Source of the DNA: Puniceicoccales bacterium | Lineage (GTDB): Bacteria; Verrucomicrobiota; Verrucomicrobiia; Opitutales; UBA9783 | Reading direction: 5' to 3' | Length of the DNA stretch: 64,000 nucleotides | NCBI GenBank assembly: GCA_031258545.1 | Contig: JAIRMU010000015.1 | Location: forward strand, 12,761 to 76,760 | In this document: positions 1-64,000 of the stretch, piece by piece | Position numbering within the stretch: position 1 is the first letter of the stretch | Layout of the letters: every line of letters begins with the position of its first letter | Program-made: the position numbers and the translations under genes | Notes under the pieces: generated by a model | What the model saw: only the letters and a program-made list of their open reading frames with translations | What the model was told of the DNA's origin: nothing | Databases searched by the model: none

Positions 1-434
1 TCCGCAGAACGCATCATTGCCCCCAAGTTTCCTGGTTTTTCCAAATGCTCCACCAACAAATATAAGCCGTCATCACAAATTTGAAAACTTTCCAGAGGTG
101 ATTCCCACACCTCTGCAACACCCATAACACCATCTGAATTTTCTCTCACGCTTAATTTTTTAAATAAGCTATCCGCCAACACGAAGCAATTTTCTCGTCC
201 CAGACAATGGCCAAAGTGCTTTTGAATTTTTTCATTTTGCGATGCCAGTGCGCTTTGTTGAAAAATGAATGCACGCACGCAAATGTTAGCCTGCAGGGCA
301 CGACTTAATTCACGCATTCCCTCAATTAAAAATAATCTTTCTCGTTTTCGACCACGCGCATACAATAATTTAAGCCATTGCCTATAGTTAGGGTTTAATT
401 TGCTTGTAATGTGTACGCCACGTATTGATTCCAT
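1..434 (-). CDS. TrmH/SpoU-family RNA 2'-O-methyltransferase, 3' end runs off the window (absent from ORF track)
   Basis: Manual translation from ATG at 434: MESIRGVHITSKLNPNYRQWLKLLYARGRKRERLFLIEGMRELSRAL...LLVEHLEKPGNLGAMMRSA. The ITSxxNP, FLIEG and EKPGNLGAxxRSA motifs are typical of SpoU. Overlaps the prc 3' end by 40 bp. Confidence 0.85.
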   Translation of the reverse strand, partial: MESIRGVHITSKLNPNYRQWLKLLYARGRKRERLFLIEGMRELSRALQANICVRAFIFQQSALASQNEKIQKHFGHCLGRENCFVLADSLFKKLSVRENSDGVMGVAEVWESPLESFQICDDGLYLLVEHLEKPGNLGAMMRSA

Positions 435-2725
435 AAGGCTTCTTTACTGCAATAGGATGGAATTTTCGATAAATGCTTCGAAGTATGCAAAAGGTATAAC
501 CAATCCACCATCATTTGGACGGCCTCGTCTTCATAAATATCAAATCGAGTTAGATCTCTATGGGGAATTTGGACATCCGACAAATAAAAATTTTTATAAT
601 ATTTTTTCCATTTTAACAATTGATCTGCCTGCATATCCAATTCCTTGCGCTTCATTCGGTCCGTGGAAAGTTGATGAATCCGGTCGGTTAAATTTAAAGT
701 AAAACGATTCTGTTCATATTTGCATTTAAAATAGTCGATTTGACGTTGATACCAATCAAATGCAGGTTGCTGCAATTGTCGTTCCAACCGTTGTTGATGT
801 AAATACTGAATCAACCCCGGACGTATCCATTTGCAGACCGGATCATCGATGTTTGCAGGTATGGGCGATATGGAATCCCATTCCAAGGCATTTGGCAAAT
901 CCGATTCTCCCACCGGTAATACGTCGTAAAGTGATGGTAGAAATAAGTCTGCACATACACCTTTCTTTTGGGTAGATCTACCATCCGGCAAATACCATTT
1001 TTGCAGCGTAATTTTTGCGGCACCCAGGATGGATTTTGCGCAAGGGAACAAAGATAATCGGTCCATCTCCACAACCGCTTGAACCGTTCCTTTGCCGTGC
1101 GTCGTTTTGTCTCCAAACACGAGAGCTCTGCGGTAAGTTTGCAACGCGCCGGCAACAATTTCGGATGCGGATGCACTGAAACGTGATGTTAAAATCAGCA
1201 AAGGCCCTTTCCAAACACACGTATGGGGATCGGCAAATTGTTGCGTAATTTTCCCGGTCGTATCCTTGATTTGAACAACCGGACAATGATCCAAAAATAA
1301 TCCCGCCAATTTAACGGCTTCATTCAACAAGCCACCTCCGTTACGTCTTAAATCCAAGATAAGGCCTTCTATATTATAGGTTTCCAGTTGCAATATGAGT
1401 GCTTTTACATCTTCTGAGATGCAGTGGGAATCGTTATTGTCTGAAGTTTCTGGACCATAAAAAGCAGGCAAATCAATGAGCCCCACGGCGCGATAACATC
1501 CTTGAAGATCCGGCAAATAAAATAATTTTGCGGAAGCCAAATTGTTCGTCAGTTTAATTTCCTCTCGCACAAGTTCTATAATTTTACGTTCAGAAGGCTC
1601 CGCATCGAACGGCTGAATCAACAAACGTACTTTTGAATTCCGAGGCCCCCGAATAAGTTTGACGGATTGCCGCAACTTCATGCCTTGAATGTTGACAAAA
1701 TCTTTATTATCCTGGGCCACTGCCAAAATTTTATCTCCCGGATGCAAACGTTTATCTTGTTCGGCAGGCCCTCCCGGTAACAGCTCTTTAATGACGCATA
1801 GCCCATTTTCTTCACTTAAATAGGCACCAATACCCACCAAGGCGTTGTGTAGACTAATGGAAAAATCTTCCATGGAATCCGCCGAAAAAAAAGTGGTGTG
1901 CGGATCATAAAAATGTGCCATCGTATTGAGAAAAATTTCCTGAATATCCACCGTATCGATCTTATCAATGCATGATAATAAATTATTGTATTGATCCGCC
2001 AATTTAGTTTTTGCATCCGCTAAATTTTTTATGCACTGCTCAACACTTAAAATCTCATCTTCCGACTCATTTTTGGCGGATTTAGACAAATCCTCCACAC
2101 CCTCTTCTACCCAAGCATTTTCTTTTAACTGCACCGCCAAAGCCTCATTCAACAACTCATGCTGAAGCCGTTGATGCCACAAAAGGTCCAATTCGATACG
2201 TGTTTTTGCCCACGATGCCTCTTTTCGATTGGCGTCATAAAATAAATTTTTATTGAAATTAAAGTTACCTTGTAATCTTTTATGGATCCAACGAATCCTC
2301 TGTTCAGCGATGGTATAATACCTTGCAAATATATTAAATGCGGGTGTTAAACTTCCTCCACGCAACAGTAATTCCAATGAAAGCGCGTATTGATGTATGA
2401 AATTGTCCTTATCCGTTTGGGTAAAAAACATACGCTGAGGATCCAAAGTCAGTAAAAATTCTTCTATTAACTTATGATAATCAATTTCATTAAGAGGCTT
2501 TTTTAAAAAGTGCAATTCTTCCAAAAAACGTACCAAGAAAATGGTTTCCGTTCGCATAATCGCCGTTTGAACAAATGTTTTTCGAGACTTTTCATCACCA
2601 GCCGCAGGATTACGTGTTTTCTTTGCCTGTACAAACGACTTGCCCCCCAAATAATACACAAGTGCCGTACAAAAAATAACATATTTGAAGGCCGTCAAAA
2701 AAAACAAACGAAATTTTTTATTCAT
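395..2725 (-). CDS. prc: Carboxy-terminal (tail-specific) processing protease, S41A family with PDZ domain
   Basis: N-terminal signal/anchor; PDZ region GIGAYL...GGPAEQ; DLRRNGGGLL; catalytic SASASEIVAGALQ; GKGTVQ. Confidence 0.92.
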   Translation of the reverse strand: MNKKFRLFFLTAFKYVIFCTALVYYLGGKSFVQAKKTRNPAAGDEKSRKTFVQTAIMRTETIFLVRFLEELHFLKKPLNEIDYHKLIEEFLLTLDPQRMFFTQTDKDNFIHQYALSLELLLRGGSLTPAFNIFARYYTIAEQRIRWIHKRLQGNFNFNKNLFYDANRKEASWAKTRIELDLLWHQRLQHELLNEALAVQLKENAWVEEGVEDLSKSAKNESEDEILSVEQCIKNLADAKTKLADQYNNLLSCIDKIDTVDIQEIFLNTMAHFYDPHTTFFSADSMEDFSISLHNALVGIGAYLSEENGLCVIKELLPGGPAEQDKRLHPGDKILAVAQDNKDFVNIQGMKLRQSVKLIRGPRNSKVRLLIQPFDAEPSERKIIELVREEIKLTNNLASAKLFYLPDLQGCYRAVGLIDLPAFYGPETSDNNDSHCISEDVKALILQLETYNIEGLILDLRRNGGGLLNEAVKLAGLFLDHCPVVQIKDTTGKITQQFADPHTCVWKGPLLILTSRFSASASEIVAGALQTYRRALVFGDKTTHGKGTVQAVVEMDRLSLFPCAKSILGAAKITLQKWYLPDGRSTQKKGVCADLFLPSLYDVLPVGESDLPNALEWDSISPIPANIDDPVCKWIRPGLIQYLHQQRLERQLQQPAFDWYQRQIDYFKCKYEQNRFTLNLTDRIHQLSTDRMKRKELDMQADQLLKWKKYYKNFYLSDVQIPHRDLTRFDIYEDEAVQMMVDWLYLLHTSKHLSKIPSYCSKEALWNQYVAYTLQAN

Positions 2726-2734
2726 GCTATAAGA

Positions 2735-3562
2735 TTAAAATTTTCTACACTGCTCAAGCCACTTCTTTTCTTCCACAGAAAGTGACCCCATCCCTTCTTC
2801 GTGTAATTTCCGTAAAATATCAAAGGGAATAAGCTGAACACGATTACTTTCCGTTGCATCGTCTTCTATGTGCACCTGATAATTTGTTTTAAATGGAATT
2901 TTTTGCTTCTTTTTTTCACGGTAAAATTCGAAATGCCGCTGCACTAGGCAGTACGTAAAACCGCACAGCATGCCCCCTAAATGCGCAGAATTTGCAACGG
3001 AAGAATTATTTTGGAGTTCATACAATACACCGTTGATCACTTCGTACCACCAAGTAAAGTAGATAAGCCATTTGGCTTTTATCTGTACCGGAAAGACAAA
3101 AAAAACAAGCAACGACAGGGATTTCTCGGGATACATGTGACAAAAATAAGTCAACAGGGCCATGATACCCGCCGAAGCTCCCATTAAACAATGCGCACCA
3201 TGTGCATGTGCGGACAACCAACACAAACCACCTCCCACGATGCCACAAAAGTATAAAATTAATAGGGATTTCAAGGTTAGTTCATAAATTAACAAAAAAC
3301 GACTTAGGAAATAAAGCATCAAGCCGTTGAACAAAAAATGGAAAAAATCTGCATGTAAAAAAGAATAAGAGAACAGCATCCAAAATTTACCTTTCACCAG
3401 GCCTGGAAAAGAAAGGGAAAATTGATTTTCAATCCAATGGCTATTGAACCAAATATTAAGGATTTGCATGCAAACAAACACCCCACCGTAAATGCCTATT
3501 AATTTTTTTATAAAGGCATCTCGAGGCTGGTAATTAACAGCACGAAAAAACGAATGTTGCAT
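2735..3562 (-). CDS. Rhomboid-family intramembrane serine protease
   Basis: Multiple TM segments; HADFFHFLFN, catalytic GASAG and AHLGG motifs. Confidence 0.9.
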   Translation of the reverse strand: MQHSFFRAVNYQPRDAFIKKLIGIYGGVFVCMQILNIWFNSHWIENQFSLSFPGLVKGKFWMLFSYSFLHADFFHFLFNGLMLYFLSRFLLIYELTLKSLLILYFCGIVGGGLCWLSAHAHGAHCLMGASAGIMALLTYFCHMYPEKSLSLLVFFVFPVQIKAKWLIYFTWWYEVINGVLYELQNNSSVANSAHLGGMLCGFTYCLVQRHFEFYREKKKQKIPFKTNYQVHIEDDATESNRVQLIPFDILRKLHEEGMGSLSVEEKKWLEQCRKF

Positions 3563-3726
3563 GGGATATGTTTATATTTTTCTTATCCCAACGGCAAGCT
3601 TTAACCATTTTTTTTATAAATACATAAATTTTAAGTTTTAAAACCATGCGCAAATAGTTTTTCACATTTTTGTGTTGAAGAAATTCTTTTATATTTTACA
3701 TTTACTCGCACGATTTATAGAAATTT

Positions 3727-3900
3727 ATGCCAAGAGAACACGTTATTATTGAATGTACCGAAGCACGTAAGGAAGGAAAACCTGTTTCTCGTTATATGAC
3801 AACGCGCAATAAAAAGCTTCAGGTTAAAAAAGTAGAAAAAATGAAATACAACAGGTTTTTAAGACGCCATACCTTACATCGGGAAATAAAAGATAAATAG
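3727..3900 (+). CDS. rpmG: 50S ribosomal protein L33 (57 aa, absent from ORF track; lacks the paired CxxC zinc motifs)
   Basis: Manual translation [57 protein letters not shown]; the [15 protein letters not shown] signature is present. Confidence 0.95.
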
Positions 3901-3919
3901 GCCTCTCCTAAGGCTTTTT
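3901..3919 (+). terminator. Possible weak intrinsic terminator after rpmG
   Basis: GCCT-CTCCTA-AGGC hairpin followed by T5, immediately after the stop codon. The stem is short. Confidence 0.3.
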
Positions 3920-4039
3920 GAGCCTTTTCACTTTAGTGGGTAACAATGGTTACAAGGTGGAGAGGTTGATTCCACAAAAAAGTAAACATTCTTTTCACTT
4001 GAAAATCCCCTTAGACTTTTTAGGGTGTAGGATAGTTGT

Positions 4040-4831
4040 ATGCCGGAAACAAATGTTAAAATTTGTGCAAGTCACGTCGGTAAAGCTTTTAGGAGAGATC
4101 ATCGTTTCATTAAAGTATTGGATGATATCTCTTTTTCCATACAAACGGGAGAATTTGTTGCGATTTTAGGACCCAGTGGATGCGGAAAATCTACGTTATT
4201 AAATATGGTAGCCGGTCTTGAGCCTTGCGAAGAGGGGCATATTATCGTTAATGAGTATCATACCGATCAACCTGAACGACATCGCATGATGATGTTTCAG
4301 GAAGCAGCCTTGTTTCCTTGGTATAATGTGCTCGGCAACGTTGTTTACGGTTTACGATTCAAGAAAGGGCTAACAAATGCCGAACGTAAGACAATTGCAT
4401 TGTACTATCTCCGCATGGTTGGGCTTGATCACTTTGAACGAGCGTACGTCCACGAACTTTCCGGAGGGATGAAGCAACGCGTTGCGTTGGCAAGGGCCTT
4501 GGCTCCAAATCCACAAATACTTCTCATGGACGAACCTTTCAGCGCACTTGATGCACTCACCTGCGAGCAGCTCTACAAAGATGTCCAAAAAATTTGGAAC
4601 ATGCAACACAAAACCGTGCTGCTCGTAACGCATAACGTACGCGAAGCAGTCGTGTTGACGCAACGCGTTATTGTGCTTTCCCAACGTCCAGGGAAAATTT
4701 TAAAAGATCTTCCCATTCAATTGCCTTATCCAAGATCTGTACACGATGTGTCGGTATCTGCACTTGCCAACGAGCTCATCAACGTATTGCACGAAAAAGA
4801 TGATGTTTATAATTACGCTTCTTGCACATGA
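4040..4831 (+). CDS. ABC transporter ATP-binding protein, NitT/TauT (TauB/SsuB-like) family
   Basis: Walker A GPSGCGKST, signature LSGGMKQRVALARALA, Walker B LLMDEPFSALD, H-loop VTHN. Confidence 0.92.
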   Translation: MPETNVKICASHVGKAFRRDHRFIKVLDDISFSIQTGEFVAILGPSGCGKSTLLNMVAGLEPCEEGHIIVNEYHTDQPERHRMMMFQEAALFPWYNVLGNVVYGLRFKKGLTNAERKTIALYYLRMVGLDHFERAYVHELSGGMKQRVALARALAPNPQILLMDEPFSALDALTCEQLYKDVQKIWNMQHKTVLLVTHNVREAVVLTQRVIVLSQRPGKILKDLPIQLPYPRSVHDVSVSALANELINVLHEKDDVYNYASCT

Positions 4832-5637
4832 AATGTCGATTGCTATTGCTGAATTTGAATGTCGTAAAATCTTTACTTAAAAAAATAGCTTACGTACTTG
4901 CCATCTTGTTTACATGGCAATGTGCATATATTTTAGGGGGATGTTCGGATTTAATTTTCCCCACACCTGTCCAAGTTGCCCGTTTTTTGTGGCACGCTTG
5001 CGCCGATGGAACGCTGATAAGTGCCATTTGGATGACGATCAAGCGTCTTATTTTAGGGTATAGTGTAAGCGTGTTAATAGGGATTCCCGTGGGTATGCTA
5101 TGCAGTCGATTTTATATTTTAAATGCCTTTGTGGGAAAACTTGTTTTAGGTCTCCAAACACTGCCCAGTATTTGCTGGGTACCGCTAACCCTGCTTTGGT
5201 TTGGCCAAACAGACCGCGCCATTCTATTTGTTGTTACCATGGGATCCCTATGGTCCTTGATCGCATCTACGGAATCGAGTGTGCGTCAAATTCCAAGTTT
5301 GTATATAAAGGCAGCACGTACTATGGGATCCCGAGGGATTGATTTGTGGGTAACGGTTATTTTTCCAGCCGCCTTACCCTTCATTATTACGGGTATGAAA
5401 CAGAGTTGGGCGTTCGCCTGGCGGTCTCTCATGTCGGCAGAAATTTACGTGAGCACGATCCATGGACTCAGTGTTGGGCAGCTCCTCCATTACGGAAGAG
5501 AAATGCAAGCCATGGATCAGGTCGTAGGTATTATTTTTGTTATCATTGCCATAGGCTTCATCGCCGAAAAAGTCATCTTTGCCAATCTGGAAAGAACTTT
5601 ACACAAACGATGGGGCTTTGTTAAATCCGCCAGCTAA
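4822..5637 (+). CDS. ABC transporter permease, NitT/TauT (TauC/SsuC-like) family
   Basis: Hydrophobic; LQTLPSICWVPL, EAA-loop KAARTMG, PAALPFIITG; overlaps the ATPase gene. Confidence 0.9.
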   Translation: MHMKCRLLLLNLNVVKSLLKKIAYVLAILFTWQCAYILGGCSDLIFPTPVQVARFLWHACADGTLISAIWMTIKRLILGYSVSVLIGIPVGMLCSRFYILNAFVGKLVLGLQTLPSICWVPLTLLWFGQTDRAILFVVTMGSLWSLIASTESSVRQIPSLYIKAARTMGSRGIDLWVTVIFPAALPFIITGMKQSWAFAWRSLMSAEIYVSTIHGLSVGQLLHYGREMQAMDQVVGIIFVIIAIGFIAEKVIFANLERTLHKRWGFVKSAS

Positions 5638-5711
5638 ATTTCATCCGTTGAACGGTAATCACAGGTGAGGTTAACCTTAAAAAACAATGGATCCTTACAA
5701 GTGTCTTTCCG

Positions 5712-6260
5712 TTACGCGTCCAGTGTAAAAAAGCTGTCCAACATTTGGTCGTACTGAACACCTAAAATGTTCTTTACACTTGTCTTAAGCGAGATATTGG
5801 CATCTTCTATTTCAGTCAAGTCATCATCGGTTAAAAAACTTATAAGATACAAAGTTAGACCTAACATGTTTGGCATTTCATGCAAATTGTTCAACTTGAA
5901 AATTTCTTTTACTTTTCCAGGCAAACTTACTGTTTCATCGTGAGTGAATATTTTCAAAGGCATGGAAGTTTTAAAAAAATCAGCTCGAACTGCGTTAATT
6001 TTACGCGAAAATTCGAACCAGTACGTCGAATCACCTTCCTGAACAAGAATATCTCTTATTTTCCTAAACATACCTCTATCGGCACTTCCATCCCAAATAG
6101 ATCTCAGTAGGTTGTAATAACCCCCCTGCGGTATGGCATATACAACGTTATGGTAGTGATTGTCGGACACATAACTACCCGAAAAATTAGGGTAGGCTTT
6201 TAAAAAACTTGTGACACTTACAAACGAACTTAAAATGAATGATTTATAAAAGTTTTTCAT
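5712..6260 (-). CDS. Hypothetical protein with probable signal peptide
   Basis: 182-aa ORF filling the gap between co-oriented neighbours; N-terminus MKNFYKSFILSSFVSVTSFLKA resembles a Sec signal; no family recognised. Confidence 0.6.
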   Translation of the reverse strand: MKNFYKSFILSSFVSVTSFLKAYPNFSGSYVSDNHYHNVVYAIPQGGYYNLLRSIWDGSADRGMFRKIRDILVQEGDSTYWFEFSRKINAVRADFFKTSMPLKIFTHDETVSLPGKVKEIFKLNNLHEMPNMLGLTLYLISFLTDDDLTEIEDANISLKTSVKNILGVQYDQMLDSFFTLDA

Positions 6261-6410
6261 CGTACTAATGTATAACGTCTCTTTTTACGCCAGCTTTAGG
6301 AAAATTTTAATGGCCACTTAAAAATAAGTTTCAAAAATCATTTATTTTTTAAAATTGACTTGACTCAGTGAAAATTATGCACAGTTTTACTTTTTTCAAA
6401 AAATTGTTGC

Positions 6411-8033
6411 ATGTTTATAATCAGACAGGCCAAATGTGAGGGACTTTTAGGGTTAAAAGCCATTAGGGAAAACATAATTCCAGGGTGCATTGTAGGTGTT
6501 GTGGCATTGCCTTTGGCGATGGCTTTTGCAATCGCTTCCGGAGTACATCCTGAAAATGGATTGTATACGGCCATCGTGGCAGGTTTGTGCGTATCCATTT
6601 TTGGAGGAAGTCGCGTACAGATTGCCGGACCTACGGGAGCATTTATCGTGATTTTGGCCTCCATCACGCAACGCTACGGGATAGAAGGTTTGCAAATTGC
6701 AACACTGATGGCTGGAATTATTCTCATTTTGATGGGATTAATCCACTTTGGCTCCATTATAAAATACATCCCAGAGCCCGTAATTGTTGGATTTACTTCG
6801 GGCATAGGGGTTGTTATTTGGGTTGGACAATGGAAAGATTTCTTTGGCCTCGACGTACATTTTTACGATTTGCATTTTCACAACAAACTCATTGCCATCA
6901 TACAATCTTTTCCAACGCTGGATATGGCAACAACGTACATGGCCCTGCTAAGCTTAGGGATACTTATCATCTCAAAAAAGTACCTACAACGCCTCCCGGG
7001 GGCATTGGTTGCCCTCATAACGGCCACCATCATTCAATGGATTTTTAATTTCGACTCCATTGCAACCATTGGGTCCGCCTTTGGAGGTATCCCCCAAAAG
7101 TTTCCGGCATTTCACCTCCCCATGTGTACTTTCCCGCGATTATTAGAACTCGTAGGTCCCGCATTCACTATTGCTTTATTGGGTGCCATTGAATCTTTGC
7201 TATCGGCTGTTGTGGCAGACGGTATGACGGGGAATCGCCACGCTTCCAACCAGGAACTCATTGGCCAAGGTATTGCCAACATTTTGACTCCCCTATGGGG
7301 CGGCTTTGCCGCCACAGGGGCCATTGCCCGTACGGCAACCAATATTCGAAGTGGCGGATATTCTCCCGTGGCAGGGATCGTACATTCCATAACCCTTATT
7401 TTACTCATCGTCTTCTTGGCACCTCTGGCCAACAAAATTCCACTCGCCACCTTGTCGGCTATTCTATTTGTGGTTGCCTATAATATGAGCGATATACCAC
7501 GCTTCTCGCATCTCCTTTTGAGAGCCCCAAAGTCGGATAGCACGGTATTACTGATTACTTTTCTTCTAACCGTGTTTGGCGATTTAGTTATAGCCGTCAA
7601 CGTTGGAGCCCTATTGGCCACTTTATTTTTTATGCGCCGCATGGCCAAAAGTGTCCAAATTGAACTCAACAATGAACAAATATTAAAACATGAAAACATT
7701 GCTGGTGAAATACCCGATGGTATCATCGTATATTCCATCGAAGGACCATTTTTCTTTGGCGTTATTGAAACATTTCAAAATGCACTGACAAAGGTAAACG
7801 ACAAAGTACACACGGTCGTTTTGCGTCTAAAGCGTGTTTCATTCATTGATGCCACTGGATTGGATTCGTTGCACACGGTTACCTGTTCCTTGCAAAAAAA
7901 GTCGGTAAAAATAATCTTTTGCGAAGCCAACGCGTGCGTGTATGCGCGCATGCGCAAAGCCCGATTGCAAGATTCTTCGTTGATGGACAACTTTGATCGT
8001 ACGCTGTTGGAAGCTTTACAGGGTATACACTAG
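6411..8033 (+). CDS. SulP/SLC26-family anion transporter with C-terminal STAS domain
   Basis: VGVVALPLAMAFAIASG, GLYTAIVAG, GGSRVQIAGPTGAF, NQELIGQGIAN; STAS region IEGPFFFG...FIDATG. Confidence 0.93.
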   Translation: MFIIRQAKCEGLLGLKAIRENIIPGCIVGVVALPLAMAFAIASGVHPENGLYTAIVAGLCVSIFGGSRVQIAGPTGAFIVILASITQRYGIEGLQIATLMAGIILILMGLIHFGSIIKYIPEPVIVGFTSGIGVVIWVGQWKDFFGLDVHFYDLHFHNKLIAIIQSFPTLDMATTYMALLSLGILIISKKYLQRLPGALVALITATIIQWIFNFDSIATIGSAFGGIPQKFPAFHLPMCTFPRLLELVGPAFTIALLGAIESLLSAVVADGMTGNRHASNQELIGQGIANILTPLWGGFAATGAIARTATNIRSGGYSPVAGIVHSITLILLIVFLAPLANKIPLATLSAILFVVAYNMSDIPRFSHLLLRAPKSDSTVLLITFLLTVFGDLVIAVNVGALLATLFFMRRMAKSVQIELNNEQILKHENIAGEIPDGIIVYSIEGPFFFGVIETFQNALTKVNDKVHTVVLRLKRVSFIDATGLDSLHTVTCSLQKKSVKIIFCEANACVYARMRKARLQDSSLMDNFDRTLLEALQGIH

Positions 8034-8050
8034 GTGAGGCGATGAATGGG

Positions 8051-8866
8051 CTAACGTTGTAAAAACGCAGACAGCCTTTTCCTCAATTTTGCAATCACTT
8101 CAGAATGAATTTGGCAGATGCGTGATTCGCTTAATTGGAAAACCTTTGCAATTTCCGATAAGCGTAAGTTTTCGACGTAATAAAGACTCAACAATTGTTG
8201 CGAAAATCTTGGCAATTCTTCTAAACATTTTCTTAATATTTGCCACATTTCTTTTTTCTCAAAAATTTCTCGACCATTATCTTGGCTTACATCGGCCAGG
8301 ACTTCTTGTAGAGGGTAATTGTCATCTTCATCACCACCGTGAACAATGTCTAGTGGAACATACACGATGGGTTTAGCATATTGCTTAATACGTTCACCAT
8401 AAGTTCTATCTACGTGTAAATAATTGCAAATTTCTTCGTTCGACAAAGGTCGTCCAAATTTTTGCTCCAATTGTACAACTTTATATTGAAAATTTTTTAC
8501 TTTTAACCTTAACCCTCTCGGCAACCAATCCAACCGTCTCAATTCGTCCAACAATGCCCCTTTAATACGAATAGAAGCATAAGAACCAAAAGAACATCTT
8601 GCTTCCCTTTTAAAGGTTTGCGTAGCAGAAATTAATCCCAATAATCCGACGGTATATATATTTTCTCTATCCATTGTTGTCGAACAATGGAGCAACACCT
8701 TTCCAACCATTGATTTCAATAAAGGCAAATAGCTCATTACAAGGCCCCAATCGGGTTCCATTAATCCCATTTGTGTGTAAACTTTTTGCAGCGGTTTACG
8801 CTTTTGAGGATCTTTATATAAAACATTCATTGACTTTTTATTACCTTCTTCAAATTTTTTGAACAT
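8051..8866 (-). CDS. RNA polymerase sigma factor, FliA/WhiG (sigma-28) family
   Basis: FGSYASIRIKGALLDELRRLDWLPRGLR (region 2) and LSLYYVENLRLSEIAKVFQLSESRICQIHS (region 4) match FliA-type sigma factors. Confidence 0.9.
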   Translation of the reverse strand: MFKKFEEGNKKSMNVLYKDPQKRKPLQKVYTQMGLMEPDWGLVMSYLPLLKSMVGKVLLHCSTTMDRENIYTVGLLGLISATQTFKREARCSFGSYASIRIKGALLDELRRLDWLPRGLRLKVKNFQYKVVQLEQKFGRPLSNEEICNYLHVDRTYGERIKQYAKPIVYVPLDIVHGGDEDDNYPLQEVLADVSQDNGREIFEKKEMWQILRKCLEELPRFSQQLLSLYYVENLRLSEIAKVFQLSESRICQIHSEVIAKLRKRLSAFLQR

Positions 8867-9120
8867 CGGTCGCCATGCTTTTAAGATTTTGAATTACGCA
8901 TAAAACCAATTGCATATAAAGCAATTCCCATGCCTACTTTCCCGAGCACAAATTTCAACCGTCGAGGCAATCAATCAATTGTACGGATCAATGTAATCTG
9001 TAACTTGTGCTTTGAATTTAAACGGTGCTTTTTAATTATGGCCAAAGACGATCAATTTTGGGTATCCTGAAAATGAATCCATGGACTAAATTGTACAATC
9101 AACCATGGGGATCAATAATT

Positions 9121-10107
9121 TTAATTGTTTACGTTAAAAATATGGTTTTTAATTCTATCACGTACAGAAAACCTAACAAAACGTTCTATGGGTTGCATGA
9201 AGGACTTATAAACAAATTTTACAACTTTTGAAAAGCGTGCCGTTTCACAAGGTATATTTGCCCATGGCGTAAGCTGAGCATAAACGTAATACAAATGTAG
9301 TAATTGAAATGCATAGGTCCTCTTTAGCAATTTGACAACGAATAATGGAAAATCCCAAGGTTTATGCACGGTAAAATGAATGCAAACGGGTTTTCCCAAT
9401 CTTGCGGTTTTCTTTGCCAACGGAGAAAAAGGTGTAAAATTATATTTAGGCGCCAGTTCAAAAATATTTGACCGATCAACGATAAGGTTAAGGATATCCT
9501 GCTCTGGACAAGAAAGTTGCATATTGGGATTTTTATGTAAAAAATCCAAAACTTGGTACAATACACGTTCATTCCGCATAACAGCTAAATTCATCAACAT
9601 GACACCGGAATTAAAATAACGTTTACTTTCCTCTAATCCTAAATTTGTTTTAAATTTTCTCAATTGAACGTGTTGTATAAAATTATCATCCATGTACACG
9701 GCTCCAAGCCAATGATTTTCTAACGGTTGGTCCCACAATTCTCCCAAATCGCCTTCAACAATGATATCGCTGTCTAGGTAGATGACTTTTTCTTGATCAC
9801 ATAATACTTCTGGAATACATACGCGATAAAAGATTGCGGGAGAAAAGTGCGCAGGTAATGGAAATGCCTCGAAACAACGTTGTTTGGGTGGTTTTACTAC
9901 GTGCAAAGCATGTTGCCCTTTTTGTAAAACATCCATTGATTGAATTCTATCGAGATTAGGACCCGATATGCCGCAATCGAAAATATAAAAACTAAACTTT
10001 CGTTGTGAATTTGCGACAATGGAAGCTATTGTAGCCGATGCATGTCGTACGTAATTATCATCACACGTCAAAACAACGGTTATATCTTCGCAACGTACCA
10101 TATGCAA
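9121..10107 (-). CDS. Glycosyltransferase family 8 (LPS/LOS-type)
   Basis: CDDNY N-terminus, YRVCIPE, YLDSDIIV (DxD), YFNSGVMLMNL, QDILN, HFTVHKPW. Confidence 0.9.
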   Translation of the reverse strand: MHMVRCEDITVVLTCDDNYVRHASATIASIVANSQRKFSFYIFDCGISGPNLDRIQSMDVLQKGQHALHVVKPPKQRCFEAFPLPAHFSPAIFYRVCIPEVLCDQEKVIYLDSDIIVEGDLGELWDQPLENHWLGAVYMDDNFIQHVQLRKFKTNLGLEESKRYFNSGVMLMNLAVMRNERVLYQVLDFLHKNPNMQLSCPEQDILNLIVDRSNIFELAPKYNFTPFSPLAKKTARLGKPVCIHFTVHKPWDFPLFVVKLLKRTYAFQLLHLYYVYAQLTPWANIPCETARFSKVVKFVYKSFMQPIERFVRFSVRDRIKNHIFNVNN

Positions 10108-10231
10108 TCAGTTAATTTGAAGCTGCCACACATTACAACAAAAAAGCTTTGCGGTTTCCGGGCAAAAACTTTTTCTTTAAAAGTGAAATTCATTTTTACT
10201 ATAATTACAATTTTAATTCGTTTCTTTTACC

Positions 10232-11659
10232 ATGAAAACAGAATGGCAATTTAAAACATCGTACGATGCGTGCGTGGTTGGAAGTGGTTTATCGGGATTG
10301 ACGGCAGCCAACTGTTTAGCAAAATTAGGGCATTCCGTTTTATTACTGGAGCAACATTTTCAATTGGGTGGCCTTGCGGCTTGGTTTAAGCGCCCCGGAG
10401 GTTATATCTTTGATGTGTCTCTGCATGGATTTCCCATAGGTATGATAAAATCTTGCCGACGTTACTGGAATAGGGAGATTGCAGATTCCATTGTACAATT
10501 GCCAAAGGTGCGCTTCATCAACCCACAGTTTAATTTTTATACAACTTTTGACCGAAACGATTTCACGGAGAAATTAACGCATACCTTTAAGGTTCCTTCA
10601 AATGTCGTTGAGCAATTTTTCGACCACCTGAGAGCCATGAATTTTTACGATGCCGATGCGCGTACGATTGAAGAACTCTTTGAAGAATTTTTTCCAAATC
10701 GGCCCGACATCCATCGTTTATTAATGGAGCCTATTACGTACGCAAATGGTTCAACACTGCAGGATCCCGCAATCACCTACGGAATTGTTTTTTCTAATTT
10801 TATGAGCAAAGGGGTATATACATTTAAAGGAGGCACCGATCGGCTCATTCAAGCAATGAGTTTGGAATTGCAAAAAAATGGTGTCGACGTTGCAAAAGGT
10901 GCCCTCGTGGAAAAAGTTTTTACGGAAGAAACAGGAGGTCAACCGGTCGTACAAGGCTTGCGGGTCAATGGAACAGACATTGCATGTAAAGCCATCGTTT
11001 CAAACGCAAATCTGCAAACGACCGTACTAAAATGGTTGGATACTAATGTATTGGACGACACTTTCCTACAAGCAGTCAAAGCTGTTCGGCTCAATACGAG
11101 CTCCTGTCAAGTCTACATGGGGTTAAAAGTGGGAGAAATGTTACCCCCAATAGGCGATCTAATCTTTACTTCCGAAGCCCCGCGCTTTTCCAGTTCGGAA
11201 TTGAAGCTGTCGAATACCCAAAGTCGCACTTTTTCCATCTATTATCCGCACATTCGTCCCGATCATAAACCCGCACATTACACGCTTGTTGCCTCCACAA
11301 ATGCCCTGTGGGAAGATTGGGCAAATTTATCGGAAGAAGCCTACAAATCGGCCAAAGAACATTTAAAACAAAGAACGTTGCAGGCTTTGGATAAAATTGT
11401 TCCGGGCATAGGAAACAAATTAGGTTGGATTGAAGTGGCCACTCCAAAAACATTTAGCCGGTACACATTGCATGTCCAGGGGGCTTCCTTTGGGACCAAA
11501 TTTGAAGGATTGAAGGTTTCCATGGATTTACCCAAATATGTTTCCGGATTATATCACTCGGGGTCCGTTGGTATCATCATGTCGGGATGGTTGGGAACCA
11601 TTAATTACGGTGTCATTACCTCTAGTAAAGTCGACGCATATCTGCGACAATTGGCTTAG
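10232..11659 (+). CDS. Phytoene-dehydrogenase-like NAD(P)/FAD-dependent oxidoreductase
   Basis: Rossmann motif VVGSGLSGLTAA...LLEQHFQLGG; C-terminal ATPKTFSRYT...GASFGTKFEG and GLYHSGSVG. Confidence 0.85.
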   Translation: MKTEWQFKTSYDACVVGSGLSGLTAANCLAKLGHSVLLLEQHFQLGGLAAWFKRPGGYIFDVSLHGFPIGMIKSCRRYWNREIADSIVQLPKVRFINPQFNFYTTFDRNDFTEKLTHTFKVPSNVVEQFFDHLRAMNFYDADARTIEELFEEFFPNRPDIHRLLMEPITYANGSTLQDPAITYGIVFSNFMSKGVYTFKGGTDRLIQAMSLELQKNGVDVAKGALVEKVFTEETGGQPVVQGLRVNGTDIACKAIVSNANLQTTVLKWLDTNVLDDTFLQAVKAVRLNTSSCQVYMGLKVGEMLPPIGDLIFTSEAPRFSSSELKLSNTQSRTFSIYYPHIRPDHKPAHYTLVASTNALWEDWANLSEEAYKSAKEHLKQRTLQALDKIVPGIGNKLGWIEVATPKTFSRYTLHVQGASFGTKFEGLKVSMDLPKYVSGLYHSGSVGIIMSGWLGTINYGVITSSKVDAYLRQLA

Positions 11660-11854
11660 TTGCCGTCGCTTGATTTTTTACAAAGCAGTTCCCTTTATGA
11701 GCCGCGTAATACCTGCGTATCACAACCAATCACTTGCCTAAAAACATCGCAATCAAGGTGCAAACATAGACCTATTCGCAGCAGTAAGGCAAAAGTTACA
11801 TAAGTTTAAAAAGATCCTTTTTCCACGCACGAGGCACGCAACCAGTTTCACGCC

Positions 11855-12559
11855 TCAAAAACGAGGATTCCGCGAATAAAAGCAAAAATTGCACGGCGTC
11901 TCGGTTACTTTCAATTTTAATCCAGGCTGCATGAGGGTCGTTCCAACGTACAATCCATGCCTACCTCCCGCAATGTACGGGAAATAATCATTACTACCTC
12001 CAAACCGCCGTCTTTCGGTCGCATAAAAAATACCGCTGGCAGCTGGGCTAGTTGTTGAATAAAGCTGCACATGTGAGTTAGTCGATTTTTTCAAATGTCC
12101 AATAACGAGTTGATTCAAGACACTTGCCGCTTCGACAATCTTTTTTGCAGCAGAGAACGTAACCAAGGCCCTATACAATGGATAATAAGCTAACTTTGTT
12201 CCACTGTTGCACTCATCCCCAACGTAATAAATGACTCCCCGACCCCCTTCAACCATACCGCGTTCTTGAATTAAGAGTAAGCAATTACCTACTTTCGGAA
12301 ACGTTGTACTTGCGTAAGTGAAACCGAGTGCACTTGATAAATCGGCAAATACGTAAAATTCGAGCGAATTATGCACATCTTTTTCCATGTATTTCGAAAA
12401 CGTTCTCAACTGCTCACTTAATTTGCTGTTTCCGGAAATTAAGTAATACTGATTCAGTTGTGTTAAAAAAAATTGCGTGCAAAAAGTCAAAAAAACACCG
12501 GCCATAACGCCTGCCAACATGATTTCAACTAAAGTAAATCCTCTCGATTTATTCTTCAT
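11855..12559 (-). CDS. Prepilin-type N-terminal cleavage/methylation protein (minor pilin/pseudopilin-like)
   Basis: Short basic leader MKNKSRG|FTLVE followed by a hydrophobic helix. Confidence 0.8.
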   Translation of the reverse strand: MKNKSRGFTLVEIMLAGVMAGVFLTFCTQFFLTQLNQYYLISGNSKLSEQLRTFSKYMEKDVHNSLEFYVFADLSSALGFTYASTTFPKVGNCLLLIQERGMVEGGRGVIYYVGDECNSGTKLAYYPLYRALVTFSAAKKIVEAASVLNQLVIGHLKKSTNSHVQLYSTTSPAASGIFYATERRRFGGSNDYFPYIAGGRHGLYVGTTLMQPGLKLKVTETPCNFCFYSRNPRF

Positions 12560-12592
12560 TCACGAAGAAAATAAAAGAAATAAGACATAAAT

Positions 12593-13981
12593 TCAATCAA
12601 AAATTGAAATGAAAGGATCTACTTTTAATGCTTGTTCTCTTTTGGAGCCTGCAGCACAATTGCTAACAAAATTTACCAGCTTTTCTCTTTCAACGAAGGT
12701 AACATTGTGGGTTGCCACATGTTTGACCTGCACTTGATTATTCTTTAGTTCGTTGGATCCGTAAAACAAAATGAAGTTTGGATTGTATTCCAGAGCTTTT
12801 TTGAATTGTTTGGAAACGGGACATTCTCCCAATAGGTACGTCACCGATAAACCGTTCTGCCTTAAACTGCCAACGTCCTGCAAAGCTTGTTTGCGGGTAC
12901 CGTCTTCAAACACAACAAAGCAATCCAAAGAAAATGCTATGTTGGGCAACAGGCGGTACTTCTGCAATACATCGACCAAGGTGACATCGCCCACGGCAAA
13001 TCCGACAGCCGGTAAGGCATGGCCCGTAAGTTTTTCAAACAGTAAATCGTAACGACCTCCACCGGCGAGTGCACGCCCATCCAAACCCGCTTCAAAAACT
13101 TCAAAAACAAATCCCGTATAGTAGGCAAGTCCACGCACGATACCCAAATCCATCTGCACAAATGAACCGCATTGCAGCGCGTCCAGTTCTTCCAATAATT
13201 TTTCCCAAGTCAACAAACGCTGATTGACAGCTTCTTTCAGCGTATCATTCGGATTCAATGCGTCAAAACATTCTCGAATTGCTTGCAACGTATTGGACTT
13301 CCGCAATTGTTCAGCGCCGATAAAAAATGTTTGCACATGCGCTGTGGAAGACAAATAGCGCGCCACATCTTTTTCCAAGTCTTGCCTTTCACGACGTTCC
13401 CATTTATCAAGCACGTGCAGCAATCCCATCTGAGTACCGCTTTCGCCGATTCCCAAGGCCTGTAACCAGAGGATCCAAATTTGGCGGTCACTGAGGCGGA
13501 TGTAAAGATGTTGTCGGCCCAGTCCAAATATGCTAAAACTTTCGATGGCCAATGCAATTAATTCTGCTTCTGCATAAAAAGAGGCCTCTCCCACAATATC
13601 AACATTAAATTGGTAAAACGACCTCAAGCGCCCCTTTTGTGGCCGTTCGTAGCGAAAATTTTCCGTAATATTAAACCACCTAATGGGTTTTTTTAGACTT
13701 GCAGCACGCGTTCCGATGAGTCGCACCAACGAAGGCGTTGTTTCAGGTCTCAGAGCCACTTTTCGTCCACCACGGTCCTCAAAGGCGAATAATTGTTCTA
13801 TGATTTCTTCGCCCGATTTTTCCGTAAATAACTCCAGAGGCTCCAAAATTGGGCTATCAAATTCCACAAAGTGAAAACGATGTGCCACTTCTCTCCATGC
13901 CGCAAACAAGGTGTTGCGTACGGCGCATTCCGTTGGATAAAAATCTCGAAACCCTGGCAATGTCTCCATCACACCTGCCAT
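12593..13981 (-). CDS. hisS: Histidine--tRNA ligase
   Basis: GFRDFYP, LRPETTPS, FRYERPQKGRLRSFYQFNVD, VRGLAYYTG, GGGRYD. Confidence 0.97.
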   Translation of the reverse strand: MAGVMETLPGFRDFYPTECAVRNTLFAAWREVAHRFHFVEFDSPILEPLELFTEKSGEEIIEQLFAFEDRGGRKVALRPETTPSLVRLIGTRAASLKKPIRWFNITENFRYERPQKGRLRSFYQFNVDIVGEASFYAEAELIALAIESFSIFGLGRQHLYIRLSDRQIWILWLQALGIGESGTQMGLLHVLDKWERRERQDLEKDVARYLSSTAHVQTFFIGAEQLRKSNTLQAIRECFDALNPNDTLKEAVNQRLLTWEKLLEELDALQCGSFVQMDLGIVRGLAYYTGFVFEVFEAGLDGRALAGGGRYDLLFEKLTGHALPAVGFAVGDVTLVDVLQKYRLLPNIAFSLDCFVVFEDGTRKQALQDVGSLRQNGLSVTYLLGECPVSKQFKKALEYNPNFILFYGSNELKNNQVQVKHVATHNVTFVEREKLVNFVSNCAAGSKREQALKVDPFISIFD

Positions 13982-13989
13982 TGTCCCAT

Positions 13990-14310
13990 TTAAAGCAACT
14001 TTTGCAAATCTTTTACATTAAGATTTTTCAACTGTTTTTTCAAAGCCTGGCCAGGCCTAAACTTAATCACCGCATGATCTGGAATGATGATGGGTTTATT
14101 GGGATGTTGCGGATTGCGGCCTATGCGACTCTTGTGAATGCATACTTCTAAAGTCCCAAAATTTCTTAATTCTACGTATTTCCCATTTACCAATGCCAAT
14201 TGAATACTCGTTAAAACCGTTTCCAAGGCTTTCCTTGCCTCCTTTGGGTCAATGCCCGTTGACTTGCACATGCGCAAAACAAGATCTCTTTTTGTCAAAT
14301 TAGGCCTCAT
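13990..14310 (-). CDS. HU/IHF-family DNA-binding protein
   Basis: LTKRDLV, VELRNFGTLEV, RIGRNPQHP, IKFRPG. Confidence 0.92.
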   Translation of the reverse strand: MRPNLTKRDLVLRMCKSTGIDPKEARKALETVLTSIQLALVNGKYVELRNFGTLEVCIHKSRIGRNPQHPNKPIIIPDHAVIKFRPGQALKKQLKNLNVKDLQKLL

Positions 14311-14386
14311 GCTATTTTTGGTTAAATTTTAAATTTACTAACCTTTATAAATGATCAATTATATAACCGATTAAAGTCAATCCTTT

Positions 14387-16006
14387 ATGGGAAAAAAGGA
14401 AGATAATTTAGAAAATATCAAAGAAAAGCTGCAGGAAATCTTTGGCAAGGCATCTTTGCACTTTGATAATTCAGGCTTTTCAGGCGATGAAGCGGAAAAT
14501 ACTTCTGCAAAAAATACGACGACGGAAGAAGAATTAAACTTAGAAATTTTAAAACAAATTGAAAATTTTAATCTAAAGCCGCGAGAAATGCGTGATTTTT
14601 TAGACAGGTACGTCATTCAACAAAATGAAGCAAAGAAGGTTTTGTCGGTGGGTATCTGCGATCACTACAATCACGTAAGAAGTTGCCTAGAACATCCCGC
14701 ATACGTGCAGCAAAATTATCACAAACAGAATATCCTTATTTTGGGCCCTACGGGGGTTGGTAAAACCTACTTGATCCGCACCATAGCGCGTCGCATCGGA
14801 GTCCCGTTCGTCAAAGCGGATGCAACAAAATTTTCAGAAACGGGCTATGCGGGTGGTGACGTGGAAGATTTGGTTCGTGATCTCGTAAAAGCCGCCAATG
14901 GCAATGTTGATTTGGCTCAATACGGCATTATCTACGTCGATGAAGTCGACAAAATTGCGTCCATGCAAAATGCACAAGGACGTGATGTTTCCGGCAGAGG
15001 GGTACAAATCAACCTGCTGAAACTTATGGAAGAAAGCGATGTCAATTTGGTGACGCCGACGGATATGATGGGACAATTTCAAGCCGTTTTAGACCTGCAA
15101 AAAGGTAAGGGTAGATCGCAAAAACGCTCCATTAATACCCGACATATTTTGTTTATATTTAGTGGCGCTTTTGATAAATTAGCCGAAATTATAAAACGGC
15201 GTGTGGAGCAGTCAACCATGGGGTTTGGCATAAATTTGGAAATCAATACCGAGGAAATAACTTCTTATTTACACAAAGCGACCACGCAAGATTTTATTCA
15301 ATACGGATTTGAGCCTGAATTTATTGGACGTATTCCCATTCGCGTGGCCTGCGATTCTCTCAAACAAAAGGATCTGATCCGTGTTTTAACGGAATCCGAA
15401 GGGTCTATCTTAAATCAGTATCAAAACGATTTTAAAGGGTACGGCATCGACATGCAAATTACCCGCGAAGCCATTGAGGAAGTTGCCCATCTCGCCGAAC
15501 AGGAAAAAACGGGAGCCAGAGGCCTCATGACGATTTTAGAACGCATATTGCGAAATTTTAAATTCGAATTGCCTTCTTCGGGCATCCATTTTTTTGAAAT
15601 CAATACGGATACACTCAAAGATAAAGAAAACTATCTAAAGCAGTTATTGGTAAACAATCAGCCGATACTCGAAAAAGCATGTAAATCATCTATAAAAACG
15701 TACGAAGACAGTTTTTTTAAAACAAATGGACTTAAAATCAAATTTTCTCCGGAAGCTGAAAAGTTGCTTGTGGAACAGAGTATAGAACAGGATAAAACAA
15801 TCCATGCATTGTGTGAATTGCTGTTTAAAGACCTTGCCTACGCATTAAAAATTATTGCGCGTAATCAGCAAAAAGAAAATTTTGTCCTGACGGATGAATG
15901 TGTAAAAAATCCGCAAAAGACTTTATCGCAATGGATCATAGATAGTTTTGAAAATCTTCAGCCGGGCACAAAAAATGAACTTGGTATTACAAACGATCGC
16001 CAATGA
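14387..16006 (+). CDS. ClpX-like AAA+ ATPase; no N-terminal zinc finger, extended C-terminus
   Basis: LDRYVIQQNEAKKVLSV, Walker A GPTGVGKT, ADATKFSETGYAGGDVE, Walker B YVDEVDKI, RDVSGRGVQ, MGF loop, PEFIGRIP, TGARGL. Confidence 0.85.
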   Translation: MGKKEDNLENIKEKLQEIFGKASLHFDNSGFSGDEAENTSAKNTTTEEELNLEILKQIENFNLKPREMRDFLDRYVIQQNEAKKVLSVGICDHYNHVRSCLEHPAYVQQNYHKQNILILGPTGVGKTYLIRTIARRIGVPFVKADATKFSETGYAGGDVEDLVRDLVKAANGNVDLAQYGIIYVDEVDKIASMQNAQGRDVSGRGVQINLLKLMEESDVNLVTPTDMMGQFQAVLDLQKGKGRSQKRSINTRHILFIFSGAFDKLAEIIKRRVEQSTMGFGINLEINTEEITSYLHKATTQDFIQYGFEPEFIGRIPIRVACDSLKQKDLIRVLTESEGSILNQYQNDFKGYGIDMQITREAIEEVAHLAEQEKTGARGLMTILERILRNFKFELPSSGIHFFEINTDTLKDKENYLKQLLVNNQPILEKACKSSIKTYEDSFFKTNGLKIKFSPEAEKLLVEQSIEQDKTIHALCELLFKDLAYALKIIARNQQKENFVLTDECVKNPQKTLSQWIIDSFENLQPGTKNELGITNDRQ

Positions 16007-17951
16007 AAGTCGTGGCATTGCCATAGACGCAATTGAAAAGGCCAATTCGGGTCATCTGGGGCTACCGCTAGGGTGTGCCGAATTGGGCACCGTTTTATTT
16101 GGCCAATGCTTGAATTACAATCCCGGCAACCCAAGATGGTTGAATAGGGATCGTTTTGTGCTTTCCGCGGGTCACGGTAGCATTTTCCTATACACATTTT
16201 TACATTTGAGCGGCTATCCCATTTCCCTGGAGGATCTCAAAAATTTTCGTCAATTGGGGAGCAAAACACCGGGACATCCGGAATTTGGCCATACGCTTGG
16301 TGTCGAGGCAAGCACGGGTCCTTTGGGCCAAGGGATTGGGAATGCGGTCGGCATCGCTTTATCCCAGAAAAAGGCAGCCGCTTATTTTAACTCCGCACAA
16401 TATACAATTTTTGACAATACGGTGGTATGCCTTTGCGGCGATGGCTGCCTACAGGAAGGCGTGGGTCAGGAAAGTATTGCATTGGCAGGGCATTGGGGAC
16501 TCGACAATTTAATTTTGTTCTACGACGCCAATCAAATAACGCTGGATGCCCCACTATCCGCCTCGCAAACAGAAAAGGTACAGGACAAATTTGAAGCCAT
16601 CGGCTGGGCAGTGCGTAGCGTTGATGGCCACGATTGTGAGGCAATTAAAGAGGCGTATCAATGGGCCAAGACGCGAGCCGGTAAGCCCCATCTCATCATT
16701 TTAAATACGCTTATCGGAAAAGGATTGCCCGACATTGAGGGAACATCCAAAGCGCATGGATTTGCGGGCATCAAATTTGCAAATCAGGCAAAGTTAAATT
16801 TGGGCTTGGATCCCGAAGAGCACTTTTTTATTTCCGAAAAAACCTACCAGTACTTTCAAAAACGCAGGCAAGTATTGCAAAAAACCTACCTTCAGTGGAG
16901 CAATATTTTTCAAGCCTGGAGTCAAGAAAATCCAGAAAAAGCAAAATTATTATACGAACCAACTCACCTAGATGATGCTTTTTTTAAAAGCCTGAATGCG
17001 GCATCCCCAAAGCCTCAGGCAACAAGATCCCTGGCAGGTGAAGTGTTAAATCAGGTGTCCCAAAAAGATCCCCTATGGGTAAGTGGCAGTGCGGACCTGT
17101 TTGAATCTACGAAGAGCTCCATCAAAGATGGGACCATTTTTCAACGAGACAATTTAATGGGTCGCAATCTCATGTTTGGCATTCGCGAACATGCTATGGG
17201 GGCTATCTTGAATGGTATCGCCTACGATAAAATATTTAAGCCGTGTGGGTCCACATTTTTGGCATTTTCCGATTATTTAAAACCGGCGCTGCGTGTGGCC
17301 GCTCTCGCTCATTTGCCTGTAAATTATTTTTTCTCGCACGATTCCATCGCCGTAGGTGAGGATGGACCTACCCACCAACCCATCGAACATATGGCTTCTC
17401 TGCAAATGATCCCCAATGTACAGGTTTTTCGACCTGCGGATTACGATGAGATGGTAGGTTGTTTCCAAATGGCTACGCAATGCACGAGCGGCCCAAGCGT
17501 TTTTATCCTTTCCAAACAAGATTTACCCCCATTACCTCTGTTGGACTCGCAACAAAAACGTGCCGGTACCGTGAAAGGCGCTTATGTGCTACATAAAGAG
17601 CAACAGGTGCTGGAATATATTATTATGGCGAGTGGCAGCGAAATATCGTTGGCCCTGGAAGTAGCAAAATTATTGGGCTCCAATACACGCGTCGTCTCCA
17701 TGCCGTCACGCACAAAATTTCTGCAACAGAGTGAAGCATACCAGTCTGAAATTTTACCCAAACAATGTCTGCGCCGCATTTTCATTGAAGCGGGATGTTC
17801 TTATCTGGCACATCAATTTGTGGGCCTGTGCGGTCTTGTGATAGGCATTGACCAATTCGGCATCAGTGCTCCCCAAGAGCAGGTGTTCGAAAAACTTGGC
17901 CTCACGCCACCGGCCTGTTATCAAAAAATTGTAACGCACACTTGGGATTAA
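15975..17951 (+). CDS. tkt: Transketolase (start moved to in-frame ATG 15975)
   Basis: ANSGHLGLPLG, RDRFVLSAGHGS, TPGHPE, GDGCLQEG, FGIREHAMG, HDSIAVGEDGPTHQP. Confidence 0.96.
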   Translation: MNLVLQTIANESRGIAIDAIEKANSGHLGLPLGCAELGTVLFGQCLNYNPGNPRWLNRDRFVLSAGHGSIFLYTFLHLSGYPISLEDLKNFRQLGSKTPGHPEFGHTLGVEASTGPLGQGIGNAVGIALSQKKAAAYFNSAQYTIFDNTVVCLCGDGCLQEGVGQESIALAGHWGLDNLILFYDANQITLDAPLSASQTEKVQDKFEAIGWAVRSVDGHDCEAIKEAYQWAKTRAGKPHLIILNTLIGKGLPDIEGTSKAHGFAGIKFANQAKLNLGLDPEEHFFISEKTYQYFQKRRQVLQKTYLQWSNIFQAWSQENPEKAKLLYEPTHLDDAFFKSLNAASPKPQATRSLAGEVLNQVSQKDPLWVSGSADLFESTKSSIKDGTIFQRDNLMGRNLMFGIREHAMGAILNGIAYDKIFKPCGSTFLAFSDYLKPALRVAALAHLPVNYFFSHDSIAVGEDGPTHQPIEHMASLQMIPNVQVFRPADYDEMVGCFQMATQCTSGPSVFILSKQDLPPLPLLDSQQKRAGTVKGAYVLHKEQQVLEYIIMASGSEISLALEVAKLLGSNTRVVSMPSRTKFLQQSEAYQSEILPKQCLRRIFIEAGCSYLAHQFVGLCGLVIGIDQFGISAPQEQVFEKLGLTPPACYQKIVTHTWD

Positions 17952-18080
17952 ATGCAATAATAACCGTAAAAATTGATAAATTTTAGAGAGGGCTAAGGCT
18001 ATTTTTTTAACAAATTAACTTGCAATTTGGTAGTGCAAACCAATCTTTAAAATAAAGTGTAATAGATTGAATGGGCAAAG

Positions 18081-19001
18081 ATGTTAAAACTAGCTATAAA
18101 ACGTTTCGTGGAAGCAATATTGGTTTTATGGTGTCTATTAACTTTAACGTTTCTTATTGCCCATTGGGTTCCCGGAGGGCCTTTTGATGCCGAAAAAAGT
18201 ACTTCGCCTAAGGTTTTGGCCCAGTTAAACGCATTTTATGGGTACGATCAACCCATTTTTGTACAATATGCGCACTACATAAGAAATTTATTGGCTTTGG
18301 ACCTGGGCCCCTCCATGCGTTATCCCGGCTACAGCGTCAATCAGCTGCTCAAAAGACGCATTCCCGTAAGCTTCGAATTGGGATTTTGGGCCATGTTGGT
18401 AACCGTACTCTGGGGTGGGACTTTGGGCGTCATTGCCGCCGTTAAAGCCAATACCTGGATAGATCGCGCACTGATGAGTATCTGTTTGTTTGGATTAACG
18501 TTACCCACTTTTGTTGTGGGCCCATGTATCATCTTTGTTTTTGCACTACAATTGAAATGGTTTCAGGCCATTGGGTGGAATCATTGGACGGATCGTATTT
18601 TGCCCACCGTAACACTGGCATGCATGTACAGTGGCTACATGGCGCGTTTAACCAGAACGTACTGCCTGGAAGTGTTTTCATCGCATTTCGTAAGTGCTGC
18701 ATTTGCAAAAGGATTATCCAAGGCCCGCGTTTTTGCTTTCCACGTATTAAAAAATGCCCTGGCTCCCATATTAACCTATCTGGGTCCAACTTCGGCTGCC
18801 ATTATGAGTGGATCGCTTGTGATTGAATCATTATTTCAAATTCCGGGGGCAGGGTCCCTATTTATTACGGCGGTTGGCCAAAGGGATACACCTCTACTGT
18901 TGGGAACGGTCCTCTATTTCGCCCTATTAATTATTATTTTCAATCTGCTTGTGGATTTAATTGTGCTGATGTTAGATCCTCGGCAAAGATCAAATTCGTG
19001 A
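18081..19001 (+). CDS. oppB: Oligopeptide/dipeptide ABC transporter permease (OppB-like)
   Basis: VPGGPF, DLGPSMRY, PVSFELG, ARLTR...AAFAKGLS, IESLFQIPGAG, NLLVDL...LDPR. Confidence 0.88.
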   Translation: MLKLAIKRFVEAILVLWCLLTLTFLIAHWVPGGPFDAEKSTSPKVLAQLNAFYGYDQPIFVQYAHYIRNLLALDLGPSMRYPGYSVNQLLKRRIPVSFELGFWAMLVTVLWGGTLGVIAAVKANTWIDRALMSICLFGLTLPTFVVGPCIIFVFALQLKWFQAIGWNHWTDRILPTVTLACMYSGYMARLTRTYCLEVFSSHFVSAAFAKGLSKARVFAFHVLKNALAPILTYLGPTSAAIMSGSLVIESLFQIPGAGSLFITAVGQRDTPLLLGTVLYFALLIIIFNLLVDLIVLMLDPRQRSNS

Positions 19002-19846
19002 AATATTCTTTTCCACAAATCTCCCATTATTTTTTTCAAAACCCATGGGTTTTGTGCAATGTTGTATGTTTATGTGGCATCATCGGTCTATGCCTACTGG
19101 GACCTTGCTTTTACATACACGATTACCATTCTCAAAATTTATTAATGAGCGCACAATTACCTTCCCTAAGTCATTGGTTCGGAACGGATATTTTGGGAAG
19201 AGATTTATTGGCCCGCATATTGTATGGCGGGAGAACCTCTCTGTTCATTGGCTGTGCCGCCAGTCTTATCGCCATAGGCATCGGATTAATTTACGGCATT
19301 ATTTCAGGCTATTGCGGCGGTAACGTAGATCGCCTACTCATGCGCATAGTGGATATTTTATACCCGTTGCCGTTTACACTATTGGTGATACTGCTGATGG
19401 CACTTTTAGGGCACAACATCACCCTGCTCATATTTGCCATCGGAGGTATAAAATGGTTGACGATGGCACGCATGGTACGAACACAAATTTTAAGCCTAAA
19501 GATGCATCCCTTCGTACAATGTGCCCGATGTATGGGACAATCCACGTTGGGCATTTGGCGTAAACATCTTCTCCCCAACCTAATGAGTACCGTCATTGTT
19601 TACGGTACGTTGCTCATGCCCAATATTATTTTAGAAGAGGCTTTTATCAGCTTTTTAGGCCTAGGCATACAACCCCCTTTAAGCTCTTGGGGCATTCTCA
19701 TTTTTGATGGGGCTCGGCATATGGAAGAGCATCCTTGGTTACTTATTTTCCCGTGCCTATTTTTTTCATCGACGCTATTTACCCTCAATTTCTTGGGTGA
19801 CGCCCTGCGGGACGCCATGGATCCTGTCCGTTGCCGCTACAAATAA
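18998..19846 (+). CDS. oppC: Oligopeptide/dipeptide ABC transporter permease (OppC-like), GTG start
   Basis: HWFGTDILGRDLLARILYGGRTSL, ARMVRTQ, HLLPN, EAFISFLGLGIQPP, LGDALRDAMDP. Confidence 0.9.
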   Translation: MKYSFPQISHYFFQNPWVLCNVVCLCGIIGLCLLGPCFYIHDYHSQNLLMSAQLPSLSHWFGTDILGRDLLARILYGGRTSLFIGCAASLIAIGIGLIYGIISGYCGGNVDRLLMRIVDILYPLPFTLLVILLMALLGHNITLLIFAIGGIKWLTMARMVRTQILSLKMHPFVQCARCMGQSTLGIWRKHLLPNLMSTVIVYGTLLMPNIILEEAFISFLGLGIQPPLSSWGILIFDGARHMEEHPWLLIFPCLFFSSTLFTLNFLGDALRDAMDPVRCRYK

Positions 19847-20072
19847 TACACAGAGACGCTACGGGATAAAGGGATCCCCAATGCCTATTTATTTTAAGAC
19901 AAATGGGCAACGATGTTCCCGTTTTCCATGAAAACATGCCACGCTACAGCTTTTCTTAAACCCATTCCAACCAAAAAACACTCGGAACGCTAGCCACAAG
20001 CGTGTACAACATCTTTTCGAACAGCATCGTCGTGCACAATAAAATTTAACCTTATACCAAAATACTTTATAC

Positions 20073-20101
20073 TTGATATTGTCACCCCATTTTATTATTC
20101 T
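20073..20101 (+). promoter_or_regulatory. Putative sigma-70-type promoter of sctSTU
   Basis: TTGATA-N17-TATTCT, followed by exactly 6 nt before the GTG start at 20108 (leaderless geometry). Confidence 0.5.
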
Positions 20102-20107
20102 TTCACT

Positions 20108-20380
20108 GTGGGACAGTCGGTTATTATAGACATAGCAAGTAAGGTAATGATGCTTGTGTTGATTTTGTCATTACCTTCCATTCTATTGGCAACCATTGTT
20201 GGGCTAGGGGTCAGTTTACTGCAAGCGCTTACGCAAGTCCAAGAACAAACTCTAAGTTTTGCGGTGCGATTGATTTGCATTACCCTTGTTCTGTTATTTT
20301 CGGCCCATTGGATTGGCAACGAACTTATAAAATATATAGAATCTATTTTTATCCAAATTCCGAGAATTACGGGTAAATAA
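20108..20380 (+). CDS. sctS: T3SS export apparatus SctS (EscS/YscS; FliQ homolog)
   Basis: LSLPSILLATIVGLGVSLLQALTQVQEQTLSFAVRL; first gene of an S-T-U cluster. Confidence 0.92.
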   Translation: MGQSVIIDIASKVMMLVLILSLPSILLATIVGLGVSLLQALTQVQEQTLSFAVRLICITLVLLFSAHWIGNELIKYIESIFIQIPRITGK

Positions 20381-21180
20381 TGAACCCATTGCACGATCTT
20401 CTGCCGATTAAAGACATTTTATTGTGCGCACTCATCTGCTGTACCCGCATGTTAGCTTTTTGTTCCACTTCCGTATTCTTTTCGTCACAATTCTTAACGG
20501 GTACGGGACGCAGGGCACTCATAGTTGCCTTATCCCTCATTCTTGTTCCCTTACTTCTTCCAAGCAGTTTAGAACATGCAAAAGCAGATGTATTAGATTG
20601 CTTAGGGTATATACTTAAAGAATCTATTCTGGGCATCATTTTGGGCTTGTTGAGTAATTTTATATTCTATGTGGCGCAAGGTGTAGGATTCGTCATCGAC
20701 ACGCAACGCGGGGCTTCTATGGCAAGTATGTTTGACCCCCTAAGTAATTCTCAAACGAGTCCTCTGGGCGACTTTTTAATGAAATTTACACTTATTCTGG
20801 CTTTGCTCAGCGGTGCCTTCTTAAAAATTATGGAAATGGTTTACGTAAGTTACTTAACATTTCCCATATTTAGTCCTTTGCCTCCATTGGAGCATTGGTT
20901 TCCAAATTTCTTTTTAACGGCTTTCGGGGATGATCTTTTCGCTACGCTCGCACTCCTCGGTGGCCCCGTGTTATTTATCCTATTTTTAGCAGAATTTGGG
21001 CTTGGCATGGTCACACGATTTGCGCCTCAACTCAACGTATTTTTTCTTGCGATGCCCATTAAAAGTGCCCTGGCCATGTTCTTTTTCATTTTGTATTTAA
21101 CCCACCTGGGAGAATATTTTGTAAATAATTTTGAACTGCACAATTTGGCTCAACGTTTCCTAAACGCACTGCGGCATTGA
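20380..21180 (+). CDS. sctT: T3SS export apparatus SctT (EscT/YscT; FliR homolog)
   Basis: KESILGIILG, GFVIDTQRGA, TSPLG, EFGLGMVTRFAPQLNVFFLAMPIKS. Confidence 0.92.
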   Translation: MNPLHDLLPIKDILLCALICCTRMLAFCSTSVFFSSQFLTGTGRRALIVALSLILVPLLLPSSLEHAKADVLDCLGYILKESILGIILGLLSNFIFYVAQGVGFVIDTQRGASMASMFDPLSNSQTSPLGDFLMKFTLILALLSGAFLKIMEMVYVSYLTFPIFSPLPPLEHWFPNFFLTAFGDDLFATLALLGGPVLFILFLAEFGLGMVTRFAPQLNVFFLAMPIKSALAMFFFILYLTHLGEYFVNNFELHNLAQRFLNALRH

Positions 21181-21184
21181 CATC

Positions 21185-22273
21185 ATGAGCGAAAAAACAG
21201 AGCAACCTACGCCTAAAAAAATTCGTGATGCAAGGAAAAAAGGTCAAGTTCCCAACAGCAAAGATGTAACGTCTACGGCACTCCTGATTGTTATCTTCAC
21301 TTATCTTGGATTATCGCGTGTTACCATTTTACAAACGCTGATGGATTTAATTGTCGCCCCATGCCAATTTTTTACACAACCCTTTGAAGACGCTTTTAAA
21401 GGTATGCTATGGGTTTGCTTCAAGGTTGGCCTTAAAGTGGTTCTTCCGTTAGTTTTGCTCGTGTTTATCACAGGTGTTGCGGCAAACGTATTGCAATTTG
21501 GACTTTTAATGTCCCCCGAAAGCATTATACCAAAATTGGATAAACTTAATCCCGTATCGAAGCTAAAGCAGATGTTTTCCATGAAAAATTTGATCGAATT
21601 TCTTAAATCGGCGGCAAAAATTACTTTTTTGGGAACCTTACTCTACTTTGTCATTCGAAATGTTCTAGATCCCCTCTTAAAAATTCCTTATGCAAGCCTC
21701 AGTAATTTTATAAACATTATGCCAAGTGTCTTAAAAACCTTTGCCTATAACGTCGGGTTTGCCTACATCGTGGTTGCTTTTCTGGATTTCATATTTCAAC
21801 GACACAATCACACCAAACAACTCATGATGTCCAAAGATGAAGTCAAGCGAGAGTACAAGGAAATGGAAGGGGATCCGACGATTAAGGGAAAACGCAAGCA
21901 GCTCCACAGAGAATTGCTACAGGGGGGGCCTGCGCAAAAGACAAAACGAGCTTCCGCACTCGTCACCAATCCTACGCACTATGCAATCGCGCTCTACTAC
22001 GACGAAATCACAGTTCCGTTACCCATTGTTTTGGCCAAAGGAACAGGCTTTCAGGCACAGATAATGAAGAAAGTTGCCATGGATTACGACATCCCCATCA
22101 TGGAAAATGTACCTCTTGCACACGCTTTGTACGACTTGGCGGAAATTGGTCGCTACATTCCTCGTGAACTTATCGAACCCGTGGCCGAAGTTATTCGTTG
22201 GGTACGCGACCAAAAACAACGTACCCAAGAGAGCATTGAAGTTTCTCAAGATCAATGGGATAAAATTTTTTAG
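21185..22273 (+). CDS. sctU: T3SS export apparatus switch protein SctU (EscU/YscU; FlhB homolog)
   Basis: MSEKTEQPTPKKIRDARKKGQV, MSKDEVKREYKEMEGDP, autocleavage motif NPTH. Confidence 0.94.
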   Translation: MSEKTEQPTPKKIRDARKKGQVPNSKDVTSTALLIVIFTYLGLSRVTILQTLMDLIVAPCQFFTQPFEDAFKGMLWVCFKVGLKVVLPLVLLVFITGVAANVLQFGLLMSPESIIPKLDKLNPVSKLKQMFSMKNLIEFLKSAAKITFLGTLLYFVIRNVLDPLLKIPYASLSNFINIMPSVLKTFAYNVGFAYIVVAFLDFIFQRHNHTKQLMMSKDEVKREYKEMEGDPTIKGKRKQLHRELLQGGPAQKTKRASALVTNPTHYAIALYYDEITVPLPIVLAKGTGFQAQIMKKVAMDYDIPIMENVPLAHALYDLAEIGRYIPRELIEPVAEVIRWVRDQKQRTQESIEVSQDQWDKIF

Positions 22274-22403
22274 GAAGATTCCGTGCAAATGTATCCCCAA
22301 GTAGCAAAATAACCAAAGTATCCATCGTAAACGTTAAGATTAATGCATTTTACGTAGACCTCTATGTGTATACAGATTCAAAAAGCATGACACTCCGTTA
22401 CAT

Positions 22404-23012
22404 CTAGACGTATCCCTGATACAAATCTGGACTCGATGTGGCTTGCCAAATACAGGGATCCATTGAATACAGTAATGGCAAACATTGGGATAAATGATAG
22501 TCCACACATTCCTCTTTGGGCAAAGAAGGATGCGGGAGCCTAACAAATGGTATTTCGCCATCGCTACCCACATGCTGCATGTCCACTTTACGTATCACGT
22601 CTAACTTATGCTTGTCGTCCACACGCAAACATAACCATTGATGAAATCCCGCTTTTGCCACAATGCAAAACGGCAAATGACGGCGTGTAACGTGCGTCTG
22701 ATAGAGTTGATGAAAATGCAAATGATTCGCCGCATAAATGGCATTTTCTTCGACCTGTTGCAACAATTTCAAAGTTCTAACGAACGTACAAATGGTTCGG
22801 ATGCCCATGGTGGAGCCGGGACCATTCAAAAAGCAAATGCGTGTCAAATCTGTAAAATTTATACCGCATTCCCCAAAACATTTACCAACCACATCGCTGA
22901 AATGCTCTATCACAGAACCTTCATACTCTACGGTAGACATCCAATGATCCTCATTTGCGATACCGAGTTTTAGTCGATCAAAACCAGCATCCATAAACAG
23001 CGTTATGTGCAT
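22404..23012 (-). CDS. tsaB: Divergent TsaB/YeaZ-like tRNA t6A biosynthesis protein (start moved to ATG 23012)
   Basis: N-terminal LFMDA strand and CFLNGPGSTMGIR (cf. GPGSFTGLR); follows obgE. The remainder is divergent. Confidence 0.6.
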   Translation of the reverse strand: MHITLFMDAGFDRLKLGIANEDHWMSTVEYEGSVIEHFSDVVGKCFGECGINFTDLTRICFLNGPGSTMGIRTICTFVRTLKLLQQVEENAIYAANHLHFHQLYQTHVTRRHLPFCIVAKAGFHQWLCLRVDDKHKLDVIRKVDMQHVGSDGEIPFVRLPHPSLPKEECVDYHLSQCLPLLYSMDPCIWQATSSPDLYQGYV

Positions 23013-23028
23013 ACAAAATAAAGGTCCA

Positions 23029-24683
<1,655 letters not shown>

Positions 24684-24701
24684 ATGGGAATTTCAAAAAA
24701 A

Positions 24702-25823
24702 TCAAAATGAAAATAAGCCTTTCTTTTTAACGGCCGTTTTGTCTCCCCGAATACGTTCCAGTAATTCCTTGGCAAATTGTGCTTTGGCCAAAGCTTCTTC
24801 CTCCGAAATCGTTCCTTTTACATACAAATCGAACAAATGACGATCCAAAGGAAGCATACCCAGTCCTTGATTGACTTCGATTTCCGTTTGAATGCGAAAT
24901 GTTTTGTTTTCCCGAATAAGATTGGAAATAGAATCGGCTCGCGTCATAATTTCAAAAGCCGCAACGCGTCCCTTGGAAGATTTTTTCCTGCATAATACTT
25001 GTGAAATAACCCCGATTAAATTGGATGCCAATTGCGTTCTCACAAGTTCCTTGCTGCCCTCCGCAAACGCATCTATGATGCGATCTACGGTACGCGTGGA
25101 TCCCGTTGTGTGCAAAGTCGACAGTACCAAATGGCCCGTTTCGGCAGCCGAAACGGCCGCTTCAATGGTCGCCAGGTCGCGCATTTCTCCAACCAAAATT
25201 ACGTCCGGATCCTGACGTAAAGCGCCCGTAATGGCCTTTTGGAATGATGGTGTATCCCTGCCCAATTCTCGTTGCGTAATGAGGCACTGATCCGGTTGGT
25301 AAAGGTATTCGATGGGATCTTCTATGGTAATAACGTGCTTGGCGTAATGCGTATTAATCCAATCGATCATTGCGGCCAGCGTGGTAGATTTTCCGGAACC
25401 CGTAGGTCCTGTAACCAACAGCAATCCCCGAGGACTATTTAACAAATCTTTAATTTTTTCCAAAGAGTGCGTCGGTAAGCCCAAATTGTCTAAAGATAAT
25501 GCATCGTCGTTAATGATACGCATGACAATACCGTATTTTTCACAGCTGGTAAATACGTTCACGCGCAAACGGACTTTGCGATTTTCAATTTCAGGATTGA
25601 TGGCAAAATCCACCTCCCGTGAGACTTTAAATGCCGCCGTCATTTTTTCAGGTATCAGTGCTTTCGCAAAACTTTCCACCTCTTCATCGGTTAAAATGGG
25701 AAGATCAAGTGGGCACATAAGTCCATCAACGCGCAATGTAGGAGGCTCATTAACCCTCAAATGAATATCGGAAGCCTGTTGATTAAGTGCAAATTGAATC
25801 AGGTTGTTTATGGTTAGGCTCAT
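24702..25823 (-). CDS. pilT: Type IV pilus retraction ATPase, PilT/PilU family
   Basis: ASDIHL, GPTGSGKSTT, TIEDPIE, ALRQDPDVILVGEMRD, AETGHLVLSTLHT. Confidence 0.9.
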   Translation of the reverse strand: MSLTINNLIQFALNQQASDIHLRVNEPPTLRVDGLMCPLDLPILTDEEVESFAKALIPEKMTAAFKVSREVDFAINPEIENRKVRLRVNVFTSCEKYGIVMRIINDDALSLDNLGLPTHSLEKIKDLLNSPRGLLLVTGPTGSGKSTTLAAMIDWINTHYAKHVITIEDPIEYLYQPDQCLITQRELGRDTPSFQKAITGALRQDPDVILVGEMRDLATIEAAVSAAETGHLVLSTLHTTGSTRTVDRIIDAFAEGSKELVRTQLASNLIGVISQVLCRKKSSKGRVAAFEIMTRADSISNLIRENKTFRIQTEIEVNQGLGMLPLDRHLFDLYVKGTISEEEALAKAQFAKELLERIRGDKTAVKKKGLFSF

Positions 25824-25874
25824 GCTTAAATTCTAACGCGGCACACAACCGGTGTCAAACCAATTGGCATAAGC

Positions 25875-26738
25875 TCAGTGAGGATTCAATCCGTACAATT
25901 CTCTTAAAAAATCCAATTGTTCTCTTTCCAATGCATTTTTATCCAAACAATCCAACGCTTCGATTAACTTGCGCACCAAAGTAGAATGTTTTTGCCCATG
26001 TGCCATACGCAACGTTTGCAAATAAATATTTACATTCTCTGGTTCAATTTTCAACGCCTCTAAATTCCAATAAATTGCCTCTTCTATTTTTTCGGCCGCA
26101 AAGCACAGTTGGCTCAACTTTACCATATGTTTGACGGTTAAATCTATTTTGAGCAAATCTATGCCTCTTAAAAACGCCTGCAGCGCATTTGGGTGACGTT
26201 CCAATTTAGATTCGCTGTCGGCCAAAGCAAACCAAGCCAACCTATCTTTGGGAAAGTGATTTAAATAATGCTGGTAACAACGCGAAGCGGAATAAAAATC
26301 GCCCACTTGTTCATAAGCGTGGGCTGCCCGCAGTGCATTTTCCTGAAAATCTCCCGTTATATCCGCGTGGATTGTTTTTTCAAACGTTTGTGCCGCCAAG
26401 TAGATTTGTTTGTTCTCCACGTACGCGAGAGCCAACAATTCCAATACCTGCGGATTATTTGGATAATGGGTCTGCACTTGCTGTAATTCTTGAACGGCAA
26501 GCGCAAATTGTTGCTTTTCCATGCAATCACGTACTCGTTCCAACTGCAATTGAACGTATGCTGTTGAAACGGAATGATTCGGTTGACAGCCCATTGAAAA
26601 TAAAACGACACCTATGCCAAAACAATACCATGGGATAATGGGTGCACGTAAGCTACTCACAAATAACATGATTGCACAAGAAACGCACCATTGGGCAACC
26701 ATCATATTAAGGGACGCTTCCATGCTTCCATAAAACAC
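25875..26738 (-). CDS. TPR-repeat protein, probable lipoprotein (true start likely downstream)
   Basis: Hydrophobic stretch ending FSMG|C; repeated TPR-like helices (LELLALAY, YLNHFPKD..AWFALA, ALKIEPEN). Confidence 0.7.
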   Translation of the reverse strand: MFYGSMEASLNMMVAQWCVSCAIMLFVSSLRAPIIPWYCFGIGVVLFSMGCQPNHSVSTAYVQLQLERVRDCMEKQQFALAVQELQQVQTHYPNNPQVLELLALAYVENKQIYLAAQTFEKTIHADITGDFQENALRAAHAYEQVGDFYSASRCYQHYLNHFPKDRLAWFALADSESKLERHPNALQAFLRGIDLLKIDLTVKHMVKLSQLCFAAEKIEEAIYWNLEALKIEPENVNIYLQTLRMAHGQKHSTLVRKLIEALDCLDKNALEREQLDFLRELYGLNPH

Positions 26739-26746
26739 TTGGATGC

Positions 26747-27727
26747 CTAAAATTCATTCTTCAATGGACGCGCGAGCAAATCATGAACGGCGGTATCCAA
26801 AGGATGTTGCTTGTATAAAATGTCGTGCAAACTCTGCAAAATAGGGACCTCCAGTCGCATTTTATTTGCCAATGTGTGGTATCCATGCAAACTCCCATAG
26901 CCTTCTACCATTAATTCCTTCGTTAAACTTTCAACGGACTTCCCTTTGGCGAGCAGCTCTCCAAATGTTCGATTTCGGCTCCAAGAACCCTGCGCGGTGG
27001 CTATCAAATCACCCAAGCCGCTCAATCCATAAAACGTTTCCTTGTGCCCCCCCAAAGCGCAACCTAAATATGCCATTTCCTTAAGTGCGCGTGTTAGGTA
27101 AGCAGATTTTGCGTTATCTCCCAACTCGAGTCCATCCAAAATACCAGCCCCTAGAGCGTAGATATTTTTCAAACAACTTGCGGTCTCTACCCCCACAAGA
27201 TCACCGCTGCGGTATACGCGCGTATGCGCAGCACTGATGGCCTCCTGAAGCGGCTTTACATAAGGATTAAAAGACGCTAAAACCATTGCCGCAGGCTTTC
27301 CCAAAGCGAATTCAACGGCATACGTGGGCCCTGCCAAACAAGCCACGGGATTTTCAGGGAAAAATTGGGAAATAATATTAGAAGGTGTACACAGCGTAGC
27401 ATGATCCAAGCCCTTAATGAGAGAAACAGTCCACAAATTTTTCGGATAGCCGAGTTTTAACATATCACACAAGTCCACAAGACCTTTCATGGGACAGGCG
27501 ACAAATAAGGCGTCGCATGTGCCAAGATGCTTGTCATAACGCGTATCCACGTACAGGTTATCGGGAAATGGAATGTGCGGCAAATAATATATATTCTCTC
27601 TGCGTTCTTGCATCATTTTTGCCTTTTCTTCGGAACGAGGCACCAATATGAGTTCATGGCCAATACGAGCCAAATGCACCGCCACAGCCGTACCCCAAGA
27701 TCCAGAACCGCACACAACAAATTTCAT
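26747..27727 (-). CDS. gpsA: NAD(P)H-dependent glycerol-3-phosphate dehydrogenase
   Basis: GSGSWGTA, KGL, GPTYAVE, LKNIYALGAG, GLSGLGDLIATA, SRNRTFG. Confidence 0.95.
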   Translation of the reverse strand: MKFVVCGSGSWGTAVAVHLARIGHELILVPRSEEKAKMMQERRENIYYLPHIPFPDNLYVDTRYDKHLGTCDALFVACPMKGLVDLCDMLKLGYPKNLWTVSLIKGLDHATLCTPSNIISQFFPENPVACLAGPTYAVEFALGKPAAMVLASFNPYVKPLQEAISAAHTRVYRSGDLVGVETASCLKNIYALGAGILDGLELGDNAKSAYLTRALKEMAYLGCALGGHKETFYGLSGLGDLIATAQGSWSRNRTFGELLAKGKSVESLTKELMVEGYGSLHGYHTLANKMRLEVPILQSLHDILYKQHPLDTAVHDLLARPLKNEF

Positions 27728-27741
27728 ACGTTTACTCCTTT

Positions 27742-28533
27742 TTAAACCCCCGCATTAACCACTTGTTCATCAAAATAATTAAAATCCATGCCCGCATTGA
27801 CAACGACGGTTTGACCGTTAATACCGCTGGAGCGATCGCTTAGTAAAAAGACGATCGTATTGGCCACCTCTTGCGTTTCCAAAGCTCTTTTTCTTAGGGT
27901 TAACTTTTCGGCAAATAGATAATTTTTCAAAAAATTAGGGATACCTGCCGAAGCACTTGTCTTTAGAGGTCCCGATCCAACACAATTGAAACGGACTTCA
28001 CTATCCGCGCTGAACGCCTTGGCCAAGAAACGAACGGTACTTTCCAGCGCCGCTTTAATGGGAGACATATAACCGTAATGTATTGCCGTCACCTGAGAGG
28101 AAATACCCACCGTCACCACCGAGGCATGGGGGGTTAACATCGCCTTAAAAGCCCTCGCAATTTCAATCAAAGAGAAACATGAAATGTGAACCGCCTGCAA
28201 AAAGTCTTCACGTCTTGTATCGTAAAAAGTTTTAAATTCTTTCGAAAAATTCGCAAAAGCAATCGCATGAACGATGCCATCTAAATGGGATGTTTTTTCT
28301 TCCACCTGTTGTTTCAATTGCTGAATTGCATGCGCTTGTTCGACGTCGCAAATAAACAACTTTTCTGCCGGGATCCAACGCGTTAATTCTTTTTTTCGTT
28401 CAGGTGAGCGAACGCTATAATATACGTAAGCGCCGTGGGCTTCTAAAGTTTTTCCCACAAACCACGCAATACTCTTTCTGTTCGCTAAACCCAAGATGAG
28501 AAAATACTTATTTTCAATATTCAAAAACGTCAT
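27742..28533 (-). CDS. fabI: FabI-like enoyl-ACP reductase (start moved to ATG 28533)
   Basis: LGLANRKSIAW, DGIVHAIAFAN, catalytic Y-x6-K in HYGYMSPIKAALE, GPLKTSAS. Confidence 0.8.
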   Translation of the reverse strand: MTFLNIENKYFLILGLANRKSIAWFVGKTLEAHGAYVYYSVRSPERKKELTRWIPAEKLFICDVEQAHAIQQLKQQVEEKTSHLDGIVHAIAFANFSKEFKTFYDTRREDFLQAVHISCFSLIEIARAFKAMLTPHASVVTVGISSQVTAIHYGYMSPIKAALESTVRFLAKAFSADSEVRFNCVGSGPLKTSASAGIPNFLKNYLFAEKLTLRKRALETQEVANTIVFLLSDRSSGINGQTVVVNAGMDFNYFDEQVVNAGV

Positions 28534-28535
28534 AC

Positions 28536-28991
28536 CTACATTTCTTCCACTAGCCCAAGTGTGAACGTAACAAAAACCAGTACGCTTCCATCTTTTTTGG
28601 CGCACCCTTTAAAGAAATAAAAATTTTTCAAAGACTGCAAAAACCTTGCTTCCAAAACCAATTTGTCGCCCGGAAAAGCCATCTTTTTAAATTTTGCCTC
28701 CTGTAGGCGCGTCAAGACGGGAACTTTCCCATGCACATTTTCTCGATTTTTTAGCAATGTTTTACTTAAAAATATACCTGCCGCCTGAAAAATTGCTTCA
28801 CACATTAAAACACCCGGCATAATGGGCATGTGCGGATAATGGCCTTGAAAAAAGTATTCGTCCACCCGCAAAACCTTTTCTACTTCGATGACATCTTCGT
28901 GTAAATTAAGGATTTTGTCCACAAATAAAAATGGAGGACGATGCGGTATAGCATCCAAAACGTCTTGTTGTTCTGCTTCCATGTCCTTCAT
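28536..28991 (-). CDS. Stand-alone FabZ/FabA-like 3-hydroxyacyl-ACP dehydratase (second FabZ domain in the window)
   Basis: IPHRPPFLFVD, FFQGHYPHMPIMPGVLMCEAIFQAAG, AKFKKMAFPGD. Confidence 0.88.
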   Translation of the reverse strand: MKDMEAEQQDVLDAIPHRPPFLFVDKILNLHEDVIEVEKVLRVDEYFFQGHYPHMPIMPGVLMCEAIFQAAGIFLSKTLLKNRENVHGKVPVLTRLQEAKFKKMAFPGDKLVLEARFLQSLKNFYFFKGCAKKDGSVLVFVTFTLGLVEEM

Positions 28992-29049
28992 AATTCTTTT
29001 TTAATCGCTTTCTACGACAAATCAAACATAAATCACATTTTTACGTTCC

Positions 29050-29092
29050 TTGACAAAATTGTCTTGCAAATAACTTAAATTATTTTTAGACT
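29050..29092 (+). promoter_or_regulatory. Array promoter copy 1
   Basis: TTGACAAAATTGTC-TTGCAA-N17-TAGACT; ATG follows after 6 nt. Confidence 0.7.
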
Positions 29093-29098
29093 GCTTTT

Positions 29099-30727
29099 AT
29101 GGCTATCAATGCAACAGGGGTAACACAAGTTACCCATCCGATTACGAGTACACCAGGTGCAAATGATACCGGTAGCGTTACAAAAAATCTAACCTCTACT
29201 GCAGGCGTGCCCCAACAAGACCAAGCAACATCCGCATTATCGGATGCCACAAAGCAAAAACAAAGACAAATTGCCCTAACAAACCAACCCAAAACAGCTG
29301 TGGCACTTAATCTTTTGTTAGGTGAAGTACAGCAAGGAGTAAAGTATAAACCAGTGCAGATCGAAAAAACATTGTTGGAAGACATGCAACAAAATCCTCT
29401 TCGCAACCTTTTAGGTGCTAAAATAACTTTCAATATTGATCCTCAAAATTTACTACAGCAACAAAAAGACAACATAGATCATGATATAGCGTGCGTAGAA
29501 CGATGGCTGTCTGGCATTCCTCATTGTTCGCCCAAGCAACAAGGTAAACTATGTGCCGGACTGGGTGAACGAATAAATGGGTCCCCCTATCAACCTGAAA
29601 TATTGGCACTTCTGAATCAGCATGCTACAAATAACCCACAAATTGCAGCTACTAGAGATGCCTACGCAGGTAAACACAGCGAGCATATTACAGGAGAATT
29701 TTGTCAAAAATTAAGTGCAGTTTTAACAGAACCAACGCAGGAAACGCAGGTCACACCCATGCAGGCCAAACTTGCATTTATCGAGCAATTCAATGGGGCA
29801 CAAAGTTTAGAGAATAAAAGCGCCACCCAAATACGAAATGAACAGGCGGCTATAGAATCTCTATTAAAAAAAGATGATCTTACACCTTCAAATCGCGTAT
29901 TTTTACAACAGTTATCCTTGGCATACGAAATAAAGTTGAACGAAAATAATCCAAAGAAGATGGTAGAACTCGCTTCACAGTTCGCAGAACAAGAAGTACC
30001 ATTCTTGCGACAGATGGTTCAGGTGGCTCAAAATATTAGTCAAACGAACACTATGTCGGAGGCGCAAAAACAAAGAATATTGGATGCCCAAGATATAACT
30101 GATATATCAGCCAGGATATGCGATGCGATGTTCCCTAGAACAATGGAAGCTGTCAAGATGCCGAAGTTCAAAACTAAAGGAGATGCCTACTTAAAAATAT
30201 ATGGTAATCATGTAACGCAAGGAGTTATGCGTTTTAACAGCTTAATGCAAGAGATGGTAAAAAAAACACTAGCATCAGACCCTGAAACGGTAAAACGAGT
30301 AGGTGACGAGCTCAAAGGATATATAAATTTATTCTCATCGAATACAGCTTTATATACAGCCCGTGTCGAAGAAGCCTCTACAAAAGAATTACAATCCTTT
30401 AATACAACAGGCTTAATCAATGCAAACGACGGTAGTTTTGCCGAGTTTGACAAACAGCATTCACTGGACATCTTGAAGGGATTTTCAACAAAAACATTAC
30501 AATCTCTCGTTGAACGTGGTCAAGAACTCAGCAAGCAACCAAAGGCTAACACAACAGAGTTTCGAAAATCATTTGAAGTTGTTTTACGGTATGCACCTCT
30601 TCCGGAAGACCAGCGAGAGAGGCAACAAATGTTTGGGATCTTAACACAAGGTATTCAGTGCTTCCCCCAGAAAATGCAAAAGGAATTAGGCAGCATTTTA
30701 CAGAGTCGGATCACGCCATCTGCCTAA
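29099..30727 (+). CDS. Array gene E1 (542 aa): orphan paralog, candidate T3SS effector
   Basis: S/T/P-rich N-terminus, no Sec signal or TM segment; central/C-terminal module (TQIRNEQAAI...LFSSNTALYTARVEEASTKELQSFNTTGLI) is shared with E5. Confidence 0.75.
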   Translation: MAINATGVTQVTHPITSTPGANDTGSVTKNLTSTAGVPQQDQATSALSDATKQKQRQIALTNQPKTAVALNLLLGEVQQGVKYKPVQIEKTLLEDMQQNPLRNLLGAKITFNIDPQNLLQQQKDNIDHDIACVERWLSGIPHCSPKQQGKLCAGLGERINGSPYQPEILALLNQHATNNPQIAATRDAYAGKHSEHITGEFCQKLSAVLTEPTQETQVTPMQAKLAFIEQFNGAQSLENKSATQIRNEQAAIESLLKKDDLTPSNRVFLQQLSLAYEIKLNENNPKKMVELASQFAEQEVPFLRQMVQVAQNISQTNTMSEAQKQRILDAQDITDISARICDAMFPRTMEAVKMPKFKTKGDAYLKIYGNHVTQGVMRFNSLMQEMVKKTLASDPETVKRVGDELKGYINLFSSNTALYTARVEEASTKELQSFNTTGLINANDGSFAEFDKQHSLDILKGFSTKTLQSLVERGQELSKQPKANTTEFRKSFEVVLRYAPLPEDQRERQQMFGILTQGIQCFPQKMQKELGSILQSRITPSA

Positions 30728-30950
30728 CTTCGCCATGTGTTTAACGATATGCCTGCCTCCGAAAAACGGCTTCGATCGTAAGATGCCCGGCATAATGGGC
30801 ACATGCGGATAATGGCCTCGGAGAAAGTATTTGTCCATCCACAAGACTTTTTCTACTTTGATGGCATCTTCGCGTAAATTAAGAACTTTGTTCACGCACA
30901 AAATGGAAAATGATGCAAAATCGCATCCAAATTCTTGTTCTTTGGTCCAT
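30728..30950 (-). pseudogene. Decayed copy of the 5' part of the fabZ-like gene at 28536-28991
   Basis: Reads VNKVLNLREDAIKVEKVLWMDKYFLRGHYPHVPIMPGIL versus VDKILNLHEDVIEVEKVLRVDEYFFQGHYPHMPIMPGVL; frameshifts on both sides; DNA similarity continues into the promoter region. Confidence 0.88.
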
Positions 30951-31003
30951 GCCTTCCCCCTCTTTCTAGAGCAAATCGACAATAAATTACATCTTTACAT
31001 TTG

Positions 31004-31046
31004 TTGATAAAATTGTCTTGCAAATGATTTAAATTGTCTTTATTAC
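31004..31046 (+). promoter_or_regulatory. Array promoter copy 2 (degenerate -10)
   Basis: TTGATAAAATTGTC-TTGCAA-N17-TATTAC; ATG at 31058. Confidence 0.55.
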
Positions 31047-31057
31047 ATTACCCATAT

Positions 31058-31663
31058 ATGTCTCTACAAGTTAATAACAATTCAAATGTATCACCTGGTG
31101 TATCTGATAGTTCTACTACACCAACCGCAGGAAAAAATGCTGCAGGTCGTAGTATCACATCATCGGATCAACCGATAACAACGGTTGCTAATATGGCTAG
31201 CCAACAAATTCTATCTCAACGACAGCAAGCAGGAATGCGAAGAGTACAAGAGGCAAAAACAGAAAATCTAAATGAGGATATGGCCGCATCCCAAGCGTCA
31301 GCCGCCAAGTACGATAAGAAAAGTGCATTAGGGCAATGGGGCTCGCGGGTGAAAGGAAAACTTGTGGGGACAGGTGATTATGCTGACAAAAAAGCAACCT
31401 TTGCCAAACTGCAGAATGACATTGAATACCATACATTCAAATCTTCGATACCATCACCTAATCATCTAGCAGATCTTAATGCGGATAAAGCTCAGCTAAG
31501 GGAATGGCAAAACGCCGTGTTACAATATTCTCCCAAAGATCAAGCGAAGCTAATGTCCACACTGATGGCGAAGATAAACAGTCCTGAGACTGCACATGGC
31601 CTAAAAGAGACGTTTGCTACATGGCTGCAGACGCCTGAGGTTAAGAATATGAAGTTAAAGTGA
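31058..31663 (+). CDS. Array gene E2 (201 aa from ATG 31058): orphan paralog, candidate T3SS effector
   Basis: N-terminus MSLQVNNNSNVSPGVSDSSTTPTAGKNAAGRSIT; repeat unit WQNAVLQYSPKDQAKLMSTLMAKIN. Confidence 0.72.
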   Translation: MSLQVNNNSNVSPGVSDSSTTPTAGKNAAGRSITSSDQPITTVANMASQQILSQRQQAGMRRVQEAKTENLNEDMAASQASAAKYDKKSALGQWGSRVKGKLVGTGDYADKKATFAKLQNDIEYHTFKSSIPSPNHLADLNADKAQLREWQNAVLQYSPKDQAKLMSTLMAKINSPETAHGLKETFATWLQTPEVKNMKLK

Positions 31664-31742
31664 TAAAAACTTACGACGGGAGGGTTCCTCATTGTCACCC
31701 ACTTTTTAATTTATATCCAAGGCCAAATTCTCTTTACATTCG

Positions 31743-31785
31743 TTGGCCAAATTATCTTGCAAACGTCGTAAAAAGTTTTTAAACT
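31743..31785 (+). promoter_or_regulatory. Array promoter copy 3
   Basis: TTGGCCAAATTATC-TTGCAA-N17-TAAACT; ATG follows after 7 nt. Confidence 0.65.
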
Positions 31786-31792
31786 GGATAAA

Positions 31793-40249: not shown

Positions 40250-41011
40250 ATGCAGCAAACCACCATTGGAGAACGGCTACAGCAAGCGCGCCAGCGTTTG
40301 GGGTTGTCTCTCGAAGACATTGCGGTAACACTCAAAATTCGAAAAGACGTCCTATTAAAATTTGAATCCAATGAGTTCGACGTAAAGTTACCTCCCGTAT
40401 ACCGAAAAGGTTTTTTCAAGGCGTACGTAAAACTTTTGAAACTCAACGTGCCGACGTTATTGGCCGACTACGAAGAAATTGTAGGCGAGATTAATCACGG
40501 TACGGGCTTTTCGTTAGGTCAGCTAAAACTGGATAATCCAAAAAATATCGGCAACGACAATAAGCCGGAAATAACAGAATTAGAACCCGGAGAAAGTTCG
40601 GCGAGGTATGTGCGTCCCATCCCACAATTTGTCCACTTTAGATTGCTCATCATTGGCATTGTTATCCTTTTAATCGTATTTATTGGCGGCCTATACCTGC
40701 GTTGCACCAAAGAACATGCGGCATCCGTTCCCACGACGGCGCAGGATACACTGCCCATCCAGGATACCGCCGCTTCCGAAAGCACCATCGTACTCACCGC
40801 ATTGGATGCGGTACAAGTGTTTGTGCGTCAAGAGTCCGACAGACGACGCCTTTTTGCCGGTACACTCAACAAAAACGAGCATTACACGTTAACCAAATCG
40901 GGCCCCGTTCAAATCTCATACTCGGAAGGTAAATCTTTATTAATCGAACAGGCCAACGGTCTACATATTAAGCCGCAAAAAGAAGGCCGAGGCTGGATCA
41001 GGGTTCCCTAA
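40250..41011 (+). CDS. RodZ-like protein (HTH + TM + periplasmic domain)
   Basis: IGERLQQARQRLGLSLEDIA..LKIR, VYRKGFFKAYVKLLKL, single TM segment, C-terminal beta domain. Confidence 0.82.
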   Translation: MQQTTIGERLQQARQRLGLSLEDIAVTLKIRKDVLLKFESNEFDVKLPPVYRKGFFKAYVKLLKLNVPTLLADYEEIVGEINHGTGFSLGQLKLDNPKNIGNDNKPEITELEPGESSARYVRPIPQFVHFRLLIIGIVILLIVFIGGLYLRCTKEHAASVPTTAQDTLPIQDTAASESTIVLTALDAVQVFVRQESDRRRLFAGTLNKNEHYTLTKSGPVQISYSEGKSLLIEQANGLHIKPQKEGRGWIRVP

Positions 41012-41029
41012 TTCCCATAAAAAATAATT

Positions 41030-41890
41030 ATGCATAAGCCCTTAGCCAAAGGTGTCAGTTGGTTTCTATTGAGTTTAATCATTGGAGTCGGGTTGGACGT
41101 CATACAAAAGTATTTGGGGGGCAACCTGAAAAGCTTCGAAATTACCTTTTACAGATTCCTTTTTGGCGCCATTTCCCTGATGCCATTTCTAGGCATGCGA
41201 TGGATTCGTAGCGGGTTTTCATTAACGCAATATTGGCACATTCACATATTCAGAGGATTTTTATTGTTTTCGGGCATGGTCCTGTGGTGCTACGGTCTCA
41301 CATTGGTTCCCATAAGTACAGCCATTGCACTTAATTATTCCATTCCTCTTTTTACACTTATTCTTTCCATCTTTTTGTTGAAGGAAACCGTTAATAGAGA
41401 TCGATGGCTAACAACGTTTGTTGGTTTTGGAGGTATATGGATTGTACTGAATCCTACGGGCATCAATTTTGATTCAAGGACCCTTTTGTTGATCGTATCC
41501 TCGTTTTTATTCTCGCTCTTGGACGTATTTAACAAAAAATACGTCTGCAAGGAATCGCTCCTAAATATGCTATTTTATACGGCCTTTTTCACCTGCGCTT
41601 TTAGTGCAATTCCAGCATTTTCAGGCGAAATACACACACCTTTTAACCACATAAGCATTTTAATTACACTCGGCATCGGAGCCAATTTAATGTTCTATTG
41701 CCTACTGAAAGCTTTTCAATACATGGACGCTTCTGCCTTGGCACCATTTCGCTATTGCGATTTTCTTGTATCGGCACTTTTTGGATTTTTATTTTTTTCC
41801 GAAAAGCCAACCTTATCCACTTGCCTTGGGTTTCTTGTAATCATGCCTTGCACGTGTTACCTTGCCTACCAAGAAAATAAAAAGAATTAA
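41030..41890 (+). CDS. DMT/EamA-family transporter resembling the Rickettsia S-adenosylmethionine transporter
   Basis: About 10 TM segments; GVSWFLLSL, DVIQKYLG..LKSFEI.F.RF, HIFRGFLLFSGM..WCYGLT, IPLFTLIL, LDVFNKKYV.KES...MLFY, LLKAF...DA.A.APFRY. Confidence 0.8.
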   Translation: MHKPLAKGVSWFLLSLIIGVGLDVIQKYLGGNLKSFEITFYRFLFGAISLMPFLGMRWIRSGFSLTQYWHIHIFRGFLLFSGMVLWCYGLTLVPISTAIALNYSIPLFTLILSIFLLKETVNRDRWLTTFVGFGGIWIVLNPTGINFDSRTLLLIVSSFLFSLLDVFNKKYVCKESLLNMLFYTAFFTCAFSAIPAFSGEIHTPFNHISILITLGIGANLMFYCLLKAFQYMDASALAPFRYCDFLVSALFGFLFFSEKPTLSTCLGFLVIMPCTCYLAYQENKKN

Positions 41891-41927
41891 TCTTGTCTTT
41901 CCAATTTAGCTCCCATAAAAGGTTCCC

Positions 41928-43082
41928 ATGACGATTGAATTTATTTCTTCCGAAGCCGTTGGAGAAGGACATCCCGATAAAGTTGCCGATTACATATCGG
42001 ATAGCATTTTGGATGCTTGCCTCGAGCAGGACAAAAATGCGCATGTCGCCTGCGAGACCTTGGTGAAGTCAAATTGTGTCGTACTTGCAGGGGAAATCAC
42101 AACGCAAGCGCAGGTGGATTACGAACTTGTAACGCGCAACGCCATTCGAGATATCGGCTACACAGACCCTCAAGACCTTTTCAATGCAAACACCGTATTT
42201 ATTCATAATTTATTAACGCCGCAGTCGGGTGAAATCGCAGATGCGGTCGTTAAATCAGACCGCGGCATCGGGGCCGGTGATCAAGGATTTTTCTTCGGTT
42301 ACGCGTGCGATGAAACACCGGAATACCTACCCGCTTCTTACCTTTTGGCACAAAAACTCTGCCAAATGCTGGCCACCTACAGAAAAACCAAGCGCGTGTC
42401 TTGGATGAAACCGGATTGTAAGGCTCTTGTCACAATGCGTTACGAAAATGGATCTCCCTTAGACGTGCAAAATGTTGTATTGGCAATTCAACACGCCGCT
42501 TCTATAAGTTTAAAAGAAATCTATGAATTTTGTAAAGAACAATTGATTCCAGAAATTATTCCCGGGCATTGGTTATCGGATAATACCATGTACTATATTA
42601 ATACCAGTGGTAGCTTTATTCACGGAGGACCTTCCGCCGACTCGGGCCTTACGGGCAGGAAAATTATAGTAGATACTTACGGAGGTTGGGCGCATCACGG
42701 AGGGGGTGCATTTTCCGGAAAAGATCCTTCCAAAGTGGATCGTTCCGGTGCTTACTTCTGCCGTTGGGTTGCAAAAAATATCGTTGCAGCCGAACTGGCA
42801 AAACGAGTGGAGGTTCGACTGGCGTACGCCATCGGTGGCACTAAACCCATTCACTACGATTTGACAACCTACGGAACAGAAAATTGTGATTTGCATCGTT
42901 TGCGCGAAGCGATTGCAAAAATATTCGATGCAAGGCCATCTGCTATCTTGGAAACGCTTAATCTTCGCAATCCCATTTACAAATCAACGACACAATTTGG
43001 ACATTTTACAAAAACAAATTTGCCCTGGGAACAAACAAATCGTGTTCAAGAATTGCTAGACCTCTGCCCGTTAGGAGTATAG
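41928..43082 (+). CDS. metK: S-adenosylmethionine synthetase
   Basis: SEAVGEGHPDKVAD, GAGDQG, GGPSADSGLTGRKIIVDTYGG, GGGAFSGKDPSKVDRSGAY. Confidence 0.97.
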   Translation: MTIEFISSEAVGEGHPDKVADYISDSILDACLEQDKNAHVACETLVKSNCVVLAGEITTQAQVDYELVTRNAIRDIGYTDPQDLFNANTVFIHNLLTPQSGEIADAVVKSDRGIGAGDQGFFFGYACDETPEYLPASYLLAQKLCQMLATYRKTKRVSWMKPDCKALVTMRYENGSPLDVQNVVLAIQHAASISLKEIYEFCKEQLIPEIIPGHWLSDNTMYYINTSGSFIHGGPSADSGLTGRKIIVDTYGGWAHHGGGAFSGKDPSKVDRSGAYFCRWVAKNIVAAELAKRVEVRLAYAIGGTKPIHYDLTTYGTENCDLHRLREAIAKIFDARPSAILETLNLRNPIYKSTTQFGHFTKTNLPWEQTNRVQELLDLCPLGV

Positions 43083-43443
43083 GAGTCCCAGAGACTGTGT
43101 TTCCACTGTTGTGGTTACAATGGCATGGGGACAATCTAAAAAGTGAAGCAACCTTGTGAAGCTGTGGGAAAATGTAAATCTACACCCTCTCGATGTTGCG
43201 TTGAGACACGAGCGTTGCGTAGAGGTATTTTTCAAACGGCCAGTGAAGGCAAAAATTTATGTGCATTGGGGTCTCACGTAATGGGGGCAAAGGGACAATA
43301 TTTTTGTATTCTCTGTTGGCTTTATCAACGGTGTTTATGGTTTATCCGCCCAGCACTTAGGTGGGTTAATGCGCCGTCAACGGGTATCGGCAATGTTTGT
43401 AAGTTGTTTTGCGACCTTATTACTGGCTTACATTGGACAGAAG

Positions 43444-45315
43444 TTACCGGGAGACCTGCTTTAAAAGCTTTCTTAAAGCAACCATGAGTATTTGGATATC
43501 GGAAGGGTTAACACCGCTAATGCGACTCGCTTGCCCCAAATTTTGGGGCCTTAGGTGTATCAGTTTTTGTAGGCTTTCGTTTCGTAAGCCGTATACCGTT
43601 TTATAATCAAAAGTCTTGGGGATTTGAATGTCCTCTAACCATTGACACCTTGCTATCTGCTTTGATTCACGCTCTAAGTAGCCTTTGTAGCAAACGCGAT
43701 AAAAAACTTCCTCGCGAATGGGAGCAATTTGCTCTGAAAATGCACGCGGTAATTTAGGCAATTCAAAATGTTCTTCACAGTAATGACGCCTTATCTGATC
43801 CCCTAACTTTTGTCCCTCTTCGCAACATGCTTCCTCTAATTGAGTAACCCAATAGGCTATGCACGTACGCTTATCTTGAATAGCTTTTAGCCGAGTCTCG
43901 CTCAAACAGTTCCATCGCTTTGCCTTTTCATACAAACGCAGCTCCGCGCTCGCATGATTCAAAAGTAAACGATGTTCCGCCCGCCCGGTAAACATTCTAT
44001 AAGGTTCTTGCGTACCCTTGGTCACCAAATCATCCACCAAAACCCCAATGTAGCTTTCGTGCCGAGATAAAATGCAGGCAGGTTCTTTTAAAACTTTTGC
44101 AGCCGCGTTAATTCCAGCCAACAACCCCTGTCCGGCCGCTTCCTCATAACCCGAAGTTCCATTAATTTGCCCTGCCAAAAATAGTCCTTCCCATTGTTTA
44201 CTTTCCAACGTTGCGTACAAATGTGTGGGATCCGAAAAAGCGTATTCAACCGCGTATGCTGGACGCGTTAAAATGGCATTTTCAAGACCCGGAATCGTTT
44301 TCAGCATTGCCCTCTGGATGTCCACGGGTAAACTGGTAGACAGCCCATTGATGTACCATTCATCCGTGCATATCCCTTCCGGCTCCAGAAATAATCGATG
44401 ACGTTCTCTATCGTTAAAGCGCACGCATTTATCTTCAATACTCGGACAATATCGAGGACCTTGACCATGAATATTGCCGGCAAACAAAGCGGAACGTTCC
44501 AAATTATCCAAAATAATTTTGTGCGTATGGGGATTCGTATACGTCATCCAACAAGATACGGTACGTGTCCCAGGCTTCCAGGACGTAGATCCGTAAGTAT
44601 TGGTAGCATTACACGTCTCTGGACGAGTATCGTAAAAGGCAAAAAAACAAGGATCCGCATCGCTGGGTTGTTCTTCGCAGGCAGAAAAATCAATACTGCG
44701 ACCTAAAATACGCGCAGGTGTCCCTGTTTTCAATAATCCCAAAGAAAATCCCAACGATTTGAGGGAATCCAAGAGAGCGTAGCTACCAAAATCTCCCAAA
44801 CGGCCTCCCGGTATTTTTTGATGTCCAATATGCAACGTACCGCCCAAAAACGTACCCGTTGCCAATACCACCGTTGTCGCAGTAAATGCAAGTCCCAATT
44901 GGGTACACACACCGCAGATGCGATTTGCGCATGTTAACAAACTAACCACTTCATCTTGAAACAAAACAATATGGGGATGCTTCTCCAAACGGTATTTCAT
45001 GCTCCATTGATAACATTTTTTATCGCATTGGGCACGCGGAGCTTGCACGGCCATACCTTTGGAACGATTTAATATGCGAAAATGAATGGCCGTTTCGTCG
45101 GCATTTATTCCCATAATGCCACCCAACGCGTCGATCTCCCTGACAATATGGCCTTTGGCCAAGCCTCCAATCGCGGGATTGCAGCTCATTTGGGCAATCG
45201 TGTCCAAATTTCCCGAAATGAGTAATACGGATACACCCTTTTGCGCTGCAATCCATGCCGCCTCGCAGCCGGCATGCCCGCCACCACACACAATGACATC
45301 AAAATCCGTTTTCAT
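43444..45315 (-). CDS. mnmG: tRNA uridine-5-carboxymethylaminomethyl modification enzyme MnmG/GidA (start moved to ATG 45315, ATGA overlap with mnmE)
   Basis: [64 protein letters not shown]. Confidence 0.97.
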
Positions 45316-46676
45316 TTCCCAATGCAAAAGCGAGAAAAAATCCGATCCAGTATTTGCTCATAGTCTACTCTCCCCACAATGTGCTCCATGGCACGTAAAG
45401 CAGCTTTTAATTCTGCGGCCAAACAATCTTCAAACCCTTGCGTTTGAAATAAATGGATCGCTTTTTTTATCGCAATTTGCGCTTCCATCAAACTTTCGGC
45501 GTGACGCTCGTTGACCATAAATGCGGCCTGGGAAAAATCTTCATAACGTTGGTCCAAAAAACTCTTTATGAAGGTTTGAACTTTATTGAACGCATCAACA
45601 TCCTCTTTAAGACTTATGGAACAATGCGGATATCGTTTTAGATAGGAAGAGAAATTAACGTCCGTGTACGGCAAATCAGCTTTATTGAGCAATGTTAAGG
45701 TTTTCGACGAATCCAACAATTGGATAAAATTCTGTTCAAAATGCGGCATTGGCTGAGATTGATCCAATACCCACAAGATGAGATCTGCTTTTTCCAATTG
45801 TTCCAAGCTTCTTTGAATCCCCTCATGCTCTAACGCATCGCAAGCAGCGTGAATACCGGCCGTATCCACAAGACGTAATCCGTAAGATTCCAGCTGAACA
45901 TACTCCGCAATGAAATCCCTTGTGGTTCCCGGCATAGGACTAACAATGGCCCTATCATGGCCCAACAAAGTATTTAACAAAGTACTTTTCCCCACATTGG
46001 GCGCTCCAACAATAACGGTTGTAATGCCATTTTGTAAGCTTCGATAATGCGCATGAGTGTGCACAAGCTTATCAATTTCTTCCGATAAGACATGCAACGC
46101 ATCGCAATAGGCCCGTCGATTGGCTTCCGGCAAATCTTCTTCGGGAAAATCCAAATAGGCTTCGATCCAGGCAATCTGTTCCATTAAAATGGTGACCCAC
46201 CGATCTATTTTTTTGCTCAAGGACCCCAATAATTGGTTACGAGCCATCACAAGCGCTTGTTGCGACTTGGCGTGTATTAGGTCGGCAACGGCTTCCGCTT
46301 GGCAGAGATCTAAAACACCATTCGTAAAAGCTCTGCGCGTAAATTCTCCAGGATTTGCCTGCCGGCACCCGCGCAGAATGCAATCTCTAATCACCTGCTT
46401 CAGGATAAGCGGATTTCCATGACAAGCAATTTCCAAAGTCGCTTCACCCGTAAAGGATGCATGAGGTGCAAAGTAGACAAACGTCACGTCATCCAACAAT
46501 AACCCTTCTAGGGTTTGATAAGATCCCACGTAATTGTGTCTTGGAACGATAGCCGGCCGCCTAAAAATGGATTTTGTCAAATCGAGACAATCGGGACCAC
46601 TCAAACGTACAACGCCTATGCCCGATTCGCCCCAGGGAGTGGATAAGGCCACAATGGTATCTTCCTGCATACTCAT
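45312..46676 (-). CDS. mnmE: tRNA modification GTPase MnmE/TrmE (start moved to ATG 46676 or 46670)
   Basis: [56 protein letters not shown]. Confidence 0.97.
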
Positions 46677-46733
46677 CGTAAATGAAAATAACCATACAAG
46701 GATAAAATGCGGCAAACTTCAAGTCCAATTGTG

Positions 46734-47513
46734 CTAGACAAGTCCCCGTGTCGATGGCGTATGTACGAAATGAAAGATCAATTTTGCAATGACTTGAAAT
46801 TGAGCTATGACCGAGTCGTTGGCAATAGCCTCCATCGCTTGAGAACGATTCAAATGCGATCCGTACATGTATTTAAAAATCTTTTTTACGACAGCGCACT
46901 CTTGTTCCGAAAAACCGTTACGTAACATACCTATCCTATTAAATGTTTTTGCGGTAGCCGGCACCCCACAGGCCAGCATAAAGGGTGGAATATCTTTTTT
47001 TAAAAAAGAATGTCCTCCCAACATGGCGTAATCTCCAACCCTACAAAATTGATGAATGGATGCATTTCCACCTATATTGGTATGATTACCGATACGGACG
47101 TGTCCACCCATCGCAACTTGAGCACTGATGATAACATGATCCTTTACCGTACAATCGTGGCCAATGTGTGCAAATGCCAAAACATAGTTGTGGCTCCCAA
47201 GGGTGGTTGCTTGACCGTCCTGCGTAGACGTATGAATGGACACGTACTCCCTAAAAACATTGTCATCGCCAATTTTCAAATGACAAATGCCACCTTTGTG
47301 CTTCAAATCGTGAGTTTTAGCACCCAAATAGCAGTAGGGATACACGCAATTATTTTGACCCATTTCGGTATACCCATCGATGGTCGCATGATGTTCAACA
47401 ACGCAATGCTTACCCAAAATAACGTGCGGACCTATGAAGGCGTAGGGCCCCACCACGACATCATCTTGCAATTGAGCCTCGGGATGAACAATGGCTGTTG
47501 GATGGATTTGCAT
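46734..47513 (-). CDS. lpxA: Acyl-ACP--UDP-N-acetylglucosamine O-acyltransferase
   Basis: IHPTAIVHPEA hexapeptide repeats, FREYVSIH, AHIGHDC, IHQFCRVG. Confidence 0.95.
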   Translation of the reverse strand: MQIHPTAIVHPEAQLQDDVVVGPYAFIGPHVILGKHCVVEHHATIDGYTEMGQNNCVYPYCYLGAKTHDLKHKGGICHLKIGDDNVFREYVSIHTSTQDGQATTLGSHNYVLAFAHIGHDCTVKDHVIISAQVAMGGHVRIGNHTNIGGNASIHQFCRVGDYAMLGGHSFLKKDIPPFMLACGVPATAKTFNRIGMLRNGFSEQECAVVKKIFKYMYGSHLNRSQAMEAIANDSVIAQFQVIAKLIFHFVHTPSTRGLV

Positions 47514-47519
47514 CGCACA

Positions 47520-48827
47520 TTAGGATTGATTTTGGGAAATCATAAACATTAACTCAGCCGAAGATACTACCTTATCATTTACAAAACACTGGCCTTCGGC
47601 AATTCCAATCCGATTGTTCTTGATTTTTAGCAATTGTACCTCGATCAACATTTGATCTCCCGGCTGAACAACGTTACGAAATTTCACTTTATCGGCACTC
47701 ATAAGAAATGCTTTTGCATTTTTATTTTCTTGGCCCAATTGATATCCCATCAAAATACCTGCCGCTTGCGCCATCGCTTCCAGCTGAAGTACTCCAGGCA
47801 TGATGGGATTTCCGGGGAAATGTCCCACAAAATAAGGTTCATTTGCGGTCACATTTTTAATGGCGCGCAGCGCATCTTCTTCAATACTCACGACGCGATC
47901 CACCAGAATAAAGGGATAACGGTGCGGTAAATGCCTTAAAATACCTTGAATATCTAAAACTGCATCCGTATAAACGGGAAATTCACTTAAATTTTCTTGA
48001 TAAAATTGTTCCAGGATGGCCTTACACAGTTTTACATTGAGAGCGTGCCCCGTTTTAATGGCAATAACATGGCCTTTTATGGGATGTCCCAGGAGTGCCA
48101 AATCACCTAAAAGATCTAGGATTTTGTGCCTCACGAATTCATCCGCAAAACGCAAAGGCCCATTCGAAAGAATTTTATCTCCCTTAATGACAATGGCACA
48201 ATCGAGACTTCCGCCTTTTATTTTACCAAGTTTCAATAAGGGTTCAACGTCCTCGTATAAGGTAAATGTACGCGCATCTGCAATTTCGTGCACGTATGTC
48301 TCGTGGTCAATCGTTAAAGTTAAATGCTGTACGTGTACGCCTCGGTTATCCGCAGATGTGCACGTTATTTGAAACGTTTCATTGGGTAGAATCAAAATGG
48401 AACGGTCATCCTGAACGAAAGAAATAGGTTCCGTAATTTCCACAAACGTCTTTTCTGATGGCTGCAGTTCAAATCCAACCTCCTGTAACTTTTCAACCCA
48501 AAACTTTGCAGAACCATCCAAAATGGGCACTTCGCTGCCCTCGACTTCAATCCGTGCATTGTCTATCTCCGATCCATACAACGCACTCATCAAATGCTCC
48601 ACGGTATGTATTTTAACCCCATCCTTGGATAGTGTAGTTCCACGTACCACATCGTCGACGTACTGAACAAGCGCTGGAATTTCACACGGATGCCCACGTA
48701 CGTCCGTTCTCTGAAAGACAATGCCCGTATTTTCCGGAGCTGGTTTCACGGTAACACGTACCGACTGCCCCGTATGCAACCCTTGCCCGGAAACTTCAAA
48801 TTGTCTTTTCGGCGTCTTCTGCTGCAT
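47520..48827 (-). CDS. lpxC: Bifunctional LpxC-FabZ fusion (start moved to ATG 48827)
   Basis: LpxC: GQGLHTG, TVEHLMSAL, PILDGS, ARTF, EFVRHKILD. FabZ: LPHRYPFILVD, GHFPGNPIMPGVLQLEAMAQ. Confidence 0.95.
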   Translation of the reverse strand: MQQKTPKRQFEVSGQGLHTGQSVRVTVKPAPENTGIVFQRTDVRGHPCEIPALVQYVDDVVRGTTLSKDGVKIHTVEHLMSALYGSEIDNARIEVEGSEVPILDGSAKFWVEKLQEVGFELQPSEKTFVEITEPISFVQDDRSILILPNETFQITCTSADNRGVHVQHLTLTIDHETYVHEIADARTFTLYEDVEPLLKLGKIKGGSLDCAIVIKGDKILSNGPLRFADEFVRHKILDLLGDLALLGHPIKGHVIAIKTGHALNVKLCKAILEQFYQENLSEFPVYTDAVLDIQGILRHLPHRYPFILVDRVVSIEEDALRAIKNVTANEPYFVGHFPGNPIMPGVLQLEAMAQAAGILMGYQLGQENKNAKAFLMSADKVKFRNVVQPGDQMLIEVQLLKIKNNRIGIAEGQCFVNDKVVSSAELMFMISQNQS

Positions 48828-49276
48828 GGCAGTATTTAGTACACACTCGCCGGTATTTGTCAAACGATCTGTCAACGGAAATTCACGGGTACGCCTTGAA
48901 ATCTAGAGGTCACCGTACTTGATTTGATGCAATGACAATGGGATCAAAAATTTGGAATCCAAAGCAAAAAAATCATTGAAAACTCAAGAAAAATTTTCTC
49001 GTGTCTCATGAATCGGAGAAAAAACGGCGGCTATTACTTTAGCGGACATGCCTAACGCAAATTTGTTCGAAAATGCGAAACAATTTTCCTCCAAAGATTT
49101 TTGTTAAAAAACATATATCCGGCCTTTGGTAGAACATCCAGATCAGAATTATTTAGAGATTTTACGAGAATTTTGGTGTTTTCTAAACTGCCAGCAAGGT
49201 AATCCAGCTCTCCGTAGATGAAATGTTTTTTTATCTGCAACGCATTCAACTGTTCCCAAATATCGGGAATCTAATT

Positions 49277-49353
49277 TGGTAGACGGTGCAGGACTCGAAC
49301 CTGCGACCCACTGGGTGTAAACCAGTAGCTCTAACCAACTGAGCTAACCGTCC
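49277..49353 (-). tRNA. tRNA-Val(TAC)
   Basis: Reverse complement GGACGGTTAGCTCAGTTGGTTAGAGC...ACTGG-TTTACAC-CCAGT...GGTTCGAGTCC...ACCGTCTACCA; cloverleaf with encoded CCA. Confidence 0.96.
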
Positions 49354-49422
49354 AAAAGAAGCCTTCAACAGGGGATAACATTTTTCTCATGTGTGCAAGA
49401 TTTTTTATGCAAAAATAAATCT

Positions 49423-50499
49423 TCACCGGCGGTTTTGTTGCAATAACGCGGCATCACGATCCGTACCATTTAAATGATAATCCAACGTAATGCGAATGGC
49501 ATCTTTTAAATTTACCTTAGGTTGCCAGTGAAGCTTTTCCTGAGCCTCTCTGATTACGGGAACTCGCCTCTCCACGTCTTGATACGCAATACCGTAATGC
49601 TCATCCGATGTGACAGATTTAATTTGGATATTGGCCGCCCACTTGGGATCAAATTCATCCACAACATCCACAATGATGTGTGCAAGCTGGGAAACGGAAT
49701 AGTTTTCATTCGGATTACCAATATTAAAAATGCCTCGACTGGCGCAATGCTCCTTATTTTCAATGATTTTAAGTAGGCAATCAATCCCGTCTTCAATAAA
49801 CGTAAAACATCGCGTTTGCTGACCTCCATTGACGAGTGCAATCGGTTTGCCTTGCAAAATGTTGTGCAAAAATTGTGTAACCACGCGCGACCCCGCCTCA
49901 TTTCGAATATCATCCAACTTAGGTCCCACAAAATTAAAAGGTCGAAATAAAGTGTAATCCAGATCTTTTTGAAATCCGTAGGCATAGATGATACGGTCCA
50001 TGAGTTGCTTACTGCAAGCGTATATCCAGCGTTGTTTATCAACAGGCCCCAACACACACGAGGTATTGTATTCGTCAAATGCTGCATCCGAAGCCATACC
50101 ATAAACCTCCGAAGTGGATGGGAAAATCACACGTTTGCCGTATTTAACGCACCAACGCACCACTTTCAAATTAGCTTCAAAATCAAGTTCAAAGACACCC
50201 AACGGATTTGTAACGTAAACCCCCGGTGTCGCAATGGCCACCAACGGGAGGACAATGTCGCACTTTTTAACCAAATATTCAATTGCCTCATCGTGAATGG
50301 TTAAATCTAACTCTTGAAAATGAAAGCGATCATGATTGGAACAGGATATTAATTTGTGCGTTGCCAAATCAACACCGTACACTTCAAAATCTGTCTTAGC
50401 CAACAGGTGTGCACACAAAGAACTGCCAATAAAACCGTTTGCCCCTAACACTAAAATTTTTTTCGATTTCACTTGTTTAATGTAGTAAAAATATTTCAT
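49423..50499 (-). CDS. Stand-alone ArnA-type UDP-glucuronate dehydrogenase/decarboxylase domain (GTG at 50472 is an alternative start)
   Basis: LGANGFIGSSL, PLVAIATP, FELDFEANL, FPSTSEVYG, RWIYACSKQL, FRPFN, QTRCFT; no formyltransferase domain. Confidence 0.88.
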   Translation of the reverse strand: MKYFYYIKQVKSKKILVLGANGFIGSSLCAHLLAKTDFEVYGVDLATHKLISCSNHDRFHFQELDLTIHDEAIEYLVKKCDIVLPLVAIATPGVYVTNPLGVFELDFEANLKVVRWCVKYGKRVIFPSTSEVYGMASDAAFDEYNTSCVLGPVDKQRWIYACSKQLMDRIIYAYGFQKDLDYTLFRPFNFVGPKLDDIRNEAGSRVVTQFLHNILQGKPIALVNGGQQTRCFTFIEDGIDCLLKIIENKEHCASRGIFNIGNPNENYSVSQLAHIIVDVVDEFDPKWAANIQIKSVTSDEHYGIAYQDVERRVPVIREAQEKLHWQPKVNLKDAIRITLDYHLNGTDRDAALLQQNRR

Positions 50500-50586
50500 G
50501 GCGGAAGGAGGGGGATTCGAACCCTCGAAACCTTACGGTTTAACGGTTTTCAAGACCGTCGCAATCGCCCACTCTGCCATCCTTCC
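50499..50586 (-). tRNA. tRNA-Ser(TGA)
   Basis: Reverse complement GGAAGGATGGCAGAGTGG...ACGGT-CTTGAAA-ACCGT, long variable arm, GGTTCGAATCC...TCCTTCCGCCA. Confidence 0.96.
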
Positions 50587-51043
50587 GCAACCCGCTTAAT
50601 CATCAAAGCCTGGATTTGAGCATCGAGTCAATTGTAAAATGGATTCAAATCTTCCCATCAACCACACAGTTTCAACGGACAAAATAACCAAAAACATTGC
50701 AATAGCTTTCCCGGAGAACTGGTTTTTCATAACTTTTTTGCCATGCGGTAAACCGCCATTGAAAATGTGTTATTTCTGCACTGCATCGCAATGCTGTGGA
50801 GAAGTACAATCCCGCCAAATTAACACTTATCGTCCTCACACCTCAAACAATAAACACGTTTTAAGTTTTTTATACATTATTCCTAAAACCAACCTGGATG
50901 GCTGCTTCCATCACCACAAAAGACGCTCGAGATTTTCGCCTATTCCTATCTTACTCCCCCACCCTTCCATAATTGTGCAAACGTATTGCAAAAGTCTTTT
51001 ATTTCATGCCTGCTTTATTTCCATCCCTATTGGGCTCCCAAAA

Positions 51044-52003
51044 TCACCGTTGTTTTTCCAAAAAATGCAGCAAAATTTCTTCCAAATTCTGCGTGTCTCT
51101 GGCAAATAGACGAATGCCTTCTGCCAATTTTTCGGTTGCCATGGGATCTTCATTCATCTGCCAGCGGAAAGATTTTTCGGTTACCGGAGATTTTGGCATC
51201 GTTGATTTTCCAATCTTGGGCAGTTGCAATTGAGGCATAATCGGTCCCGCATTCGCTTCCAATTGGGCCAGTAATTTGGGAGCAATGGTCAAACGGTCAC
51301 ACCCCGCCAATGCAATGATCTGCTCTAGGGTACGGAAACTGGCTCCCATAATTTCGGTTTTGTAGCGGTATTGCTTTAGATAATTATAAATAGATTTTAC
51401 CGAACGAACGCCTGGATCTTCTTCGCCAGCAGCCAATAAATTGTGTGCACTATACCAATCAAAAATTCTGCCCACAAAAGGTGATATGAGCGTTACTCCA
51501 GCTTCTGCACAAGCAATCGCCTGCACACGACTGAAGATTAAAGTAAGATTGCAAGCAATACCTTCCCTTTCGAGTACTTCAGCCGCCTTAATCCCTTCCC
51601 AAGTAGCTGCGATTTTCATCAACACCCTACTACTTGGAATTGCGTACGCCTCGTACAAATCTCGCAAACGGTACGCCTGCTCCAGGGTGGATTTCATGTC
51701 GAATGAATATCGAGCGTCTACTTCTGTGGAAACGCGTCCAGGTATAATATCCAAAATCTTTTTTCCCACGGTCACCAAAACGCACTCTAAAAATTCTTGC
51801 AATGCTGGATTGCGGTGGTGGCTGCTTTTGAAAAAACCGTAAGCTTCCTGCAAATAATGATCGCAATCCGGTTTTTGAAAAAGTTTCCAAATAAGACTTG
51901 GGTTGGTTGTGGCCTCATCCGGTTGAAAACGTTGCATTTCCGTCCAATCACCCGTATCGGCAACCACTTTTGTCCACTGTTTTAGGCTCTCCAATTGATT
52001 CAT
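51044..52003 (-). CDS. tal: Transaldolase
   Basis: VVADTGD, ATTNPSL, GRVSTEVDAR, KIAATWEG, CNLTLIFS, ISPFVGRI, MGASFR. Confidence 0.97.
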   Translation of the reverse strand: MNQLESLKQWTKVVADTGDWTEMQRFQPDEATTNPSLIWKLFQKPDCDHYLQEAYGFFKSSHHRNPALQEFLECVLVTVGKKILDIIPGRVSTEVDARYSFDMKSTLEQAYRLRDLYEAYAIPSSRVLMKIAATWEGIKAAEVLEREGIACNLTLIFSRVQAIACAEAGVTLISPFVGRIFDWYSAHNLLAAGEEDPGVRSVKSIYNYLKQYRYKTEIMGASFRTLEQIIALAGCDRLTIAPKLLAQLEANAGPIMPQLQLPKIGKSTMPKSPVTEKSFRWQMNEDPMATEKLAEGIRLFARDTQNLEEILLHFLEKQR

Positions 52004-52289
52004 AAAAATACCGATTTACACCTCCATACACCTCACAATTATGATGTGCACCCACAATGATGGTTTTACCTCATCACATTTAATTTTACTGGACATTTGA
52101 CAAAAACAAAAAAATCGCACCGCTTCCGTAAAACCCATCAAACATTGTTATTCTTCGCCAACAAATGCCCCAATTAATGTGCAAGACATTTATAATGTAC
52201 ACTGCAACCTACGCAAAAGACAAGCATGCTTTATTCAAACTACCACAAAATCTAAGAGAACTTTTTGGCTTGAACGCGTTCATTTCAAC

Positions 52290-53135
52290 TTAAGTTTCAC
52301 GGTACGAACACAGTTTCAATAGAAACATCTCAAGCGCACTAGCGGCACTTAAATTTGCTTCCGTCAGTTCAAAAGCTTTTTCCAAGTTCTGTATCCACCG
52401 AGGGTACAAATACATCTTTTCTAAAACCTGATTGCACCTAAAAATTTCACCCAAAGATGCTTCAATGGCCATAAAAAATTGCTGTACACACCGTTTTTCG
52501 ATGCCCGCCTTCATGGCCAATATTTCTTCCGAATTTAAGTATTCACCCTCAGAAAGTTGCACTTTCTGCGCTTCGACTTCGACATAAGATTGAAAATGGT
52601 ACAGTAATCCATAAATTTGCATTAGAGGGACTTCGTTCCCTTGCAAATATTGGTCAACATAACACTTAAACGTTCGCATCCACGCTTGGACCTCATCGGA
52701 TGGATGCTGCGCAACGCTTACGGGAATTGAAATCCACCAACAACGACTTCTCAATGTGGGTAACAAATCGTAAGGGCGCGTTGTTAATAGGAACAAAGAT
52801 GTATCCAATGGAGGTTCCTCCAAAGTCTTCAAAAAAGCATTGGCCGCCGCTCTCGGCAGGCGATCTGCCTCATAAATGACAAAAACTTTACGATCGGCTT
52901 GATGGGGTGAATTGAAAACGTTTCGACTGAGCTCTCTGACCGCATCCACGCTAATTTGACGCATTTTATTGATGGGACGTACGCAAAAATAATCGGGGTG
53001 ACTTTCAACAAGCTCCGTCGAACATTGCAGTAAACGGGCTGACCACCGCAGAAGGAATTGTTGAACAGCATCCAGCGTTGAACTTGTCAATAAAACACTC
53101 TGGGGCACACGTTCTAAAAAAACATTTAAATCCAT
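52290..53135 (-). CDS. holB: DNA polymerase III delta' subunit-like protein (start moved to ATG 53135, TAATG overlap with tmk)
   Basis: HPDY, ISVDAVREL, KVFVIYEAD, AANAFLKTLEEPP, LLPTLRSRC. Confidence 0.88.
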   Translation of the reverse strand: MDLNVFLERVPQSVLLTSSTLDAVQQFLLRWSARLLQCSTELVESHPDYFCVRPINKMRQISVDAVRELSRNVFNSPHQADRKVFVIYEADRLPRAAANAFLKTLEEPPLDTSLFLLTTRPYDLLPTLRSRCWWISIPVSVAQHPSDEVQAWMRTFKCYVDQYLQGNEVPLMQIYGLLYHFQSYVEVEAQKVQLSEGEYLNSEEILAMKAGIEKRCVQQFFMAIEASLGEIFRCNQVLEKMYLYPRWIQNLEKAFELTEANLSAASALEMFLLKLCSYRET

Positions 53136-53776
53136 TATTTTAGCAAAAATCGAGCGCTCGCAATTTTCCAAATTTGTCGGGAAAGTTCTTTAACTTCCAA
53201 CAAACCATCGACGAGGACAAAACGCTCTGGGAACTGCTGGGCAAGGCACAAATAGCCTTCGCGCACCTTTCTATAAAAATCAATGCTTTCCTTTTCCATT
53301 CTATCTAATTTACCGGTTTTTCGTCTTTGGACACGTAATAAACTTTCATCGGCCGAAATATCAATGACAATTGTCAAGTCGGGCATCCATTCACCTACCG
53401 CAAAAGTATTGATTGCACGTACGGGTTCACTTGCCAATCGACGGGCTACGCCTTGATAAACGGTTGTGGAATCCAAAAATCGATCGCACAGAATAATTTT
53501 TCCCTCCTTTAAAGATGGGAAAATAACTTCACGCACCAATTGAGCCCGACTTGCCGCAAAAAGTAACAATTCCGTCTCGGGAAACATATTATCCGCATTG
53601 GTAGATTCAATTAACAAGTGCCTCACCATTTCACCGATCGCAGTACCTCCAGGTTCACGTGTTACCACAACCGACCTACCTGCCTTTTGGAAATATTCCG
53701 ATAAAAGATTAATCTGCGTCGTTTTGCCACAACCTTCGCAACCTTCAAACGTGATAAAAATGCCTTTTTCTTTCAT
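53135..53776 (-). CDS. tmk: Thymidylate kinase
   Basis: FITFEGCEGCGKTTQ, TREPGGT, ELLLFAASRAQ, LCDRFLDST..YQG, PDLT. Confidence 0.96.
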   Translation of the reverse strand: MKEKGIFITFEGCEGCGKTTQINLLSEYFQKAGRSVVVTREPGGTAIGEMVRHLLIESTNADNMFPETELLLFAASRAQLVREVIFPSLKEGKIILCDRFLDSTTVYQGVARRLASEPVRAINTFAVGEWMPDLTIVIDISADESLLRVQRRKTGKLDRMEKESIDFYRKVREGYLCLAQQFPERFVLVDGLLEVKELSRQIWKIASARFLLK

Positions 53777-53785
53777 ACGCTATGT

Positions 53786-54892
53786 TTAACGACTCAAATA
53801 TTTATGGATGTTTTCGTACGAAGGCACACAACCTGTTTCGATGTATAACACAGCGGTACTATGTCCCCATAATAAACTCTGTTCAAGGTCAAAATTCATC
53901 AAACGTCCGCACAAAAATCCTCCGTTGAAATGATCGCCACTCCCCGTCAAGCATTGCAATTGTTTCGCCTGAAAGGCAGGGACAAAAGTCGTTTCATCTC
54001 GGTGGACGGCTATGGCTCCCACATGGCAGTGGTAAACGATGTAGTCGATATTAAGTTTCTCTTTTACGGTGAGCAACCAACGCTGAAAACCCATGCGATC
54101 TTCTTCAATTTCCGAACGGCAGGGTGCCCCTATGGTTTGTCCCACAATTCTAGCTTCACTGCGATTGAGGGCCAAATAAACTTTTCCTTTACATCCAAAT
54201 CGAGGTAAAATTTGCAGCACCTTTTGTAGATCCTCGCGCGTCCTTTTGGAAGGGTCTGCCAGATCAAAAAACCAAATGCGGTGATCGTTGGGAGATAAAT
54301 GAGGCAACCACTCGTCGGAAATTGTTTGCAGCAAACGGGTCATGCCGTACAACATGGTCCAATTTTGAAAAGCAATCAAATCCGATTTCGAAAACTCATC
54401 CATCCAATACTTTTCACTTTTTTGTCTCAGTAAATTCTCGTAATTTACCGCATCCATCGGATAAGTATACCCCAAAAGCAACTTGCCGTCATGGCACTCT
54501 AGGGCCTGCGTCATACCCGGAGGCCCCAATGAAATTGCCTGCGTTTTGCTTGCAAATGTCTCAAAAAGTGGATGTATGGGATTACCCAACGTACCCACAT
54601 AACGTACATTGACGCCCATTGCCAGCAGGACACCGGCCAACAGAGGTCCATTGCCGCCTATTTTTTCACATTTGGGGAATAATTCTAAATTCAAATTACA
54701 ACCCGAAGCCTCACAAATACGTTGCCCAAGCTCCGTTAAAGTAGCGTACGCTTCAAATTGATTGCCTTGACCTTCACGACGCTTGACAACGGATACCAAC
54801 TTGTCGATAAAACCATCCAATCCAACCCATGCTCGCTTTGCATTTAAAACAGTTTCCTGCCGAGACTGTATCGCACAATTATCAACGTTCAT
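53786..54892 (-). CDS. PfkB/ribokinase-family carbohydrate kinase
   Basis: KIGGNGP N-terminal motif; C-terminal LTGSGDHFNGGF anion-hole motif. Confidence 0.8.
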   Translation of the reverse strand: MNVDNCAIQSRQETVLNAKRAWVGLDGFIDKLVSVVKRREGQGNQFEAYATLTELGQRICEASGCNLNLELFPKCEKIGGNGPLLAGVLLAMGVNVRYVGTLGNPIHPLFETFASKTQAISLGPPGMTQALECHDGKLLLGYTYPMDAVNYENLLRQKSEKYWMDEFSKSDLIAFQNWTMLYGMTRLLQTISDEWLPHLSPNDHRIWFFDLADPSKRTREDLQKVLQILPRFGCKGKVYLALNRSEARIVGQTIGAPCRSEIEEDRMGFQRWLLTVKEKLNIDYIVYHCHVGAIAVHRDETTFVPAFQAKQLQCLTGSGDHFNGGFLCGRLMNFDLEQSLLWGHSTAVLYIETGCVPSYENIHKYLSR

Positions 54893-55129
54893 TGCATATT
54901 ATTAAAGGAGAAATACATAAAAAACAATCCTATTTTGACATCCATTGATCACATGCCCGCAAATTTAGGATAACAAAATCTGGAGTATAAAAACTTAATT
55001 TAAAGCAATGATGGCATTTTCGCCTAGGGTAACAAAACACCCCTTTGGCCTAGAATGATCTCAGCCAAACTAAAAAACGCTACTTCCGTTACAAATTTAT
55101 CGCCACTTGATAAAACTCATCAATGACGA

Positions 55130-55588
55130 TTACGCTGGCATATTGGAATATACAGCGGTTTCTTGGGTATTTCCCTTGGTCCCCCCCTGCTGCAAGGTCT
55201 TCAAGTGTTGCACCCAGTATTCAAATGTATTTACGAAACACTCCAAAGATTTTTCAAAAATTTCATAGTCGCAATTCAAGAGGGGCGTATGTTGGACCAA
55301 TAAGACTTTATCACTGAACTGCTGGAGACCTAGAGTAGCACCATGCGTCTCCCTCCATTGCAAGTTTGCTTCCAGTAAGCGCGGATAAACGCGTTTAATT
55401 TGCCACTCATTTACATTTCCCAAACTAGCCTTAAAAGAAAAAACATTATCCGCCATATTGAGTTCTATGGTGACCAATAACGTCTCGTCAAACATTAAAA
55501 AACACTGATGTTTATCGTCCAACACCAACGGTTCCTCCAAATTTACTTCCGACGCTAACCGATTAAGCCACTGCTGAAATACCTGCAT
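55130..55588 (-). CDS. Class I T3SS chaperone, CesT/SycE family
   Basis: 152 aa; LVLDDKHQCFLMFDE, LLEANL.W.ET.GATLGL, C-terminal helix FEKSLECFVNTFEYW. Confidence 0.85.
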   Translation of the reverse strand: MQVFQQWLNRLASEVNLEEPLVLDDKHQCFLMFDETLLVTIELNMADNVFSFKASLGNVNEWQIKRVYPRLLEANLQWRETHGATLGLQQFSDKVLLVQHTPLLNCDYEIFEKSLECFVNTFEYWVQHLKTLQQGGTKGNTQETAVYSNMPA

Positions 55589-55722
55589 AAATTACAAAAA
55601 CCTATGGTAACAAAAACTATTAAAAATATCAAACAAAACTACCCTTATGTCACCCCTATTATACACCTTTAAACACCTTTGTCAATGCCATATGAGATCA
55701 GCAAGTTAAAATTACTGCCCGT

Positions 55723-56301
55723 CTATAAACTGCACAAATAGCGATATTTGATTAAATAACTGGATCCCGAGTACGCCGTTAACCCTGTAGTAATCACAAG
55801 ATTTACGTAATTCAGGTAGGTTAATCCCACCAACCAAGAGGCTGGAAACCAACATGCACCGTCTATTTTTAACATTTCTATCAACAGAAAAGATCCCATA
55901 ACAACAATTTGCAACACCGTTTTTATCTTACCCAATTTTTCGGCAGCCAAAATATTCCCCGACTTTGCGGCGACGATACGTAATCCCGTCACTAAAAACT
56001 CACGACAAACGATTAACAGCACACAAAACACACCCCATAAAGGCACCAAATGTTTACCAATGAGCAAAATAAAAATACCCACCGTAAAAATTTTATCATT
56101 CAGGGCATCCAACAACTTTCCCAATTCTGAAGTTTGATTATATTTTCTGGCCAAATATCCATCCAACCAATCTGTAATCCCTGCCAACACGTATACAATG
56201 AATGCCAAGGTTATGGATCCGGGAAACGAGGCGTAAAAAAATCCACCGATAACAAATAATAATGGTATTCTTATTAAAGTAATCCAATTGGGTAAATTCA
56301 C
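55723..56301 (-). CDS. pgsA: CDP-diacylglycerol--glycerol-3-phosphate 3-phosphatidyltransferase
   Basis: NLPNWITLIRI, TDWLDGYLARK, GKLLDALNDK, REFLVTGLR, GKIKTVLQ. Confidence 0.95.
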   Translation of the reverse strand: MNLPNWITLIRIPLLFVIGGFFYASFPGSITLAFIVYVLAGITDWLDGYLARKYNQTSELGKLLDALNDKIFTVGIFILLIGKHLVPLWGVFCVLLIVCREFLVTGLRIVAAKSGNILAAEKLGKIKTVLQIVVMGSFLLIEMLKIDGACWFPASWLVGLTYLNYVNLVITTGLTAYSGSSYLIKYRYLCSL

Positions 56302-56548
56302 AAATCCTACATTCTTTTATCAATTCATTGATTTTGCAAGCGTTTTTATACAAATAAGTTTTAGAACCGTGTACAGAAGAAAATTTCAATAAAAACTGCA
56401 AATCTATTTTGAAGTTTACTTATCGCAAAGCATATGCGTAACACAATATTTACCTAATTTTATACCCAAAATTCCCCAATGAACTTTTTATACAAATGCA
56501 ATTTTTTATTTACTTTCCAAGCGTATATCCCTAGAATATAGGCTGGTT

Positions 56549-56893
56549 ATGGCGGCTTTAACAACGGAACAAACAAATTTTTTATATCTGCTCGCTTACA
56601 TGTATATGCAGCAGTCAAAATACACGCAAGCCTTGCAATTATTTCGAATTCTGCGTCTGCATACGGCGGAAAACATGCAAATAGCACTCACGTTGGCCTT
56701 TTGCTTGTACAAAGCGAGTCGTTTAGAAGAAGCGACCAAAGTTTTAAATTCTCTGGATACAAATAAACTCTCCACCCGTCAAAAAACTGCCTATTACTTT
56801 ATTAGCAGCAAGGTTTTGTGGGATCTAAAAAAAGTTACCGAATCGCGGGAAATGTTACACAGCTATTTAAAATGTAGAAAACTAAATTCATGA
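56549..56893 (+). CDS. YscY/SctY-like small TPR protein
   Basis: 114 aa, helical/TPR-like; LTTEQTNFLYLLAYMYMQQSKYTQA resembles the YscY N-terminus as recalled; 4-bp overlap with sctV, the yscY position in Ysc loci. Confidence 0.65.
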   Translation: MAALTTEQTNFLYLLAYMYMQQSKYTQALQLFRILRLHTAENMQIALTLAFCLYKASRLEEATKVLNSLDTNKLSTRQKTAYYFISSKVLWDLKKVTESREMLHSYLKCRKLNS

Positions 56894-58992
56894 GCTTTGT
56901 AGGATCCATAGAAAAAACCGTTGCCAAAGTTTCACGTTTCAATGACGTTTTATTGGCCGTCTTGGTGGTCATGATCATTGCTTTGATGATCGTTCCCGTT
57001 CCAAGTTACATCCTAGATGGCCTCATAGCACTCAATTTCACCATCTCCATCATCCTCCTCATGATGGCACTCTACATCCCCAACGTGCTTGCGTTTTCCA
57101 CATTCCCCAGCATGTTATTGTTCACAACGCTCTTTCGATTGGCCCTCAGCATCACAACCACGCGCATGATTTTGCTGTACGCCGATGCCGGTGAAATTAT
57201 TTTCACGTTCGGGCAATTTGTTGTGGGAGGTAATTTCGTTGTTGGAGCCGTTATCTTTTTGATACTTTTAATCGTCCAATTTTTGGTCATCACCAAAGGT
57301 GCCGAACGTGTTGCCGAAGTGGCAGCCAGGTTTACTTTGGATGCGATGCCGGGAAAACAAATGAGCATCGATGCCGATATGCGGGCCGGTACCATTGATA
57401 TGGATGAAGCTAAGCGCCGACGCAGCGATCTTGAACGAGAAAATCAACTTTACGGCGCCATGGATGGTGCCATGAAATTCGTCAAAGGAGATGCCATTGC
57501 GGGACTCATTATTACCGCCGTCGACATCATTGCCGGACTGATTATTGGGGTTACCCAAAAAGGGATGGAATTGCAAAAAGCGCTTACGACGTATTCCATT
57601 TTAACCATTGGAGATGGTCTCGTTTCCCAAATTCCCGCACTGCTGATTTCTATTACGGCCGGTATTATCGTAACAAAGGTAGGAGCCGCCGATGGAACTA
57701 TTTTGGGGCGCGACATCGGCAAACAAGTCCTCGGACAACCCAAAGCGCTGCTCATAGGTGGCTTCATGGTCGTTGGAATGATGCTCATGCCCGGCTTTCC
57801 CAAAGTTCCTTTCCTGATTTTGGCATCCATGGTCCTTGTTGTGGGGTACACGCTCGTTAAAACTCGCGGACAAACGGGAAAACCAAAACGTCAACATTCT
57901 CCCATGTCTCCCGCAGCCAATCCCCCACGTAAAGCTCCGGAAGTTACCAACGAGTCCGAAGACTCCGGAGATGAATTTTCGGTCACCATCCCACTCATAT
58001 TGGATGTAGCGCGTTCCGTTGAAGAAACCATCGAGCCCGACGTTTTGAATGAGCAACTTATTCAAATTCGTAAGGCTTTGTATCACGATCTAGGCGTTCC
58101 GTTTCCCGGGATTCACCTGAGATTCAACGAAAGTTTGGAAGATAATTGTTACAGAATTTTGCTGAGTGAAGTTCCCATTAGCCAAGGTAAATTGATGGGG
58201 ACGCACGTTTTGGTGCGCGAATCAAAGGAAAACCTTGACATCTTGGGGATTAATATTGTTGAAGCCGAAAACTTTTTACCCAATATCCCGACTTTGTGGG
58301 CAGCCGCCTCCGACATAGAAATATTAAATACGGCCAACGTTGCCTACATGCGTACGCCACAAATTCTCACCTACCATTTATCCTTCATTTTAAAAAAATA
58401 TGCGGGTGAATTTTTGGGCATTCAGGAATGTAAGTTTTTATTGGAAAATATGGAACAGGATTTTCCTGAAATTGTACGCGAAGTACAGCGCGTTTTACCC
58501 ATACAAAAAATTACGGACATTTTCCAAAGACTAGTGCAGGAAGAAATTTCCATTAGAAATTTAAAACTTATTTTACAGTGTTTAATCGACTGGGGACAAA
58601 AAGAAAAAGAGCCCGTTTTATTGGCTGACTACGTACGATCCAATTTACGCCGTTACATCAGTTATAAATTCAGCGAAGGCCGCAACGTCCTTTCCGTTTA
58701 CTTACTGGATCCACAAGTTGAAGAAGTCGTCCGCAAAGCGGTTAGACAAACTTCTGCAGGAAGTTATCTTGCACTTGACCCGCCGACCGCCAAAAAGCTG
58801 GTCAAAGCCATTAAAGATGAAGTGGGCGAAATCCATCTTTTATCCCACCGTCCGGTTCTTCTTACATCCATGGATATCCGACGCTACATTCGAAAATTGA
58901 TTGAATTAGAAATCTATGATTTACCCGTTTTGTCACACCAAGAACTTACGGAAGAAATAACCATTCGCCCGCTCGGTAGGGTTCACATATAG
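56890..58992 (+). CDS. sctV: T3SS export gate protein SctV (LcrD/EscV; FlhA homolog)
   Basis: FPSMLLFTTLFRLALSITTTR, GAERVAEVAARFTLDAMPGKQMSIDAD, GAMDGAMKFVKGDAIAG, IGDGLVSQIPAL, EISIRNL, LPVLSHQEL. Confidence 0.95.
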   Translation: MSFVGSIEKTVAKVSRFNDVLLAVLVVMIIALMIVPVPSYILDGLIALNFTISIILLMMALYIPNVLAFSTFPSMLLFTTLFRLALSITTTRMILLYADAGEIIFTFGQFVVGGNFVVGAVIFLILLIVQFLVITKGAERVAEVAARFTLDAMPGKQMSIDADMRAGTIDMDEAKRRRSDLERENQLYGAMDGAMKFVKGDAIAGLIITAVDIIAGLIIGVTQKGMELQKALTTYSILTIGDGLVSQIPALLISITAGIIVTKVGAADGTILGRDIGKQVLGQPKALLIGGFMVVGMMLMPGFPKVPFLILASMVLVVGYTLVKTRGQTGKPKRQHSPMSPAANPPRKAPEVTNESEDSGDEFSVTIPLILDVARSVEETIEPDVLNEQLIQIRKALYHDLGVPFPGIHLRFNESLEDNCYRILLSEVPISQGKLMGTHVLVRESKENLDILGINIVEAENFLPNIPTLWAAASDIEILNTANVAYMRTPQILTYHLSFILKKYAGEFLGIQECKFLLENMEQDFPEIVREVQRVLPIQKITDIFQRLVQEEISIRNLKLILQCLIDWGQKEKEPVLLADYVRSNLRRYISYKFSEGRNVLSVYLLDPQVEEVVRKAVRQTSAGSYLALDPPTAKKLVKAIKDEVGEIHLLSHRPVLLTSMDIRRYIRKLIELEIYDLPVLSHQELTEEITIRPLGRVHI

Positions 58993-59322
58993 GGTCATTT
59001 TCACGACAAGCATAAGATTATTTACAAGAATTATGTAAGATTCCTAGCCGGTCTATGCAAAAAGATGATAGGGTGCAAAATCGCTGCCAGAAAACCAAGA
59101 TATTGGGATAATGTCATCGTATCCTTCCCCATAGACATTATCATCAATGCGCTTATTCTGTCCTTGAGTCGCATTTACTTACTTCGCCCCGGAATCAAAT
59201 CTATAACCCATATGCCTCAATCCATAAACGGCTTTTATGCTTTATAATCCACATGGGCTTAATGCTCCATTTCAGAAAATAAAATATGTAAGAGAAAGAA
59301 TCCGAATAAATGAGCAGTGAGT

Positions 59323-60456
59323 CTAATAATATCGATTTTCCCAGAGAACAGTGTTAGTAGGATTTGTTGAACCGGGACATTCGGGAAAGAGGCAAGCCAT
59401 ACCGTTCTTATTCCTATTAAGTATAATATACCTTTCGCCAATCGTTGATTTAAACTTAAGATAACACTTGTTCCAATCTGCAGTATTTGGGGTGATGCCG
59501 AACAATGCTATTCCAGCACCATCAAGTCCATCAGCTTCCGTCATCCAATTTTCTATGTCGTAACAGTAGGCAGCATTCCCCAATGGCCTATGATTCCATT
59601 TTCTTGTTAAAGGATTCATTAAATGACTGGGTACAAATGGGCACAATTTAGCCGGTATATCATCCCAGTCGGCGTTCGGAGGGAATTCATTAAAGATAAG
59701 ATAGTAAGTGCGGCAAGCCTTCATGATACCCAGAGTATCTTCGAGGGTAGAATTCAGTCGAAAATCTTCGGTGGCTTTTCTAAAGCCCGGAATGGCAATG
59801 GCGGTAAGAATGCCTACAATGCACAGGGTGACAACGACCTCGATGAGGGTAAATCCGTTTCGGTTGGCGAATGGATGTTTTGACGTCCGGCAAAATTCAG
59901 ATGCCAGGAAAGGAACCGACGTCCTGGAATATCCCGTTGCTTGACCGAACCCCAATGCCCTACTATCCTCTGCTGCCTGACCAGATCCCGACTGAGGACA
60001 TCCCGGATTAGAATATCCCGCTGCGATTAAAAGGTCAGAGGTCTTGGTATTTCGGTGAAAGCCGTTTCGACCTACGGACGAACATCTTAACCCTCGGTTC
60101 GGTTCAGGCCTTCGTTCAAGTCCCAACCCCCGGATCGGCTTTAGGTTTCGACCTAGTTCCGATCTCCAGACTGGTTCCAGGTCTCGGCTTGATCCAGACC
60201 GTTGTTCCAGATCTAATCTCGGGCTTGACCCCAACTTTCTATTTGGTGCCGATCTTCGGCCGTATTCCAACCCGTGGTTCGGTTCAAATCCTAATTCCCA
60301 GACAGGCCCTAGGGCTCGATTTAGTTCCAACCGTTGATTTAGATCCAATGTTTGGATCGGTCTCGATTTCTGATTTGGTTTTAATTCCCGGCTTAGTCTT
60401 AATTCACAGACGGATTTCCACTCTCGACTTAGCTCCGATCCTCGACCGGCTCCCAA
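59323..60456 (-). CDS. Pilin/pseudopilin (176-aa mature part from 59853) preceded in-frame by a long repeat-encoded leader; true start uncertain
   Basis: NRNG|FTLIEVVVTLCIVGILTAIAIPGF class III signal. The frame is open from 60570. Candidate starts: TTG 60456, TTG 59955, or the repeat-dependent GTG 60574. Confidence 0.75.
   Translation of the reverse strand: MGAGRGSELSREWKSVCELRLSRELKPNQKSRPIQTLDLNQRLELNRALGPVWELGFEPNHGLEYGRRSAPNRKLGSSPRLDLEQRSGSSRDLEPVWRSELGRNLKPIRGLGLERRPEPNRGLRCSSVGRNGFHRNTKTSDLLIAAGYSNPGCPQSGSGQAAEDSRALGFGQATGYSRTSVPFLASEFCRTSKHPFANRNGFTLIEVVVTLCIVGILTAIAIPGFRKATEDFRLNSTLEDTLGIMKACRTYYLIFNEFPPNADWDDIPAKLCPFVPSHLMNPLTRKWNHRPLGNAAYCYDIENWMTEADGLDGAGIALFGITPNTADWNKCYLKFKSTIGERYIILNRNKNGMACLFPECPGSTNPTNTVLWENRYY
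60062..60440 (-). repeat. Degenerate ~18-bp tandem repeat (about 20 units) encoding hexapeptides like EPNRGL/ELNRAL
   Basis: Units such as CCCTCGGTTCGGTTCAGG and CCCGTGGTTCGGTTCAAA on the + strand; 6-residue periodicity in the translation; boundaries approximate. Confidence 0.7.
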
Positions 60457-60514
60457 CGGTTGACCGGGGTCCTTTAGCTCCGGAACGACATCGGCGATTA
60501 AGCGCTCAGACGCC

Positions 60515-60570
60515 TGAGGTCTTGAGGTCTTGAGGTCTTGAGGTCTTGAGGTCTTGAGGTCTTGAGGTCT
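60515..60570 (+). repeat. Perfect simple sequence repeat (TGAGGTCT)7
   Basis: Seven exact 8-bp units counted directly. Confidence 0.97.
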
Positions 60571-60583
60571 TCACAATGAAGTT

Positions 60584-60613
60584 ATTCTATCTTTCCCCAC
60601 CGACCTCTGTCAA
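60584..60613 (-). promoter_or_regulatory. Putative sigma-70 promoter facing the 8-bp repeat and pilin ORF
   Basis: Minus strand: TTGACA-N18-TAGAAT, then 9 nt to the GTG at 60574. Confidence 0.7.

Positions 60614-64000: not shown

Follow-up and report, generated by a model that had tools for sequence, protein, structure and literature searches.

The locus described here raises the question of why a bacterium that encodes its own S-adenosylmethionine (SAM) synthetase should also carry, immediately upstream of it, a transporter gene of the type by which rickettsiae import SAM. The window, by which we mean the whole analysed stretch of 64,000 nucleotides, belongs to a Puniceicoccales/Opitutales lineage that is known only from MAGs. 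An earlier note on this DNA had described an EamA/DMT gene 37 bp upstream of a co-oriented metK, and both the ORF list and Pfam agree with this description (Table 1). The reference family in what follows is that of the Sam-type SAM carriers (the Rickettsia RP076 family; KEGG K15270).

Table 1. The sam-metK pair and its flanking genes in the window.
Feature	Position	Strand	Basis
OppA-like family-5 solute-binding protein gene, co-oriented context	38578..40185	+	Pfam SBP_bac_5
RodZ-like HTH_25 membrane protein gene	40250..41011	+	Pfam HTH_25, weak NCBIfam RodZ matches
sam, Sam-family (Rickettsia-type) DMT/EamA transporter gene, ATG start, 286 aa	41030..41890	+	ORF list, Pfam
sam-metK spacer, 37 bp, without terminator; holds TCCCATAAAA (41911-41920)	41891..41927	+	
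metK, methionine adenosyltransferase (SAM synthetase), intact, ATG start, 384 aa	41928..43082	+	ORF list, TIGR01034, Pfam
mnmG (gidA), convergent, bounding the + strand gene string downstream	43444..45327	-	positional orthologue in L001

The product of sam contains two EamA repeats (Pfam, E 2e-33). Its AlphaFold2 model has a pLDDT of 87.6 and 11 DSSP helix elements, from which about 10 transmembrane helices are predicted. The repeats and the predicted helices together place the protein in the DMT superfamily. Foldseek matched the model to the DMT fold, namely to SLC35B1 (TM 0.77) and also to 5i20, which we take to be the YddG structure; a PDB sequence search with the transporter gave no match. 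In an alignment of 23 diverse family members, R42, R75, E119, K169 and E175 are invariant, and D23, D165 and R241 are conserved in at least 90%. NCBIfam holds no Sam-specific model, and the best match there is TIGR00950, a generic “carboxylate/amino acid/amine transporter” model whose cut-off lies far above the score of the window protein. An orthologue with 92% identity in a Puniceicoccales MAG is called “DMT family transporter” by NCBI and “S-adenosylmethionine uptake transporter” by JGI. The family assignment is thus not new, since automated annotation already gives the closest homologue this name.

The five motif blocks that had been quoted as typical of the Rickettsia carrier are all present in the translation, and they correspond to conserved blocks of the Rickettsia orthologue in the BLASTP alignment. 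The Sam orthologue of a Rickettsia endosymbiont shows 43% identity to the window protein over 280 aa (E 1e-79), and the proteins of Trichorickettsia and Rickettsia vulgarisii reach 42%. The identity of the window protein to E. coli YddG, EamA, RhtA and YedA is 15–17%. Sequences were compared further in a neighbour-joining tree of 64 sequences (100 bootstraps, numpy distance matrix), that is, by a distance method only, and the orthologues from the Rickettsia endosymbiont, Tisiphia and Trichorickettsia stood in for RP076, which was itself outside the set. All Sam-type sequences formed one clade, which was separated from the four E. coli paralogues with 100% bootstrap support and a branch length of 1.37. 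Within it, the Sam proteins of gut Opitutales and Puniceicoccales formed a subclade with 92% support, and the deep nodes had bootstrap values below 25. This tree groups the window transporter with the Rickettsiaceae Sam carriers in one clade. Clustering with other EamA subfamilies was not seen, with the orthologues used in place of RP076, and the proposed assignment to the Rickettsia Sam type rather than to another EamA subfamily is upheld by this clade and by the BLASTP identity.

The composition of the clade calls for some caution about substrates. EamA proteins of the Rhodobacteraceae (Thalassovita, Thalassobius and Paracoccus) join it on a long branch, and these are free-living bacteria. 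Because this long-branch group lies inside, the Sam clade may hold other specificities and may not be functionally uniform, and an identity of 43% does not guarantee the same substrate among DMT transporters. The window carrier might move another compound linked to MetK, for example by importing methionine, the substrate of MetK, or by exporting another amino-acid-like metabolite, as many EamA proteins do. The substrates of DMT/EamA transporters are diverse and hard to predict, the below-cut-off NCBIfam match is to the generic model, and an operon with metK would also suit a methionine importer. We nevertheless consider a different substrate unlikely: the protein lies inside the Rickettsiaceae Sam clade at 42–43% identity and keeps the invariant charged residues of the family, while its identity to the E. 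coli amino-acid exporters is just the 15–17% given above.

Relatives of the transporter were sought by scanning one genome per species, and the retrieved loci are biased to proteins with [DE]ASALAPFR or GAN..YCLL. They fall into three groups. The first consists of four Puniceicoccales MAGs with 87–92% identity, and the second of Opitutales/Verrucomicrobia MAGs with 55–71% identity, several of whose titles name the Hadza human gut, a human-gut catalogue genome or horse faeces. The third group, at 33–48% identity, comprises a few more Opitutia/Verrucomicrobia MAGs and then non-verrucomicrobial taxa, namely Paracaedibacter, Holosporaceae, Jidaibacter, Rickettsiales, Caedibacter, Caedimonas, Finniella, Odyssella and Cytophagales. 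These nearest Sam bearers outside Verrucomicrobiota are mostly endosymbionts of protists or arthropods. When a Rickettsiaceae MAG protein served as the query of a second search, named Rickettsia, Tisiphia and Trichorickettsia proteins were obtained.

The second gene of the pair encodes a complete enzyme. MetK contains all three S-AdoMet synthetase domains (Pfam) and reaches 494.6 bits with TIGR01034, the metK equivalog of NCBIfam, for which the cut-off is 309.4. The E. coli MetK structures 7r2w and 1fug align with it end to end (393 bits). The motifs HPDK, GAGDQG, DxGLTGRKIIVDTYGG and GGGAFSGKDPSKVDRS are present, and the equivalog score, the three domains and the catalytic and binding motifs all assign the protein to TIGR01034. 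The earlier claim of an intact metK with its catalytic motifs is therefore confirmed by the TIGR01034 score and the full-length E. coli alignment. In comparisons with close relatives, dN/dS is 0.04–0.06 for metK at dS 0.4–0.6 and 0.06–0.09 for sam, with sam and metK together compared at dS 0.4–1.1. Purifying selection on sam and metK is strong in the window lineage.

The junction between the two genes is short and without obvious signals. Neither an intrinsic terminator nor a sigma-70 promoter was found between sam and metK, as the scan counts were at chance level. The element TCCCATAAAA is separated from the metK ATG by 7 nt; it precedes both genes as an exact motif in the window only. It was considered as a regulatory site and dropped, since the motif is only loosely conserved in relatives. 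Control by a SAM riboswitch was likewise rejected: no such riboswitch or other RNA element lies upstream of the pair, and Rfam at the gathering threshold matched only three tRNAs in the window. The RodZ-like gene stops 18 bp before sam. It is syntenic in the four closest MAGs (L003–L006) and in L074, and it is absent from the other sam-metK neighbourhoods. It is probably part of the sam transcription unit in the window lineage and lies outside the conserved pair. The OppA-like gene, whose product scores 358 bits on the NCBIfam OppA model, below its cut-off, is syntenic in the same five MAGs. The assignment of mnmG is based on Pfam GIDA and SAM_GIDA_C matches in its positional orthologue in L001, and the gene is 90–93% identical in L003–L006.

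The pairing of sam with metK recurs in relatives and in different surroundings. Genes for MetK near sam were sought by tblastn of the window MetK against all retrieved loci. Directly 3' of sam, metK was found in the four closest MAGs, in the gut Opitutales L008–L011 and in the horse-faeces MAG L014, and two more linked cases (L088–L090 and L093) came from the context of clade-type MetK proteins. In the window lineage, the gene order is oppA-rodZ-sam-metK followed by the convergent mnmG. In L014 and L088, it is dprA-MBL-SDF-sam-metK-sigmaECF, and in L008 dprA and MBL lie about 5 kb upstream of the pair. The flanks in L009–L011 hold no oppA, rodZ or mnmG genes, and L093 has the order EPSP synthase ... 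sam-metK-pilT. The junction itself varies in length: the 37–38 bp spacer is confined to the window lineage with its four closest MAGs, a 1-bp gap is found in L009–L011, and in L008, L014, L088–90 and L093 the stop and start codons overlap by 4 bp (ATGA). Outside the Opitutales clade, metK was found within 6 kb of sam in none of more than 60 Sam loci, a set that included no Rickettsia-genus genome.

These observations bear on two further proposals of the earlier note, the apparent operon and a survey of the adjacency in other symbionts. An operon is supported by genes on the same strand, a short spacer, no terminator-like site between them and a linkage that is kept across rearrangements, the adjacency recurring in several neighbourhoods and the junctions of the relatives being overlaps or 1-bp gaps. 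The survey found the pairing to recur in Opitutales relatives and, within the 6 kb stated, at none of the Sam loci surveyed elsewhere. Because the adjacency is conserved, the junctions are short, both genes are under purifying selection and no terminator lies between them, sam-metK behaves as a two-gene unit under selection, probably with translational coupling. We infer from the same arrangement that the two genes are co-transcribed. A literature search found no paper on Sam-type carriers in Verrucomicrobiota or on a sam-metK operon; the operon arrangement is previously undescribed, within a known transporter family.

There are exceptions to the linkage. In L007, L012, L013, L015 and L074, sam has no metK downstream, and a relaxed tblastn (E up to 10) for a metK remnant beside sam in these five loci returned only noise. 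In L015, metK lies on another contig (L087) of the same assembly, GCA_964508215.1, so non-adjacency is not loss. L074 keeps the order oppA-rodZ-sam ... mnmG-mnmE, with an opposite-strand trmB-like gene in the position of metK. Conversely, metK is unlinked from sam in L087, L091 and L094, and no sam remnant was found beside it in these three loci. L091 is syntenic with L088 and L014 and has metK without sam upstream; the position of sam is occupied by a divergent gene resembling an MTA/SAH nucleosidase (NF004079, 97.6 bits vs a cut-off of 169). Across the clade, the pair thus appears in several broken-up forms, with metK unlinked in some members, possibly lost in others, and a nucleosidase-like gene at the site of sam in one.

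Such exceptions could be taken to mean that the lineage already lives on imported SAM and has kept metK as a leftover, adjacent to sam by accidental synteny. This is the “pre-loss stage” that had been suggested for the locus. Rickettsia species show high conservation of the carrier; among those that bear Sam, R. prowazekii has an active metK and most others have a pseudogene (PMC5615194). The sam genes without a downstream metK in L007, L012, L013 and L074 would fit the same course, as would the trmB-like gene at the metK position in L074, where synteny is otherwise conserved. However, the low dN/dS values of both genes over the distances compared do not agree with an imminent loss, and metK is full-length in every case seen. 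The pair has survived the rearrangement of several neighbourhoods, with stop and start codons that overlap, and it persists across a clade in which identity among the Sam proteins has fallen to about 55%. One of the apparent losses, that in L015, has metK elsewhere in its assembly. A leftover metK is therefore very unlikely, and the pre-loss stage is not sustained. Because the adjacency recurs in several neighbourhoods, the junctions are tight and purifying selection is strong, sam-metK is, on comparative sequence evidence, a maintained two-gene module and not a case of metK being lost.

The possible role of this module can be considered in the light of the known SAM carriers. The Sam protein of Rickettsia prowazekii (RP076, also EamA) resembles the window protein in its two EamA repeats, its length of about 290 aa and its motif blocks, and the Rickettsia, Tisiphia and Trichorickettsia orthologues at 42–43% identity share its well-supported clade. 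SAM import by the Rickettsia carrier depends on energy and is inhibited by S-adenosylhomocysteine (SAH) (PMC3104491). R. prowazekii likewise has both the carrier and a MetK, which is active there (PMC5615194). The window sequence differs from the Rickettsiaceae carriers in its phylum, Verrucomicrobiota (Opitutales/Puniceicoccales), and in the tight linkage of sam to metK, which was found in none of the alphaproteobacterial Sam-family loci surveyed (no Rickettsia-genus genome being among them). A further SAM carrier is that of Amoebophilus asiaticus (Haferkamp et al. 2013, cited in PMC5615194). It probably belongs to the same DMT subfamily, as Cytophagales MAG proteins, which stand in for the A. 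asiaticus sequence, lie in the Sam clade at 36–37%. Going by the title of that paper, A. asiaticus lacks the methylation cycle, so that its carrier replaces synthesis, whereas the window lineage keeps metK.

The best-documented mechanism is that of the Chlamydia trachomatis carrier SAMHT (CTL843), a SAM/SAH antiporter of the DMT/DME family with two EamA repeats, like the window Sam, which shows SAM uptake dependent on the proton-motive force and energy-independent SAM/SAH exchange (PMC3104491). Its identity to RP076 is about 20%, and trees gave no support for a relationship between the two (PMC3104491); CTL843 is for this reason a functional analogue and not a member of the same subfamily. Since the window protein is 43% identical to the Rickettsia Sam, it is not expected to fall in the CTL843 family either. 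Homology within the CTL843 family is 34–38% even among Chlamydia-like organisms, and an operon with metK has not been reported for it. Parachlamydia and Waddlia keep a CTL843 homologue together with metK and sahH (PMC3104491). The E. coli EamA-family exporters YddG, EamA, RhtA and YedA share the Pfam family and the overall fold of the window Sam. They export amino acids and related metabolites and, as noted, are set apart by low identity and a long branch with 100% support.

Against this background, the reading that we favour, with a probability of roughly 65%, is that the carrier takes up SAM, possibly in exchange for SAH, and forms with MetK a single co-expressed unit of SAM supply. The window carrier would be a secondary transporter of the DMT subfamily of the Rickettsiales Sam carriers, transcribed together with a functional metK. 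It would import SAM from the surroundings, probably from a eukaryotic host cell, and by analogy with the Chlamydia and Amoebophilus carriers it could swap internal SAH for external SAM. The Amoebophilus asiaticus carrier is reportedly a SAM/SAH counter-exchanger. To our knowledge, SAM transport by carriers of this DMT type has been tested only for those of Rickettsia and Amoebophilus, the Chlamydia carrier being analogous. MetK would supply SAM from methionine and ATP when import falls short, and co-expression would place both SAM routes under one control. The substrate (SAM/SAH) and the direction of transport are both predicted from homology.

The direction matters, as the earlier note had also considered export to the host. 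According to this alternative, the module would provision a host or partner with SAM made by MetK. An operon of a synthetase and a transporter is the usual layout of an export pathway, and the tested SAM carriers of the superfamily can run both ways (CTL843; PMC3104491). Yet a net SAM exporter is not known in this family, eukaryotic hosts make their own SAM, and the other bearers of the family are, from background knowledge, metabolic parasites or reduced symbionts. We regard export as highly improbable. For SAM uptake coupled to synthesis, the verrucomicrobial branch would extend the Sam carrier family to gut-associated Opitutales. The tight and conserved linkage to an intact metK suggests that selection can retain SAM import alongside SAM synthesis, and it argues against import simply replacing synthesis. 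Exchange of SAH for SAM, if true, would explain how methylation continues in reduced genomes without SAH-degrading enzymes.

The proposed source of SAM in a host cell leads to the lifestyle of the bacterium. The window encodes the non-flagellar type III secretion proteins SctT, SctU and SctV, which score above the NCBIfam cut-offs, with the flagellar models remaining below theirs. In the relative L012 (UBA1183), a gene for an NTP/NDP exchange transporter (NTT; 433 bits vs a cut-off of 387) lies 3.8 kb from sam. The type III secretion genes and an orphan gene array in the window, together with the NTT transporter in L012, are traits reminiscent of Chlamydiae, and a host-cell-dependent or intracellular lifestyle of the window bacterium is plausible from its gene content. 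The closest MAGs (Cc175_bin121 and similar) are, judging from their names, presumably termite-gut bins, and it is our guess that the window bacterium belongs to the “Nucleococcus cluster”. Termite-gut Verrucomicrobia of this cluster live inside protists and have genomes of about 1 Mb (PMC8204192).

A broader reading can be offered tentatively, and we consider it possible but rather doubtful. It would see sam-metK as a dedicated SAM/SAH homeostasis module, in which SAM is made by MetK while the carrier gives up toxic SAH in return for SAM of the host. The module would then mark an unrecognised, host-cell-dependent and Chlamydia-like clade of gut Opitutales (human and horse) with type III secretion, an NTT exchanger and SAM scavenging. 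Its repeated break-up would show several stages of a change from biosynthesis to transport. Several MAGs of the clade do come from human and horse gut, and the type III secretion genes, the effector-like orphan array and the NTT in the relative flag this little-studied clade as a candidate for host-cell dependence.

The orphan array consists of six tandem + strand ORFs (29099–38494) directly upstream of oppA. They have no Pfam match, are paralogues of one another and have N-termini rich in Ser, Thr and Gln. The last of the six has 31–38% identity to its positional counterparts, whereas the flanking genes have about 90% in the same MAGs. A sigma-28-type factor and a PilT ATPase are also encoded in the window.

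The sam gene, which encodes the Rickettsia-type EamA/DMT carrier, and metK, the gene of the SAM synthetase, share a short sequence ahead of their start codons. The 10-mer TCCCATAAAA occurs in three exact copies within the window, and two of them lie at the same distance ahead of the two start codons, one before sam and one before metK (see the table). It was found at 0 of the 45 other gene starts checked. Among the close MAGs, this element is conserved only loosely, in the form of an A-rich stretch.

The surroundings of sam and metK vary among relatives. In Verrucomicrobia bacterium UBA1183 (locus L012), a gene for an NTT-type transporter is located 3.8 kb 5' of sam. Several ORFs lie on the opposite strand farther downstream at this locus, and the N-terminus of one, judged by eye, resembles a putative type III secretion or flagellar component. 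At two metK loci (L091 and L092), a divergent nucleosidase-like gene lies 5' of metK, and in L088 and L014, which are syntenic with L091, its position is occupied by sam. The nucleosidase-like gene may provide an alternative route for SAH disposal. In the human-gut Verrucomicrobia genome MGYG-HGUT-04418 (L074), a trmB-like gene is found at the position that metK holds in the window, and the oppA-rodZ-sam ... mnmG-mnmE synteny is conserved around it; no metK remnant was detected when sought at this locus.

Features of the window and of loci from other genomes
Feature	Location	Strand	Remarks
NTT-type NTP/NDP exchange transporter	L012 615-2135	+	TIGR00769, 433 bits (cut-off 387)
MTA/SAH-nucleosidase-like gene	L091 2999-3682; also L092	- (L091)	NF004079, 97.6 bits, under cut-off 169
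trmB-like methyltransferase gene	L074 6861-7451	-	
sigma-28 (FliA/WhiG-type) factor gene	window 8051-8866	-	
SctT	window 20380-21180	+	176 bits (cut-off 163)
SctU	window 21185-22273	+	419 bits (cut-off 358)
SctV	window 56890-58992	+	899 bits (cut-off 692)
Six tandem ORFs	window 29099-38494	+	542, 209, 318, 499, 814, 447 aa; no Pfam match
TCCCATAAAA, sam copy	window 41013-41022	+	ends 7 nt 5' of sam ATG
TCCCATAAAA, metK copy	window 41911-41920	+	ends 7 nt 5' of metK ATG
LpxA-like acyltransferase gene	window 46734-47513		next after the LpxC-containing ORF
LpxC + FabA/FabZ-like dehydratase domain in one ORF	window 47520-48875	-	451 aa

Further homologues of the carrier were also noted. The database match P0063 and its neighbours (P0059, P0061, P0064, P0065, P0067) are Sam-family proteins of 370-500 aa, and they include one from the green alga Micromonas, with 42-43% identity to the window Sam. 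This protein carries an N-terminal extension of ~90 aa, possibly a targeting peptide, and therefore Sam-type carriers may occur in eukaryotic algae. Three MAGs (L035, L040, L044) bear the labels Janthinobacterium lividum, Patescibacteria, and Rhizobiaceae, and in the tree their Sam proteins nest among sequences of Caedimonas, Paracaedibacteraceae, and Holosporales; this suggests either mis-binned contigs or a recent transfer. A second, divergent Sam-family protein (P0091, 37% identity), annotated from a Puniceicoccales MAG, branches off basally in the Sam clade; it is a possible paralogue within the same group of organisms.

Elsewhere in the window, the type III secretion export-apparatus genes are split over two sites, a layout that recalls that of Chlamydiae. 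These genes are of the non-flagellar type, and scores on the flagellar models were below cut-off. A sigma factor gene and the ORF that combines LpxC with a dehydratase domain are also present. The six tandem ORFs are mutually paralogous (identity up to 64%), their N-termini are rich in Ser/Thr/Gln, and the AT skew across them is strong (0.16-0.22). For the final ORF, identity to the counterpart at the corresponding position is just 31-38% in MAGs whose adjoining genes are ~90% identical. The products of the array have the appearance of secreted or effector-like proteins that evolve rapidly. The exact motif TTGTTCTTAAACTAAA lies upstream of half of them (three of six; 32917, 34551, and 37128).

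Follow-up and report, generated by a model that had tools for sequence, protein, structure and literature searches.

In a few human pathogens, phase variation through slippage in repeats is a textbook phenomenon, and the poly-G tract of Neisseria pilC, the TA repeats of Haemophilus hif and the poly-C tract of Bordetella fim all produce repeat-driven stochastic on/off switching of pilus components. We know of no pilC, hif or fim switch that joins an octamer to a translated leader hundreds of codons long, and to our knowledge there is hardly any record of this form of variation from Verrucomicrobiota or from host-associated bacteria that are uncultured. Two described systems carry their repeat at the beginning of the coding region. 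In the Neisseria opa genes a CTCTT repeat lies within the region encoding the leader peptide (PMC3960869), and in neuO of the E. coli K1 prophage CUS-3 the heptamer AAGACTC begins 2 nt after the ATG, with the gene ON only when the number of units is a multiple of three (PMC3046976). The leaders of known prepilins comprise fewer than 10 residues in type IVa and 15-30 residues in type IVb (PMC3927602).

The locus that we investigated, hereafter W, is located on the minus strand of a 64-kb window, the whole stretch of DNA that was analysed, from an uncultured bacterium of the Puniceicoccales (Verrucomicrobiota); the related loci and proteins with which we compared it are given L- and P-numbers, respectively. 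W contains a perfect octamer array, 7 x AGACCTCA, at 60570-60515. Tandem Repeats Finder places the array at 60515-60571 (period 8, 7.1 copies, 100% matches, score 114), the only one of its type across the window; read from the preceding codon it is GTG-(AAGACCTC)7-A, which is equivalent to A-(AGACCTCA)7. A two-unit probe allowing up to two mismatches gave six matches, all of them within the array, against 0.01 expected from shuffled sequence. The array starts directly 3' of the GTG, its 8-nt unit has a length not divisible by three, and none of its three forward frames contains a stop; the encoded repeat is KTSRPQDL. The sequence-only reading had described this arrangement as a TTGACA-N18-TAGAAT promoter followed after 9 nt by GTG 60574 and seven repeat units, and our analysis agrees on both the promoter and the array. 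The sigma-70-type promoter (60584-60613; -35 TTGACA at 60613-60608, 18-nt spacer, -10 TAGAAT at 60589-60584) agrees with the consensus at 11 of 12 positions and is the top sigma-70-like match within 59000-61600. The discriminator and start codon follow at 60572-60583, as the 9 nt AACTTCATT and then GTG at 60574-60572. Because no Shine-Dalgarno sequence precedes GTG 60574, the W mRNA is probably leaderless or nearly so, with this GTG as the putative initiation codon of the pilin ORF. The scan of 59000-61600 revealed no minus-strand promoter-like site on the way from the array to the pilin. No credible ORF occurs in the sequence 5' of the promoter (60614-61512), and beyond the promoter only about 134 nt of this region are common to relatives, solely with L198. 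Rfam matched only tRNAs, and no RNA family within 59000-61500.

With seven units, translation from the GTG gives VKTSRPQDLKTSRPQDLKTSGV and ends at TGA 60508-60506 after 22 codons. Read back from its stop at 59323, the pilin frame is unbroken as far as 60570 (415 codons), with a TGA (60573-60571) directly 5' of it. In the array 3' flank (60470-60514, GGCGTCTGAGCGCTTAATCGCCGATGTCGTTCCGGAGCTAAAGGAC, translated as ASERLIADVVPELKD in the pilin frame), the same TGA 60508-60506 and a TAA at 60500-60498 close both wrong frames. Simulated alleles with 2, 5, 8, 11, 14 or 17 units lead the GTG into the pilin frame for more than 400 codons, whereas with any other unit number the product is a peptide of only 6 to 46 residues. 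Translation and simulation thus bear out what had been proposed from the letters alone: the early stop with seven units, the pilin frame open from 60570 behind an immediate TGA, and the restoration of the GTG frame by 5 or 8 units. Since seven units lead to an early stop and a 22-residue peptide, W in its present form is most likely OFF.

The pilin frame ends in a prepilin cleavage site and a mature pilin-like protein (59323-59856; 176 aa, ending in ENRYY, stop 59325-59323). The cleavage motif RNG|FTLIE at 59856, with the G encoded by GGA 59856-59854 and the F by TTT 59853-59851, is followed by a hydrophobic helix, as in a class III signal. The protein matches PF07963 (E = 6e-6, 26 bits; cut-off 21.2) and TIGR02532 (29 bits; cut-off 16.3), and its AlphaFold model (pLDDT 76) consists of a long N-terminal helix (37-88) and a four-stranded beta head. 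The best Foldseek matches were type IV pilins, at the top C. difficile PilA1, with a probability of 0.97 and a target-normalised TM-score of 0.56-0.61 but an E value of only 0.06-0.25, and a PDB profile search of the pilin led to PilE and PilA. The window further encodes a PilT-like T2SSE ATPase (24702-25823), and a GAF-T2SSE ATPase adjoins the paralog in L199; no peptidase A24 was found among the 33 Pfam-scanned of the 55 window ORFs of at least 150 aa. Type III secretion genes are also found in the window. In a second prepilin of the window (11855-12559) and in the wider pilin family the leader is of ordinary length, an M followed by 5-17 residues, which indicates that the long leader is derived and that the cassette of promoter, GTG and array is an add-on in one subclade.

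The ON product of W would carry a leader of 238 residues ahead of the cleavage site, a feature that the sequence-only reading had not noticed. We found no Met-initiated leader of fewer than 10 or of 15-30 residues; the nearest in-frame start is a TTG at -33. The distal leader (60085-60469) is basic and hydrophilic and is built from a degenerate 18/36-nt repeat that encodes a hexapeptide of the approximate form x-R/E-L-x-P-x. Its autocorrelation has maxima at lags 36, 18 and 54 (z = 9.3, 6.1 and 6.0) and no peak at 8; with a period of 18/36 nt instead of 8, the distal leader was rejected as an old, mutated octamer array. Across the distal leader the pilin frame is free of stops, whereas the two alternative frames contain 16 and 11, and the complete leader of the ON form has a predicted pI of 10.3 and no hydrophobic segment. 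It is followed by an internal junction of two tandem leader units (60016-60084), composed of a leader-end copy CSSVGRNGF, HRNT, one octamer AAGACCTC, and a copy of the array 3' flank, TSDLLIAAG. We aligned ten modules of this type to the leader ends next to the pilin and to the array flanks, and compared the leaders by BLAST with themselves and with each other. A derivation of the internal 'PSVGRNGF-HRNTKTSD' modules from decayed promoter copies is unsupported by the MAFFT alignment. The modules match the end of the leader nearest the pilin, one octamer and the 3' flank, and therefore represent tandem duplications of the leader unit. The proximal leader unit (59857-60015), which in BLAST is 93% identical to L198a, contains TTG 59955-59953 with GAGGA at 59970-59966 upstream of it.

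The leader is open over a considerable length in the relatives as well. The open run upstream of the G|F site comprises 238 codons in W, 244 in L003 and 369 in L200, and at least 399 in L199 and at least 204 in L198a; wherever the array start is present in the sequence, the pilin frame is unbroken from the array to the cleavage site (238 to 369 codons). The other two frames contain 185 stops in 3570 codons (5.2%), and at this rate an open run of 238 codons would arise by chance with a probability of about 3e-6. Leader lengths among the paralogs range from 66 to more than 400 residues, with 66 in P0007 and at least 66 in L001. Comparing paralog with paralog, substitutions in the leader are distributed 50/50/57 over the three codon positions, with 31 synonymous and 92 non-synonymous changes; the leader is kept open, but its amino-acid sequence is unconstrained. 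In contrast, the N-terminal mature region of the pilin (62 codons, starting at G(-1) and reaching mature residue 61) has counts of 408/213/803 by codon position, with 529 synonymous and 473 non-synonymous changes, and these first 62 codons are under purifying selection.

In several Puniceicoccales MAGs the cassette stands ahead of paralogous pilin genes. In the form TTGAC(A/G)-N17/18-TA(C/G/T)AAT-9nt-GTG-array-flank it is found again in L003, L020, L022, L063, L085, L198b and L200, all of them Puniceicoccales loci, and its array and flank also in L001 and L072. Both promoter hexamers and the surrounding 60 nt or so are kept in L003, L022, L063, L085 and L198b; L020 and L200 show the -10 side only, because their contigs end there. 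The spacing from the -10 hexamer to the GTG is exactly 9 nt in W and in all seven of these loci. Gene calling places the start of P0007 at this GTG, and in L200 the codon is in frame. The 3' flank is homologous in L003, L198b, L200, L072, L020 and L001, and in five of six loci both wrong frames close 2-5 codons past the array. The number of units varies (7 in W, 2 in L003, 5 in L198b, 12 in L200 and, as deduced from the protein, about 14 in P0007; at contig ends, at least 7 in L063, 11 in L001, 13 in L022 and 14 in L072), all of these comparisons being between paralogous loci or different MAGs, as a second assembly of the W locus was not found. That contigs break within arrays is no more than a hint of length variation. 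Both frame states occur, with L200 (a 532-aa ORF from the GTG) and P0007 representing ON alleles and W, L003 and L198b OFF alleles. Runs of neighbouring NCBI accession numbers suggest that each MAG harbors at least two to three paralogs. In L072 the array and flank belong to a non-pilin protein family of 550-650 aa. A metagenome scan for the junction of promoter, GTG and array gave no matches, and a protein-guided metagenome scan returned generic prepilins only, over some 30-130 residues round the conserved N-terminal helix and mostly at 26-50% identity; the Puniceicoccales lineage is absent from the scanned collection. Exact look-ups of P0001, P0003, P0007, P0012 and P0017 matched no contig.

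Ignoring the array, one could assume constitutive pilin synthesis that begins at an internal codon, either TTG 59955, the main rival start, which gives a 33-residue leader, or TTG 60456, with the array untranslated or translated separately and gating nothing. The existing annotations begin at these codons (JGI at TTG 59955, 210 aa, P0012; NCBI at TTG 60456, 377 aa, P0015), the GAGGA at 59970-59966 lies 10 nt upstream of TTG 59955 and could allow expression independent of the array, and TTG codons are frequent through the hexapeptide repeats. However, neither TTG keeps its place in the paralogs: their nearest in-frame ATG, GTG or TTG is found anywhere between -15 and -93 codons, and L001 lacks any in-frame start over the whole stretch that separates its array from the cleavage site. 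An internal start also leaves unexplained why no stop interrupts the 238 to 369 codons that reach back to the beginning of the array, why both wrong frames are closed so promptly past the array, and why the 9-nt spacing is exact in every cassette; nor does a promoter-like site occur on the minus strand between array and pilin. We consider this explanation unlikely, although low-level initiation at an internal TTG, 59955 and 60456 included, may occur. The recurring cassette, the presence of both frame states, the open frame and the lack of a conserved alternative start support the earlier reading of W as a contingency switch.

A different explanation for the out-of-frame state is that W is a decaying, permanently inactive pilin paralog, whose array is a neutral expandable microsatellite and whose frame is simply a null mutation. 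The octamer itself is not restricted to this setting. It builds arrays at more than 100 sites in phyla that are unrelated to each other, some of them in-frame insertions within housekeeping genes, as a neutral microsatellite might, and a genome-wide scan for (AGACCTCA)3 was dominated by such unrelated phyla. The notion that the octamer is specific to pilins was rejected, as many unrelated genomes have arrays without any pilin context, and the array alone is therefore not diagnostic. Among the relatives, L020 and L085 have interrupted arrays, L002 has lost its array and has leader and pilin in different frames, and L003 is OFF with only two units, which suggests that some copies are locked or decaying. 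For W, decay is nevertheless quite improbable. The mature pilin ORF is intact, and its first 62 codons bear the signature of purifying selection noted above; promoter, GTG spacing and out-of-frame stops are conserved; and ON alleles exist. Within the arrays the units are identical throughout (no substitution in at least 57 units from five arrays), even though the flanking leaders differ by 7-25%. The leader frame of 238 codons is intact in the OFF allele of W, which is unexpected if it were never translated.

We therefore favor a contingency switch: W probably is a translational phase-variation locus that governs one gene out of a multi-copy family of type IV pilins. The strong promoter would give an mRNA that begins at or just before GUG 60574, and the ribosome would enter the (AAGACCTC)n array immediately after the GUG. 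Slipped-strand mispairing during replication would add or remove 8-nt units, presumably also within a population, and one third of the unit numbers would join the GUG to the pilin frame. In the two other registers translation would end 2-5 codons past the array, and at seven units only the 22-residue peptide would be made. In the ON register a basic, hydrophilic leader of about 240 codons would be translated, through the array, the flank, the hexapeptide repeats and the duplicated leader unit. Prepilin peptidase would then be expected to cut at RNG|FTLIE, discarding all repeat-encoded sequence and leaving an ordinary mature pilin; the repeat peptide is predicted to be removed because it lies upstream of the cleavage site. 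Cleavage of so long a leader and assembly of the product into a pilus are predicted steps of this pathway.

The long leader could also contribute to switching at the level of the transcript. Under this refinement, which is compatible with the translational switch, the early stop uncouples translation over the leader of some 650 nt and exposes the message to Rho termination or mRNA decay, so that the leader acts as a polarity 'fuse'. A leader selected for openness and not for sequence, long in most paralogs, with wrong-frame stops directly past the array and no internal promoter, is what such a fuse would look like. However, short leaders exist (P0007 and L001), and the leader mRNA is G-rich relative to C (negative plus-strand GC skew), which is atypical of Rho-utilisation sites; we regard a switch acting mainly on the transcript as very unlikely. 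A broader scenario combines several of these elements: the promoter, GUG, octamer and spacer ORF may form a modular phase-variation cassette that recombination has spread among unrelated surface-protein genes, reaching the scattered pilin paralogs of each genome and the non-pilin family of L072. It would have replaced the native starts and produced the longest known prepilin leaders (66 to more than 400 residues), still processed by the peptidase, with the spacer as a frame-sensitive polarity fuse that tightens the OFF state. This scenario is conceivable, but we find it doubtful.

If the contingency switch that we favor is correct, scattered pilin genes that each possess their own octamer switch imply combinatorial variation of the surface filaments. 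W would also challenge the assumption that prepilin leaders must be short, and it would bear on how prepilin peptidase recognises its substrates. For annotation the locus poses a problem, as the calls of 210 aa (JGI) and 377 aa (NCBI) both fail to match the likely biology.

Compared with the described systems, W is most likely a contingency locus of the Opa or neuO kind with an unusually long leader. As in opa, the repeat unit is not a multiple of three and is located in the 5' coding region of a leader that is removed at maturation (by prediction in W), so that slippage would shift the frame (PMC3960869); both are multi-copy families of surface-protein genes with a switch of their own for every copy. 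W differs from opa in having an octamer instead of a pentamer, a prepilin (class III) leader, 66 to 400 residues long, in place of a Sec signal peptide, a repeat that begins directly at the start codon, and a verrucomicrobium as host. The array of neuO likewise lies at the start of the ORF (2 nt after the ATG, 0 nt after the GTG in W), and in both genes the ON state needs a restored frame. The units AAGACTC and AAGACCTC are near-identical in sequence and both are free of stops, and the encoded peptides, RLKTQDS in neuO and KTSRPQDL in W, are both hydrophilic. However, the neuO repeat is a heptamer and that of W an octamer, which places W outside the poly-psi VNTRs with their heptanucleotide unit; in neuO the repeat-encoded heptads are retained by the mature enzyme and modulate its activity, while the repeat peptide of W is predicted to be cleaved off; and neuO encodes an O-acetyltransferase, W a pilin. 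The pilC, hif and fim switches depend on tracts of mononucleotides or dinucleotides, in some cases within a promoter, in contrast to the octamer of W. Like the type IVa and IVb prepilins, W has the G|FTLIE motif for cleavage and N-methylation and a hydrophobic alpha-1 helix, and its predicted fold, a helix with a beta-sheet head, may resemble theirs. W differs from them in that no start codon is found within 33 codons of the cleavage site and in that the conserved start gives leaders of 66 to 400 residues, a length that is unprecedented for a prepilin.

The promoter, GTG codon and octamer array ahead of the pilin frame probably constitute a translational phase-variation switch for the pilin, driven by slippage, with the prepilin leader cleaved off afterwards. 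The promoter is the top sigma-70-like site between 59000 and 61600 (11 of 12 positions). It lies on the minus strand, with its -35 element TTGACA at 60613-60608 and, after an 18-nt spacer, its -10 element TAGAAT at 60589-60584; AACTTCATT and the GTG start codon (60574-60572) follow. A single A separates the GTG from the array (AGACCTCA)7 at 60570-60515, with GGCGTCTGAGCGCTTAATC directly behind it. The sequence-only reading is right in each of its statements, including the 9 nt between promoter and GTG, and the minus strand contains no other promoter candidate between the array and the pilin. Tandem Repeats Finder assigns the array 7.1 copies of an 8-nt period, with matches at 100%, and finds no comparable array elsewhere in the window; a two-unit probe matches six times, always within the array, against 0.01 expected. 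Read from the GTG, seven units give a 22-residue peptide that ends at the predicted TGA (60508-60506), and the long open frame extends from 60570 to 59323. In simulation the GTG reaches this frame with 2, 5, 8, 11 or 14 units, a series that includes the 8 and 5 units proposed earlier. The window allele is OFF (GTG out of frame with the pilin), and one more unit, making eight, turns it ON. The octamer is free of stops in all three forward frames.

The same module recurs among the Puniceicoccales loci with retrievable DNA: AAAACCCTTGAC(A/G), 17-18 nt, TA(C/G/T)AAT, exactly 9 nt, GTG, (AAGACCTC)n, and a flank whose translation in the pilin frame is (K/A)S(E/K)RLIA..VPELxD. The 9-nt distance is exact in the window (60575-60589) and in loci L003, L020, L022, L063, L085, L198 and L200, and no Shine-Dalgarno sequence precedes the GTG in these cassettes. 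This points to an mRNA with little or no 5' untranslated leader, which would begin at or just before the GUG. The cassette is OFF in L003 (2 units) and L198b (5 units), as it is in the window, and ON in L200 (12 units), where the GTG opens a 532-aa ORF; protein P0007, with VKTS(RPQDLKTS)4RPQ, implies an ON allele of about 14 units. Four arrays run to the end of their contigs, with at least 7 (L063), 11 (L001), 13 (L022) and 14 (L072) units. Because the flank varies by 1-7 nt, the ON series differs among loci (2/5/8 in the window, 1/4/7 in L003, 3/6/9/12 in L198b and L200). The conserved cassette, its variable unit numbers and the existence of both ON and OFF alleles support the earlier proposal of a contingency locus for a pilin. 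In five arrays at least 57 units are without substitution, whereas the neighbouring leader sequences are 7-25% different, which would be the signature of ongoing slippage. Some copies look stabilised or decaying, judging from interrupted arrays in L020 and L085 and the loss of the array in L002. The cassette at the latter locus (GCA_031283895.1, 4520-5260) has decayed: the -10 element TATAAT joins 1.5 octamer units directly and the GTG is missing. Its leader ORF (4552-5001) is out of frame with the pilin ORF, and the two overlap by 160 nt over which both frames are open. Grouping proteins by NCBI accession numbers gives at least 2-3 paralogs per MAG. The lineage is not represented in the metagenome collection, scanned for the junction and by protein.

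The claim of a pilin-like gene is borne out by an N-terminal methylation motif (PF07963, TIGR02532) at codons 236-260 of the open frame, with the cleavage site RNG/FTLIEVVV (slash marking the cut; G at 59856-59854, minus strand). The mature pilin has 176 residues and ends in ENRYY. Its predicted fold, a long N-terminal helix with a beta-sheet head, has a pLDDT of 76, and structure and sequence comparisons both rank type IV major pilins first, although the E-values for the head are weak; the closest homologs are all in MAGs named Puniceicoccales by NCBI. Across the 62 codons that start at G(-1) and cover the N-terminal mature region, substitutions between paralogs number 408/213/803 by codon position, and the counts of synonymous and non-synonymous differences are 529 and 473, a pattern that points to a functional protein.

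One could assume that the paralog is dying and its array a neutral microsatellite, a view that gains from how widespread the octamer is. GTDB species genomes contain exact (AGACCTCA)3 at more than 113 sites, often interspersed with AAGACCCC and AAGCCCC units, and arrays of AAGACCTC, AAGACCCC and AAGCCCC extend across unrelated phyla (hits L004-L116; P0013, P0019, P0020, P0024). One Acidobacteriota MAG (JADZCN01) and one Cyanobacteriota MAG (JAIEMQ01) have dozens each, and others are found in Paenibacillus (17 units), Tatumella (12) and Caballeronia (7); in some organisms the octamer is an in-frame part of housekeeping-type genes, for a Ser/Thr kinase, the ABC-F protein Uup and AlgI. However, the mature ORF is intact and constrained, the cassette is conserved and ON alleles exist, which makes neutrality quite unlikely. 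No prepilin motif lies in the 1.5 kb downstream of any of these (AGACCTCA)3 sites, which suggests that the whole cassette, not the octamer, is diagnostic.

The leader, the translated stretch between the GTG and the cleavage site, is best described as open but unconstrained. Upstream of the cut the pilin frame is open for 238 codons in the window, 244 in L003, 369 in L200, 126 in L198b, and at least 399 and 204 in L199 and L198a; in the window, L003 and L198b the open run ends exactly at the array. At the stop density of the other two frames (185 in 3570 codons) a 238-codon run has p ~3e-6. Leader substitutions between paralogs are spread evenly over codon positions (50/50/57; 31 synonymous, 92 non-synonymous). 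Together with the openness, this argues for selection on readability and not on a particular protein sequence. The leader consists of a degenerate 18/36-nt repeat encoding a hexapeptide of approximately x-(R/E)-L-x-P-x, and its predicted ON form, with a pI of 10.3, is basic and lacks any hydrophobic segment. It is built from 1-3 tandem units. A copy of the cleavage region (K-Y/H-P-S-V-G-R-N-G-F) closes each internal unit, and behind it come a single octamer and a duplicate of the array flank; homologous modules are mostly in the same reading frame.

The gene calls disagree on the start, NCBI giving 377 aa from TTG 60456 (59323-60456) and JGI 210 aa from TTG 59955 (59323-59955); neither uses the conserved GTG, and for paralogs PGAP lists "partial" products of 539 and 561 aa, leader included. 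Initiation at either TTG, independent of the array, would fit these calls and the GAGGA 10 nt upstream of TTG 59955, but would leave the open frame and the out-of-frame stops unexplained. Furthermore, paralogs are without such internal starts: they have no conserved start codon near the cleavage site, and the nearest in-frame ATG, GTG or TTG is 15-93 codons upstream of it, with none at all in L001. We consider this explanation unlikely, although an internal TTG may allow leaky expression from the window allele. Both wrong frames end 2-5 codons past the array in five of six loci. That this early termination acts on the transcript through Rho polarity might account for the long spacer and is compatible with a translational switch, but we regard it as very unlikely.

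The case for a translational switch is made up of a strong conserved promoter, a GTG at a fixed 9 nt, an array whose length sets the frame, an immediate stop in the two wrong frames, an unbroken frame into the prepilin, and natural ON and OFF alleles. Replication slippage would alter the unit number at high frequency, and translation would begin at the GUG of a leaderless or near-leaderless mRNA. Prepilin peptidase would then cut off the entire leader, so that the mature pilin would be unaffected by repeat length, and type IV machinery would assemble it.

Comparison with other pilins marks the long leader as a derived add-on. Known pilin leaders have fewer than 10 or 15-30 residues (PMC3927602), and distant members of the same family, which share the signatures YYL(I/V)FNE(F/W)P and NRYY, have ordinary ones such as MMRLKHKKSCG/FTLVE and MKKNKA/FTLIE. 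A second prepilin gene in the window (11855-12559, minus strand), with ATG six codons before the motif, serves as an internal control, showing that this genome also makes normal prepilins. In L072 (Puniceicoccales MAG Pcl387_bin165, 1-2130) the array, flank and hexapeptide region are fused in frame to a 647-aa non-pilin ORF. This ORF is Cys-rich, matches nothing in Pfam or NCBIfam and has an N-terminal hydrophobic segment, which is where the homologs P0017 and P0018 start; fragments of the segment are also present within some pilin leaders. This suggests that the cassette behaves as a mosaic, exchangeable module. On one small contig (L198 1-2776, JGI 3300042593) two family pilin genes are in tandem. 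In its proximal leader the first shares 93% identity with the window, and the second, whose cassette is OFF with 5 units, has a flank at 89% identity to that of the window. With this patchy likeness, the leaders look like recombinational mosaics.

The pilin gene stands alone between sctV (56890-58992) and tRNA-Phe (61513-61588, plus strand). The type III secretion genes are dispersed, not clustered (SctT and SctU at 20380-22273; a CesT-like chaperone at 55130-55588); with the PilT-like T2SSE ATPase (24702-25823) they suggest a host-associated lifestyle. The roughly 900 nt from promoter to tRNA (60614-61512) contain no credible ORF or Rfam match, and their sole resemblance is of 60679-60811 to the region upstream of the L198b cassette (79% over 134 nt). 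A ~90% identical copy of the 3' 42-49 nt of tRNA-Phe, from anticodon loop to 3' end, forms a direct repeat 1.75 kb downstream (63336-63384, plus strand), enclosing only an EryCIII/UDPGT-like glycosyltransferase gene (61876-63279, minus strand). The repeat resembles an att scar left by the integration of a small islet, although an integrase is absent.

The switch logic is the same as in Neisseria opa, a multi-copy surface-protein family with CTCTT repeats in the leader-peptide coding region (PMC3960869), and matches that of E. coli neuO, in which (AAGACTC)n begins two nt after the start codon and only one register is ON (PMC3046976). The neuO heptamer is a single C apart from the window octamer, which is one base longer. 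The window locus differs from both in its 8-nt unit, its class III (prepilin) leader, the extreme length and lack of constraint of that leader, its tandem leader units, its probable leaderless start and its phylum. The comparison supports a known type of switch in a new form, with the giant prepilin leader as its unexpected part.

Follow-up and report, generated by a model that had tools for sequence, protein, structure and literature searches.

How does a pilin-like gene come to carry more than 200 codons of open frame ahead of its prepilin peptidase site? Described class III (prepilin) leaders measure 6-26 aa, and up to ~30 aa in type IVb (PMC4471445). We analysed one such gene on the minus strand of the window, a 64,000-nucleotide stretch of DNA from a Puniceicoccales bacterium, asking whether the long frame is translated, where translation would start, and whether the sequence of the resulting leader matters.

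The pilin part and its upstream frame

We delimited three features in the 3' part of the gene (a slash marks the predicted cleavage point in peptide motifs):

59323-59853, minus strand: predicted mature pilin-like protein, 176 aa plus the stop codon (59325-59323), from AlphaFold2 and PDB matches
59851-59856, minus strand: prepilin peptidase site G/F of RNG/FTLIE, with the G codon at 59856-59854 and the F codon at 59853-59851
59857-60021, minus strand: proximal leader including TTG 59955-59953 (the public start, giving a 34-aa leader), from similarity to locus L162a

The gene contains the class III motif G(-1)/F(+1)xxxE(+5) followed by ~20 hydrophobic residues, and it matches PF07963 (26.2 bits against a cut-off of 21.2, Pfam) and TIGR02532 (27.9 against a cut-off of 16.3, NCBIfam). 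The site residues G, F, T, L and E do not vary across 23 homologues. An AlphaFold2 model of the mature part (mean pLDDT 82) shows a long N-terminal helix and a beta-sheet, with helices at 37-88 and four strands. Its top PDB matches are all pilins (TM up to 0.62, target-normalised, with E-values no better than 0.025), the best ones being type IV pilins such as C. difficile PilA1 (probability 0.99, TM 0.62) and gonococcal pilin. The predicted fold together with the motif indicates a type IV pilin-like protein, which prepilin peptidase would cleave at RNG/FTLIE. An A24 prepilin peptidase gene was not found among the window ORFs scanned; a PilT-like ATPase (PF00437) is encoded at 24702-25823.

The protein thus resembles type IV pilins and pseudopilins in its RNG/FTLIE motif, its hydrophobic N-terminal helix and its predicted alpha-beta pilin fold, but differs from them in leader length, which is 6-26 (~30) aa in known proteins and 48-244 aa in this family. 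The window leader lies outside the short range of class III proteins, being 201-243 aa by the conserved open frame and 34 aa in its shortest conceivable form (from TTG 59955). These estimates imply that, if translated, leaders this long would be unprecedented, at ~10 times the published length. Public annotation calls the window pilin from TTG 59955 as a 210-aa protein (P0001), and across the family the starts chosen in public gene calls give precursors of 207 to 397 aa.

A preliminary description of this DNA placed the G/FTLIE site at 59853, behind 201 uninterrupted codons from TTG 60456. Our coordinates agree, the ORF from this TTG encoding 377 aa up to the stop codon ending at 59323, and the pilin frame extends further still: it is stop-free for 238 codons upstream of the site, back to TGA 60573-60571. 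In a census of ten family pilin genes on eight contigs, drawn from a few related metagenomes and in some cases found via long gene calls, the upstream pilin frame holds 0 stops in 1634 codons, whereas the remaining five frames of the same leaders hold 93, 66, 104, 57 and 53. Mononucleotide shuffles of these leaders contain 77 stops on average (minimum 54), and shuffles preserving phase-3, -6 or -18 composition still contain 76-86. The counts in the other frames and in the phase-preserving shuffles rule out that the open frame is a by-product of a YYRRRN hexamer pattern. Five census loci (L001a, L001b, L002, L004 and L162b) were picked without long gene calls, and the scan of genome contigs for related loci returned five useful ones. 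Stops in the repeat region of relatives had been put forward as the sign of a non-coding tract, and homologous pilins as the place to look for the extension: no stop was found, and all ten genes have the open pilin frame, over 48-244 codons with freely varying module content.

The boundaries and internal structure of the frame point the same way. In the four loci with a visible promoter, its upstream limit falls in or beside the -10 box or the GTG described below. Alignments of homologous leader segments keep one phase, with net indels in multiples of 3. We found no conserved start near the cleavage site; counted from the nearest in-frame ATG, GTG or TTG, leader length would range from 8 to 94 aa between loci, and this codon lies 58-94 codons from the site in L161, L001a and L162b. 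In-frame ATG codons are depleted 13-fold in the leaders (2 observed versus ~26 expected). The window leader would be basic and hydrophilic (pI 10.3, GRAVY -0.93) with no hydrophobic stretch, a chemistry compatible with a cytoplasmic location.

The repeats could instead be a non-coding 5' UTR, with the pilin made from TTG 59955 behind a 34-aa leader and the 18-nt units described below forming RNA structure or protein-binding sites, for example a GGA array of the CsrA type; a structured UTR controlling this TTG was one of two alternatives in the preliminary description. The public call P0001 uses this start, mismatches between leaders are not concentrated at third codon positions, and GGA occurs 27 times versus ~17 expected. 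However, the RNA is predicted to fold no better than shuffles (z=-0.21), Rfam matches in the window are three tRNAs only, no promoter was found downstream of the repeats within 58900-61000, and TTG 59955 has no conserved counterpart in the other loci. The absence of stops is confined to the pilin frame, and its phase is conserved. We therefore consider a non-coding UTR scarcely probable, and the claim of a structured RNA drops out. A CsrB/RsmZ-like GGA sponge RNA was also rejected, since the GGA enrichment is modest (1.6-fold) with no Rfam match and no excess fold; the enrichment follows from Leu-Glu/Asp codon pairs. Because the frame is open, its phase is kept, and excess fold, internal promoters and conserved internal starts are missing, a long leader translated in the pilin frame is the supported reading, as in the other alternative of the preliminary description. 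A plus-strand ORF at 60189-60533 (114 aa) was rejected as a real gene, since the reverse frames are not kept open in relatives.

If the leader is translated, prepilin peptidase substrates can bear N-terminal extensions ~10 times the textbook 6-26 aa, which bears on the recognition of pilins in annotation, on prepilin targeting and on the tolerance of the peptidase.

Promoter, GTG codon and repeat tract

Upstream of the leader lies a compact group of conserved elements:

60584-60613, minus strand: sigma-70-type promoter with a conserved core, -35 TTGACA at 60613-60608, an 18-nt spacer and -10 TAGAAT at 60589-60584
60572-60574, minus strand: candidate start codon GTG, 9 nt past the -10 box, from conservation
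60516-60571, minus strand: simple sequence repeat (AAGACCTC)x7, candidate frame switch in a predicted OFF state, from TRF with 100% matches
60493-60515, minus strand: conserved post-repeat box AGGCGTCTGAGCGCTTAATCGCC, reading ..QASERLIA in the pilin frame, with wrong-frame stops
60454-60456, minus strand: in-frame TTG, a possible tract-independent start giving a 201-aa leader, from the starts of relatives

The promoter is the sole 11/12 match on the minus strand within 58900-61000. L162b, L161 and L001b share its conserved core, GAAAACCCTTGACAGAGGT..GATAnAATAA, and the conserved block reaches upstream to ~60700. The sequence GTGAAGAC is invariant in the window copy, L162b, L161, L001b and L002, and the 9-nt spacing from the -10 box to GTG is identical in the four loci with a visible promoter. 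With the transcription start site placed by promoter geometry alone, the 5' UTR would be ~3 nt and the mRNA thus leaderless-like. The genome uses almost no Shine-Dalgarno sequences: of 31 genes in the window, just 4 have an SD-like tetramer. It is unusual for translation to begin at a GUG so close (3 nt) to the 5' end.

TRF reports an exact 8-bp tract of 7.1 copies (60515-60571) directly after the GTG. Translated from GTG 60574, the seven units of the window copy lead to a 22-aa peptide; 5, 8 or 11 units give 411, 419 or 427 aa including the pilin, whereas 4, 6, 7, 9 or 10 units give products of 14-30 aa. The figure of 243 leader codons in the 8-unit ON state, given in the preliminary description, is arithmetically correct. 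Of the two non-pilin frames, the post-repeat box closes one with TGA 60508-60506 and the other with TAA 60500-60498. L162b, L002, L004 and L164, like the window copy, have a stop in each wrong frame 5-23 nt past the tract, while those of L161 lie at 8 and 72 nt and those of L165 at 18 and 46 nt.

Across the assembled contigs compared, repeat number and sequence vary between loci, and unit length is restricted to 7 or 8 bp over five unit types and 2 to 17 copies. The 8-mer is present in 2, 5, 7 or ~14 copies at paralogous or orthologous loci, and 7-mer tracts in relatives comprise AAGACCC x17, GACTCAA x15 and TCAGACC x12. Reading from the GTG enters the pilin in P0023 and L002 (ON) but not in the window copy, L162b or L161 (OFF), the last of which has two units and is out of frame. 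A sister lineage offers an independent view, with an ATG followed by (CCGCAAT)n, a 57-89-aa leader and a related pilin. Its tract has 13 units in L165 and ~2 in L166-168, all four contigs being in frame; the promoter regions of L165-168 look alike by eye. The conserved GTG and the ATG-started sister lineage support GTG 60574 as the probable start.

These observations suggest opa-like translational phase variation at the window locus, with the tract lying inside the ORF if GTG 60574 is the start. In Neisseria opa genes, CTCTT pentamer repeats occupy the sequence encoding the leader peptide, and their number restores or disrupts the frame (PMC3745409). Both systems consist of multi-copy surface-protein genes, each with its own promoter, and, given a start at GTG 60574, both would place tandem repeats with units not divisible by 3 within the coding sequence of a cleaved N-terminal leader. 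They differ in that units here are 7 or 8 bp long and the tract runs from codon 2 after the GTG, with almost no 5' UTR; the opa leader is a class I signal peptide of ~20 aa, compared with a predicted class III leader of ~240 aa here, and switching in the present system is a prediction.

We propose, at a probability of roughly 0.6, that the window gene belongs to a family of type IV pilin-like genes, multi-copy and phase-variable, with a long translated leader in uncultured termite-gut Puniceicoccales; all evidence for it is computational, and no RNA run containing the locus was found. Transcription would proceed from the conserved sigma-70-type promoter (60613-60584) and translation from GTG 60574, ~3 nt from the predicted 5' end, so placed that the ribosome would cross the (AAGACCTC)n tract at once. 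An 8-bp unit is not divisible by 3, so each unit added or removed by slipped-strand events would shift the reading among three frames. Two of these would stop at the conserved codons 7 and 15 nt past the tract, producing the 22-aa peptide in the 7-unit OFF state. The third, entered with 5, 8 or 11 units, would continue through a basic, hydrophilic leader of ~235-250 aa to RNG/FTLIE, and prepilin peptidase would release the 176-aa pilin from the ON-state precursor. The leader would have to be read through, with its amino-acid sequence hardly mattering. On this model the window copy would currently be OFF, and one unit gained or two lost would bring it into frame. The preliminary description came only part of the way to this point, mentioning the ON state without developing the 8-bp tract beside a conserved GTG as the mark of a phase-variable gene, or the leader as a mosaic of duplicated 5' modules.

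Translation might begin downstream of the tract, though this is doubtful. The codon equivalent to TTG 60456 is ATG in P0004 and P0016 (MGADR versus LGAGR), and P0017 is called from the equivalent TTG; the ATGs indicate that the long leader could start at TTG 60456, in which case the tract would be a feature of the 5' UTR or of a separate short upstream ORF and would act indirectly, through uORF translation, polarity or mRNA stability. The open stretch from GTG to 60456 is weak evidence against this on its own, since it spans 38 codons, half of them tract that is incapable of holding a stop. Nevertheless, an invariant GTG with constant spacing from the -10 box, units of 7 or 8 bp and wrong-frame stops are what a switch inside the ORF needs, the sister lineage has its ATG directly before the tract and in frame on four contigs, and TTG 60456 sits within GC-rich sequence.

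Pilus expression is also switched by repeats in Streptococcus gallolyticus, where GCAGA repeats in an upstream leader peptide of pil1 act through attenuation and yield stochastic expression (PMC3894217). The likeness lies in the control of a pilus gene by repeats within a short coding stretch at the 5' side. In contrast, the pil1 leader peptide is a separate ORF that destabilises an intrinsic terminator. Attenuation of this kind was rejected here, as no terminator-like sites occur in 58900-61000 and the tract and pilin share one conserved frame. In-frame switching from GTG 60574 would combine an SD-less, near-leaderless start with a hepta- or octanucleotide tract and a box holding both wrong-frame stops, an unusual design, and would extend repeat-tract contingency switching, best known in human pathogens, to an uncultured Verrucomicrobiota lineage of gut symbionts.

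The hexad array and the leader sequence

Most of the window leader is occupied by a degenerate repeat:

60079-60456, minus strand: ~21 degenerate 18-nt units encoding hexads L-(E/K/D/G)-(P/L)-(N/V/S)-(R/Q)-x, from periodicity

The array had been described as about 20 hexapeptide-coding units, and the periodicity bears this out, with a consensus that fits the aligned rows. Measured against dinucleotide shuffles, the window leader shows an identity of 0.40 at a lag of 18 nt (z=6.4), rises to 0.46 at 36 nt (z=8.5) and is depleted in matches at 3, 9 and 15 nt; TRF made no call for the 18-nt units, which are too degenerate. At the protein level, recurrence at lag 6 is strong for R/Q/K (z=8.7) and L (z=5.8). 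Six other loci show the 18-nt periodicity (z 3.4-8.2), and leader indels between paralogues measure 18, 15, 9, 6 and 3 nt.

The leader amino-acid sequence nevertheless appears to evolve almost neutrally. Codon-position bias among the repeats had been suggested as a test of coding constraint, yet mismatches are spread evenly over codon positions and dN/dS is 0.5-1. A separate role for the released polypeptide, which the preliminary description had attached to the translated leader, is therefore unsupported, with no family or fold detectable. The leader has no Pfam or NCBIfam match, including to the hexapeptide-repeat left-handed beta-helix (PF00132, [LIV]-G-x4), which was rejected on this ground, and a protein search with the leader only returned one near-identical paralogue and nothing else. 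AlphaFold2, run on the full precursor without an alignment, leaves the leader unstructured in a model that is uninformative overall (pLDDT 33).

Two signs favour a function of the leader itself, as a released polypeptide or as an uncleaved N-terminal domain with, for example, a cytoplasmic docking or regulatory role of the Arg-periodic hexads: the R/Q/K and L periodicity persists across diverged loci, and the composition is consistently basic and hydrophilic. Turnover of the minisatellite alone can maintain such periodicity, as the 18-nt indels suggest, and leader length and modules vary freely between 48 and 244 codons. Together with the substitution pattern and the empty searches, this makes such a function quite unlikely. 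That the Arg-periodic array is a functional cytoplasmic prepilin domain, which holds or delivers the precursor at the peptidase or assembly platform or is released as a regulatory polypeptide, is likewise unlikely; if true, class III signal peptides could bear cargo-like N-terminal domains, and a new control of pilin biogenesis would be layered on the leaderless GUG and repeat-tract switch.

Leader mosaicism in a multi-copy family

Between the array and the proximal leader lies a junction of two gene parts:

60022-60078, minus strand: relic junction SVGRNGF/HRNTKTSDLLIA, where the cleavage-site codons from one pilin gene run directly into the sequence that follows the GTG at the 5' end of a second

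The left half of this junction matches the window's own cleavage-site codons, CGAAACGGxTTT, and in the right half 31 of 35 nt agree with the 5' end of L001b. The module recurs in at least 12 relatives, twice in P0017. The proximal leader is 89% identical to L162a over 281 nt, whereas the globular domains of the two are just 30% identical. The leader thus reads as a mosaic of the repeat tract, a ~21-unit 18-nt minisatellite and a relic gene fusion. In-frame duplication, along with deletion between tandem paralogues, may have lengthened it, such growth presumably being tolerated because the leader is cut off. Mosaic leaders of this kind suggest that a cleaved-off region can come to accumulate spare sequence in evolution and to serve recombination as a handle for shuffling pilin variants.

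The leader would then provide shared homology for shuffling leaders and pilin globular domains. Neisseria pilE/pilS offers a parallel, in that a conserved 5' part (leader and N-terminal helix) is joined to variable globular parts shuffled among paralogues. It differs in that each copy here has a promoter and a repeat tract of its own, with no G4 or pilS-type machinery evident, and recombination here is read solely from mosaic similarity. The locus could be a decaying or silent copy, either a pseudogene or a pilS-like donor cassette, with an open frame that serves no purpose at present. Read from its GTG, the window copy is out of frame, leaders and domains are shuffled among copies, and L001b is clearly decayed, having no start and a frameshift in its mature part. 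We consider this very improbable for the window gene, as its promoter is complete and conserved, its 176-aa mature part is intact and ends in ENRYY, conserved in the family, and so small a change in unit number suffices to restore its frame. Read depth at the promoter block is 155-257, compared with 20-24 for unique sequence, indicating that the promoter block, and with it the family, is multi-copy.

Layout and identity of the pilin locus

All conclusions here were drawn by comparing a small number of related contigs from metagenomes. On this footing, the gene in the window is best described as a putatively phase-variable pilin gene, now OFF, with a mosaic leader of ~240 aa that appears to evolve neutrally. 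The size of this leader stands out against the 6-26 aa of the class III leaders described so far (PMC4471445). Read on the minus strand from 61200 to 59000, its elements follow in this order:

60613-60584, minus: strong sigma-70-type promoter TTGACA-18-TAGAAT, the sole 11/12 match on the minus strand within 58900-61000
60574, minus: candidate start GTG, nine bases past the promoter
60571-60516, minus: exact (AAGACCTC)x7 tract
directly after the tract, minus: short box AGGCGTCTGAGCGCTTAATCGCC
60456 to ~60079, minus: ~21 degenerate 18-nt units
60078-60022, minus: segment encoding SVGRNGFHRNTKTSDLLIA
between the SVGRNGFHRNTKTSDLLIA segment and RNG|FTLIE, minus: 165 nt of further leader
59856-59854 (G codon), minus: RNG|FTLIE cleavage site, a class III motif
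ending at the stop 59325-59323, minus: mature part, 176 aa

The coordinates and arithmetic of the preliminary description are correct, and what it observed is confirmed: TTG 60456 gives 201 codons, TTG 59955 gives a leader of 34 aa, and an eighth unit, by bringing GTG 60574 into frame, would give 243 codons. The 18-nt periodicity is statistically solid (z=6.4 at lag 18 and 8.5 at lag 36, with lags 3, 9 and 15 depleted) and has a protein-level counterpart in R/Q/K and L, which return every six residues. With 52% G+C, the leader (59854-60510) exceeds both the window and the mature pilin part, each at ~42%.

The class III motif of the mature part scores over curated cut-offs. Modelled with a 23-sequence alignment, the mature part adopts a pilin fold (pLDDT 82), and all of its top PDB hits are type IV pilins. 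Homologues are annotated as prepilin-type proteins in Puniceicoccales MAGs. No prepilin peptidase gene was found in the window. The locus is present in a termite-gut metagenome run and in no RNA run. In assembled contigs of the metagenome, depth is 20-24 over unique parts, 155-257 over the promoter region and 1880-4170 over the tract; by these depths, the window gene belongs to a multi-copy family. Relatives' contigs frequently end at these repeats. Ordinary short-leader pilin-like genes coexist with the long-leader family, including MKNKSRG|FTLVE in the window (11855-12559, minus) and MMRLKHKRSCG|FTLAE, with its own promoter, on a relative's contig (L005 4001-4519).

An open frame through the leader

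We took a frame census of 10 family pilin genes on eight contigs: the window, L001 (two), L002, L004, L161, L162 (two), L163 and L164. Upstream of the pilin, the pilin frame is free of stops for 48-244 codons in all 10. The open frame is limited upstream by the contig edge or by a stop within or adjoining the -10 box or GTG. Across these genes, the pilin frame holds no stop in 1634 codons, and the five other frames hold 93, 66, 104, 57 and 53. Shuffling predicts ~77, and shuffles preserving period-3, -6 or -18 composition still give 76-86, for which reason we dropped the idea that a YYRRRN hexamer pattern alone keeps the frame open. Nor is the result an artefact of selection, because five of the 10 genes were found without long gene calls. 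Homologous leader segments also keep their phase relative to the pilin, with net indels of 3, 6, 9, 15 and 18, all multiples of three.

The preliminary description had offered a structured 5' UTR as the alternative to a translated giant leader. Folding of the 641-nt leader RNA shows no excess of structure over shuffled sequences (z=-0.21), an Rfam search of the window returned tRNAs only, and there are no promoter-like or terminator-like sites between tract and pilin. Nor do the loci share an in-frame start close to the cleavage site: the distance to the first upstream candidate ranges from 8 to 94 codons among them. These results do not bear out the 5' UTR. Given the open frame, the kept phase and the lack of structure, internal promoter or conserved proximal start, the leader is translated, or at minimum translatable, in the pilin frame. 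A first suspicion of a GGA-rich sponge RNA does not hold. Spurious opposite-strand ORFs of 98-114 aa lie over the leader repeats (window 60189-60533, plus; L162 2027-2323, minus), and the one in L162 was called as a gene. Starts chosen by gene callers vary widely, giving precursors of 207-397 aa, which makes annotation of the family unreliable.

It had also been suggested that the released peptide might have a role of its own. Paralogous leaders, aligned without gaps, have mismatches in similar numbers at the three codon positions (9, 7, 6; 16, 18, 20; 6, 7, 9), dN/dS is 0.5-1 and indistinguishable from wrong frames, and no family or fold is detectable, which lends no support to such a role. 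With a pI of 10.3 and a GRAVY of -0.93, the leader is basic and hydrophilic and has no hydrophobic stretch, a composition compatible with the cytoplasmic retention of class III leaders (PMC4471445). Its peptide sequence apparently matters little; as read from these alignments, the constraint is to stay open and not to keep a given sequence.

The repeat tract as a proposed translational switch

A block of GAAAACCCTTGACAgAGGT..GATAnAATAA, 9 nt and GTGAAGAC is conserved in four loci, and the GTG context also in L002. The tract lies directly 3' of the GTG, and in every family locus its repeat unit measures 7 or 8 bp: AAGACCTC in 2, 5, 7 or ~14 copies, AAGACCC x17, GACTCAA x15 or TCAGACC x12. In five loci, stops in both non-pilin frames lie 5-23 nt past the tract (in the window, TGA 60508 and TAA 60500, minus). 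By frame arithmetic from the window's GTG, seven units encode a 22-aa peptide, and with 5, 8 or 11 units the product is 411-427 aa long and includes the pilin. Among loci with a readable state, P0023 (a homologous protein) and L002 are ON, and the window gene, L162b and L161 are OFF. In-frame ATG codons are depleted 13-fold in the leaders (2 observed versus ~26 expected), a scarcity that would block bypass of the switch. This architecture matches the translational phase variation of Neisseria opa, in which CTCTT repeats lie within the leader-peptide-coding sequence (PMC3745409), and differs from that of S. gallolyticus pil1, which is of the attenuation type (PMC3894217).

Only 4 of 31 well-defined window genes carry a Shine-Dalgarno-like tetramer, and several window ATGs lie 6-9 nt past a -10-like box, as in a pilT-like gene (24702-25823, minus; TAGAAT + 6 nt + ATG). 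This pattern suggests frequent SD-independent or leaderless initiation in this genome, and it makes a near-leaderless GTG start, from an inferred transcription start, plausible. Two homologues carry ATG at the position of the window's TTG 60456, so some family members may use a start codon 3' of the tract. With such a start, the giant leader (201 aa) would stay and the switch reading would be weakened.

Probable mosaic origin of the leader and a sister lineage

Two sequences meet at a junction within the segment 60078-60022: the left half agrees with the cleavage-site codons of the window gene itself, and the right half, at 31/35 nt, with the 5' end that follows the GTG in a different family gene. 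At least 12 relatives contain this RNGF-HRDTKTSDRLIA module, which the homologous protein P0017 has twice, and L001 and L162 each have family genes in tandem. A deletion between such neighbours would join the leader of one gene to the 5' end of the following one. The 18-nt units follow on in register with the RNG|F codons, and paralogues are separated by 18-nt indels; the array appears to behave as expected of a minisatellite turning over in frame. The proximal leader and N-terminal helix of the window gene are 89% identical to L162a, and the globular parts 30%. Leader similarity does not track globular-domain type, which indicates recombination at the conserved 5' part.

Using an exhaustive protein search, we found the same design with an ordinary ATG in a more distant, independent lineage with a related pilin (ENA metagenomes; L165 319-876, L166 4001-4693, L167 and L168). 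The order there is ATG-TTG-TAC-CAT-(CCGCAAT)n, a 57-89-aa leader and G|FTLIE, with 13 units in one contig and ~2 in the three others, all four in frame. After the tract, this lineage has a box, ..NLIGA, similar to ..RLIA of the window family, a likeness that suggests an old origin of the architecture.

A second conserved leader module of ~150 nt, with the translation ..GWLKSFGxSGLFH..FFGTVRPIR.., is found in many relatives (L002 ~210-390; L162 ~220-400 and ~2180-2330; L163 ~20-200 and ~330-510, thus two copies; L164 ~380-560) and is absent from the window. It holds small palindromes such as GAAGGTCTTC. L001b (L001 1265-1760) is a decayed family copy, with promoter and GTG intact, no in-frame start, a degenerate repeat and a mature part frameshifted after ~75 residues.

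The window also encodes type III secretion genes (SctT, SctU, a CesT-like chaperone and SctV; 20380-22273, 55130-55588, 56890-58992), with SctV and the pilin gene convergently oriented. At 29099-38494 lies a row of six large proteins, paralogous to one another and unmatched in Pfam, which may be effectors; together with the secretion genes, they would suit a host-associated or intracellular life in the termite gut.
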